The notes beneath the pieces were generated by a model, which saw only the letters and a program-made list of their open reading frames with translations, ran no database searches and was not told the DNA's origin. 64,000 bases of DNA from Tubulanus polymorphus (taxonomy: Eukaryota > Animalia > Nemertea): assembly GCF_964204645.1 (NCBI RefSeq), contig NC_134036.1:8346812-8410811 (forward strand), in the 5' to 3' direction. This document shows, in pieces, positions 1-64,000 of this stretch (position 1 is the stretch's first letter; every line of letters starts with the position of its first letter). The translations under genes were made by a program, and so were the position numbers.

Positions 1-746
1 TCATAAAAACCTCGAAAGCCCAGTCTGTGCAACCTACCATATTTTCTAAGTACCCTGCATGTAAGTCGGAAAGTATTTTGTGTGTCGAATGGTCACGATT
101 TCGTGGACTATCTCCTCACAACTCCGAAAGCCCAGGTCTGTGTTTTTACTAAAATGTACAACGCGAAGTTTTCATCCGCATAACCCCATAACTCGAAATA
201 AGCTTCATTCTGCATATTAAAAAATTGAAATTTTCTGAGGCGTCATAGACACTGGAATAGTGCTAACGAGATAAGAATACCAACTGATCTGTTTCGTGTT
301 CTTAAGATTAACTTTTCAATAATTCTACATTTGCGGATGTTCTGAATTATGTATGGCTCGTGCGTTACTAGTCGGAAAATATGTTCTATATACGCGCGGT
401 ACATAAACGAAATGACAAAAAATCACATTAAATGTGATATCAGGCGAACTCAAACGAAGCGAAAATTAACTTGAACATTTTAAAAATATAATTGGATGCG
501 GGTATGATCGACCGTTGGAAACATGAAACTGAACATTCCAGCACAGATCGATGATTACTACTGGAGAGTTGATCGTTGAGTTAGAGCGAACACTAATTAG
601 AGCTAGAAAAAGTGGTTGGATTCTAAGAGAACTGCTGAGTGAAGCAAATAATGAATTTCAGGAGTAAGGAATTTAAAATGTTACGGCATTTGTGAACAGA
701 ACGTGGCGATCTGTGGACGACAACCGCGCAGACCTTTTCATTGCGA

Positions 747-3700
747 ATGAATGTCATTCCTTGCATCGTGTTGATGTTGTTCAGTATGGAGCAGCGACTG
801 AGAGCGCTGTTTTTAGCATCACTGATCGTCCGTCAAGTTCGCATCGCGCGCGCTAATCGCGCAGACTCTATCGAGGAATCGGCTGTGTCGGTAAGTTCGT
901 CTTGTAACAACACGTGGTACCCGCTAGATTCTACGTCCGGTTACATCGTTTCACCGAACTACCCTACGTTAACGCGCGGTGTTGAATGCCGTTGGTTCAT
1001 CAACAGTTCTTTACCGGGAACGTTCCACATCCAGGTTTACTACGACATCGAGCTGTCAATATTCTGTAGTGACAACTACCTTCTCCTCTACGATTCTGGT
1101 GACAGGTTATGCGGCAATGGAAAACATGAAATCCGCCGTAACGATTCGATCTCGTTGATGTTTAGGAGTAACGTCGACGGTCCACGAGGTAGTCGGGTAT
1201 ATATAATATATCGTTATGAACGAAGCCGATTGAGAATCAGTTATGACTGTTCACTGAGACATCTTGAATTGAATAATCTCTTTTCCTCAAATGGTTATAA
1301 ATTCCAAATGAGAATATCACGTAGTTGCCGGCTGTTCGTGGAATGGACTGGAATATTACCGAATTATGCGATGAATCTGACATTTATTCAGATTATATTG
1401 AAATCAAATCCTGCACGTCAATCTGCGATCATTGAAATCCACGACGGATGGATCAGCAGCGGTGAACCTTTAGCTCTTATACGGGAACAAACCGGACATC
1501 CACCTTCATCGTTTTATACTAAAACAAATAAAGCCGTCATCTCTTCACTCGATTGGTATCTCGCAAATCAATTCAAGCTTTATGTTCAAATCTTCAAGAT
1601 ATCAGATTGGAACGTCTCTAATCCGTTGATTCAGATATCTAATAACGAGTCGGGAGTGCTCATTCCCAATGACAACAGTTTACACGTAATAACTCAAACA
1701 AAACACTTGCACTGCTGGTCTATCACAGTGCAGGTGTTACAGTACGTCGTCTTCAACTGGACACGTGAATTCGTCACATCTAGTGACGTCATTGGTGTAT
1801 ATAAACTAGAAGGATTGCGTGTTGTAAGAACTGATATTTTACATGGTTACAACTACCTGGAATCGATGAGCATCAAATCCGATGGATTTCTCGTTTTACT
1901 GTGCGTCTTAATGAACGGTGAACTAACGAATTTACGAAAAGGAATCCACTTTAACGTGAGATCATTATCGATAGGAGATGTAGACGTCACTAATCATCCG
2001 GTGAGTATAAAATTAAACAATTGTTGCTACTGATTACAACAAACAAGTGAAAATATTTGACGTGCAGACTTTGATATTATAGACAAAAAAACGAGAATCC
2101 TGGTTGATGCCCGTTCAATGGATTTTCCCGTCATCAAAGAAGAAAACACTAGTGTACCGAATACACACATTACTGTTCGAATGGAGAGTTGATTTTCACG
2201 AAAAGCTTTTTGAACTAACGGTTTTATCAGAGAACTGCGAGCGAGCTGGATTTTACATATACGACGGTGGTAATTTCACGGCTAGACGATATGGTCCGTA
2301 TTGTCCTCGTTTATGGAGATACGACCGTAACGTCGTCAGTCTGATTACATCTGGTCAATCGGCCACTATAGTAGGATACGCTTTTATCTGGGATGAACAG
2401 TCAATAGTCGATAAGGATTCGCGCTTAGGATATCGCCCAACCGACTGCGACGGGTATGTTTTAAAGGAGGGAGAACGTCAGATCAATATGACGTCACAGT
2501 GTCTCGTCATTACACCCGAAAACCGACGCCTTCCTTTGAGAAACATTCAGATATTTTCACAACACGAATATCGAATTGACAGCTGTTTTCGTGATTGGTC
2601 GCGACGTTGTCCCCGGGGATTTAGGATTACCAGTAAATTCCTCTCTGAAAACATCTTTTTAAACACCGTAATCATAAGCGTTGGAAGATATTTCCTGTGG
2701 CACCCTCTAATGATCAAACTGCGTCATAAATGTTTCGGTTCGAAGAACCATGTCGACAAATTGGTGTTCACAGTAAGCAGGGATCCGATTACAGCCGATG
2801 ACAAATGTGGACTGGTTGAATCACCGAACTACCCGGCAGAAGCAGGACATGCATCGGTCTCTTTATACTTTACGTTTTCAAACGCCCGATCACGCAATGC
2901 TTATCGATATTACAAATTCATCATCAAATCTATTGAATCGATTTTTTGCTCAGCAAACATTTTTATGGAAAAAAGCCCGATACTTTTCATTCAAGAGATG
3001 TCCTGGGAAAACATTCGAACCCTCCATCGTATAACAATATGCGGAAATATGGCAACGAAGGGACTTGTATTTCATAGTTTATCTGATAATCAACTGTATT
3101 TTGAAATGAAGAACATGATTGCAAAATTTCAAATACAATACATTTTACGCCAAACGTTAGCGATAAAGTATTCTAATGGCGTTCGTTGTGAAAATGGTTT
3201 CTTGGATTCGGAAATTTCATGCGTTAAATACATCAGACATGAACGTCTGAATTGGGAGAATGCAGAATTGTACTGTAGACAGAAGTACGCGGGACATCTA
3301 CTCAGTATCAACTCAGAACAGGAAATGATTAACATTAAAAGAATATTCGCTACAGATCTTCGTAAACAGGCATATTCACAGAAAGCGCTCATAATAATGA
3401 TTGGATTAAAACTGCAAGTAAGTTTAAAGTCATACTTTACCTGTTCTCCAAATTGATTCAGTAGATATCTTCTTCTTTTATTCATTATCAGCCCAAAACC
3501 GGTCATTACACGTGGAATGACGGGAAACCTTTGAGCTACGCAGAGTGGTATAAACCAACAAATAACGACACGATACCAGAAGGTCTTCAAGGATTGATAT
3601 CTCTTCTAAGAAAACAACCGATAAATGACGTTAACATGCCGTGTACAGCGATGATACTGAATAATCCACGAGGATCAGCGAACTGGGTTCGATTCCCCTG

Positions 3701-6700
3701 CGAAATCGAAGAAGTACACACGAGCTTCATTTGCGAAAAAGAAATAAACGGACAATTTGTAAATAGGGGAAATGCAATTCGAAACAAAACACTTGAATCA
3801 ATAAATTCCAAAATTAACGACACATTTTTGCCTCGTGGAAAGATATATCCCGACAATAACTCGAGCTGTACGATTGGTTGGGTAAGCATAGATAAACAAT
3901 GTTATCAAATGCTGACAGACTGGAACAAACATCGAGGTTTAGATGTTAAAACTGCAACAGAGATGTGTCTAAACATCCGTGGTGAAATAGGTGAAGTGAA
4001 AACCAGTTTTACGGAAAAAGTAACAATGAACCTATTAAGAAAATTTCAATATCAACATCAATATAGCGCTATACTAACAATGAGTTCTAATGACAAACTG
4101 CTAGTTATAAAGCCAATAATCACTAGAGATGAAATTACTTATATTCAATCAGTTAACTGGATGATAAAACAATATGATAATGCGTCGGATACAGCGCATT
4201 CTGTCTTGTGTTCATATAATGTAACCGATGAAGAGTTAACTTCTATAAGCGGTTGTAAATCGTGGCAGTTTAAATGTTACGATCAAAGATGTATCAGCGA
4301 CCATCGCGTATGTGATACAAGGCACGACTGTCAACACGGTGAAGATGAACTCAATTGTACGGAAATATTACAACACAGTCAGTTCCAATGTAATGATGGT
4401 CAAGTTATATCAATAAGTGGTTTGTGTGATTTCATACATGATTGTATGGATGATTCCGATGAGAACTCGTGTTTTAATCCCCCGTGTTTGTCTGAACAAT
4501 TTCGCTGTAAAAGTGGTCAATGTGTCAATAGTTCTAACAGATGTGACGGAGTCACTAATTGTAAAGACGGTTCGGATGAAACGGGGTGCACTGCTGAACA
4601 GTGTCGAGGATTTCTCTGTAACAATGGAGATTGTATCAGTTCCCATTTGTATCAGGATGGTGTCGTTGATTGTAGCGGAAGCCTTGAAGAAGATGAATTC
4701 GTAACAACTACTAATGTTACAGTGAATCCTACTGTTCATTGCGATAATGAGAACCACTGTACGACTAACTTCACAAATCTATGTACGGAATCCGATGAAC
4801 AAAGATGTTCAACAAATTCTCTTAATTGTTATTCAAGACGTCACAGATGTATTCTAGAAAGAATGACGAATGGTTTTACAGTTTGCAGGAATCTTGAGCA
4901 TGTTTTGAAATGTGAAGAATTTGAATGTCCAGCTGGTACTTTAAAATGTCCAGCATCGTACTGCATACCAATAAGACAGGTATGCGATGGTCAGTCAGAT
5001 TGTCCTAATTCAGAAGATGAACAAAACTGCGAGACATATTCATGTCCGGGAATGTTTAAATGTGGACTGGAAAATCGATGTATTCCACAATCTGAAGTTT
5101 GCGACGGCGTTGTAAATTGTGATTACACAACTGATGATGAAGCTTTCTGTAAAATCACGTGTCCTATAAGCTGTATGTGTCAAGGCCATTTGATCGATTG
5201 TGGAAATGCCGGTTTAACAGATATTACTGGTGTTATATCTGCATCAACTCGAGTTTTAATCATGTCCAATAATCAAATTAATTTCAACAAGTCGACATTT
5301 TATTCATTTGCTTATCTCTACGTTCTCAACATCTCGTCCAATGGATTGTATCGTATTTTACCAAACTCGTTCACAAACCTGCATAATCTACACGCATTAG
5401 ACCTTACGTACAATAACTTAACATCGTTATCCGTCAACACCTTCGCCGGTTTGTATAGTTTGAAAGGGCTATTCATTACTGGAAATCCATTGAGATATTT
5501 GGAACAAGGCAGTTTCTTAGGTTTGCAGTCGCTTCGAAGTCTTGATCTTCACGGACTTTCTCTGTTCACTTTAGCTGGACATGTTTTTATAGGTTTATTT
5601 TCATTAGACTCTTTAAACATCAGCGCTAACAAAATCTTGTATATCTCGATATACGCTTTTTCTGGGCTTAGTGAACTTGCAATACTAGATATCACGAACA
5701 ATTCGAAAACTATCTCTGTCGAGAGAAAGGTCTTCGACAATTTGACCTCGTTAATCTCAATAAAGTCTGATGCTTATAAATTTTGCTGCATGGCCCCAAA
5801 TGTTGACCAGTGCTTTCCCGAAGCTGATCAATTTTCCTCCTGTACCGATCTGATGGGTAACAAAATCCTCAGAGCTGTCATCTGGGTAATTTCTGCCTTT
5901 ACCTTCGTTTCAAATAACGTCGTCATTTTCTTTCGTTTTCGATCTATTCGAATTTCGTCGGTTGAATCGCGTAGCACATCGTCTAACATCATCATTATGA
6001 ATATCGCAGCTTGTGATTTTCTGATGTCGATTTATTTGTTTTTGATCGCAGGAGCTGATTACGTGTATCAGGGAGTTTATTTCCTGAATTCAGAAAACTG
6101 GACGAACGGTTTACTGTGTCGCTTCGCTGGTGTTATGGTTACTATTTCTTGTGAAGGCTCGTTGACCTTTCTTTGTATTTTAACCCGTCATAGATTCTCC
6201 AATATCGTTAACCCATTTTCCACGAATACGCTTACTTCTCCCAGATATGTGTCGATTATTTGTTTGCTCAATTGGTTAATCCTGGCAGCTTTTTCATTAG
6301 TGCCACTGGTAGGATCCTCTTATTTCGGAGATAGATTCTACGGTTCTACTGGAGTTTGTTTACCAATCAATTTGATTTCAATCGATATCAACGCGTGGCA
6401 ATATTCGTTCGCTATTTTTGCCGTGTTTAACTCTGGCATACTCGCTACGATAATGGCGACTTATGCCCAAATGTACAGATTCGCATCCGGAAGCAGGACG
6501 GGTTCGGGTAGAATTGACCCTACCGAACTGGTGTTAGCACGCAGGAGTTTAGTGATAAATCTTTGTAATTTATTTTGCTGGCTGCCGTTAATTACCGTTC
6601 AATTTTGTGCGGTGTTTCGGGTTGAAATACCGAATCAGGTGGCGGCTTGGTTGGCGGTTCTTTTCTTACCGATCAACTCGACCCTCAACCCCCTTCTTTA

Positions 6701-6755
6701 CACTATACTGACTATCGATATGAAGTCTGTACGTGCAAAAACTAAACGTCGGTAA
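747..6755 (+). CDS. GRL101: GRL101-like (type C LGR) GPCR with CUB, C-type lectin, ~7 LDLa, LRR and 7TM domains; exons 747-2000, 2083-3417, 3492-6755 (~1950 aa)
   Basis: Introns 2001-2082 (GTGAGT..TATAG) and 3418-3491 (GTAAGT..TCAG) are both phase 0 and join the three ORFs in frame. Splice 2 rebuilds a C-lectin motif (IGLKLQ|PKTGHYTWNDGKPLSYAEW). CUB: GYIVSPNYP..CRWFI. LDLa: e.g. CDGVTNCKDGSDETGC. LRR: LxxLDLTYNNL. Hinge FCC...DQFSSCTDLM; TM6 CWLP; TM7 NSTLNPLLY. Start codon uncertain (747 or a nearby downstream ATG). The symbol denotes the family, not proven orthology. Confidence 0.9.
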
Positions 6756-8523
6756 TATCCCAAAGAAAAACAATAATTTGTATCTAGGGCTGTATAGGGT
6801 CTCGCGTTCAAACCTACTGCAGTTGAGCTTATCTGCGTTCCATTAGTGACGGAGTGACAGTGAGAGGCTACAAGAATTGTTCAATGAAAATACCAACAAT
6901 GTTTATTTAGTACAACGCTCGGTTTCTAGAATTGAAACAAAAATGTCTAAGCCATACGATGGCAACCTAGTATAATATTGAAAAGTCTGAATCAAATAAA
7001 TCAATTGAACTTTATTGCGAATGGTCGACAACTCGCTCAGGCCGCCGCTGATACTGACTAAAGCGTCGCTGCTTCCAAATTACCGCCGTCAATAAATGAC
7101 TTTGATATGATATGCGTTTTTTTACGACGACCGCAGCATCAGTTGGGATTGAAGCTGCTGCCACGAGTCCGGAGACGATCGCCGATGTCCTTCAGGATAA
7201 ATAAGTCTTTCTCAAGGCCCCGTTGGCTTTTATAATTTCAAAACTCTATTCGGAACGATAGGACCGACGTTTTTACGTATGCTCTCCGGACTCCTTATAT
7301 AAAAAACGATTCACCAAGTGGAACAGTAGCTGGTCTGGGTCTCCTTGGAGCACTTCTCTAACTTAACAGACTCGCCAATGAATTGTGAATTAAAAAACGA
7401 TTTTTGCACCACAACATGAATTGCATTACGTACATCACCGAGATACATTGGCGTATAATGATTTGCATTTGTTGTTGTTCAATGTCACTTGTGAACACAA
7501 TACATTTTATCCGTTGCCATTTTGTTTTTGACCCATATCATCTCACAATTTTTTTTTCGTTAATAAAGCATAGTAAAATACAATTGTCACCAATGGCAAA
7601 TATCTTATGAAAAGGGTCTTACCAACGCACTCGCAGATTTGAATTTTCGATGAAATTTATTCAATATTGGACTCATCGAAATTATGAAATAAAGCCTCAT
7701 CTTTACTAACACTCATATAGTAATGGGGATTAATGTGAGTACCTAACTCATTCTGAAATCTCATACGTCGAAAATTCTATAATATGAAAAGTCAAAGTTT
7801 GTATGAGTGGTGATGAATAAATAATGCTAAAAATAATCGCAATGAAATGTATTATTTTAAAGGTGAGAATTATCTTTCATGAACGTATAGCGATACTCTC
7901 GTCATAATATCATGTTTGAATTCTTAGTCATTCGTCAATAGTCTTCTAGGAAGAAGAGTTAGTTCAAAATCCAATTTGTTCTGTGGTTGATGTTTCATTC
8001 CATTTGCGAAGGCGGCGGTTGACTCAAAGAATGATTTAAATGTAATGGGCCCTCTGCAGAAGCGAATAAAAGTAAAGGGTGTAATTTTAAACGTGGAATA
8101 CTTCAATTGAAGTTGTAAGTCGAATTAAAGAATTAAACACTAGACATGAAAATTGATATTACTCCTCGTGGATGGGACAGCACATCTTATTTATCAACAC
8201 CGAAAATCTTCCCCCACGAATCAGTAAACAATCCAGTCATGATTTATTTATTCGCAGTTTTATTGAACAGGTCTTTTGCGATATGATTTTCATCAAGGCT
8301 CACAGAAATAATCTTTTATATTATCCTTATCATAGAATAAGAAAGGTCCTTTCCAAATAATTTCAGATTCTACTTCAACAGAATTACTATTACTTTCGTT
8401 ACTATCAACATTAACCGTTGTTTCATTAATTTTACACTTCTCTGAATGTTTTTTAACATAATTTCTAGAGAATAATTTATTACAATTTGGGCAGTTTATT
8501 TTAGGGGGTTTATAATTATTATC

Positions 8524-9020
8524 ATGTTTTTCAAATTACTAGAAGAGCTCCGTTGAAAATCGGGGGCACTTCTGTATTTTAAAATTAAATTTAATAAAAT
8601 TGATAGTACTAATAAAATAAGAATAAAGATATCTAATGAACAACATAAATTTATGGTAAACAAACCAATGACTAAAATGTTAGGAATTAAACCGCTTACA
8701 GTTACTGGAAACGCAGAAGGCATCTCAAATATAATACCTTTTACACACTTTTATATTTATTGCAATTTCGATCCTACAAAAACTTTCGAAGCAACTAAAG
8801 AAACAATTTGTAGTTCTAGTATATTAAATATTTTACCGCTAAAAAATGTTAAACAATTTGGAACTCAAATAAATTATAATTTAACAGAATGTGATTTCAA
8901 ACCATGCATTCCTCATTTTAATAATTTTTTAGATTAGAAATTAGATATCATAATGGATATTTAATTGATTTAAATAATTTTCCTGTAATTTATGAATTAA
9001 TTATAAGATGTAAAGAGTAA
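8524..9020 (+). pseudogene. Polinton penton / minor capsid-like protein (degraded)
   Basis: Motifs FYIYCNFD..SSILNILP..GTQINY..FKP, then after a stop/frameshift IRYHNGYLIDLNNFPVIYELII, resembling the C-terminus of Polinton single-jelly-roll pentons. Confidence 0.55.
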
Positions 9021-9036
9021 TTTTTTCACTATATAA

Positions 9037-9390
9037 ATGAATATAACAGTAGGACCGAGTATATGTTTTGGATTTGATTTTAAACATGAGAAAGAAATGA
9101 AATTTAACATTACTGATGTAATTACACATATTAAAAATATTGCATTTTCTAATGAAACAACATTTGAGTATGAAAAAACAATAGATAAAGAAACTTTAAA
9201 AGTAGAAAAGATTACTAATTTAATAAGAGAATCTTTAAGATTTTATGAATTAGATGAAGATTTTATTATTGATGATATTAAAAGAATAATAACTGAAATA
9301 TATGAAAATGAAACTAATAATACTATTAATGTTGAAATAATTATAACTAAGATAAATAAATATTTTGAAGATGGTAATTTTTTTGATTAA
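9037..9390 (+). CDS. Polinton hypothetical acidic protein (117 aa)
   Basis: Intact ORF starting at TTTTTTCACTATATAAATG inside the viral gene block. Confidence 0.55.
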   Translation: MNITVGPSICFGFDFKHEKEMKFNITDVITHIKNIAFSNETTFEYEKTIDKETLKVEKITNLIRESLRFYELDEDFIIDDIKRIITEIYENETNNTINVEIIITKINKYFEDGNFFD

Positions 9391-9393
9391 TAA

Positions 9394-9639
9394 ATGAGTG
9401 ATAATAAGTGGATAATAACTGGATTATATAATGGAGCATTATAATCAGTGGGAACTGTTGGTTATTCAATGGTATTAAAAAAAGTATTTAAAATGGGAAG
9501 TGTTTATGTTGATAGATTTGATGTAAATGATATTTTAGAATTAACATTAGCAGTTACTTTATCTAATTTAACTATTGATCATTTGGAAAAACAGAAATAT
9601 ATTCCTCCTTTATCAATGCGTAATTATTTTACTAAATAA
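9394..9639 (+). pseudogene. Polinton small hydrophobic protein (in-frame stop near the 5' end)
   Basis: TAAATG start at 9394; continues VGTVGYSMVLKKVFKM..FDVNDILELTLAVTLSNL..LEKQKYIP. Confidence 0.5.
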
Positions 9640-10061
9640 ATGGCTTCTGCAATTATAACTATTATAGGATCGGCAATTGTTAACGCTTTAGCATTTACTG
9701 GTGGTGGTTATTTATTCCAGCATATTGATAAAAATAGTTCATTAGCAGAACAAAGAAGATATAACTTATCGTCAGAAAATAAAATAAAGCAGCAGAAGAA
9801 TATAGAGAAAAAAGACAAAACTATATGGATTACATCAATAAAGAATTATATGATCAGAAGATTTCACATAGAGATTTTCAATCAGTTGATGATGCAATGA
9901 GTTTATATAACGGGGTAACCAATAAAGAAAAATTACATCTACACAAACCTAAATTATCAGATTATTATACCCCAAGTATAGAACAACAGAAATATGAAAT
10001 AATATGGATTTTAGGCGGAACTGTTATTGTTATATTTGTAGCATATAAATTTACTAATTAG
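9640..10061 (+). pseudogene. Polinton small membrane protein (frameshifted)
   Basis: MASAIITIIGSAIVNALAFTGGGYLF; a frameshift joins the 9825-10061 ORF (KPKLSDYYTPS..YEIIWILGGTVIVIFVAYKF). Hydrophobic at both ends. Confidence 0.65.
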
Positions 10062-10259
10062 TAATTTTTTTTTGCTTAATAAATGGATGATAAAGTTGAT
10101 AATAATGATATTATTCCTCATGATATAAACAAAACTAAATTAAAATTATATTTGGAAAAACAAATAATAGAATTTGAAAATGATTTAAAAGTTAAAAAGA
10201 AAAAATATTTTAAAATCATATATTATTTTATTATTAGTGATTCAGTTACAATTAGTTCT

Positions 10260-13200
10260 CACGTACGTACAGACAATGCTAAGAATAAGAGACCTTGAAG
10301 TTTCGCGTAATTGTTGTGACCTTTAAGGAAATCAATATTATTCGGTGGCCGCGAACAAATCTATTGCGCGCGATCACGATCTTCAGCAAGACGTGGAGTC
10401 ATCCTCGCTAGACACGATAGTTAAAATATCGGAGTGTATCATGAATTGGTTGCCTTTGAAACGATTCCAGTTGCTTTAATGGGTGTCATTTGTTAATGTA
10501 AGTAAAGAATTACGTTTGTGGCCGTTAATGGTGTATGTTTGCTGCATGTTGACCCAATAAATGTAAAAATACGACTGAATTTGTTTACTTACTTCAGACC
10601 GCGGCCTATATTGAAGTAATTCCGTTAAGATGTCAACCCATAATGAAAAAAAGATTCGTATCAACAGTTAACCGCATTCACCTTCAGGCCTAGCTCATCG
10701 ATGGGCCTATTTCATGTATTGAAGTGCAAACTGTCAGATAATTTGACCCGTCCCAGGCTAGTAAATTCCCTCAGTTATTTGTTTTTTCGGGGCAGTCGAA
10801 GCAGGGATGGGTTGTGACCACAATGAATTGTAGTAAGAGTTGTAATATTGTCAGGTAGGCCTAGAGAGTGGGCGATAATCTGATAATCTGTGGCAATCGA
10901 CGCCGTGCGATTATAGTCAATCTAGGCCTAAAGCCTCCAGTACATTTCGTAAGCCCTATCATATTATATATTACAGGTTTTTTTAAGACAGCAAATGTTT
11001 TTCAAAGGGGACAGACAAAGCTATTCAAGTAAGTTTAATCGATCGCCATTCCCATAACAATACAAGCATGAAAGCCCTGCTCGCAAGTAGAACAATATCT
11101 GTAAATAATTTTTATGACTTTTTAGTGTATTATTTATTGAAAAATCTTGTTATTTCAGATTTACCGCCTCGTATCGGAGACGATATTTTTGAAAAAAATC
11201 CGCACTGGCATTTACGGACAATTGGACTACGCTTATTCGAATTAGTTGCATAAAGTGCCGAACTAGTGTCGTACGTTGGATATCGTGATTTGAACAATTC
11301 ACGAACATCTCTAGAGCAATACTAAGAATAAGCTTCGCACACTCATCGTGACCTTTTAGGAAATCGATATTTTTTGGTATCGAAGAAGGGGTTGCGGTTA
11401 AAAGTGTTTCATTGCTTTCATCTGCCAACTGCATGTCACTTTTCGCTGATTTTCTCCTAGAGCCTGTTAGATTGATTGAAAGAACATTCAACTCATTAGA
11501 TAAAAACTTAAGGTACAACCCAGTAATTATTGTAAATAAAATTTATATGGTGCAGCTTGCACGAGCGTACTTTAAAAACTGTTAATGCAACTAACATTTT
11601 GTAATATTACAATTTAAAACATAAAGGTATCAGCATTTTTTGCTTTTAATTAATTATATATAAGGTAATACATGTATTTAGTTTGACGCAATTTGTCTAT
11701 TGTGAAACAATGATTTCAATAAATTCTATGTCTACCACTTGCTGAAAATGGAATAGTTTTAAATTTGTTGGTATGTTGCATGCAGAGGAAATTAAATGAT
11801 TAATTAGGCAAAAGAAAAATTAACCAGTCTGTCATCAGATAGAAATTGTTAGTGATAATTCGATATTTCACCATGTCAAATGCTACCACTTTTGGAACAC
11901 TATTTTGACTAACAATTGTCCTGTAACAAACTTCAATTTCACTCAAGGACAGACTCAAGTTAGTTTGAAAATGAACTTTGAAATAGTCAAGAAACTCACC
12001 TTTATAATACAGCTGTCAGAACCACACGTCTTTTACAAAAACTTTATCCTGAGACTCATTTCCTTTCACTTATTGTAAATAATTCATACACAGGGTACCA
12101 TTAATATACGATATGTTAGAGGAATATTTCGATCCAGATACATTCTTTATGAATAAAATTACCATCCTGCTATAAATTTGATCCAAGAACCCCAAGTAAC
12201 CTTTCTTGAATTAGATGGCTAAGAAAGACAAACACAGTCATATATAATTTTTGAAAGGTTTTTATTGAAACAACAATATGAATTGAAAATGATGGATGTA
12301 TAAAAGAAAAAAACAGTCAACATATGTAAAATTAGAGAATTGATCAACTTGAATTTTTATCAACTAGTCACAAACATTCAATGGAACATTGTCAAAATAA
12401 ACTTCACAGCAATTAACAAAATTGATCGGTAAATTGACTGTCTGCTATAACGAGCAGTATTCCTTTTATTGCGAATTATATTTTTCACAATCTATTATAC
12501 ACCGGAGTTTGTTAGAACAACAGTTCCATTGAATTTACAATCTTTCAAATACAATTGACTTGATTTTTTGGCATTATTTCACAAGGTTACCACCAATTAC
12601 GGAATTAAGAAATCATTGCCAATCTTTGCCATTTCATTTTTAATTATCAGAGCAACTTTCCAAAATCATAATCAGGGTAGAGTCATAATGTAATGAACAA
12701 TAGAAAAAAATATCAACATCTAATACAAAATGCTGCAGAATCACTTACTATGAAGCTTAGCCATTTTTTCTTTAAATGATATTTTTTTCCTCGCTGTACC
12801 ATAGTAGATCTTTCTTGCAGAACCCAACATGCTGGTAACCTTCCCAGCTACCCTGCTACCCCAGGGCTCGCGGTCTACTGCTTTCTGACCTACAAAAATC
12901 AATTACACAATATATCAATGTATGTTCTAACTATAGGCCTAAAAATTTCTTTAAATCCATTGACTTACCTCTGTGTTCAACAATTACTGAATACCTTCAA
13001 TGATTACGACTAGGTTTGACGATTACAACTTCGTTCAACGATTACAACTTCGTTGAACGATTACGACTCGTTTAACGACTACGACTCTGTTCATCGATTA
13101 CGACTCCGTTCAGCAACTACGCTTCCGTTAAACGATTACGACTCCATTCAGCGACTACGACTCTGTTCAACGATTACGCTTCCATTCAGCGACTACGACT

Positions 13201-14528
13201 CCATTTAACGATTGCGACTCCGTTAAACGATTACGACTCCATTCAGCGACTACGACTCCGTTCAACGATTACGCTTCCATTCAGCGACTACGACTCCATT
13301 TAACGATTGCGACTCCGTTAAACGATTACGACTCCATTCAGCGACTACGACTCCGTTCAACGATTACGCTTCCATTCAGCGACTACGACTCCGTTCAACG
13401 ATTACTGAATCCCTTCATCGATTACGACTCTGCTCAATCCTTTATGACGAACCCGACTATGTTGAAAAACAAATCTATTCCGACTATGACAAATACATCT
13501 ACAATTACAAAAAAAGTACCAATAGTTATTACCATTTGGAGGCCCGAGAGACCTCAAATGCAAAGGACCTAGGCCTATACATTAATCAAACTACATGTAT
13601 TTGATTCGGTAATTTTACAAGGTCGAAAAGCCGTAAAAGGCTTATACTATATGAAATAGACAGACTTGATAAGCGCCAAGGAACGAGAAACTATAGTAGA
13701 CGATAGAGGCCTATCACTCGCCCACCTAGACTGCAACAATTTCTAGTTTAGGCCTATATAAGTGTCATTTTTGCTGTCTATGAGAATGGGTTGTTTTGAA
13801 GTTGAAGACATATCACTATTAACACATAAAAGCTCCTGCGTTAAACATAACTCTGTCGAATAAAATTTAATTTTGCTTGATTTTGAATACCATCTTAATT
13901 TTCACTTCTTTTTTAACAAGGACACAATTTCGCTTGAATAGAATGAAATCTAATTGATCTCAATCAACTGTTTAAAAAACTTAACAGTAGAAATAAGCAG
14001 TTTAGTGACTATGTGCAATGTAAAAAGACGAAACGTAATACGATTATTATGGGCGCCAAAAAAATTTTTAATAATTGTGCAAATTTACAGACGAGTGTCA
14101 CTTTTTTGACATTATACAATGACAGAGACCCATAAAAGTACATAGTTATAGAAACTACATACTAATATCTAGTTCGTCACATTTTGTTTTTTTAAGTTAG
14201 GCCTGTTGTATGGATAGAAATCGCACATTTGTAGCGGAAAATGTCGAAAATTTTATTTCCGGGTTACGAAATTCAGGATTGACAAAAAACGAGAATGTTA
14301 ATAGAAATTCCGAAAATTCTACGAACTAGTGGCGGATGTTTACTAAAAATCTAATCATATTAGGTTCGAATCCCACATTTACTGACGATGTATTCGGAGC
14401 ACTCCCGAGTCACTCCAAGTCTATATCTCACAGCATTAGCACAAAATGGCGCGAAGCTCAGTGCGCGATATCGATTAATACGATCAATAATTAAAGTTGG
14501 CGAGATTCGTATTGTCTGTACGTACGTG
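10260..14528. mobile_element. 4.27-kb DNA transposon with 18-bp TIRs and 4-bp TSD (CAC-ended, Chapaev/CMC-like)
   Basis: Perfect TIR CACGTACGTACAGACAAT (10260-10277) / ATTGTCTGTACGTACGTG (14511-14528); TTCT duplicated at 10256-10259 and 14529-14532. Superfamily inferred from termini and TSD only; no transposase recognised. Confidence 0.85.
13001..13435. repeat. 19-bp minisatellite with a 95-bp (5x19) higher-order repeat
   Basis: Unit ~CGATTACGACTCCGTTCAA; the variant CGATTACGCTTCCATTCAG recurs at 13171, 13266 and 13361. Confidence 0.9.
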
Positions 14529-14799
14529 TTCTGTTATAACATTTCTAGCAATATTCTCACCATTAACACCTTTAGCTATCTCAATTGGTGTGTTAGGATT
14601 AAGTTCAAGTGTTTTAAGCGGAAAAACGTCAAAATTTAATATAAAAAGAAATAAAGAAAAAATAAAATTTAATTTAAAAGAAATTAATGAATTAAAAAAT
14701 ACACTAGATTATATTATAAGTTTAAATGGTAATATAACAATTGAAGAGCTGGATAAATTATTAAAAGAATTAATAAATTATTATTTTTGTATTATAAAA

Positions 14800-16180
14800 A
14801 TGGCAATTAGTTTTCCAAAAGCTTTTAAACATAATAAATCAATTAAATATAATATTCCAGCAATAGATTTTGATAAAGATATTTCATATAGGAATGAAGT
14901 TTTAAATTCATTAATTAATTTAGATATTTATGTTACTGAAACTAATAATTTTAATGCAAAGATGGAAAATATATTTCATGTATATTTAATTAATTTTAAA
15001 AAATTGAAAGTTGAAAAACAATGGTTATTAAAATCTAATATGAAGTATTTGCAGAACCAATTAAATTTTGCAGTTTATTGTGCAACAACAGGATTTGGAA
15101 TAAGTTGGAATAATCATTTGAATAATTCTAAATATGAATTAATTCAAAGTTTATTTATATTCCATACTTATTTTTAAATAAGATTAATATTAAATGAATT
15201 AGAGACTCCTTTGCCAGGATCTAGATATTTTAAAGAATTAGATAATAATATTAATTTATCAAAGTTTTATAAAATTTGTAATGAATTTAATATAGATATA
15301 AATCATTCTGATTGTAGGACAAAAATTGGAACAATAAGATCACTTCCTTGCCCTAAAAACTTTGCAGCATATTGTACGCTTCCCATACCATCTAATAGTT
15401 TTTATAATATCTATAATAATATATGAGGTAATGGTAAAATAGAAACAAAGGATGTAGAAACATTAAATTTCAATAAATTACCGAAATGCTATGATAATTT
15501 AAAACAAGAAAACTATAATGGTTGGGTTAATTTCATTTTAGAAAATAGTGAAGGATTTACAAAATCAGGTATACAAAGAATAAATCAATCTATTAGAATA
15601 TATTTAATTTGTATATTAGGTGCACGCGTTGAAACAAGATCACCAATAGTTGGAAATAATAATACATCATTTGATACACAAAAACAATTTAAAGTATTAT
15701 TTGAAGATTCAATTCATAATGATAAAAATAGATCGATTCCAGAAAATATTATAAGATATCAAAATTATTTAGATAAATCACATGTAAGATTAAATTATTG
15801 TATAGGCCCTAATCTTTTAATCATTTCCGATGATTTAATATTAAAGATGGGGAATATAATTGGTTATGATAATTTAATTAAGACTGCAACAATAAATAAT
15901 GCATTTGGGTTAAATGACATAAATAAAAAGATTATTACTGCTCCAAAACTAATGGAAGGTGAAAAATTAAAAAACATATTCAATCAACTGAAACTAAAAC
16001 TAAGAATATCAAATTAAATAATGATACTAAAATAAAAGATTAAAATACATCAGAAAATATAAAAACTGATATTATTCAACATGATATAATTAAAACTAAT
16101 AATGATAATAAATCCCATGAAAATACTAAATTAGCTATAACTAAAGAATATTATATTTTAAATTTTAATTTTTTATTAAA
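14800..16180 (+). pseudogene. Conserved Polinton-like hypothetical protein (several stops)
   Basis: QNQLNFAVYCATTGFGIS..HL..FIFHTYF*IRLILNELETPLPG; later GFTKSGIQRINQSIRIYLICILGA; starts at TAAAAATG. Confidence 0.65.
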
Positions 16181-16183
16181 TAA

Positions 16184-17780
16184 ATGGAAGAAGATATTCC
16201 AACGGATGCTTCTGGTGACACCCCCGGTATAAGTGATGAACAACAACCTGAATTTAATGAAACTAATATTGATAATGATGATGGAGCAGCGTATAATTCT
16301 AATTTAGGTGATGGTGATGATGCATATTCTACCTAATTACATGAACAATTAGAAAGATACAAAGCGGCTGAAGCAAGTGGTAGAATTTCAACTAGATCAG
16401 AAAGAAAAGATTTAATGAATCAATTACGATTACAACAGGAAGAATTTCCTGATTTACAAAAAGAATTATATTTAATGAAAACTAAACTAACAGATACAGT
16501 TGTAAACAAATTATTACCAAGAGATGTAATAGATAAAGTTGATTCAGAAGATATTGTCATACAAATTTTAAAAGATGACCAATTTTTCACGAATAATTCA
16601 GAATTTAAAAATGATGCGTGGTATTATAATCTTGAATTAAATAGGAAAACTAATTCAAATTTAGAATTTAGCAGAATTATATGGAATGCACTCGATAGAA
16701 TAAATGAAGAAGAACCAATTCCGAATATTGATATTAACAAATATTCGCCATTTAAAAATCCTAATTTTAGTCCTACTTATGTTGATCCAGAAATGGAAGA
16801 GTATGGAGATCGATTAGTTAAATTAAGAACTTCAACACTAGAAACATCGAGAAGAGATATTCATCAAAGTGAGAATGATTCAAGTCAATTACAATTAGGA
16901 AAACATTTAGATAACTTTCTGGGTACAATGAATTCATTTGAAGAAGATATGATTAGTATTTAAGATACACCTGGTACTGAAACTGGAACAAATCGAATGC
17001 AACTTTTATTAGATAAAGAATTACTTGATTTAAATGAAGAACAATTAAAATTGTTTCCTGAACAAGCACGTAAAGAAATTAAAGGCATGCAAGATTCAGC
17101 TGGTGAAATTGCTAATATTAAGATGAGATTTTCTCAAATAACCATGTTTGAAAAAGAATTAACTGATGCAAATGAAGAGTTATAACAATTAGAATTAAAT
17201 AAAGATCTTCAAGTAATTGATGAAGTAGAATATGAAAGCAGAAAGTTAGCTTTAGAAAAAGAAATTGATGATTTAAAATGTTACAACGAATTGCAGGAAA
17301 AAGAAAGAGATATATTATTGAAATCATATGATCTTAACCATATTAAAAAATTGAAAATTTTTTTTTAAAGATTTAATAATAAAACCAGATACTAAAATAT
17401 CAATGAAAGATAGAATAAGATTATTATTTAAGTTAGAAGGTATAACAAATCTTTTAATTCTAACAGCTGTAACTATGGTATTTACAAAAATAGGTTTAGC
17501 TATTTCGAATTCATTAAAATCCACACCAACTCCCAATAAACCGGATAAACCACCGAGTAATAATTCTATACAAGATAAAGTGAAAGATGGATTTAAAAAA
17601 TTAGCAAACTATCTAAAAAATCTGCTGCAGCTTTACCCGGAATTATAGCATCGATTGTTGGTTTTATATTGAAATCTACTGGAAGTATTCTTAACTTTGC
17701 TGCTGAACATATTATTTGATTTTTAATTACAGTTGTAAGTGCAATTATTTTTGGATTAGTGAATATGATAAAAAATAGAT
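16184..17780 (+). pseudogene. Polinton acidic/coiled-coil protein with C-terminal amphipathic and TM helices
   Basis: Broken ORFs 16415, 16997, 17403; C-terminus KDRIRLLFKLEGIT..KVKDGFKKLANYLKKSAAALPGIIASIVGFILKSTG.. Confidence 0.6.
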
Positions 17781-17802
17781 AATTAATTTTTTTGTTAAAT
17801 AA

Positions 17803-19023
17803 ATGAGTGGGAGTTATATAAATTCTTCTAAGAATTCTAAAATATCTAATGCTGTTAAAGCAGAAAGATCTCATCATATAATTAGCCATAATCCTTCTAA
17901 TATTAATCCCGATGAAACTTTATATGTTAGAATCCCTCGATTGACACAAAATACTTTTTATGTTCCAAATAGTATTAATTTATCAGCTGATATAAAAGTA
18001 ACTGGTCATGATAACAATTATGGTGTTGATAATGTTGGAAGATATTTGATTAAAAAATTAACTATAAAGATCGGACCAGAAACAGTTTTTTCATTAGATG
18101 ATTATAATTTATTTATGCATTACAAAGATTTATGGTTAACAGAAGAAAATAGAAATAATATGATATTTCAAGGCATCCAATCAGAAAACCAAAATAAATT
18201 AACATCAGGAGCTAATGATGCAAAAATAACTCGTACCGCAGATAATTTGATTAAAAAGATTTATGGAAGCAAATATAAAATTCCATTAGACTTTGAATTG
18301 ATAAATAATAATGCGCCTTTATATAAATATCCAATTCAAGAAGATATTATATTTGAAATAACATTTGCTCCTGTCAATGAAATTGTATTATCTAGCGTTG
18401 TTAAAGATTTGGGTTATAAATTATCGATTGTATGTTTAGAATATGACACAGTAACTGATGAAAATATTGCTAGCACAATTCAAACTCAATATGATCAGGG
18501 ATTTTCATTATTATATGATTATATGATTGTATTGATAAATTCAAAACTGTAACTATTTATGCAAGTGATGAAATAATAATGAGAATATTTACTTCCCAAG
18601 AAGATCTGTTAAAGGAATATTGATATTTTTTACAATTGCTTCATATTCTAACGGTGAAATACAGGTTGATAAGTATTATAATCCTGAAATAACAAAAGTA
18701 GAAAAAACAATTGAAGGTATAGCAAGTAAAATATTTTGCCAAGGAATGAGAATGATTGATGAATGGCCAGAAATTAAAAAGCATTTTATGAATGAAAAAA
18801 ATAAATCTTAAAATTGTAATATTAATCAAATTGATTATTATACCGGTAACAAATATGCACTTTGGTTAGATTTTAGAACAACATAGGATAATTCATTACA
18901 TGGTTGTGGGAAAAATTACAGAACATTAAAGATGGAATACAATTATTCATGACAAAGAAAAAAGGAAGCTTAAATTTCAAAATGCACATTGTAAATTCTC
19001 AATTGAATAGTGTCATGTATTAA
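17803..19023 (+). pseudogene. Polinton major capsid protein (double jelly roll), frameshifted
   Basis: ~400 codons: HNPSNINPDETLYVRIPRL..VPNS..LSAD; VDNVGRYLIKKLTIKIG; YKIPLDFE; LSIVCLEYDTV; YNPEITKVEKTIEG; KYALWLDFRTT. Size and position fit an MCP. Confidence 0.7.
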
Positions 19024-19058
19024 AATTTTAGTTTTAATAAAAAAATTCTATAATAAAT

Positions 19059-20090
19059 CGAAGGAGGAATATATGATATACAAAGTCCAAGTCAAATGAT
19101 ACCAGATATATATTCAAATATAGAATAAGTAAAATAGAAGATAACATTGAAAGTAAAATAGAAGATAATATTGAACGTAAAATAGAAGATAATATTGAAA
19201 CAAAAACAGAAGATAATGTCATACCTTCTACATCGAATAATGGTAAGATTGAACCTGATAACAAAACCAAAAAGACAAATGAAAAATTTTGTGACGTATG
19301 TAAGAAATATATAGCATATGAAAATTGGGCATCACATAAGAAATCAAAGAAACATGCAGAAAAAGAAAAGAATAATAATATCATAGATAATGTTAATACA
19401 ATTGAAACTAATGATACCATAGATAATATAACAGATAATGTTGATACAATCGAAACTAATGATAATGAAACAATTGATGATTCTAAAAAACATCGTAATT
19501 TTTGTAATTTAGATATTTCTAAAAGTAATTTTTCTAAACTATAAAAATCTCAGGCGCATATAGAAAATGAAAGGGAGTTAGAAGAACATGAAAAGAAATT
19601 AGAAGAAATAGAAAGAAATAAATCGTGTCAATATTGTAATAAGAAAATTGAACCTGTTGATAAAAATACTCATTATAAATCAAAAATACATCTGGTTAAT
19701 GTTTTTAAAAATGTGAGTATGATACCATTGTTAAATAACCCAATGAAATATATCAAATATTTTGATCCTAAAACTAAACAATAGTATATATTCTATAAGT
19801 TGTTATTTGATAAATCATTAGCTTATGCAGAAAATAATCCTAAACAAATATATAAATTATTGTATTCGAGAAAAATAGATTTAAGTTATCTAACAAACAA
19901 TTTTGGATATCATTTTGATTTTAATGATTATGATGAATACCTTGAAAAATTAAGAGAAGAAGGTAAGATACATACTAATTATCATAATCTGATGGTTCAA
20001 CTAAAACTAATTAATATATCTACAGATATCAGTGTATTAGATATAAACAAAGATGACTTTATAAATTTATTAGAAGCAAAATTAGAATAA
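19059..20090 (+). pseudogene. Polinton protein with repeated C2H2/U1-like zinc fingers
   Basis: CDVCKKYIAYENWASHKKSKKH; CQYCNKKIEPVDKNTHYKSKIH; the start appears mutated (TAAATCG). Confidence 0.55.
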
Positions 20091-20115
20091 TTATTGTGAA
20101 ACTATTTGTGATATT

Positions 20116-20181
20116 TATGTACTAGACGTACGAGTAAGAATCCAAGAATTCTTACTTTCTTCCTCGTACGTCTAGTACATA
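20116..20181. terminator. Polinton intergenic hairpin 1
   Basis: 19-bp perfect stem TATGTACTAGACGTACGAG / CTCGTACGTCTAGTACATA just after the last + strand stop (20090); terminator role inferred. Confidence 0.55.
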
Positions 20182-20300
20182 CATATATAAATTAGCTTTT
20201 ATAAAAATTGAAATATAAATTATTAATTGAAGTATCGAAATAGTTATATTATAATCTATTTTTGTTTTTATTAGGAGATAACATATAATTTATTCATTTT

Positions 20301-23300
20301 AGGCCAGCCGTAGGCTAAGCCTATTACTATACAAATGGAGCGAATTTAAATGACATGGTGTCCACACAAAAGGCTCTTTTGCTTGCCAAGTGGAGGCATA
20401 TTCGAACAAATCACGTATTTAAGCGTAATCCATTCTCGGAATCGTAGCGAGCAGAATTTTGAAATAGGGTTTCATAAAAACGTTTTCTGCATTATTCACA
20501 AAAGTTAAATCGGGAAAATTTCAATTTTTATCAGCCAATCAGGAAGTTGTGTCTTCCCTGTGATTGGTTTATCTGAAAATATCAGCAGCTGTTCACGTGA
20601 ATTATCGCGATTTCATTACTGGCGCTTTTGCGCATGGCGTCATGTATCAACTCGCGACAATACTTCCGCGTTCGTGTTCGCTGTTCCGTGTTCGCTGAAA
20701 TCAGGCTTATGTACTGGGAAATTCCACAGAAGCCTAATGTGGTGTGTTACAAGCGCTGTGATTGGCCCAACCCGATTCTGGCACGGCTTTAGCTCAGTGG
20801 GTTCGAATCCCTTGACGGGTGAAGATGATTGGATCCTATCAATATCTATTGAAACAAATAAGTTTCCCGGTTGGGCAGACGCCGATATCTACCGGTAGTG
20901 TTCCGGTTCGATATTTCGAGGTTTCTTTGAATTTTGGAGTGATATTGAAATCCGGTAAATACCGGCGGTAGATTGTGAAAACCCATGATATTCGTATTAC
21001 TTAATCAATGAAAAGCGTCGGGGCCGCGCCAGGAGTTTTCGCGATTCAAGTAGCGCAATAGCCTACTTCTTCGTGTTTGTCCACCTCAATTTTCACTCCA
21101 CCGATTTCTGACAAGGCTCTGTCGCCGTCGGCACTGTGATTGCACTTTCGTACCACCAAAATTTTTTTAGTTCTATATCAGGGAGGTTTGGAGAATAAAA
21201 AAGTCAAAATACGGATATCACATAGGCCTGATTTCATCGAATAAGTCGACCACCTTTCCGTACTAATTACCACCTAAAACCGTCTGAACAATTTTGTCAC
21301 AAATAACATTTTGTTTACAGATATCAGGTGTTCACGTGAACCCGCGGTATCGTCTGCTGTTTTACTTCCGGGTTTTATTTTAGTTTAAAATTGTATTTCT
21401 AGATCGATTTCTATGAAATCTTTAGTTGATTTGGTGTTTGGGAGGAATTTTTATTTGCTCTACAGAAAATTCAGAAAAAATAGGTTCTACCAAATCGGGT
21501 GTATGACTTTGATATGCTAATTAGCCATGTGTTCGAATTGCAAATTCAATCAAATCTTATTCTGCCAAAAAATGTTAAATCCAATTCGCTTTCCGAGAGC
21601 TAATGGTATGCTGCATGGAACAAAGTTGTTTTGAGATGGGTCTTGAAGCTATTGAGGTGAGAGATTACCATCTAGATAGTTCGTGAGAGTTCCAAAGTTT
21701 TGAAGACGCTTCAAGGTAATGTCTTGATATTTGGTTTATACGTGTATCTACCCTAGACACATCTTCAGGCCAAAAACTGGCCCTGTCAGATTCAAGATGG
21801 CCGACTGGCCATTGTTGTTCGCCAAAATCAGCACTTTTTACACATTTTTGAAGTTTTCGAGGGAAATTTTGAAGACACTTTTATCAATAACCTTGATCAT
21901 TCGTATATATTTGTATCCCCCAAGGGTTCATCGGAACGAGAAAATTGGGTCGACCGGACTCAAGATGGCCGTCCTGTGACCTTTTTTTGTTCCCAAAAAT
22001 GTCAATTTTGGCCTGAATTCTGAGTCCTGTAGCTTCCTAATGGTGTGCCATTTTTCTTTGCAATTTGTAATGGGTATTCTTTGGAAAGGGATCTTTCATA
22101 TCCGAGAGGGTATTTTTGACCAGGCATGTGGAGACCACGAATCGATAATGTATTATACCTATAGAATACCTATAGACCTACGTATTATTATCCAAGTCCT
22201 TACAGCACTTCGATGACCGCATTGTACTTGTCACGTGATTTCAGTAACAACGGAAGCTTTTTCCCTTGCCTCGTTCATTTTACGTGCAAGTCGCGGTAGG
22301 AGCTGTTTGGTAAATTTTGTAATCCCGGAATCATAACGTGTCGTAAGTTTTACCTTTAATTTATTATTATTCTGTGGTCTTCACATTCCGTTAATACGCA
22401 TTTCCAGTAAGATTCACAGCTAATTTCAGTTGTTGAATATCATTAGTCATTGAATATTTTCGTCATTTTTGCCGGGTTAAGTAATATACTTTTGCCGGCT
22501 AATTCCGTCGTATTTGTATGCGTTCTGGATTAAATGCGTTTCCAGCGGTGTGTACAAATCGTTCGTTCATACTAAACATTTTCAATTGAATGTCCATATT
22601 CTGGCCAGTGATATGTAACTCGGCCGTTATTTATTCATATTTATCAGCTAGCCTACCACTGATATCGGTTTCGGAGAATTTCCATTTCCGGTTAAGTTTT
22701 TTCGTAGGCCATTTCGGAGCATTTTAGCTCCAACTTATTACTGTATTTGGTATTTACAGAAACCGTGAAGTGAATTATTGTGAATATTGTCGTCTGGTCG
22801 TCTCCAGTCGTGGAGAACTGAATCGAACTCCGCAATAAAAGTGTATTGAAACTGAAATAAATATATATATGTACCAAGAAAGAACTTGTCACTCGCGTCA
22901 TCGGGATATCAGCCGTTACAAGGCAATTATGACGCAATTGGCGGTCATCTTGGGGTCATCAGTACTCATTCGTAGGTGGAAAAAACGTTTTTCCACATCA
23001 TATTGATACTTAAGCATATTTTGCTACCATAATCAATTGGAAAGTTGTAGCTCATGACATGGTCTATGATCTTGGTGAGTTTCAAGCTCATTGGTTTTTG
23101 TATATGGCCACCAGGGGCGTTGAACAATACAATAACGTAGAGTCTCTATATTACATTCGTACCTATGCATATTTTGCTACCACAATCAATTGCAAAGTTG
23201 TAGCTCATGACATGGTCTATGATCTTGGGGAGTTTCAAGCTCATTGTTTTTTGTATATGGCCACCAGTGGCGTTGAACAATACAATAACTTAGTATTTTT

Positions 23301-23449
23301 ATATTACATTCGTTCCTGCTGTCTGTGTTAACACACGATTTTACTATGTAAATGATATTGAGCAGGGAGTGTATATTGATAAATATAACCCATCATTTAT
23401 AAAAAGTAAATCTGACAGGCTGGCCATTGTGCCCCTTGGGGCTCTTGTT
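20301..23449 (+). mobile_element. Helentron/HINE-like non-autonomous composite element inserted in the Polinton
   Basis: Subterminal IR GGCCAGCC (20302) / GGCTGGCC (23418), 3' hairpin GCCCC-TT-GGGGC then TCTTGTT, T-rich flanks, internal 153-bp tandem pair; 5' end recurs at ~47357. Confidence 0.55.
23014..23313. repeat. Two tandem copies of a 153-bp unit
   Basis: GCATATTTTGCTACCA..TATATTACATTCGT at 23014 and 23167. Confidence 0.9.
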
Positions 23450-23506
23450 ATATATTTCATTTAATAATTTAAATTTGTAATTATTATAAACTGTTTCTAT
23501 ATCGTC

Positions 23507-23550
23507 TACTAGACGTACGTAAGAATCTTGGTAAGAACGTACGTCTAGTA
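23507..23550. terminator. Polinton intergenic hairpin 2
   Basis: TACTAGACGTACGT / ACGTACGTCTAGTA, same family as hairpin 1. Confidence 0.5.
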
Positions 23551-23593
23551 CATAGATATATAAATAGTTTCAGAATAATTATTCTAAATTTAC

Positions 23594-23708
<115 letters not shown>

Positions 23709-23823
23709 ACCCCTGTGTAAACATAAATTATAAGCATAGTTTTAATATATAATTTATTCATTATAATATATTTCATTTAATAATTCATATTTATCATTTT
23801 TATAAAATAAGGTTTAAGGATCT

Positions 23824-23906
23824 ATGTACGAGAGATACGAGAAAGAAACCAAGATTCTTACTTTCTTGGCAAGAATCTTGGTTTCTTACTCGTACGACTA
23901 GTACAT
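23824..23906. terminator. Polinton intergenic hairpin 3
   Basis: AAGAAACCAAGATTCTT / AAGAATCTTGGTTTCTT core extended by TACGAG/CTCGTA and ATGTAC/GTACAT; downstream of the - strand ATPase. Confidence 0.5.
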
Positions 23907-24029
23907 ACATATATAAATAATATATTTTAAAAAGGGGGGTTTTAGGTATTAAGGTATCTAATACGTACCTAATACGTATCAAATACATAAATGCTTAAAA
24001 TACCTTGTTTTATAAATTCGTATTCATAA

Positions 24030-24597
24030 GGAAATTGTAGTCTCAGAAGTAATTTTGAACGTTTATTACTTTTTAATTTATTCATATATTCATCATGTAA
24101 GTCAGTAGGTATAATTTGATTTTCTTCCAATGATTGTTGCATCGATTATTATTTTTATTGTAGAATAAAACTAGAAATCTAATGTTTTCTCTAAAGTCTT
24201 TAACAATTGAATTATATTTTTGATTTAAAACCCATGTTGTTATCCCAAAATGTCTCCCAGAGAAAGCTAAATAACATAACTCACTTTCTCTAATTTTTGA
24301 ATGATGTAAATTAGCACAATCATCTATGATAAATAATGTATTTGAACCTTTATAAATATCAATTGCTATTTGAATACAATTATCTAAATTTTCTTTTACT
24401 GCTTTAGGATGTAATATAATAAACTTTTTTATCTTAACTATATCTCTATTATATGTTTTATTCAGTTCATAAGTGTGGCAGAATGATATTATATCATGAA
24501 AATGATTTTTATAAATAGTTTCTAACAAATCTAATATGAAATGTGTTTTACCGCACTTGGTTACTCCAGTAACTAAAATATTATGTGGTTCAAACAT
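24030..24597 (-). pseudogene. A32/FtsK-like DNA packaging ATPase (Polinton)
   Basis: Walker A GVTKCGKT, Walker B LFIIDD, GRHFGITTWVLNQ, FREN; C-terminal frameshift. Confidence 0.88.
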
Positions 24598-24610
24598 AAA
24601 TAAATCTTTA

Positions 24611-25685
24611 TTAATTTATTCTTTTAATTTTGCTAGATGAAATCCATTCATTAAATTTATCATCATAACCTTTATATTTCACCAGAGAATACTTTTATCC
24701 TTAAAGAGTTTTTGTTTTTAATACTTTTTCTATTTGGTATTCTATTTCATCTGGATTTGGTATAAGTGATAATTCTTGTTCATAAAATATAACCTAATAT
24801 TTCTTTTAAATCTTTTAATTTATAAACAAAAGGTTTAGTTAATATTATCTTTTTGATTTTAAATATTTCTTCAGTTAAATTAGGAGTATAACCTTTATAA
24901 AATGTATTTTCTATATTTAGATATTCTAACATGTAGGCCTATCTTAAATTTAGGTTCTCCAAAATCATGTGTAACAAACGCCCCATATAAATTATTTAAA
25001 CTATTTCTGAATTTTTTTCCTTTCTAGCATTTATTGGTTTCATATTTACAGAACTATGTTTAGAATTATTATAACCTTTCACTAAATCATCTAATACATC
25101 GATATATTTATATGTTTCATTAGCAGTAAAATATTTCCACATACTAGTTTTCAATGTTTTATTAAACCTTTCTATAATAGATGATTTTTTATCTGAGTGT
25201 GTTGAAAAATATTCTACATCGTTATCAGATAATAATTTTTAAAATGTTTATTATAAAATTCCATACATTCATCAAATTGTATCTTACCTGGAATAGCTTC
25301 TTTAAATATATTTTAAAAGCATTTGTTACTTCTATACCAGTTTTATTTTTGATTGGAATACTCCATGCGTATCTACTGAATATATCTATAACATTTAATA
25401 TCCAGAAATATCCTTTGTTGTATTACTCTAATTTCTTCGTGTCTATTAAATCTGCTTGCCATTGTTGATCAATATATGAAACCATAACTTTTCTTGTTAA
25501 ATAATTTTTATCCATTTTTTAATGGATTTGATATGTTGGTTGATTTTGTAACCATAATCTTAGTTCACTATATTTTGTATTTTCTTTATCAGATTTAATT
25601 TTATCCCATAATTCAGTAACGCTAGAATATGATACTTCACTCTCTGGGTTATAATATAAATCTCTTAAATATTGTTGTTTTTCAT
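24611..25685 (-). pseudogene. Polinton retroviral-like integrase with C-terminal chromo-like domain
   Basis: Reverse strand: LRDLYYNP..; IDQQWQADLID; VIDIFSRYAWSIPIKNK; IERFNKTLK; YNNSKHSSVNMKP; LVKYKGYDDKFNEWI; stops and frameshifts. Confidence 0.9.
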
Positions 25686-25689
25686 CTTA

Positions 25690-26053
25690 TTTTAATCCAT
25701 TGATAATAATCTTGATTTAGTTTCGTTGATTTTGTCATTTGATTTATTTTCTGGTATAATAGGCTTATCATCGGGATCATTATTATTAGATTTATACTTA
25801 TATTCATATATTACACCAGAGAATATAATAACTGTTACTAATCCAATTGTAATATATAATTTATTATTACTTCCAGCATTAGAAGAATCAGATGGATTAT
25901 CATTCGAATCAATATCAGATAATTTCTGTGATTCATTTATATCAGTTAATTTCTTTTTTTAGCTTTTTTTAACTCAGAAGATCTTTTACCCAATTCCCTT
26001 GCCCATTTAATTTGTTTTTCGGATCCGGGTTTCTCCTTAATATCATCACTCAT
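25690..26053 (-). pseudogene. Polinton small basic protein with TM segment
   Basis: TAAATG start; MSDDIKEKPGSEKQIKWARELGKRS..; later LYITIGLVTVIIFSGVIY after a frameshift. Confidence 0.5.
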
Positions 26054-26600
26054 TTATTTTAGTTAATTTTTGTTCTGATTCAATATCTTCTGATATATTT
26101 TTATCTTTGTATTCTATAGGTTTGATGTTAGAAAATGTTATAACTCCAGTAGAAATTAATGTCATTATTCCTCCTAATTGAAATGAAGTGTATCCAACCC
26201 ATTTCTGTAGTTCTGTCATTACTAAGTAGTCATTTTTTAAATCACTATATAATCTATTTTCATCATCAATTGGTATTACTCGGTTACATAATTCAGAGTA
26301 ACATTTTACTATTCCATCACTTATAGAGTCGTTTATTCTAGCTAATCTAGCTTCTTCATACATTTTGAAATGTTTTATTACGTTATCTGGTTTCATGTTA
26401 TCTAATTCTTGAAAAGTTATAATTCTATTTAAGAACTCCTTAGATTTTCCACCAGCAATCAGTTCTAGATGGTGCTAACATGTTAAATAGTATTCATAAT
26501 CAATATCATAATTTTGAATACAATTAGAAGCAACTGTATCATTATTGCCAGTAATGCCCAAATCCTCAATTGTCTTTTCAATATAAGATTTCTTTGACAT
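26046..26600 (-). pseudogene. Polinton hypothetical protein with C-terminal hydrophobic segment
   Basis: Start TTTTTTGCTAAAATAAATG at 26600; LIAGGKSKEFL..; ORF 26046-26396 ending GGIMTLISTGVITF. Confidence 0.55.
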
Positions 26601-27385
26601 TTATTTTAGCAAAAAAGCGTAGAAATATTATACTTATTCTTCAAATGATACTACTAGTTAAAGTTAAAGAATTTTCTATACTAGCTTAGTTAATTAAGTT
26701 AAAGAATTTCTATTCGAATCTTATCAAAATATTAAGTATTCCCTTTTTGAAAAGAAATAATAGATTTTGAATAAAAATATAATAGAATTCACTATATAGT
26801 TGAAGTTATTGTTTTTTTAATACTTTTTTTTTAAATTAGGATTTAGATTTAGATCTCACTACTATTGTCTATCTATAGGAGCGGTAACTATAACTGTCCA
26901 GATAAGGTCACTCAATAATTTGAAATTTTTTTGTAATTAGCTTCGTCTTATTCTATATAAATACCAGTATGATATGTAATTTTAATCACTTGCACCATGC
27001 CTGAAGAGGGGATAATTTAACTCCCGAAAACGTTCGCTTTAATAAATATATATTACGCATTAGAAAATGATTTGTACCTTTTTTTGCATCTTTGAATTAC
27101 CTAGACTCTCTACCTAAGATCTAATGATGAAGAAAAACGTTTTGCAATACTGGCGCGGTATGTGGTCGAATGGTCGCCATTAAGACCGCCTACCCATAGA
27201 TTTCGCACAGATAATTCCGTCTAAAAATTAATTATAAAGACACTATTTTTTTTTTTGTACAGAGAATTCATTAATAATACTGCAAGTTGTATTAATGATT
27301 GAAATAAAGAAGTTTATATCCTGATTTTAAATACACAATTTTAAGTTTATTCCTATTTCTTCATTTTCTTTTCATTTGGACTTAC

Positions 27386-29320
27386 TCGTGCATAGGTTCT
27401 TCACCACCAATTGGACCAGAGTCAAATGCAGTTGCCATTATTTCTGAGAGTTCGTGGAACTCTTTGCAGCATACACATTCACGGGGAGTTTGCATTGGGG
27501 AGCAAACATACATGCCAGTGCTGGTTCTACATGAGCACCTAAAATTTAAAAAAATTGAAAGTAATTTCTTTAGACTGGCTGGAACATTGTGAGAGATTTT
27601 GACCTCTGGATCAGATTGAAGTTTCTAGGGAGCACTTCGTTTCTGTCGGTGTTTTCATATCGCGGAAAGACGGAATCGCGGAATTTTCCATAAACGCGGA
27701 ATTTCTTCATTTTTACTTTAAATAGTAAACGGGTTTCCCCACGGGGATACCCACTGTCGGACAGGGCACGGGACCGATCGATGCAACGAGTTAGGTTCGA
27801 ATCCCATTATTTGCAGGCAATTTTATATGGAATTATTATATTACGATACTGTTTACTGGCTGCCACCTGTAGAAGAAGTCAGAATCAAGTGGGGTGAAAG
27901 AGACCAGGCACCTAATGTCTATTTCTACTAGGCAAACTTCGGTTATCGAACTTCAGAAACGAATATTATCAGATGAATATTGAGCACGTTCGCGGTGTCG
28001 GACCGTAGTTGTAGATGGTTGCAAACATGAAATCCTACGACCAAACAAGTACCGGTTCAAATTCCTTTGAAATTATTATAATTTTACGGCCGTCCAGTAC
28101 CGGTAACAATAAGATTCTTTTGATCAAAATAATCAGCATAGGAACATATATGTTATATCAGTCACAAAGTAAACATTAAAAAAGAAACCATTTTATAATC
28201 TTTCATTTCATTTAATTCTAAAAGATAAACCACATTCGCTTATAACAACAATGTAGACACACAACACGCATGGACAATCCTAAGCCAGAATGAAATATAC
28301 ATAATGTCTATTTATTTTCGTCTGACATCGATCCAGTTCCACAGTTGTGAGTTAACTCTGAGTTACTTAGTATCAATTTATTTCCAATGTTTTAAATCCA
28401 GAGACCAGAGTCAAATCTTAACTCGGAACTGAGTCCTGGAGAATGACCCATGGTGTCATCACAAATCCTACGTTTACGTACCATCGATTTGTATTCCTTC
28501 AGTTAATGCAGCGATACTCTGTATCACTGAATTCGCAAAGCACGTATTGCCTAGGTTCTCCATTATTTGGAACAGTATCGTTAAGTTGTTGACTGGCGAT
28601 ATAATAAATTATCAAATACTAATTCCCGGTGTTGAAAACCTGGGTCCGGTGCCCTGTCCGACAGTGGGTATCCCCGTGGGAAAACCCGTTTACTATTTAT
28701 AGTAAAAATGAAGAAATTCCGCGTTTTTGGAAAATTCCGCGATTCCGTCTTTCCGCGATATGACAACACCGCGTTTCTGTGGCAGTGTCCCTGCTGGCAT
28801 TTTACCGGTACTAAATAAATTTAATTTGCATTGAATTGAATATAAGTTACGCGAAATTTACCAACAAAAGCCGCGCAGTAACAATTCTTAATGGAAAGTT
28901 GTATCTTCCTTATCTTATAAATTTACACTTCATGATATCTAATTTCACCACGATTTAAAACTACTGAACCGGTGCCCTTCTTGTCGGTGTTGTGTAGGTA
29001 GGCCTCAAAGATTTAGAGAATTAGAAACAAACTAATAAACCAATGAACCCAGAAATGGTCGTCGAAGTATTCATATTATTCATCTTACTATATTTGCTAT
29101 TGTGTTGTGTTTATTTTGTTCATTCGAACAACTTACCAATCCGTATTGTCTGCCCTTTGTTCAAATTCTTCTACGCCGCCGTCGTCGTCACTACTACTAT
29201 TGTCGTCAGATGAACTTGATTCACTTTGTCGTCAGAATTATGTCTTTTGACTGGTTCGAACATGTGTGGTTGAATATTATAATCAGTGAATTCAAAATCA
29301 CTGAACCCATCGTCCGACAT
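27386..29320 (-). pseudogene. KolX / P2X7 C-terminal-like Cys-rich gene of a Kolobok transposon; exons 29320-29137 and 27538-27386
   Basis: Exon 1 MSDDGFSDFEFTDYNIQPHMFEP...(frameshift)..EQRADNTD-TG|GTAAGT; exon 2 AG|G-CSCRTSTGMYVCSPMQTPRECVCCKE, rebuilding the W-C-x-C..M.T.RE..CC.E motif. Confidence 0.72.
27647..28771. mobile_element. 1125-bp MULE-like MITE with ~128-bp TIRs and 9-bp TSD
   Basis: TIR CGGTGTT(T/G)TCATATCGCGGAAAGACGGAATCGCGG..; CGTTTCTGT at 27638-27646 and 28772-28780. Confidence 0.9.
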
Positions 29321-30585
29321 TTGAGGTCTTTTGTTAAAAAGCTTTTGTTAGGAACAACGACAATGACTAAGATACAATGAATGGCACTATATGTTGTTTA
29401 GCACCAATCACGTCATAATCCACGCCATCTTCCGGTTGAAGTTAGGAACTAACACAGCTATTTTTAGCAGAAAATCGGAGGCTTGAAGACAAGTTTAAAA
29501 CCATTTTCTTTACTGACAAACTTATTTTTGACGTGTAAAATTTATATTTTCATGAATATTGAACATATACCTAACGTTGATAAAGAAACTATGGGAAGTC
29601 AGGATGATGGCATGTGCTCTTAAACAGTTTTCTACTCTACTGCCCTTGTGACAAGCTTTGTTTTCACAAGGTTGAGTTGTAAAATAGATACAGTTAGTGA
29701 CCGGGACTCGTCATTGTGAGGGTTTACAACTTGATATTACAACTATACAAAAACCGTCGATCCTTTATTTTCCCTTGTGTAGCAATCGGACTTTTCAGGA
29801 TTCCCAGAATGCTCCTCGAACACGAACTGAAATATCCCACAAAATCCATAGTACCAACTCGCACCTATCCGCAAATAAATCGTTTAGTCGTTTATTTGGC
29901 GCGTTTGTAAGGTTATATGCCGTAAAGCATTAATTTCTTCGGACCATTCTGGGAATCATTTTGATACAAACAGAAAACGTATTATAAATTTGAAATGCGT
30001 TTAACGTGGAAATGAAAAAAAATCATTAGGAGTTTTTTACTGCCGACGAACCATGAACAAACCGATAATTGATTTTTTACTCGCAGTTTTATTGAATTTA
30101 ATAATAACACGCGATTTAACGAGTTACAGATGTAAATTCGATTGTTAAATTCGAGTTGTTTCTTTACGGGCTCGACCTAGTGAGGCAGAAACCTGACTGT
30201 GGGTCAGTTTCATAATCGGATATTTCCCAAACCCCCGCAGATATATCCCGTTATGAGCCCTTATCTCATTTCAACAACGATTAGGAACACATCCCACCAT
30301 TACAGTTGTTGTCGCAACAATCACTATCATCGTTACACAATATGGACTGGTTTATGCACTCGTTATATCCTAACTCGTTATATCCTGAAATTAAAAACGG
30401 AACGTAAGTGAAACACTTATTTTACTTTGAAATAAACCATTTTACAGTTGCTAGCCGCCATTTTGTTAGGGTACTTTTGTCCCGTATTGTTGGGTCATTT
30501 TTTTCTCTTTTTTAAAAACTATCCGTGATGTGTATTGTATCATATTTCATCTGTCCATGGATGGATTTTGACAACTTCAGCAACA

Positions 30586-30728
<143 letters not shown>

Positions 30729-33221
30729 TTCATAACATGGCTTACCTTAGTCACTTCTTCCAATGTATTTTCTTTTCCAAATGAAATCGTTCTCTCGAGC
30801 CAGGAGAGTCGACTCATGAATAAAATATATTTCGCGCAATATTCTATGTGTTTCAAATACAAATTGAAAGTATGCTAATAATTGCCCAGCTTGATATTGA
30901 TTGAAACTTTGATCGATATTTTGTTTATTTAGGGAAACTGCAGTAAACCTTTTTTTATGTGCATGTGTTATCGTGAAAGCGGGCAGATTTCAAATTCGTT
31001 TCAAAAAGTTCAGTTCATGTCCACCAGTTCTAATATGCAGCTTATTGCTGCACCGAAATTTGTTTGGCTTTGTTTCACACAGTTGGTTGGTATAGAAACG
31101 TAGATACCACACTGACAGGAGTATGTTTGTTAATCGGGGTTTCAATCGTGATTTCGATGATTTTCGTCTCTAATGATTACATGCCCCGCTATTTGGTTTA
31201 TACGTGACGGCTGTCATCTGCAATAGATTGTGCAAATAACTGTATTAAAATTGTTGAATATGAGTTAATTATGAAGAATTGGAAATTTTAACTACAATTA
31301 TAAGTAGAAATGAATCGCAAATTTACAGTTTTGCCACTGCAGTTCTACTTTTAGCTGAATCAATACGCACCCGTCACTCCATCGATATTCATTGAAACTC
31401 ATATCGATATTTTGGTAAGCTGTATCACTACGCACCCAGTAGGCACAATCGATGCACGTGCATCACTATTTACTCCTAGAGAGTCGATCATACGTACATT
31501 GTTTTTCATTGGTTTCATAGGAAACCATTATATTTAATGAGCTGTCACTGATATTAGGTTTTCCTATACTATTTTATCATTTTCGCTGATGTACTACGCG
31601 CGTATAGAACACACCATTCTGACTTGTAATGCACCGGCCTTACGTCTATGATTGTAAAGCGACGACGGGATCATTTTTTTCGAATTGTCGAACTGAGCTG
31701 CGCGTATTTCTTTCGGCCGAAAGATGCAATCGAGACTGCCGAATAGATACCGCAGACCACAGTCATCCAGTGTGTATTGCTATCCTGCACATTCGCCTCA
31801 CGTTTCGGGTAAAATCTACCGTAATCTGGTCGTCGATGGCAGTGAATATGATTTTGCCCTGAAATACTTGTCTTTCAACTTTTAGAAATTTCATTCTGTC
31901 AAAATGAGACCCTTGACAGCTACGATATATCAAAGACACTAACGCATTTACTTAATTTACCCGCCATCATAATTCTGTGTGGAATCTAGAAAGTATGTTT
32001 GACGATAATTGGGAACCACTGTTGTTTCGGTAGAATTTCCATGTCCCGAACTCTGCAGTTCATTCAGCATTTGGTCACTTTTCGGCACTTGATTCGAGCA
32101 AATACTTTGTAGGGAGCGACGAGTCCAGTTTTAATCATTATTATGGATCGAATTATATACAGTTTTATGGTTTAAACAGTAATACCGATTGCACATGCAC
32201 ATATGAATTTGAATTTTTAAATATCACTTGTTATCATAGTAGGCCTAGGCCAGAAATTAATCTAGTGTTTGAAGTTTTTGTAGACCAACTGATCAGACTC
32301 TGTAGCAGTTCAACTTTACATAGATGAGTTTCCATAATAACTATAATCGAAGAGAAATTTCGTCAAATTACTAAATATGACTAGTTCAGTCCCGTTTTAT
32401 GGTTGAAAATGATTTAAAGATGAATGATATGTCGCTATCATGCACATTCGTCACACGCGTCGCATAACAAACATCAACTGGCCATTAATTAAACTGACTT
32501 ATACTCAGAAATACAGGTCTGTCAAGTCTGTCAAATCTTGGAATAATACTAATCATTCAATATGGATTCAGTTGTGACGTCACGTGAAAGACCTCAATAG
32601 AAAACTAATCTTGTTTGTTAAACTTGGTATGGGTTGGAACAACGTCATTCAAGGATAAAGAACCTGTTTCAGGTAATTAATCAACATTTCATGAAGGTTC
32701 CATCTGTTGTGCTGACTATGAAACATCATTACATACGAGTCCTGCCTATAAAACTGGTATGCCCGTTATCTGCAAATCGATCCACGATGAGTGTTCATCG
32801 AGAAGAAATTTCAGTAACCGGAAGCTTAAGAGCAACATATGCTGTGTTTGATCATCGATCCAAGATAAGCGTTCATTAAACATTAATTTTTGAAACCAGA
32901 TCCCCAAGAGCAACAGGTGTATGGTAGAAATGTATTTGCTCGTCAATTCACGATGATTAATCATCGAGCAGAAATATCGACAACCAGAACCAGGTGACTA
33001 AACATCTTTCTGCTGATAATTATTCGACAGTGAATTGTTAAACGAGATGTTCTAAATAATGCCATCTAGTATGATAATAATTACTTATCATTTCAAGATT
33101 CTAACTGGTGGAAAATTTAATGTAAGCTCGATAATATTCATGACCTAGTTTTCTTTGAACTCATGTTGTTGTAGAAAATAGATGAGCTGGATTTTGAAAC
33201 AGAATTAGTGATCGAGAACAA

Positions 33222-33537
33222 AACTATACACGGAGTCGATTTGGCCCGAGCCAATTTGGCACGGATCATGCACGGGCCAAGTTTGGCCCGTGCTTAACTA
33301 GAGAGTGCAGTCACATGCAAACCATTCACTCGATACTAAACAATGCTCAAACAAAGCGAAGTGGATAATTTCCGGTGCCAGTTCAATTCAAGCGCAATCA
33401 TTTGTCTGGTGCCAAAATTTGGCTCGGGCCTGGTCAGACGTTTTTGGTCGGGCCAAACAGGCTCGGGCCCATTTGGCACCCGTGTGAACAGTTGTACAAA
33501 TTTGGCCAGGGCCAAAAATGCTCGTGTGATCCCGGCT
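33222..33537. mobile_element. Palindromic GC-rich MITE-like element
   Basis: Repeated TTTGGCCCG/CGGGCCAAA subunits in both orientations; AACTATACACGG..CCGTGTGAACAGTT symmetry. Confidence 0.45.
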
Positions 33538-35469
33538 TATGTTCACCAATTTTAAAGTTTTTAGCAATGACGATTATTAATGAGCTCTGAAAAAAGTGAA
33601 ATAATTTGAACCGATCTTACATATTCTATTTTATGATTGGAAAATAAAGGAATGGCGCAGATCAAATACGCTTACGCAATTCCGTGGCAACCACGCTCCT
33701 ATTTGTGTCGGGATGCGATCATAAAATCGTGTTTCTCAGTCGACCTTCATAGATTGCTCGGCTTAAAAGATACCCTAACAGTAAACGTTCACAGATCATT
33801 CGGAAACGTTTTTCTCAAGATCTGTACATATTTACCGTCCAAACTTTGGCTAAAACGTATACTGAACGGTTTTTCTCTTTTTTTTTATAAAAACTATAAC
33901 ACTATGTGACGTGTCATTTAAATCCCACATGAAGCACCGTACTTTGCATCAGCCTTGAAAAAAATACAGAATAATCCATGTTTTATAGTCGCGGAATTTG
34001 GGATTCGAACTTGCTCTGCTTTGTACAGAGGAGAGGGAAGCCGTGTGTACGAATTCGCTGCGCGCCATTTTCTTGTACCGGTTGGTGCGAGTTGGGTCAG
34101 AGGACTGAACTTCACAACGAAAAAAGTAGGACCCTATTCTTTATTCGCAAAAAAGATTCACGTTCTGTACTTTAAAAGATGCATTGCAGCTTGCAAATAG
34201 GCCTTAATAGTGTGTTCGCCGCAGTGTAAGCTAGTTTTAAGCAGGGTTGCACCTGTTGTTTGCTCTAAATAAGCCTACAAATCAGCTCTGAGGTCCGGTG
34301 CGAATTCTTGATCAAATTTTTGCCTACTGAACATGGTTTTTAGGAGTCTACAAATTAAAGAATCCAAGAACATGTCTATCTATCACAGCCACACTTGTCT
34401 TAAGAACAATAAGCAATTAACCATATTGGCCTAACTTTTTCAGTAGTACATTTAAAAACAGTCTGAAGTAAGTTTTTTTTCATTCCGGTTTTTTTATTAT
34501 CTGTTTCCTATAGTAGTCCTTCCATTTGGAGACTGTGACTATGTGATACATGTAATCTACTGCAGAAAAGATCGGATGGTAATGTTGGCTCCCTAAAAAT
34601 AGCCACATCTGTTGGGATGAAAAGATATCCGGTGATCTTTTTGAAACATGGTGTGCGTGGCTAGACGAGTTGCTATTATTATGCGATTTGAGAATCCCTC
34701 GACATCATTTGTTCTCGTCGCCTTCTGCCGAAACGTGGCAGCTTAATCTGTCCTGTGATGCATCGAAACGAGCATTCGGCTGTGTTGTTTTAACGCGGGT
34801 GAGCTTTATACCTGTTCATTTATTTTGTTCGTTACGTTTGAAAATGAAAAATATAGATTTGAATATTTCATCACTGCGCTTACGTTGGTCGCTTGTTTCA
34901 ATGTATGCGGCTTTCGGAATTGAAATATATCGTTATCTCGAGTCAGAAGCTGTCGATGAATGACTGAAATATATTGCGCGCGTTCATATATTTCAAATAC
35001 AACTGAAATTATACCAATGACTGCACAGCTTGATATTGATTGAAATTTGTGTTGATGTAGAATCGATATGCATACGGCTCTTTAAAATCGATCTGCGCGC
35101 ATCCCAGAGCTTTAAGTACATATAACGTTTCGATCCCTCAGGAATTTATTATATTTGATGAGCTGTCGTTTTCCAGAATTTCTGAATATTAATTTGTCAT
35201 ATGCTACTTCAATATTTTCACTCATGTACTGTGTGTGTGTATAGAACGTATTATTGTGCCCGGCCTTACATCTGCGATTATAAGTGACCATGGAATCCGA
35301 TGGTTGTGTGGATTGTAAATTTCCAGTGCGTGTTTTTGTCGACCACCGGGAACGACATGCACAGTTGTCACACCTTGTTTTGGTCGCCATCTGGTCATCA
35401 TTGTCAGTGCTTTGAATTTTGCCAAAAATTAGTGTACAGTCAAATCTTTTATTCCTCCCCCGCGCGGCG

Positions 35470-35707
35470 CAGGACTATGATATTACACAGTATGATTACC
35501 CCTAGGGAGAGTATGTACCCTATTGATTTGGGGTCCAAGGACCAAAGGTCAAGGTCACTACACGTCATTCATGTGAAAGCTTGTGAACGTCATTCAAGAA
35601 GAACCGTTGATAGCAGGACCATGATATTACGTAGTATGATTACCCTTAGGAAAAGGATGTGTCCTATTGATTTTCGGATCCAAGGACCAAATGTCAAGGT
35701 CACTACA
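35470..35707. repeat. ~144-bp tandem pair with AAAGGTCAAGGTCA motif (satellite-bearing Helitron/Helentron-N-like fragment)
   Basis: CAGGAC(T/C)ATGATATTAC..GTCAAGGTCACTACA at 35470 and 35614. Confidence 0.7.
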
Positions 35708-37399
35708 GGTCTTCACAATGAGTAGAAACCTAGCGTGATTGACGCAAACTACAACAGTTTTATAGTTAAAGGACGTGCCATTCCATATCATACATATCGT
35801 TATAAATTTCTGGATATTAACTTTTCATGTGATACCACGTGTTGACTCATGTTCTTCATTTAAAAACACGTTTGATTTTGACCGATTGATTATTTTCATT
35901 TAAACGATTATCGTGTTTTAATGACCGCATCAAAATGGTGTGAATTGAGGTACTTATCTCTATTAGATGATTCTCGTGTAAAAGGACATTTAGATATTAA
36001 TATCCCCAGAAACTATTTGCAGAAACTGTGTTGTTAATCCAAAGAGAGTTTTTTCTCCTCAAACACGAAAATCTTCAATTTCTACGTCAATTCGTTACCG
36101 ATCTCCTTGATTTGATCGAGTTCAACAGTTTTGATAATTTTTTGACGCCTTATAAAACGTTACCATTATGAAACCTAAACAATGTTAACCATTCAGCGTC
36201 ATTTTACAAACGACAGCCGTAAATCGATGTGCAAAACGTCACAGGTCTATGTGTACACAAACAAGCTATCTGGCAAAATATTATTGACATAGATGTAGAA
36301 TGGCTTCCTTTGATTATATAATGACCTATATTTGAACGTCGAAATGTTTTATTGCATTGAATATCATTAGAAGACGTATTGTAATAGTAAAGGATGTATG
36401 ATTGTATCAGAAGCGGCAGGCATAATTATCGAAATGATAAGTAAATCGGATTATTCGGTTAAATGGCGGATGTATACACGATTTGGAAGTCCGATATAAA
36501 AGTCAGACCCTGACTCGGGCATGCCGGTGGAATGACGAAGCTATCTACGATGTGTGTAGGGCCGGCGTGAATTTCATCAGCGGCTACAAGCGGTAAATAT
36601 GAAAATGTGTAAACATATAATTTCAATATTCAAACGTTTTAGAAAATATGTTTGATATTAGGAGTATGCAGGTTTCGTGAGATTAGCAATTTATAATAGC
36701 ATAGCTGTCATATACGGCTCCGCGTCCTCTGATGGCATGTGTATTAGGTGACAATTCAATTCAATTCTTTATTGATCCTTATTACATTGAAATTCCGGGA
36801 TAAAATTCCCGAATTCAATAAATACAAATTTTAAAATAAATTAATACAACATACATGACACACGGGTAATTCATACAGAACAACATAAGCATGTTATTTT
36901 AAATGACAATGTCTACTTCAACCCACCCAGACTCAAGACTCTAGGATATCGAGTAACAGCCAAACCCGTGGCCCGGGCCCGGGGACCGGGCCGGCTGGCT
37001 AGGCCACACGATATGCTCGAAGTCATGATGAAGCAGACATCAGAAGAGCTCTTTCTTCAACCATGGAGGCAATGACGTTGCAGACCAGCTTAGAGGCATA
37101 AGTAAATGAAGTCGGTCGCAAGTTCGCGATCAATTATTGAGAATTTTCAATAAAAAGATTTAAACCACTACTAGAGTCGAAGACCTGTATCATCTACCCA
37201 ATCGCCAAATCTCATCATTCCCCAAATTTCTTAAAACTTCGATTTCAAATTTGCAATTCCACGTTAGCTTAGCCCAGAAATTCTATATTTTTTTCGCAGG
37301 CGTCAAATAATTTTCTAAAATTAATTTTCTTGTTGTCTTAGTGTAATGTTAAACATGAAAACTGGATTCGGAATCTATTAGTTTGATATGGCTGAATAC

Positions 37400-37665
37400 T
37401 TGTATTAGTTAACTAAATAATTTTGGGTCCGGAATTTTCAGTAAAATATAACGGACGAAATAGTTTCATATTTCACGCGTTTCCACTCGGGATTCTCAAG
37501 TACTGAAATTACCGCCTGACTAGTTGAGAGAATTGAATAGAAAGTAAATAGTGTATTGAATATCTGAAGAGTATAAAATACATGAGCGAATTTTCTACAT
37601 AAACGTTTCTATATTGAATGCAGCAACCGAACTCTTACACGAAGGCAAAACTGTAAGTAGATAAC
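37400..37665. repeat. Dispersed ~260-bp repeat (second copy ~62995-63245)
   Basis: Shared AATTTTGGGTCCGGAAT..GTTTCATATTTCAC..ACACG(A/G)AGGCAAAAC..GTAAGTAGATAACA. Confidence 0.8.
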
Positions 37666-39588
37666 ATGCGCACTGTGATGGCAAATGGGTGATAATTGTT
37701 CATCGACGTGTCATATCGTTTAGTAAAGTAATATGTATCAGTGTGCCTGGACTTTATTACATAGAAATTTTCATTTTTGGCTGGTCAGTGGTCGGTAAGT
37801 TACTAATGACCATTGCTAAGGCAGTGTGCCCAAATGAATCTCCAACGATTACAACCCGTTTTCGGTTAATTGCATATGGGAACGTTACTGCTAGAATGCT
37901 GTAACGCGCTATTCTCATTTATGAAATTAGTTTTGCACCTAAATCTACTTCACTACCTTTATTTATAGTTAAATCCTTGCAAAAACATGATTAATGTTCC
38001 CCAGGTTGTCTGCTTTCGTTGGATGCTTAATTTCAATTGATAATCAAAATAATGGCGCTGCTTTCTGCTTATAAACTTTTCAAGTCAGAGCCATTTTACT
38101 ATGTATCGGAGGCAAAAATGCATTTGGGCAGCGGGTTTTTATAAGCTTGACAGCTTATATAAGGATGATTAGAACACCAATGAAAACAGTTTTCAACGGA
38201 AAAGAAAAGTGGCTTTTATATGTTACAAGTTTGGTGGCTGTATCTTAAATAGCCAGTTTGTGTCAATTCTTAAAGGAGTTTTATCACTACGGCTGCACCC
38301 AGTTACTGTTACTGCTGCACACAATGCGACTGAAAGGTGTAACTCTGTGTGTTGAACCATGCTTACATTGATTGCAGAAACGATCCTATATGAGTTGTCA
38401 AAAGTCGAATACCGGTACCACTGGCCATGTAATGGCTTAAAATGACAACAGTTCACGCATGACCACTGACTGACAAATAGTCAATATTGTCCCTGTCACA
38501 TTATTAGGCCCCGGCCTAGTGTACCAACAAACGTGGGTTTAAACTGCAGTTTGGGTCACCCTTCCACTACGTGGTGCTAGTTGTTCCAAAATTAATACTA
38601 ATTACCAATTTTCAATTCAATTGAATTAAGTTTTATTGAACAAACTCCAAATTTGCAATTCAATTCAATTCGTGGCGCTAGTCCAGTATACGACATTATA
38701 GTGCGTGCATAGAGTTACACTGCGTTATTCGGTCAGTGTTCACAGCAGTTGACAGTCGACACCTAAAGTAAACTATGAGAATAGGTGGCAACCTGTCAAC
38801 CCGTACTGAAGTATAACAGTTTTTCACCCCTTTAACTGCTATTTGTCTTCATAATTTTCATTGTCATTCATAAATCCATTGCGAATTATGAAGTTGCGGA
38901 TGATTCGGATGATATCGACATTTCGAAACACAAAAAGGCATGTATATATAACATTCAAATATAATATATCTAGATAGCTTTTAAAATTGGTGGAAGGGTG
39001 GTTTTTTATGTTGATTTGACAAATCGTTGGTCCTAAATAACCTTGGGAAGGTTTTTAGCATAGTTTAAAATGTGAATGATTAAGGTTAGGGTTCGGGTTA
39101 GGTTTAGGGATAGAGGTTAGGGGACCAAACCGAAGGTTTTGGAGACCCCACTAGTGCACGGGCAGCGGGTTATCCCTGTAAAAAAAGTATGAGTTATGTT
39201 GTGTGAGGCGGTCTACGGGACCTTGATGCCTCGGGGCGTGTTCGTGAGAGTTAAGGGTTACTATGAGGCTTCAATTCAGGAATCAGTGAACTATACCATT
39301 GGCAGTTGTTTCTCTGTTAAGGAACATGAATATATCATTATAGACATGTGACGCTGCTGTATGTCTCCACTGATGTGTATGTCTGCACATCAACCAACCT
39401 ATCGAAGACAAGTTTCCTGCTAGTAAATAATCAAATGATATATAAAATATTATATCAATTGATTTTTGGGAATAATTAATTAGGAAGATGTTCTCGAAAC
39501 AGAAGACTAGACGATTAGTATACGCGTTCACACGGAATCTAGGTGAGAGGCCGGTCGTTAACCGTCCGGTACAGTTATCACCTTACTG

Positions 39589-39800
39589 AGGGTGTCTACC
39601 TGTCATCCATCCTGTGCGATCATCACCTAACTGTTGTATAGGGTGTCTACCTGTCGTCCGTCCTGTGCATTCATCACCTAACTGCCATGTAGGGTGTCAG
39701 CTGTCAACCGTCCTGTGGAGTCGTCACCTAACTTGTGTGTAGGGTGTCATCTGTCAACCGTCATTTAGAGTCATCACCCTAGTATGTAAGGTGTCGCGTG
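39589..39800. repeat. ~50-bp tandem repeat, 4-5 copies
   Basis: AGGGTGTC..CTGTC..CATCACCTAACT units at 39589, 39640, 39691, 39741. Confidence 0.85.
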
Positions 39801-40597
39801 TCATCAGCTGTAAAATATGATCCCCAATCAAGGATCTATGTTCATGGAGCTTCTTTTAGTTCCATATTACTACGCTTTTATATATTTCAGCTTGCGCATT
39901 AATTCCCCGATTTACTCCAAAAGTATCTCTACACGTTGCACTATAATGTCGTATATCGGACTTGGGCCCAATTTGTTTCTATTGAACAAACTTCATATTT
40001 TCAATTCGATTTCACTTTATTGATTAAAAATGATATATACGTATAACATCCCCACAATCGAACGGGTAGTATAATTCATATTCAAAGGAGGAAAGAGCAT
40101 CGTATCCTCAATTAATACGCTTTATTCACAAGTTAGATCATGGATTAGGGTTAGGGTTAGGTCAGCAATACGACTGTGGAATCTTCCCAATTTGCGTAAT
40201 CTACTTGCATGCGCCGAATATTTTATCTTTAAGGTTTAGGTAAGGTCCACATATCGTGTTAGCTGAAGGATATGGGTTAGGTTTAGATTTAGGCATAATG
40301 AACATAAGACCTACTTTTTGGAATAATGAAACTCACACAAATTGCACAGTTTTCTTAACTAGCATAAAACCTACGGCTAATATTATATATTTAAGGATTC
40401 AGTCATGTTTAGATAGTTGGTTTGATCAAGGATTAGGGTTAGGGTGAGGTTTAGGTAATATGAGTGAGAATTTTATCTTGATACAACGGACCAGCGGTCA
40501 ATGTCAAGTTAATTTAAAATGTTCAGTATAATGCTTAGTTATATCACTGTAAATATCATCAGTATATAATACATACCACCAAAAATATCACTCATTC

Positions 40598-40940
40598 ACT
40601 AAAATCAATGTCGACTTTACACAGTAAGGTACATGCTGACGATGTCCACGCTAAAATCAAAGTCTACTAAGGCATTGTAAGGTACCACGTTGACGATGTC
40701 CACGCTGTCTACACTAAAATCAATGTCTATACTATAAGGCATAGCCAAGGTACCACGTTGACGATGTCCACGCTGTGTGCACTAAATCGTATCGTATCGT
40801 AATTTGCAATCAATAACGAAGGCCGATCTGGCCTATGACAGGTTGCTAAAATCAAAGTCTACTATAACACACAGTACATATACAAGGTACAACGCTATCA
40901 CATTCGATTACACTAAGTCAAAGTCTACTATAACTCAGTA
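40598..40940. repeat. Degenerate tandem repeat (CTAAAATCAA(A/T)GTCTAC..AAGGTAC..GACGATGTCCACGCT)
   Basis: About five related units visible. Confidence 0.7.
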
Positions 40941-41173
40941 CAACGATTTGGTGGCACTACTTATAAAAAAAACTAATTCAATTCAATTGAACTTTATTTA
41001 CATGTTTTAAATCGACATTCTCCATTTACATGATTTAAACTAATAAACATGCTCCTCTAGGACACCTAAAATGCAGTCGTACCCAAACATGTTCTAGTGA
41101 ACCTCCGGACTAGTGGTCCATCGGACAAGTGGACCCGTAGACTAGTGATACGCTACTGACTTTGTATGTCACA

Positions 41174-41236
41174 TATAAAGCCCAGCACGCGCGAGATCAA
41201 ATGGCAGTGTCTCTCAAGCCTCATCATTCTAAACTA
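41174..41236 (+). promoter_or_regulatory. TATA box, initiator and non-coding first exon of the knottin gene
   Basis: TATAAA 41174-41179; CAGT initiator-like site ~31 nt downstream (41205); donor GTAAAT 41237 and acceptor TTCCAG 41343 just before the ATG. Confidence 0.6.
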
Positions 41237-41352
41237 GTAAATTATATGAAAACAGGCTTATTTTATGATAGCCTTTTGAAAACTGTTGAATAATCAGAAT
41301 TTGGGATTGCCCACAATGCTAATATATCTAATTCAAATTCCAGGCATCGAAA

Positions 41353-41833
41353 ATGCTAGCTTATTTAATGACTCGTGTATCTGCTATTGTTGTGATAGTG
41401 ATCAGCGCCGCGTCATTTGCAGAAGGTGAGTAACGACCTGGAACATAATACATAATTTCATATGATTCAATTAATTAAAAAGACACTTATCAGTAAACGT
41501 TGAGCAGCTGTTTATAGATTTAAAGAAGTAATTTGATGAATTACATTTCAAAGATAATGTTACATACTTTATATGCTGACAAAAATTTGCTAATTGACGT
41601 GTGGTATTTTTTCATACGTAAATGTATTTCCTAAACTCATGTATTGATTTGTTTGTCATACATTCGGGGGTGTGGGGTTCAATTAAATCTCCAATTTAAA
41701 TAAAAAAATTGCTCGAAATTCCATTTTTGATTTGTTTTTTTTACGAAATATAGGTTGCAAGATACGAGGCGTAGTTTGTCTAGGTGATACTGATTGTTGC
41801 ACTGGCAATTGTACCATCGGAACTTGTTCGTAA
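41353..41833 (+). CDS. Secreted inhibitor-cystine-knot (knottin / conotoxin-like) peptide, 50 aa; coding exons 41353-41425 and 41754-41833
   Basis: MLAYLMTRVSAIVVIVISAASFAE-G|GTGAGT..polypyrimidine TATAG|GT-CKIRGVVCLGDTDCCTGNCTIGTCS*. Phase-1 intron, C-x6-C-x5-CC-x3-C-x4-C framework, AATAAA at 42016. Confidence 0.88.
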
Positions 41834-43992
41834 TCGTTGGCGATTAGAGTTTCTAATGGGATATACTTGTGATGGTTTGGGAAATCCGATTATGAAACTG
41901 AACCGCAGTCAGGTAACTGACTGATTAGATCGTGTACGTAAAAAAGCTCGAATTGAATGTAAATTTTTAAACGTCAAATCTTGTGTTATATTAACATTCA
42001 ATACATCTGTGAGCAAATAAACAAATGATTGTTTATCTTTCGAGGGTGAATGGATTGTAAAGTGATCAATAGGATGCGCCGTTCCATTAGCGAAAAGGAA
42101 CATCAATCGTCTTTCGAATTTTCTCAAATCAATTTGTCATCCCTGGTTTACGACATCTCTCGTTTTTTAACTGGTATTCACATATTTTAGTCATTTTCTT
42201 GGAGAAAAACCGATTGATTCATGTTCAGAGATGTGCGACTATTTCTATCAACGATGAAAAAAGAATCACACGATACAGGTGGTTTTCAAAAAAACGATCA
42301 CTTGCTCTGTCTATGTGGTGGATTCTAAATGAGATTTTAATTTGCCGGTCCCGGGTAAGAAACGTTTGACAATATCATAACTGAACTATGTGAATGTTAT
42401 TACAAACTTGTTTATCACGGTTTATGTCGAAACACTGTCCGCTGTGATTACAAAAACCAGTTTTGTTTTTGAAACTTCAACCAGCGTATTATGTCGTTGA
42501 AACTAAGCTAAATGAAAAACTCATAGGCCTAAACAAATCATTTTCATCGAATAGTTTTCTAATACGTATACAACCGTATTCGAATGATTGAACTGTCTTG
42601 AACCATAATATATATACCACCTCCCGATAAACCCCTACCCTCGCCTAACGTGGGCAATATCAGCGCTGAATTTGAACTGCTCAATAAATTGAAGATATCA
42701 CAGAAATACCTTGTGTTGATGTTGTTTATTTATCCGCAATAAGGTTCCGATAAACAATCGGTCGTTTAGGATCATTATTAGGCGGTCGCGACGCCTTAAT
42801 ACATTACAGTAAAAAGGTTTAAACTGCTATGCTTTTGCCTGTGACCATATTGATGCGGCGAAACCCACTGCGCGTGTGCAGCTTATTCCGAACGCTGGTG
42901 AGCTGTCAATGAAAGTACATGTTATTATTGTTTTTATGTCCATTCAAAAATTAGTTATCTTATTAATATGATTGTTTGGCTAGACAGCGGTTTTGAGAAA
43001 AATCAATCAACTCCAGCTGATCGTGAAGTTCGGAATGTGCTGCGAGATATAATTGATACAGCATCCAAGGTTTGGAATCCAACATACGAACTACAACATG
43101 ACAATGTACAAGATCTATAGAAGGGTGCAGCTTAAGATTAACGTAACTAAAATTGCGCATCGTTTGCGCTTGAACGCATCGCGTTCCCGTTCATCGTTCA
43201 TATTAATACACATCGTGCAAATAATTTTATTTATAGTGACAACGCAGCGAATAAAGTGACTGAAATATTAGTTTCGGTGGCAGAAAACTCCTTAAGAAGG
43301 AGACGAAATGTATGTAAATTGCAATTGCAAATTTGTAAATCGTAAAGTATTTATGCAGGACGCCGAAGTTAGAAGAAAGCGTAGGATTTACAGAAAAGCC
43401 AAACGGAAATAATTCAATAATCGTACTGATCTTAAAAGAAACAGACTTAATACAACTTATAGAAATTATAAAAAAGCAATGAAAACAGAAGAAAACGAAA
43501 CAGCAAAATGAATATATCAAAGAAATAGCAAAAAGTGATCCAAAACCATTTGAGAAGTTTCTCTCCAAAGATAGAACTAACGACTGTAAGGCCTCTCTGG
43601 GTGACTTGTTAAATCATTTTTTTATGATTAACCAGGTCGAAGTAGGAAACGAAAATCCCAACCTCCTAAATGCAGACGACTTTTTCAAATTGAACGATGA
43701 CGCTTTAAACAGAACTATTACTATCGAAGAGATATCTAATTGCATAAAACGACTTAAAATAATTAATTCCCGGAAAATGATGAATTCTAAATGAATTCCT
43801 GAAAAATGCAGAAGACATTCTGATGCCTTCTTTAGTTTTACTTTTAAATAAGACACTGGAAACCGGCATTGTTCCAAAAAGGTGGTCTATAAGAATTATC
43901 TGCCCAATTTTCAAGAATAAGGGTGATCCTAGTGATCCAGATAACTATAGAGGAATAACTCATTTCAGCTGCCTCTTAATGGAGTTGTAGTA

Positions 43993-44830
43993 TTATGAAG
44001 ACGGTCTTCCCTCGAGAATCAGCTGTGTGTGTGTGCCCCTCTCCATAGAGCGGGACAGCACGTTGTTCCAGACGGCCGGGAGATGAAAACGGCCCCCGTC
44101 TTTGTTGAGAGAAGGGTGCAATGTACGGATGTAGATTGCTTCTTTGACACCTCTCCCAAACCATCTGGGTTCAACACCGAGAATCCTAACGTTGTCAATG
44201 TCAACTGTGTGACCCGGTTGGTCGACATGAAGGTGTTTCGACACCTCTGACGTAACGGAGCTGGGGCGTCTGTGTTCCCCGAATCTGGCTCTTAAGGATC
44301 GTTCGGTTTCACCTACGTACGAGTCACTACACTGTTCGCATTTGATATGATACACCGGACTCACTACTCTCGATTTATCCAGTTTGTCCTTAGGTCTAAC
44401 CAAAATCTGCCGTAGAGTGTTCATGGGTTTGAAGAACACCGGTACTCCGTATCGTTTCATAACCCGACGTAACTGTTCTGAGGTACCCTTAATGTATGGT
44501 ATCACGACGGGAGCGACTTTCCGCCTTTCGGATTGTGTAGCTTCCTTAGTATTATTAGCCGGTTTGCATGGGTTCGGTGACGTGATCCAGGCAGGATAGT
44601 CGTTAAAACTCAGAGCCTTCTTTACATGGTTGACCTCCTCTAACATATCCACTGGATCCGATACGACACTTTCCGCCCTGTGGTTCAACGTTCTCACAAC
44701 ACCCTTCTTGTGTTCTAGGGGGTGGTTGCTATTGAAGTTCAGGTACTGGTCGGTATGAGTGTCTTTCCTGTATTCTCTCGTACGGATAGTGTGGTCACTG
44801 TTTACCACCGATAGCGTGTCTAAGAACGCA
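43993..44830 (-). pseudogene. Penelope RT C-terminus plus GIY-YIG endonuclease
   Basis: FLD..YRKDTHTDQYLNFNSNHP; VYHIKCEQCSDSYVGETERSLRARFGEH; KEAIYI..LNKDGG. Confidence 0.9.
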
Positions 44831-45073
44831 ATAGATCGTTCCGTCCTACTGTCACCACCATCGTCAATACTCGGTAAAACATTGACCGACAGCACACACA
44901 GCTGATTCTCGAGGGAAGACCGGAATCCCGGATGACGTCAGCAGTGACATCATCAGTGTGATCAAGCCTGTAGAAACAGGCGAAAGCTAACAAGTAAGTT
45001 TCGCTAAATATTCGGAGTTCCTACGGTTCAAATTAGGATACTATTCATGTTAACCGAATGAACATACATCAAC
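44004..45073 (-). mobile_element. 5'-truncated Penelope-like retroelement with inverted body, pLTR and 14-bp TSD
   Basis: GTATTATGAAGACG at 43990-44003 and 45074-45087; inverted repeat of CACACAGCTGATTCTCGAGGGAAGACCG at ~44002-44035 and 44892-44922. Confidence 0.88.
44950..44990 (+). ncRNA. Hammerhead-ribozyme-like motif in the Penelope pLTR (variant core)
   Basis: GTGATCA-A-GCCTGT-AGAA-ACAGGC-GAAA: stem II plus GAAA box; 5' box deviates from CTGANGA. Confidence 0.5.
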
Positions 45074-48000
45074 GTATTATGAAGACGTTTAGGATATATA
45101 TATATATTATTGGGCTTTCATGAATTATACTAATAAAGCTTTCGGGAACATAGTAGTAGGGTTCAGTTATCAGCGGTTAAACAATATCAACAAGTAGTGC
45201 ATGGAAGCTGGTGTTCATGGCCAGTATTGCAGTGTCAGACAACGTGCGTGGATATGTACATACATGAACATAGATAGAAATTATATTAATAAACAAGTGT
45301 GGAAGTGACGTATGTATCTACGTATAGGTAAACCAAATATGGTACGGCCATGGACCCCGTTGAATCCAAAAGTATATTTTTAGAAAATTGTGACGTGTGC
45401 AGACACGTCATCGCCCATATATGGATGGGAGGAATGTTGTGACGCATGAATACGTCACAAGCCATGAATTCCAAGCCATATGTGGAAGAGGATCTGCACA
45501 CGTTACACAAGAGAAATTAATATAAATAGGGAGGTTTTTGTAAGCACGAGTAGGGAGCTCCGGGGAATGATCTGTATACATCTAGTAAGAAGAATAAACG
45601 AAAGATAACTTTAGCCATTGTTAAGTTATTTCTGGAGCCGTGTAGAAGTCAAGACCAAGGACGGAGATCTGATCTAAGAGAGTGTCCTCGCAACATTATC
45701 TAGAAGAATTATTACCACGACGCTAGTTGGACAACCCAATCCGGATTCACAGCATTGGAAGATACGGACCATAACATAGGTGGAGTTCCATACCCGCAAC
45801 ATTGGTGGAGTAGAAAACATAACCACAACCACAGTAGAGTACTGCGATACCTGTATATTAATAATTAACACAACCAGAACAAAAGCTATGGTCTTTGAAA
45901 ACCTGTGTTTCTAATCAGAGGGTCTGCAATAGAAACGGTATCAGAGTTTAAATACCTTGGAATAATTTTTAGTTACACTGATAATTTTGCAAAAGTGCGG
46001 GAAATCTGTTTGCGAAAATGCAAAAAAGGCACTCTATTATGTCATTAAAAAGGTAGAACGATATGCTCTGGATGTCGATATAGCCTTTCGGTTATTCGAT
46101 GCACTAGTCGCCCCCATCCTTTCCTTTGGTAGCGAGGTCTGGGGTTTTGCAAATCCTACACAAATAGAACGTAAGCTTATACACCTAATGTTCTGTAAAT
46201 ATATTCTAAAATTAAAGCGCTCTACGCCAAACTGTATGGTATATGGAGAAACTGGACGTTTTCCAATAGAAATTCAAGTAAAACTTATAGTAGTTGAATT
46301 TTGTGCCTACCTTATTTTACACGAAAAGACCAATTTTGGGAAGATGCACCGTATTGTAAACAAAAATCACCTGAACAATAAGCCTTGCGAATGGACTAGT
46401 TACGTTCAATCCAATATGAAAAGTGTGGTTTAGCTTACGTCTGGTATGAACAAAATTTCCCCAACGTTAATTATTTGATGGAATCAACGAAAATTAGATT
46501 TCAAGATCAATGTAGACAAGATTGCCGTCAAAACTTAGAAAATTCGTCAAAGCTAGATACTTATAACATTGTAAAACCAGAATGGGGTATGGAAACATGT
46601 TCACTCTCACTTTTCCTAATCTGAGAATAACACTGATAAAATTCCGATGCTCGAACCATGCCTTACCCATATAAATAGGCAGATACGTAAATATACCGAG
46701 AGGAGAACGAATTTGTACCAGATGTAACCTAAACAAAATCGGTGTCGAGTATCATGTTGTTTTGGAGTGTAGTTTCTTTGAAGAACTCCGTATACTATAT
46801 ATATTTGCAAATTTTTATGAAAACCCGAATCTTCATAAATTCTCGCTGCTATTTAGTTCAAAAGACATGACTGTGGTGCGTAATTTATCTATTTTTCTGA
46901 AGAAACTAAACGAGCTTTATCAACTCTAAGTAGTAAACACCGAATTTAAACCGGAACCCTTAAACTGTAATTTGTATATACGTATGTATGCATGTGAAAA
47001 TAATGTACCCGGTATTTTCTTTTCTGTGCTCGAAATTTTGTAAAAGAAAATGGAGCAATAAAGATAATAATAATAAAATAAACAAACATTGCACTGAATA
47101 TGTGGGTTAGAGGCATACGATGTGATAACTAGAGATCAACTCCTACTAGAATTATGCTCTCTTCCATTGACAAATTATGCCATACAAGGTTATATTGAAA
47201 ATGACACTTGCACGCTGGACATAGATTATCATAGAACTAATTATCAATGATATTGAATGATATGGTTAAGATGAAATCAATCCTGCTGTTCATACCCACA
47301 TGTAACACAGCTGCATTGCAATACCAGTTTTGTCATTTTTTTCGGAATGATATTTAGGACAGCCATAGACTGGGCCTACTGCTTTACAAATGGAGCGAAT
47401 TTAAATGATTTATTGTTCACTGCAACTGAGCATATATTCACGCTCATCATGCATTCGAGCATCCATTTTCCAATTCTTAGGAAGCCAAATTTTGAAAGAG
47501 GGCCTCGTTAAAATTTACAGGAAACCTAAAAATATTGGTTCAAAAAATCAAATCAGAGAGCGAAATCTCTTCTGATTAGATGCTTATTGCAAATTCAATT
47601 AAATTTTATTCGGCGAGAAAACATCTAATTCAATTTTATTCTATCAAACAAAATACATCCAATTTTTTTTAAATGTTTTATGACTAAATTATCTATTATT
47701 TATAACAACTAAACTATTAATAACAATTTTAACTTATTGAAGAATTATTAGAAATGTTTATAAATTCTACCCATCTCATGCTCAACCTACTATTCTAATC
47801 ATTCACAATGCTATTTGTAAATAGGCGTAAACTTCAGTAGCCATGCATAACCCTAGTTACACATCAAGCCCTCTTTGACATTTGGGCAAGGAATACTGTT
47901 TTCTCGTATATTGAATTGTATCTTACTAGAATGGTATATCATTCAATCTTTTACCTTTAGGTTCTGAACTTCTTGGCAAAGAAGACGATGACCATAATGA

Positions 48001-48867
48001 AGATGCATTAAGATCTGATGATGACTTGCTTCACGGAGAAAAACCATAAATATGGTTAGATCTACCATTTTCAAAGGGATTATGTTTTTCTCATCATGTA
48101 ATCATTTTTGGCTGTTATGTTCTATGTGTCATGTGGTTTATAATGATTTGTATTAAATTTGATAATTATTTGTATTAAATTTGTATGATTTGAATTTAAC
48201 GTTTTACTTCAGTCAGAAAAACCATCAACCTGGTTGTGCCTGAATGTGCCTTTTTCATCCTTGTAAGGAAGTTATTTTTTATTTCTTCATCATCTTGTAA
48301 TATTTGACTGTAGGGAGGTTTATATGAGGTTATTATGTACGGAAGTGATAAGGGTCATTTCGACATATATCATGATGTTTTGATAGTTTTAACGTTTTCA
48401 TTTTATCGCCAATTTTCCTTGTAACAAGGCGACATTCATGACGAAACTAAGCTGTCATCATATTTCTGGGGTCTTCACCTTATTTCGGCATGTCATCAAA
48501 TGTAGATTTGTGTTGATGATAAGACAATGATCGCAATGATGAAGCAGCATTACGGTCAGATGACAATTTTGTTGTATATGAAGTTGACATTTGCTTTACG
48601 CAGAAAAGTCATAAACCTGTTTTAATATCTGGGTTTACAGCTTGTAAGATTTTATCTACGTGGATAAGGAGATAATTGTTATTTCTTGACGCATGATATT
48701 TCTGAAAGTAGTTTTATTTTCTTGTAAGTTCAAAAGGTATGTAACAAACATATTTGGGTGACATGTGGCCTTGGGCCACTTTCTAATCAAATATTGAATT
48801 ACTGCAGCCTGTAAGAATCTGTAGAGCTACCAATCTACTCTTGATTTTCAGTTTTTGTTACCATTTT

Positions 48868-49033
48868 ATAATGAGAGTAATTAGATAAGTTTTGTTTGAG
48901 ATCAAAGGTCGAAAGTTCGAGCTCATAAAAAATAAAAATAAATTCTCACACGCTCGAATTTATTTTTATTTTTTACTCACTCAACTTTTCAACCTATAAT
49001 CCGAAACAAGACTTATCTAATTACTCTCATTAT
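48868..49033. mobile_element. 166-bp fold-back MITE
   Basis: ATAATGAGAGTAATTAGATAAGT / ACTTATCTAATTACTCTCATTAT and inner AAAAAATAAAAATAAATTC / GAATTTATTTTTATTTTTT. Confidence 0.8.
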
Positions 49034-49119
49034 TTTAATATGGTCATATTTCTCTTTGTTTTTTATGGTCAATAATTAGTTCCCTACATCGTGCTTTCTG
49101 GTAATATTTGTAGAGTATC

Positions 49120-50265
49120 CAATTAAGTACCATTTGAAAATAATTATAAGATAGACAATTATCCTGTTAGAATTAAAAATATTCCAAAAATAGGAAGAGA
49201 TAATAATGTGAAAATAAATGTATTTGATTCAGTCAAATTACCAAACACAAAAGGTAACAATATTAAACATTATATATTAGAACCTTTGTGTTTATCAAAC
49301 GATTATGATTCAAATGGTGTTATAGATATATTACATTTTGAGAATCATTATATGTGGATAAAACGAATTGATTTATTTTTTAAATCAAATTCTTATATTA
49401 AAATATATCTATGTGGAAAATGTATAACTAAATTCAGTAATGAAAGTGCATTATTAAATCATAAACTATTATGTGATAATCATGATTATTGTAAATTAAT
49501 TTTACCAAATCAAAAAAATAAAATATTAGAATTCAAAAAATTTGATTACAAAAATAAAGTACCATTTTTAGTATATAAAGATCTTGAATCATTAAACAAA
49601 GAACAAACTGATCAAGATAGAAAGGAAATACATTATAAAAGAAATTAAATTCTAATGAAAATGATTTTTCAGAAGAACCACCAATAACAAATACTATCAA
49701 AAGATTCATCAAAGTGCTGCAGCTTTTGTATTATATATAAAATCAGACTATCCAGGATTAATTAAAAGTGAATATCATTATTATAGAAATGAAAATGTTA
49801 TTAATAATTTTTGTGACTTATTAATTGAATATCAAATGAAATTTAGTAAATTGTTAAATGAAAATGAAAAAATTATAATGAATGAAGTAGATAAATGAGA
49901 ATTTGAGTTTGCAGATAAATGTTATTATTGTGAAAAACAATTTGATATTAAAGATAAAAAAGTTCATGATCATTGGAATGGTAAATTTAGAGGTGCAGCA
50001 CATGAGAATTGTTACCTACAAGCAAAGAAAATCAATTTTGTTCCAGTTATATTTCATAATTTATCAGGATATGATGCTCATTCATTTATCAAACAGCTAT
50101 GTAATAAAATAGAAGAAATCAATGATGAAATAGAAAGATTAAATTCAAATAGATCAAAATGTTGCTAAAATACCAACTTATAAATTTAAAATGTTAGCCA
50201 AAACATCTAAGAATTATTTATCTTTCAAATTTGGATGTCTAAGATTTATAGATTCAAATAGATTC
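49120..50265 (+). pseudogene. Polinton protein-primed DNA polymerase B fragment (N-terminal, EndoVII-like and exonuclease region)
   Basis: KINVF..HYMWIK..YLCGKC..LLNHKLLC..VPFLVYKDLES; CYYCEK..KVHDH..GKFRGAAHENC..VPVIFHNLSGYDAH; LRFIDSNRF. Confidence 0.85.
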
Positions 50266-51731
50266 ATATACATTTTGGAATTCGTGTACATTAACTTCAG
50301 TCTTGCCAATAACAGTTATGTAAAACAAGTAATTCATATTCGAACGAGTCAACGATCAAGATGTGATTTCTTTCCTTTTTCGAAACGGTATTCTAATGAT
50401 CGCTTTGAAAATCATCATCGACAAATCATAAACAGTTAACAATCCGATCATTGATTTATTTACTCGCAGTTTTATTGGATCTACTTATATATTACACAAG
50501 ATTTGACGACTCACGAAATACATATAGATTCAATTCGAGCTTTTCCTTTATGTCCACATCTTGGCCAGTAAGTCGGTCGTGGTTCAGTTTTATAGTCGGA
50601 TATTTCCCGAACGCCGCAGGTATATCCGATAATAAACCCTTTTCACCGACGATTATTTGCACAAACCGGCGTCACAATTGTTGCTGCAACAATCAGAACT
50701 AAGGAGACAATAGTCATTTTTTCTCTTGCAATTTGGATTTCCTGAAGATATGAAAATTAAATTTTGAAGTGAATCGCTGTTTTACTTGAATAGAAGAAAC
50801 ATTAAAATCCGAACGGATGTACGCATAGGACCGGCAATGATCCAGACAAAATGAACGATGGATGACCCTCCCTCGTTCACGTTCGAATGAATCTATGCGG
50901 GAATTTACGAAATACGTGCATTTAAGAATTAAACCTCATGTTAATCGAATAGTTAATTTTTGTCAGAATATCAATACCGCGTATCATCTCTGAAATTGTA
51001 TCCGTCAAATCAATACGCGCAATCGATAAAAATACTACATAAGACTCCGCCTAAATCGGTGCCGGTCTACCCGGCTATCCGGCAAATGAAAACAAGATTT
51101 CCGTTTGCTAGTGTTTTTTTTTCAATACAAAAAGATCGCCTAGTCCGGTATCGCTCTATTCGGTAATCCGCCTTAACTGGTATAATTTAGGCCAAAGTCT
51201 GCGTCTAAACCGTGACGGCTTTTCACCTGAAATACTATATGTGTTATAAAATACTATCAATTTTCTCTCTCTGTTCGTGGGCCATATGCTACTATTACTG
51301 CAGATTCATGACCTAAATTGGCAATAGTTTTCATAATGATTGTGCATCACGAGGAAACAATCGAAACTGATGAAAGTGTTTCGAAATGCAATAGAACGTA
51401 TAACGTCAAGTCACAGGCACTCGCCGATAGGCTTGGGTAACAGTTCCTGAAGTCATTGATAATGTATATGTGTTTCTGAGTGGTTATTCTGCGCAATAAA
51501 TCGGAAAAAATTGTTTTGCTACTGATTGATACGTTCAAAAAGAAAATGGCCGCCAGCTCCACACACGGCGAGATCTCAAAATACTAACACACCGAGAACC
51601 ACCTAATTCGGTAGAAAATTGCCACAACTGTTTGCCCGTTTACAGAGGCAGAGTCTACTGTATATAGCACGTGGAATTGATGTTTTTCGTAGAATCCTAT
51701 CAAATCGTGTATAATGACCCCAGTTACTTAC

Positions 51732-51807
51732 GTGCATCTATAACTGCTGCGGCACTGATCACAATCATAACAATAGCACATACGCGAGTCATTAAATAAG
51801 CAAGCAT
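51732..51807 (-). CDS. Signal-peptide exon of knottin-family paralog 2 (downstream exon unresolved)
   Basis: MLAYLMTRVCAIVMIVISAAAVIDA-C|GTAAGT, phase 1; upstream acceptor TTCTAG|ACACGGAAATG. Confidence 0.75.
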
Positions 51808-53841
51808 TTCCGTGTCTAGAATTATAAAATGTTTTAAAATTAAAATGTTTTATTACTAACTGACATTTAGGGTAATCAATATCATATTTCGATATGCTCC
51901 TATCAAATCCAGCAGAAAAGCATTTTGGCAGATTATGGTACCAGTCATGCTGCTTTAGGAAAATTTTAGCTGTTATTAGATATAGTAAAAATCAACGATA
52001 ACGGGTTTTTTGCGTTGCTAGTTTGAATACCATACATTGAAGCGTACAGCGCTCGTCAAACTCATCAAAAGTAGTCTGATAATCATTGTTTTAAACAGTA
52101 ATTAATGGATTAATCTGGGATGTTCCGCTTGTAATATTAGATTAATATAAAATGGCACACGCCGTACATTTTGAAGTCAGCTAACGTTCTGTTGCTGGGT
52201 GTTTCTCTCGGACAAGTTTCTGTCCGTATGAATATGATTATTGATTCATTTTCTGTCCCAATAATGTTCTCATTTCAATTATGAGAATGTATGTTATTAA
52301 TCTTGTATATGCAGCTCAAGGTAAACTGCATCAGTTAAGATCAGGACCCAAGAATATCGCATTAAGCTATTAAACAAAAGATTGCACGAATAAAACACAT
52401 TTATAATAACTAGGAAAATATTTTTAAGTAGGAATACATTTTTCCTTTTTCGTATCGTTCGAGCAATCCGAAGTAAGTTCATCTAAGCCTGGAACTTGGG
52501 TGCATATGCAAATGAAGGCAGGACACAGAAACATTAATAATGAAAAATAAAAACTCATCTGTGAGTTCACATAAAATAACCGTAAATTAAAGTCAAAGCT
52601 TCATATGTTTAGTGTTATGGATATGGTAAAATATTACAAAATCAATTTGATGAAAAATAATCAACCTATTTTTTACTTAATATATTTTGCCTTATCCATT
52701 TCTATAAGCTATAAAACTACCGTAAATCATAGTCAAAGCTTCAAATGTATCGCACTAGACAAGCGTCAAGTTGAATCTTACTCATTTAGTGAAAAATAAT
52801 CTAACCTATTTTACTTATGTATTTTGCATTTAGTCTATGTCTTATATAAACGTTTGATGATAAAATATGAAGAATTAAATATTTCGTCGCCGGGCTTACC
52901 TTAGTAGCCTCTACCGATGGAGTAAAATTTTGAAATGAAATTTTGAAATTAACGAAACACCGTTATCGAAACCTTATATCGGTGTTTTGTTAAGTAGAGT
53001 CGATTCGCAGCCGGCTCTTTAAAATCGATCCACGCGCATTACTATTTACTCTCACTGAGCCATAAGTATTATCTCACGAGCAACCATTGTATTCAATGAG
53101 CTATCGCCTTTCGTAATTTCTGAATGTTTAATATTTCATATGTTATTCCAATACTATTGCTAATGTACTGTGCATGCATAGAACGCATCTTTCTGACGAG
53201 TAACGGTCTCAGATGCGGTACCCGCAAAATCAGCTATCCCACCTATCCGTAACCATGCAACAGTAGGTCGATTGTTATATCTTATTAAGACAAGTTAATT
53301 TTTTTCTGTAATTGTAAACATTGTATGACTTATAGAAGTCTCCCTTCATGTACCATACAAATGACTCCTCAATCCTTATATTATCACAACACTCCCTAAA
53401 TGAGATATGTTCATTCTTTTACTCGGATATCAGTTAAGTTGTCATATTAACTGAATCATTTAAGTGAAAAGTTCATTTAGATTCAACTGAAATGCAGAAA
53501 AAAATCGAACACGAGAACGAAAGTGTTAAAGTCATGTAGCAAATAACCTAAACACTTAAAACAATTATCTCAAATGAATCTGTGTAGAAACCTGGATATA
53601 TATATTTTTGCGGTAATTGGGCAACGAGCATTGTTTCTGGAAACTGAATTTTCTCGAACTGTCCTGTGAGGCACAGTTCAGTCCTCGGTAACTTGGAAGA
53701 CATACGTGAGTTTGCTTTTTTGTGCGCCTTTTGCGTTCTTTTCCTATTTGTGTAGGTTTTACTAAAAGTTCACACTATGCAAATATACGTTTTCACTTAA
53801 AAGTATATGTTTATTGATTCATACACTCAAGTGTGAAAAGA

Positions 53842-54091
53842 AGTAATGGGAAAGTTAGGGTTCCGAGCTAAAGGACGAACGAGTCCTACCCGGTCTTCGC
53901 TTACCCATTTTTTTAAATTGATTAAAATTTAACAATAATTAGATAAAAATGCACCTAAACCACTAGCTTGTTAATCTAGTGTTTTTTTTCATCTAATTCT
54001 TGTTAAATTCAATTTAATTTTAAAAAGTGAGTTCGAATTGGTAGGACCCGTCCTTCGTCCTTTGGGCCGAGACCCTAAGTTTCCCATTACT
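53842..54091. mobile_element. 250-bp MITE with ~50-bp imperfect TIRs
   Basis: AGTAATGGGAAAGTTAGGG..AAAGGACGAA..GTCCTACC / GGTAGGAC..TTCGTCCTTT..CCCTAAGTTTCCCATTACT. Confidence 0.75.
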
Positions 54092-54328
54092 GAAATACCA
54101 GGTGAACTCATCGATTATGCGATTCGGTAAAGAAGCGCGATATCCTGACATAATGTAGTAGTATGCATATAAATAGATACTGATCATCTGCACTTCACAC
54201 GTGAGACTTTCCGGATACATTTCAAATAACAAAATGAACGAAGAACACTGCACAGAAATGTTACTTAGATAAACTTTTAAAACTGATCTTCATAATAATT
54301 ATATTATTCGTGCTATATATTCGACTTA

Positions 54329-54712
54329 TAACGCGTTCTCAAATGTTTTGATACTTTCTCAGTTTGTATCAAAAATATTGCTGATTTTAGGTCCTGAAAG
54401 TCCTGAAAAATGATAAATTTACAGTGTAAAATCGTACAAACGTGTCATCTATACCACAAAACACTTTATTTCCTGACCAATTTATGATGTTTTGTGTGGG
54501 CCATAAACCTCAATATCTGCCTGTGATCTCAACTTTCAATTAAGATTACGTAAGCTACTCGTGCCCAAAACGCGGCAGGCGCACAATAGAAAGTTACGCG
54601 CAGGGTACTTTTATTGTCGCCGACATAGAGGACCGATATTTTGCTAATTGGATTCGGGAGGTTTAAACCTCCCAAGGTCAATTTACTAAAATTGTGACCT
54701 TCAGGGAGATTC
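54329..54712. repeat. ~380-bp repeat, inverted copy at ~60282-60660
   Basis: Shared palindrome GGGAGGTTTAAACCTCCC and hairpin TTTTGATAC..GTATCAAAA. Confidence 0.85.
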
Positions 54713-57405
54713 TACGAAGTTGTAAAGTTGTAAATTACTTAAAACCGAAAGAAAATCCCATTATTGGATCGAGTTTTTCCTAATTACACGAATTACTAGA
54801 AATATCTAATAATGAAATGTATACACAATACCAATAAGAACAACCTGATTTGATTCTGTTCGGAATTCATTCCTATATTTTCGTCATAAAAATCGGAGGC
54901 AGTATTTCTCATTGATTTTTTCAATAGCGTCATTTCAGCCATGGACTGTAAAAAAACGTTACTGATTCCATGGTTAAGCTCGTTTTCGAGTCAAATATTG
55001 CATTTGATTCATTTCTCGTTGTGGTTTTGTCAAAGCTATATTTTCACAGTCCGATCAGTAATACAAATAGCTAGTCAGTTACCAACGGTATAGCCAATAA
55101 TCTACAGAACCACCCGAATAGCGAAAATTAGCAAATTGTACCAGTGATACCAGTTTTTGTCATGATTTTATCGAACATGTCATTCAATAATCGATGTGAT
55201 CGGGTAAAACCTCGCCCCATAAAGGTCCCTTTCAGTAAAAATCCCCTAGTTAAATATACCCCAAGGTAAAGGCCCCTGGTAAAAAACCCGAATAAAGATT
55301 TTTCAGTGTCTAGTTGGATGTTCTTTTCTTGTTCCTCTGTATACCTGTATACCTTCTCTATCAGATAGAAATGTTGTTAACTGCAACTATCCGTTAATCA
55401 AACTGTTGAATTATTTTTGATAATCGGGAGTGATGAAAAGTTAGGAATGAAAATTAACGGTTTAGCTACTTATATTTAGTTTAAAATCATGTGTTCTGCT
55501 TTAACAAATGCACTGTTGTATCTAAAAATATTATTTTACCCGAGTGCCTCAATCAGGGCTACATCAACAGTCCATCTCACTGATTATTTCATCACAGATA
55601 ATCACCAGCCATTGAAATGTTTAATCCTCATACAATACAATACAATTATCTCAAATCTAAATTTCATGAGATAAATGCTCCTAGATTTCATAGGTTTTAT
55701 TCCAACTGTTGCGACAGTCATATCAAAACTGGACTATTCATATCAATAGACGTTAAACTGGACTGTTAATATATGAAAAGTCTTTAAGGCCATATCATAT
55801 ATCTGAAGTGCGCTATGTTTTGCCTTGCAGTAATAATTTGATTTGTCACATGTTTACTCCATATCTTCATATAATTTCCAAATAAACGAATACATTTCCA
55901 TTGTTATGTTAAATGACATCAGCAAAAGCAAATAGACACAAACTACTAAACTACTGTGTTTAGGATGGTTTAAGAGATTGGACGCCGATTGATACGAAAA
56001 CTAGATTTCATGCAATCATTTTCTTTCTTTAAAATCGTTGCGAATTAACCCGCGAGTGTTCGACCCTGGACGAACAGTTAATGGAATTTTATCGGGTTAG
56101 TCTTTCTATAGCCGACTAGCTATTGAATACCAGTGATTAAACCATAAGTAAATAACGAAGTTACTTGGGATGTTTAATTAATTGATGACAATGTACAAGT
56201 AAAACCAGGCCTATCAGACACCCGTAATGTAAAATGATATCATGCAAGATATTCATATAAGCGTATTTTAGTCCTGATTTGAATGAATGTACCCACATTT
56301 TAGGCAATGAATCGAGACTTGGTTTTATCCCATAGCGTCAGCGCTAGTACATGCTTGAGATGAGATTGTTGGTTTATATTTTGAACTCTGTAAAGAAGTT
56401 TTGTACATTTAAGCGTGAATGACGCACTGTGATGAACTATTGTGCGAAATAACATATTAAATTCAATAAACGAATCTTAATGTTCCAAAAGGAATAATAG
56501 TGTAGTTAAGTGTAGTTAAGATTAATAGTTGTTTTTTTTTTTCTTAATGAAAACCGATGATATAAAATAATTTAGCTTATTATCCCCAAAGTGAAAATCC
56601 CCCGGTAAAATATTCCCAATATTTGATTTAACTAACATAAAATCAACACAATTTATTATGTTTAAAAAATTTCAACTCATAGATTCTAGATTTTATTGCA
56701 CTTCTATTAACTGAAGATGATAGTAATGATGTATAGATGTATAATATGATGACCGAACGTTTGATGAGGAATAACTACTGTGGTTAGATACAATTCTCAT
56801 TCTTAGGATACGAATCGGTTGATTGAATTCGGTCATTTAAACTACTGGCTAATTTACAGTGGTCACTATTGAAACGATTAATTGAAGTGCCCTTGAAATC
56901 AAGATAGATTCCTGTTGCGTAAATTAACTAATTTTCAAGCGACCACCTTCTATTGTCGGAATTCGGTTAGCTCTTGGTTAGCCAGAAGTTTTACCATAAA
57001 GACTCAGACTAGATGATTGAATTAAATCTTTGAATCAAAATATTGTCACTGGAGTAAATATATATTCCTTATTACACTTTCAGCAGTGATCATATGTTAA
57101 ATGTAAATTGAAGGTATTACTGTCATCTAAAGTTAATAAGGTATTAGAATCGCAAAATTTAAGTTGTTCAAAACCAACATGAAAATGAGAAGAAAATACA
57201 CAATATCCGTGTATGGTGAATAATGAGACAAATCTCACAATGAATTCAGCTAAAAATCAAATGTTCTACGAGCAATGTTTCGGCTAATGCTATTAGCCAT
57301 CATCAGGCCCCCGTCAACATGAACATATTGATACGTAAATCGAATCCATATCATAAGCATACTATACCACAAGTAAAAAAGAGTTATTTATTTCGAATTA
57401 AAAGA

Positions 57406-57470
57406 TAGTATGAATAAAAATATGAAAATATAGTATGAATAAAAATATGAAAAGGTAGTATGAATAAAAA
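57406..57470. repeat. ~24-bp tandem repeat TAGTATGAATAAAAATATGAAAA, ~3 copies
   Basis: Directly visible. Confidence 0.8.
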
Positions 57471-58339
57471 GTTCATTAATTTCATTTATTCTATGAATTT
57501 ATTTAAAGATTTATTTCAACAAAATAGTTCAATGCACAGTTCAAATATATTGCAGTTGTATTGTGGAGGAATATGTTTGAATAAATATCGTGCTTTCAAA
57601 TGTTCTTGAAAAATCGTCAAGTGAGGATTTTACCTAGGGGATTTCTACCTACAACCATCTAAAATGCCCCAGGCTCTAAATCCAGTAGGTTTATGGCGAA
57701 AGGTTAAGATTAGGAATGTATTAGCAATATAATTTTTTGAAACAGTATTTTGTCTCCCGATGATTTGATTTGCAGGTCAGACTTATTGTTGACCAAAGTT
57801 CTTAAAGTGAATTGCTTTAAAGTAATAAATATCAATGAAACAATATCATAAATTTTGAAGTGAGTTATTTTGTAATAATCCAATTTAAGTGCACTCCGAT
57901 GCATGCTAAATTCTTATAAATTCATTTATAAATTTAATTTATACATTTTCCCTCCTCACTTATTCATTCTATATTAGTTTTACTAATGAACATAACAGTG
58001 GCTTGTGCCTAATGTCAATAAGCAGCGATTGGGTGCCGCCTCTCTGTGTTAATCTATCACGAAAGATTTAACTCGTTTAGAGCCGCTGAAAACGTATTTC
58101 TTTGCAGCCTAGAGTTTATGCATACATGTTCTAAATCAAGACAATATGCTCTACCCGGTATATCAGAGCCTATACTAAAGCATGCACTCATAATTCGTTT
58201 AAGAGTCCGAGGCTTAATTGTGAGAGTTGTTATACAATGAGTAATTAAATGGTGGGATTACAATGGGAGAGATCATTTCATCAGCCACATCGTTGCCCCA
58301 GGGAGTTAGTCATATTTGTTATAGCCAAAATACCTTGAC

Positions 58340-58386
58340 CATGGACTCTAAAACGTTTTAATGTCTAAATCGTTTTAGAGTCCATG
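58340..58386. repeat. Miniature hairpin element CATGGACTCTAAAACG..CGTTTTAGAGTCCATG
   Basis: 16-bp perfect arms; relatives at ~54939-54973 and ~59772-59803. Confidence 0.6.
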
Positions 58387-60281
58387 ACTTGACAGAATAT
58401 AGAAATTTGCCCAGAAAAAGTTATGTATATTTCAACAAAAAAGAATCAATAAAGACTTATATTATTTGAATTTAAATGAAGAGACGAGTAGTAGTTTAAA
58501 GGTTAACTATTTATTCCGACGCACGAGCTTTCGCTTCTAATATATAGAAGCTTCAATGAGTGAATTATTAGAATTGGTACATTTAGTAAATTTCGGAAAC
58601 AAAACCTAGTCTTAAGAACTACCAAGTTTCAAAGAATTTTGTTCCCTTATGATATTGAATGGTGTGAAATTGAAGTGTCCCTAATGAAATATCTTTATGT
58701 AAGTTCAACTAACTTACCCAGTTAGTGATGATAGTTGAATAATTAACAAAATAATAGTTGGAATATCGTTTAGGACAAATTAGGATTTTACCGGGTAAGT
58801 TTTTTCCTAATAGGCTACCTTTTTGAAGAGCATGCATCCTGAGATACGAATACAAAAATTCGTTTGACGCTAAATGCAGAGTTTTCACGGTAGAAGATAT
58901 TTGGACATCAATTAATCACGTGCAGGGGATGAAATGACAATTTGTCACTGCTGAGCTTATTTTCCTTCACTGAACTTTTTCTAAGTTTTTTCAATATTCT
59001 CTAATCCGACAGTATATACGCTGCGTACTAACTGTACACAATTTCGGGTTTGGGTTGTTTTTGAAAAAAAAACAGATACCCAGAAAATTGTAATTTTTGG
59101 GTTCTTGAAAACGGTCAATATGTTAAAGCAGGTTAATGTAAAACCGCATAGAATAGCTACAATAAACAAGATGTATCCAGGAAAATATATATTTCAGAAC
59201 ACGATCGATTTCACTGAATTTAGCCTCATCATGTAGGATAAAATGAACTTCTGTTGATATTGCGATTGTGCTGTCGTTAGCTGTCCCATAGCTTATTCGA
59301 CTCGCTATCGAAAGTAACAAAACAATGGTCACATGTGTCAATGAACTTATCGCTATTCGAAGTAATGTGCGTATTGAAAAATTTCTCAAGCACTTCGAAT
59401 TTCCGATTGCTTAAACGCCAAATTTGCATTCGAAATATTAAGCCGATTTATTCTAATTCATACCTGGTCGTGTTATAAGCAATTCAAGCGTTTAGTTTGT
59501 ACTTTAAAATAAAATGAAATAGATTGATTGATGAAATACAAATCAAGTCAAACAAACTCAACTAACTGACTACTGCTGAGTTATTTGTATTTGATGAAAG
59601 AACATATTCTAGTTACTGACATTGGCTCGAACCTTGATTATTGTCTAAGTTGTACTATAACTAACATGCCAATGAATGTGTACATGCGCCTCTCTGATTG
59701 GCTAGAATCCTTGCATTCGATAGAAACTGCCGGCATCAGTGAACTAACGGGGAAATTAGAATTGTATGTTTGACCACGGATTCTTCTTTATTGAGTCCAT
59801 GGTTTTGGCTCTGGTTTTATCGTGAGTTTGATTAACGTACATTGTAGAGAACAATGGTGGGGATTCGAATAACGTGCATCCTTTATTCAGAAAGAGTATC
59901 ATTACGTATATACATATAGAAATTATTACAATAACTTTAATCAGAATTATCTCATCACGCAGAACCAGTGAAATAGCCGTTGTAAAGCCGCAAAGTAAAT
60001 TGAATGAATGAGTAGTGCTCACGCATTTGTTTCCATTTCATAAGAATCAATTCCAAACAGATGAATCAGATTCGAATTTTTGCTTCTTCGTTATGCGAAG
60101 TTTTTTTTGTTTATATCGGGGACTCTTATATGATTTAGGTTTTAGAGTCGATGGTTATATGAATATCTTATGATTTCTCAACTTTCATCAAATACTTAGG
60201 AATGCCATTGAAAGATTTTCAAACCATTGAACGTTTGGGTAAAAGGTTCTGCTAAATTTGATTACCATCGGCTTTTTAGAT

Positions 60282-60660
60282 AATTTCCACGAAGGTCACA
60301 ATTTTAGTGATTTGACCTTGGGAGGTTTAAACCTCCCGAATCCAATTTGCGAAATATCGGTCCTCTTTGTCGGCGGTAATGAAAGAATACATAGAGCGAA
60401 GTTTCTATTGTGCGCCGGCCGCATTTTGTTCACGAATAGCTTACGTAATAAATTGAAAGTCGAGATCACAGGCGGATATAGCGCTCTATGGCCCACGCTC
60501 AATTCATAAACTGGTCCGCAAATAAAGTGTTTAGAAGTATAATTGACACGTTTGTACGATTTTGCGCTGTAAATTTATCATTTTTCAGGACTCAAGGACC
60601 AGAAATTGGCAATATTTTTGATACAAACTGAGAAAGTATCAAAACATTTGGGAACGTGTT
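60282..60660. repeat. Inverted copy of the 54329-54712 repeat
   Basis: Reverse-complement match along its whole length. Confidence 0.85.
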
Positions 60661-63600
60661 TTATATGATTTAAGAAGTGGGTTGAGTCGATATCTTGCCC
60701 GGATTCACGGTATCGAGGGTTAAATTCTACTCAATATCCATTTCCCAATTTAGCCATTTTTTATTTCCACGGTTTCGAATAATTATTGATTTCGTCTGTC
60801 GCTGGTTTACGTGAACTCACTCATCGATTCACGATGGCTGTTCGTCGAGCTTGAATATCAGTTACCGAAAGCTCAAGTGCAACAGCTGACTGACTGACGT
60901 TTCCACAGATCCACAGTTTAGAATCGTTATCGATTTCGTCCGTTCATTGATTCACGATGATTGATGCTGTAGAGCTGAAACTTCGGTAACCTGAACCTTA
61001 AGAGCAACAGGTGACGATATTCTACTGAAAGGTATTCCATCGGTTGAATATCTGACGACGTGTCATCGGTCATGTCGCATATGGTATGGTAAAATACGAC
61101 GATATTGAGATGATAGAATACATCTCACGATTCTCAGGACTGCATTTTCCGTACATATGCATAAGTAGGAAGATTATACCGTCTTCGACGGGTTGGTAGA
61201 TATGAAGACTAATACATATCAGCGTTTACGTGACAACAATAGTAATGCGCCTTATTTATCTGCTGCGGCTGTTGTTGCTGCTGCTGCTACTATTGAACGT
61301 AAAACTGTTTCCAACTCAAATCAATATTGACCAGTGATTTGAGTTGGATGAGTTGGAGTACTGGTAATGGATTAAGAAGTTTCAATTTGGACCAGTGATA
61401 AGTCATTAGTTGTTTGAATTCAGTATCTGAGTTATAGACAATAGAAAATTAATTGAATCATTAGTTATGCGATATTACTTCGAATTCGGTAATAATCTGA
61501 TGAAAATGTGATTCATTGAGTGCATTGCGAACTTGTCCCAGATTATTTTTTCGATAATTCGATTTTAAACGGATTTGAGTTAGGCTTACTGTATGGACAT
61601 ATTAATTTCATATTGTATTGTGAAATGCATGAGTTCCGGGAAAATAGAGATGACGATTGAAATAGTTAATAATCATTGTGAATTATTAGTTCTAAGATTC
61701 GTATTTGATTTCAGGGGCAATCGTGTAAACAGATTTTGAAAAGTTAACCGATGAAGGATTTGAATTACTGCATAGAAATACGTATATTATCTGATATTAC
61801 ATATACTTCATATGCATGTATGAATACGTATGTCATATATTAGCAGAGCTGCCAACTGTTTCTGATTTTCAGCATGTTCGGTACTGTTTTGTCCGGTCGG
61901 CTATTTGACGTTGTTTTGTTTGTAGTGATACACCGGTCACAATCCTCTCCTTAGTCGTTGATAAATAAATGCGTTGATAGGTCGAGAGAACCTTACACTG
62001 TCCTGACTATTTTGGTCATGTAGAATTTAGCCTTAATGATTCGCTTATCTAAAATTATTTGGGAAACTGATTTGCCAGACTAACTTTTCTTTTGCCAATC
62101 CTCTTGTCATGACGCGGAATGAGGAATGAGGAAGAATCATTTTTCACCAGCCTGAATTATAGTCAGCGCTGATAGATTAAAGCATCAAACCACAACTTGT
62201 TTACTACATTGTTTGCAGTCTGACACCCATTAACCACCAACGCATACAGGATATTATTCAACCTAACAAACATTTTCTAGCTACTACGAAATCTTGCTGC
62301 GGACCAGTATATAGACATGTATGTAAAACGAAAAATTACCCTGGACAAAGTTTCAATGAATATTCGAGGAGTAACCGGTTGATTCACATGATAAACGTTC
62401 GTGTAGAAAAGTACATTTATCTCATCTGATGTGACATTCGGAACCGAAAACATTTTCTAGGGTTTTCACAATGGTGTTTGAACATTGGTTCTAACGATTC
62501 AGTTTCAATTCGACTAATTTGAACAAGATCCACGATAATTTAAATGATCAAAAAGATTTAAACAACAATCCAGTTCATCGGATATGTGAATTTTTGTTCT
62601 CATTTGGATTCCACACTTATCGGGATGTTATTTTAATCTGAATCAAGTTGTTCGTCAGGTTGGTGTTATTGGAATTTGGGTCTAGTTCCATAGTTGTCAT
62701 AGTGAGTTTGTCAGTTATTTTGAATCGGGATCCAGTTCCACGAAATGGGTCGAATCTAAATACAATCCCACGGTTTAACTGGGTAACTGGATTCAGGATC
62801 CACAGTTTCAATGTATTGGTTTTACTCTGAGTCCCGTTCCACGGTAAAGAGCGTTATATTTTGAATCGGAATCCAGTTTCACTATATGCCCTCAAGTTGA
62901 CTGTGAATCCAGTTCCCCAGTTATATAGGTCTAATGTGTCTCTGAAACAAGCCCGATCTTTAATTTAACATGGTTGAATGCGTTCCTTACTTAAATATGT
63001 AATTTTGGGTCCGGAATATTCAGTTATTACATCAGACGAAAAAGTTTCATATTTCACCCGTTTCCACTCAGGATTGAAGCACTGACGTTAACACCGGGCG
63101 AGTTAATAATCCTGATCAGAAAAAAACAAATAGTGTATTGTTTATCTGAAGTGCAAAATTCACGAGAGAATATTCTGCATAAAGCTCCCTATATCGAACG
63201 CAGGAACCGAACTTTTACACGGAGGCAAAACGTAAGTAGATAACAAACGAAAATGACTAGTCACTGATCATACCGTCTAATATAGTATAGTTATAGTCTA
63301 TGTATTGCTACACGGATTAAACAGTTTTAGCTGCGTAGACTTAAAATAATTGTTTTTGCTGCAACTGATTCAAATAACCGTTTTCAACATATGATTTGCG
63401 ATTAGATAATAGGGGTCAAAGACCCAACCACGTGATTACAACAAATACAGCGTGTAGTTTATTTGATACCCAATTTTACATCCCAATAGTTACGTCCTTT
63501 ACGTTTCGTATAACATCACTGAAATCAGCAATACAGGAAACTCGTTACCATCGCTTTGCACTAAATGTATTATCAGTTTATTTTTTTCTGAAACAGCAAT

Positions 63601-63721
63601 ACGTTAACTTGTGTATTATATCTGACGAAATGGGACTGAAGGCCTTTTTGCATACTGTCAGATTTTCAGTATTTGCGATTCCCCTAAATGCCAAATTGCT
63701 ATTTTTTTTGCAGACGATAAA

Positions 63722-63794
63722 ATGCTGTTATCTTTAATGACTCGCGTATGTGTTATTGTTGTTATGTTGGTCTGTGCGTCGTCACGTGCAGAAG
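63722..63794 (+). CDS. Signal-peptide exon of knottin-family paralog 3 (next exon not seen before the window end)
   Basis: MLLSLMTRVCVIVVMLVCASSRAE-G|GTAAGG; same 73-nt length and phase as 41353-41425; acceptor TTTTTTTTGCAG at 63713; flanking introns similar to gene 1. Confidence 0.82.
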
Positions 63795-64000
63795 GTAAGG
63801 AACTACTGGCGAGATAATTCTCTACTTCAAAGGAAAATTAAATGATTAAATAAGGAGTCAAAATAAGCAGTACACATTAAGTATCATTATCGATGGCACG
63901 AATTAATCTCATTTCAAAGATAATATTTCATACTTTATTTTCTTCATACTTGATATATATTCAGACAAAAATCAGTGTGCAATAAATGTCGTCTTTAAAC

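What the first reader, a model, noticed from the sequence alone, without database searches (positions are those of the whole stretch)
9021..26616. Polinton genes start at poxvirus-style late promoters (T-tract, spacer, TAAATG)
Seen: TTTTTTCACTATATAAATG (9037), TTTTTTTGATTAATAAATG (9394), TTTTACTAAATAAATG (9640), TTTTTTTTTGCTTAATAAATG (10083), TTTTTGTATTATAAAAATG (14800), TTTTTTATTAAATAAATG (16184), TTTTTTTGTTAAATAAATG (17803) and minus-strand TTTTTTGCTAAAATAAATG (26600); TAAATG also at 26053. Integrase and ATPase starts lack it. Known: poxvirus late promoters are a T-rich tract, short spacer and TAAAT overlapping the ATG, and virophages share late promoters with their helper giant virus. No RNA polymerase gene was seen in this partial element. 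Inference: a virophage-like Polinton transcribed by a pox-like cytoplasmic helper virus of a marine invertebrate, or using an equivalent initiator.
Basis: partly seen in the sequence, partly recalled or inferred. Interest (0 to 1): 0.85.

Follow-up and report, generated by a model that had tools for sequence, protein, structure and literature searches.

The report
Polinton clade with poxvirus-style promoters
A broken virus-like transposon in an animal genome belongs to a lineage in which nearly every gene starts with the same short signal that poxviruses use to begin their late messages, which suggests these elements likely depend on a still unidentified large virus to switch them on.

Summary
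Confirmed and extended. The window holds a decayed, twice-interrupted Polinton (double-jelly-roll capsid, A32 ATPase, rve integrase) in an animal genome with many sibling copies. In 12 related loci of one supported capsid clade (98/97), 51 of 59 gene starts read TAAATG, against 74 of 1605 other ATGs; TAA is the upstream gene's stop in 1 of 51. A fixed upstream element accompanies it: T at -12 (48/51; 23/74 at non-start TAAATG) and A at -18 (41/51). The signal persists at 40-44% GC and is absent from relatives outside the clade (1/16, 0/71), including one at 26% GC. Back-to-back genes lie 19-30 nt apart. This fits the vaccinia post-replicative promoter as reviewed (TAAAT on the ATG, T about ten bases upstream). 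No RNA polymerase was found in partial clade loci or two complete sister elements. Best reading (0.6): promoters for the polymerase of a helper giant/pox-type virus, as in mavirus-CroV. No helper, transcript or start site was observed; that the helper is a poxvirus is about 0.35. The scan's notes hold similar start-fused initiators in giant viruses, none in Polintons.

The parts
8430..26900 (.). Decayed, partial Polinton copy (AT-rich parts about 76% AT); ends approximate, no terminal inverted repeats or pPolB gene inside this span
   Evidence: composition, homology to L001/L004/L005, many sibling copies in run X1 with depth falling near 27,000
8557..9014 (+). Remnant of the gene orthologous to L005 565-1329 (254 aa; minor-capsid role is my guess from size and position, untested); 5' end not recognisable
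   Evidence: 48-71% identity in pieces
9019..9039 (+). Start signal: A(-18), T(-12), TAAATG; heads a 117-aa ORF 9037-9390 orthologous to L005 1333-1713
9376..9396 (+). Start signal of the small hydrophobic gene (orthologue of L005 1733-1960, 82%), broken by a stop
9622..9642 (+). Start signal of the 139-aa-family gene 9640-10058, frameshifted
10065..10085 (+). Start signal of the 144-aa-family gene, split by an insertion (pieces 10083-10250 and 14515-14781)
10260..14528 (.). Foreign insertion with perfect 18-bp terminal inverted repeats and the same 4 bases on both flanks (DNA-transposon-like); not part of the Polinton
   Evidence: sequence printed
14782..14802 (+). Start signal with T(-12) but AAAAATG; heads the 442-aa-family gene 14800-16142 (broken). 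Sibling copies laid from run X1 carry the canonical motif here
16166..16186 (+). Start signal of the 485-aa-family gene 16184-17776 (broken; hydrophobic C-terminus)
17785..17805 (+). Start signal of the major capsid gene 17803-19020 (frameshifted; 72-74% to intact 415-aa relatives, which fold as a double jelly roll)
19036..19058 (+). A-rich upstream tract and TAAAT with the start codon lost; heads the broken zinc-finger-bearing gene to about 20087 (weak match to L001 2461-3687)
20116..20181 (.). Strong hairpin at the point where the plus and minus gene blocks converge; related copies at 23505-23552 and 23836-23894
   Evidence: (z -10.3, -4.9, -9.4)
20300..23447 (.). Second insertion, absent from other copies
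   Evidence: joint 20299-23448 in 2 contigs of run X1
24008..24633 (-). A32-type packaging ATPase gene (broken) with its start signal: T(-12) and TAAAT kept, start codon lost at 24615
   Evidence: Pox_A32 E 3e-8
24614..25685 (-). rve integrase gene (broken in several places); its start lacks the motif in this copy
26051..26071 (-). Start signal (A-rich type, T(-12), TAAATG) of the 130-aa-family gene 26053-25716
26598..26618 (-). Start signal of the 206-218-aa-family gene 26600-26049

Best explanation
The window holds a decayed copy of a Polinton lineage whose genes nearly all begin with a fixed two-part signal (A/T core at -18 to -12, then TAAAT fused to the ATG), and this signal is likely a promoter read by the RNA polymerase of a co-infecting large DNA virus, probably of the pox type, rather than by the animal's own polymerase II. 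Shown: the signal, its fixed spacing, its restriction to one capsid clade, its presence on core and accessory genes, and the absence of a recognisable RNA polymerase gene in the relatives examined. Inferred: messages would start inside TAAAT, be nearly leaderless and perhaps gain a slipped 5' poly(A) leader; the integrated element would stay silent until a helper infection supplies post-replicative transcription factors, as with mavirus and CroV; it would then replicate with its own pPolB, package itself and re-integrate. The helper is unidentified: any large cytoplasmic virus 0.6, a poxvirus or close relative about 0.35.
For: Enrichment: 51/59 starts vs 74/1605 other ATGs and 74/1229 non-gene first-ATG-after-stop sites; 21 of 22 ORF clusters have it, the exception being an antisense shadow ORF. 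Fixed upstream letters: T(-12) 48/51 vs 23/74, A(-18) 41/51 vs 15/74; G+C only 12/357 at -18..-12 but 49/204 at -11..-8 (core then spacer). Where TAAATG fails, TAAAT or TAAAAT mostly remains, shifted by 1-3 nt (L003, L004, L006, L012), as expected of a transcription initiator and not of an in-frame stop. Not composition: 6/8 starts in L006-L007 (40-44% GC), 21/22 T(-12) in the seven higher-GC loci, but 1/8 in L015 (26% GC). One clade, support 98/97. Back-to-back genes 19-30 nt apart ATG to ATG, each with TAAATG (L001, L009-L012). Vaccinia late promoters: TAAAT then G on the start codon, conserved T about ten bases upstream; intermediate ones AT-rich 15-19 nt upstream (PMC11980589; PMC5294985). 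Precedents: mavirus promoters match CroV late motif, silent until infection; PgVV uses its helper's early motif; PLVs found with entomopoxviruses. No RNA polymerase family among 32 + 31 proteins scanned, including two TIR-bounded sister elements of 13-14.5 kb. Deoxynucleoside kinase in two clade loci suits replication outside the nuclear S phase (inference).
Against: No transcript, start site or helper virus was seen. The register of the T is uncertain by one base: it is the 9th base before the T of TAAAT or the 10th before its first A, and the primary vaccinia papers were not held. Short AT-rich initiators fused to ATG can converge; 20 of 51 starts also read TATAAATG, which holds the ASFV late initiator TATA. 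T-rich and A-rich types are not kept between orthologues. The pox early terminator TTTTTNT is depleted in sense coding DNA (12 vs 34) but so are T and A runs in general, also in the outgroup, so it adds nothing. Strong hairpins at the convergent junction in the window, L001/L002 and L004 are not a poxvirus trait that I know of. All clade loci are partial (at most 11.5 kb), none shows the pPolB start, and the starts are not independent (orthologues in related elements). The high number of copies in the host must be squared with helper dependence.
Confidence: 0.6

Rival explanations
1. The signal is a core promoter for a host RNA polymerase II that makes nearly leaderless messages, either in this animal or in an earlier (for example protist) host with very short 5' leaders; its likeness to poxvirus promoters is convergence.
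For: The element reached many copies in an animal genome (11,398 and 2,839 contigs laid), easiest with host transcription. AATAAA lies within 60 nt of 16 of 47 gene ends. Protists with AT-rich initiators next to the ATG exist (recalled: Giardia, Trichomonas; no call).
Against: AATAAA is not depleted inside sense coding DNA (139 vs 141.6 +/- 6.6), though this test did not separate the outgroup either (12 vs 15.7). A core 12-18 nt before the ATG is too close for a TATA-type Pol II complex (about 24 bp upstream of the start, as discussed in PMC7163114). The three host ORF starts in the window lack the signal (a very small sample). Relatives with the same gene set lack it.
Confidence: 0.2
2. The signal acts in translation: an A-rich start context plus an in-frame TAA that insulates the start or couples it to the previous gene on long messages.
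For: A at -1, -2 and -4 and G at +4 (37/51) resemble a strong invertebrate start context (context recalled). In the window the TAA at 9640 can close the upstream frame.
Against: TAA is the stop of the upstream gene in 1 of 51. A Kozak context favours a purine at -3 (recalled), here T in 86%. It does not explain T(-12)/A(-18) at fixed distance, the shifted TAAAT starts, or the signal on both members of divergent pairs, which cannot share a message.
Confidence: 0.1
3. The clade carries its own pox-like RNA polymerase, as the yeast linear virus-like elements do, and needs no helper.
For: Yeast VLEs have protein-primed replication and a TAAAN initiator with slipped 5' poly(A) leaders and stem-loop terminators (PMC6211774); hairpins occur at a convergent junction here. 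No clade member was seen whole.
Against: No polymerase family among the clade proteins scanned. The longest contigs on record for the L005-type capsid cluster and kinase are 16,883 nt; after L005's 11.5 kb and a 3.2-3.6 kb pPolB little room is left, if that contig is near complete (not shown). Complete sister elements have the same core genes and no polymerase.
Confidence: 0.06
4. Chance product of AT-rich, tightly packed genes.
For: The bare hexamer is no more frequent than in shuffles of the element (21 vs 21.8).
Against: 86% vs 4.6-6% background, fixed upstream letters, persistence at 40-44% GC, absence at 26% GC.
Confidence: 0.01

Closest known systems
Vaccinia virus late and intermediate promoters (PMC11980589, PMC5294985; passages)
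   Same: TAAAT overlapping the ATG, followed by G or A; T-rich core with a conserved T about ten bases upstream after a spacer; A/T-rich stretch 15-19 nt upstream.
   Different: Here on a 13-17 kb integrating element, on nearly all genes; no stable late versus intermediate classes; function untested; register of the T matched only to within one base.
Mavirus / CroV provirophage system (10.1101/068312; passages)
   Same: Integrating rve-integrase, pPolB, double-jelly-roll element whose genes share one promoter motif with a large-virus late class.
   Different: Motif is TAAAT-type, not CroV's TCTA (11 of 51 upstream regions hold TCTA, no fixed place tested); host is an animal; capsid is Polinton-like, not shown to be a virophage capsid; helper unknown.
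Entomopoxvirus-associated PLVs AHEV_PLV1/2, CBEV_PLV1, Ca_PLV1 (PMC11296320; sections 5, 6, 10, word search, supplement search)
   Same: Polinton-like elements tied to poxviruses, one integrated in an animal genome.
   Different: They have a protease and no rve integrase; the paper's main text has no occurrence of promoter, motif or TAAAT. Their sequences could not be fetched, so relatedness and their gene starts are untested.
Animal Mavericks/Polintons (PMC8097293, 10.1101/2023.08.22.554363; passages)
   Same: Integrase, ATPase, capsid, pPolB in relatives, TIRs in sister elements, mostly decayed copies; a virophage-like role was proposed as a possibility.
   Different: No maturation protease matched in the complete sister elements; no helper-type promoter reported in the passages seen.
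Yeast linear virus-like elements pGKL1/2 (PMC6211774; passages)
   Same: Protein-primed elements with a TAAAN initiator like that of poxviruses.
   Different: They encode their own RNA polymerase, have no capsid or integrase, and use an early-type upstream element.

Membership tests
Polinton/Maverick | Double-jelly-roll major capsid protein | tested here: met
   Model of alignment A1, pLDDT 89.7; Foldseek hits are NCLDV, virophage and adintovirus capsids, E to 1e-19
Polinton/Maverick | A32-type packaging ATPase | tested here: met
   Pox_A32 above cut-off in window and relatives
Polinton/Maverick | rve integrase | tested here: met
   Weak in the broken window pieces, above cut-off with chromodomain in L001, L005
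Polinton/Maverick | Protein-primed DNA polymerase B | tested here: inconclusive
   Not inside the window's copy; C-terminal part in clade locus L006 (48% to L015 pPolB); whole in L015, L016, L020; an unlinked fragment at 49127-50165
Polinton/Maverick | Terminal inverted repeats and target-site duplication | tested here: inconclusive
   None seen for the window copy (only the 25 longest of 329 pairs shown); 133- and 99-nt TIRs in sister elements L016, L020
Polinton/Maverick | Adenovirus-like maturation protease and minor capsid protein | tested here: inconclusive
   No Pfam protease match among 63 proteins of relatives; a diverged one is not excluded; minor capsid only guessed
Poxvirus post-replicative promoter | TAAAT initiator overlapping the start codon, followed by G/A | tested here: met
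   51/59 starts
Poxvirus post-replicative promoter | T-rich core with a conserved T ten bases upstream, after a 5-7 nt spacer | tested here: inconclusive
   T(-12) in 48/51 is nine bases before the T of TAAAT, ten before its first A; counting rule of the source not checkable
Poxvirus post-replicative promoter | [quoted passage not shown] | not testable with these tools
   No raw RNA reads were offered
Poxvirus post-replicative promoter | Activity depends on poxvirus RNA polymerase and late factors | not testable with these tools
   Needs a reporter experiment
Provirophage (helper-dependent integrated element) | Shares its promoter with an identified helper virus and is silent without it | not testable with these tools
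   No host genome held, no helper found
Provirophage (helper-dependent integrated element) | Encodes no RNA polymerase | tested here: inconclusive
   None in partial clade loci and two complete sister elements; no complete clade member seen
Mimivirus/ASFV/CroV promoter types | AAAATTGA, TATATA or TCTA as the upstream motif | tested here: not met
   2, 5 and 11 of 51 upstream regions; but 20 of 51 starts read TATAAATG, which holds the ASFV late TATA

The most novel reading that the evidence does not exclude
A lineage of Polintons endogenous in animals are provirophages of an undiscovered poxvirus or pox relative of invertebrates: every gene is wired to the helper's post-replicative promoter, the switch to helper dependence happened once within a Polinton family whose sister lineages kept other start signals, and the promoter motif can be used to read off which animal Polintons are helper-dependent and on what.
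Probability: 0.35. Interest if true: 0.9.

Novelty: new variant of a known kind. Interest (0 to 1): 0.72.

Why it matters
How animal Polintons/Mavericks are expressed, and whether any act as virophage-type defences against large DNA viruses, is an open question raised as a possibility in PMC8097293. A lineage-wide, sharply defined promoter makes it testable with a simple reporter and 5'-end mapping, predicts a pox-like or other large virus in hosts where none is identified, and gives a sequence marker to sort Polintons into helper-wired and other types. The contrast with sister elements that share the gene set but not the signal offers a natural comparison for how helper dependence arises.

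Tried and rejected
No whole genome is held, so no motif analysis on intact host copies and no search for helper genes in the host. No RNA holder listed; run X2 laid 2 and 0 records: no evidence either way. Viral contigs gave no relative with capsid, ATPase or kinase queries; a DNA pattern scan gave 5 chance hits, none Polintons, 0 TAAATG starts. Phage collection: no match. PDB sequence search with the capsid profile: none. AHEV_PLV2 could not be fetched and the supplement of PMC11296320 as searched held only two unrelated TAAATG strings (cells over 400 characters are cut, so it may hold more). TTTTTNT avoidance: rejected as unspecific. AATAAA avoidance: uninformative. Late versus intermediate gene classes: not stable across orthologues. 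A general hairpin rule at gene ends: not seen; only the main convergent junction of one subclade. Origin of the kinase: nearest named homologues are unnamed or 24-40% identical, no viral assignment. The 442-aa protein as a possible transcription factor or enzyme: confident model, no fold match (best E 0.54, best Z 3.6), which excludes nothing. The ATPase tree is the quick version only. Literature searches listed no paper describing pox-type promoters on Polintons; most subscription papers are outside the library.
Full report
What is in the window. Between about 8,430 and 26,900 lie three AT-rich blocks that encode pieces of a Polinton: an A32 ATPase (Pox_A32, E 3e-8), an rve integrase and a capsid gene. 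Intact capsid relatives of 414-420 aa are 72-74% identical at best and fold as a double jelly roll. The copy is decayed and cut by two insertions: 10260-14528, with 18-bp terminal inverted repeats, and 20300-23447, which other copies lack. The left block has the gene order of locus L005, the right block that of L001 and L004. The flank encodes a GRL101-like receptor typical of animals. Run X1 laid 11,398 and 2,839 contigs, mostly 90-99% alike, on the two parts tested (part of the first count comes from the insertion), so the host has many diverged copies. No host genome was held.

The observation. The bare hexamer is not enriched in the element (21 vs 21.8 in shuffles), but the T-tract version is (7 vs 1.5, 0 of 200), and TAA precedes 8 of 10 homology-defined ATG starts against 13 of 387 other ATGs. 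The ATPase start keeps TAAAT although its start codon is lost, and so does the gene after the capsid.

Relatives. A capsid alignment fetched 35 loci. I used 26: 12 close, 6 intermediate, 8 distant, grouped by capsid identity before any tree; dropped were L002, L013, L014, L022 (near-duplicates or damaged) and L030, L032-L035 (fragments or decayed). Starts were defined without regard to the motif (first ATG after a stop, ORFs of 70 aa or more, longest kept). TAAATG heads 51 of 59 close starts, 1 of 16 intermediate and 0 of 71 distant ones (the last noisy, as GC-rich DNA gives spurious ORFs); background is 74 of 1605 other ATGs or 74 of 1229 non-gene first ATGs after a stop. TAA is the stop of the adjacent gene once in 51. 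Of the eight exceptions three are not true starts (an antisense shadow, two internal pieces), four keep TAAAT or TAAAAT shifted by 1-3 nt, and one has TAAAT about 20 nt upstream. Twenty-one of 22 ORF clusters carry it, including accessory genes such as a deoxynucleoside kinase and an HNH-like protein. The motif-bearing loci and the window form one clade in the capsid tree (14 rows, 98/97); L029, its sister on a long branch, has 0 of 2. Composition does not explain it: L006 and L007 at 40-44% GC have 6 of 8, L015 at 26% GC 1 of 8.

Anatomy. Counting from the A of ATG, T stands at -12 in 48 of 51 starts (23 of 74 non-start TAAATG) and A at -18 in 41 of 51 (15 of 74); -18..-12 is almost free of G and C (12 of 357) while -11..-8 is not (49 of 204). 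All nine window starts quoted have the T at -12. Five divergent pairs have only 19-30 nt between their ATGs, each with its own TAAATG; the core is nearly palindromic, so one stretch can serve both directions (inference; bidirectional vaccinia promoters are recalled, not from a call).

Comparison. PMC11980589 (passages) describes vaccinia late promoters as TAAAT, typically followed by G on the start codon, with a conserved T at the tenth base upstream among weaker Ts, and intermediate ones as TAAA with an AT-rich stretch 15-19 nt upstream; PMC5294985 (passages) gives a T-containing core, a 5-7 bp spacer and TAAAT(G/A). The T here is ninth from the T of TAAAT or tenth from its first A; the primary papers were not held. 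Mimivirus AAAATTGA, TATATA and an early-pox-like pattern are rare upstream (2, 5 and 1 of 51), but 20 of 51 starts read TATAAATG, which contains the ASFV late initiator. Mavirus genes share the CroV late motif and are silent until infection (10.1101/068312, passages); PgVV shares its helper's early motif (10.1101/2022.07.28.501842, passages); a pacmanvirus transpoviron and Halocafeteria virophages were read the same way (passages). PLVs in entomopoxvirus occlusion bodies are known, but that paper has no word on promoters (PMC11296320). Yeast linear elements use TAAAN with their own polymerase (PMC6211774, passages). A virophage-like role for animal Mavericks was floated in PMC8097293 (passages). 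PMC10328495, 10.1101/2023.08.22.554363 (passages) and 10.64898/2026.10.13.758929 (word search only) added nothing on this. Searches listed no description of pox-type promoters on Polintons.

Who reads it. Pfam scans of 32 and 31 proteins from relatives found pPolB, integrase, ATPase, kinase and no RNA polymerase; L016 and L020 are complete between terminal repeats but lie outside the motif clade, whose loci are all partial. Results against or neutral: TTTTTNT is depleted in sense coding DNA, but so are homopolymer runs generally; AATAAA is not depleted, a test that did not separate the outgroup; T-rich and A-rich upstream types swap among orthologues; strong hairpins sit at the convergent junction in the window, L001/L002 and L004 but not at other junctions, which recalls mimivirus or yeast-element terminators more than poxviruses (hairpin rule: search listing only, otherwise recalled). 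Notes of this scan report uncultured giant viruses with AAAATG-type start signals (unchecked), so an ATG-fused initiator does not single out poxviruses.

Verdict. The signal is real, selected and lineage-wide. A promoter for a helper's RNA polymerase explains its fixed two-part layout, its independence of reading frame and the cramped divergent pairs better than host transcription (0.2), translation (0.1) or an own polymerase (0.06). Confidence 0.6; pox-type helper 0.35. Helper-matched promoters are known in protist virophages and PLVs, so this is a new variant of a known kind: a pox-type signal on an animal-integrated Polinton clade. Interest 0.72.

Noticed in passing
window 747-6755 (+): Three long, intron-free, in-line ORFs (CUB; C-type lectin; LDLa-LRR-7TM, GRL101-like) that look like one very large receptor gene in pieces or a retrocopy.
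   Followed up: partly
window 49127-50165 (+): AT-rich, broken fragment of a protein-primed DNA polymerase with the endonuclease-VII-like insert, related to those of L015 and L020; link to the main copy unknown.
   Followed up: partly
window 14800-16142; L005 2996-4324: Conserved 442-aa protein with a C-terminal membrane helix; 1,372 representatives at E<=0.001, confident model (pLDDT 88), no fold match in BFVD or PDB representatives.
   Followed up: partly
window 20116-20181, 23505-23552, 23836-23894; L001 3787-3822; L004 3183-3255: Strong hairpins of different sequence at the same convergent junction; possible terminators or replication signals, unexplained.
   Followed up: partly
L005 10340-10981; L007 2895-3377: Deoxynucleoside kinase genes in two clade members, only 25% identical to each other, perhaps gained twice; none matched in the distant elements scanned.
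   Followed up: partly
L015, L026, L027, L031 gene starts: This AT-rich side branch has its own A-rich starts (TAAAAATG, TAGAAAATG, TATAAAATG), possibly a shifted initiator for another helper.
   Followed up: no
L019 9967-13596: A relative with the same capsid module carries a superfamily-1-like helicase gene where L016 and L020 have pPolB: a replication-module swap.
   Followed up: no
L016, L020: TIR-bounded elements with no protease match; L016 also shows no integrase among its long ORFs and has a T7-tail-fibre-like gene.
   Followed up: no
L009 360-409: The divergent promoter region is itself an inverted repeat, both genes beginning MATG.
   Followed up: no
L005 7141-8469: The integrase is split into two ORFs, the first with the TAAATG start.
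   Followed up: no
window 10260-14528: DNA-transposon-like insertion with 18-bp TIRs and a 4-base flank repeat; holds a 19-bp tandem array at 13014-13460.
   Followed up: no
L035; protein P0046: Polinton capsid pieces filed under an archaeal MAG and a Bartonella record, probably contamination from eukaryotic DNA.
   Followed up: no
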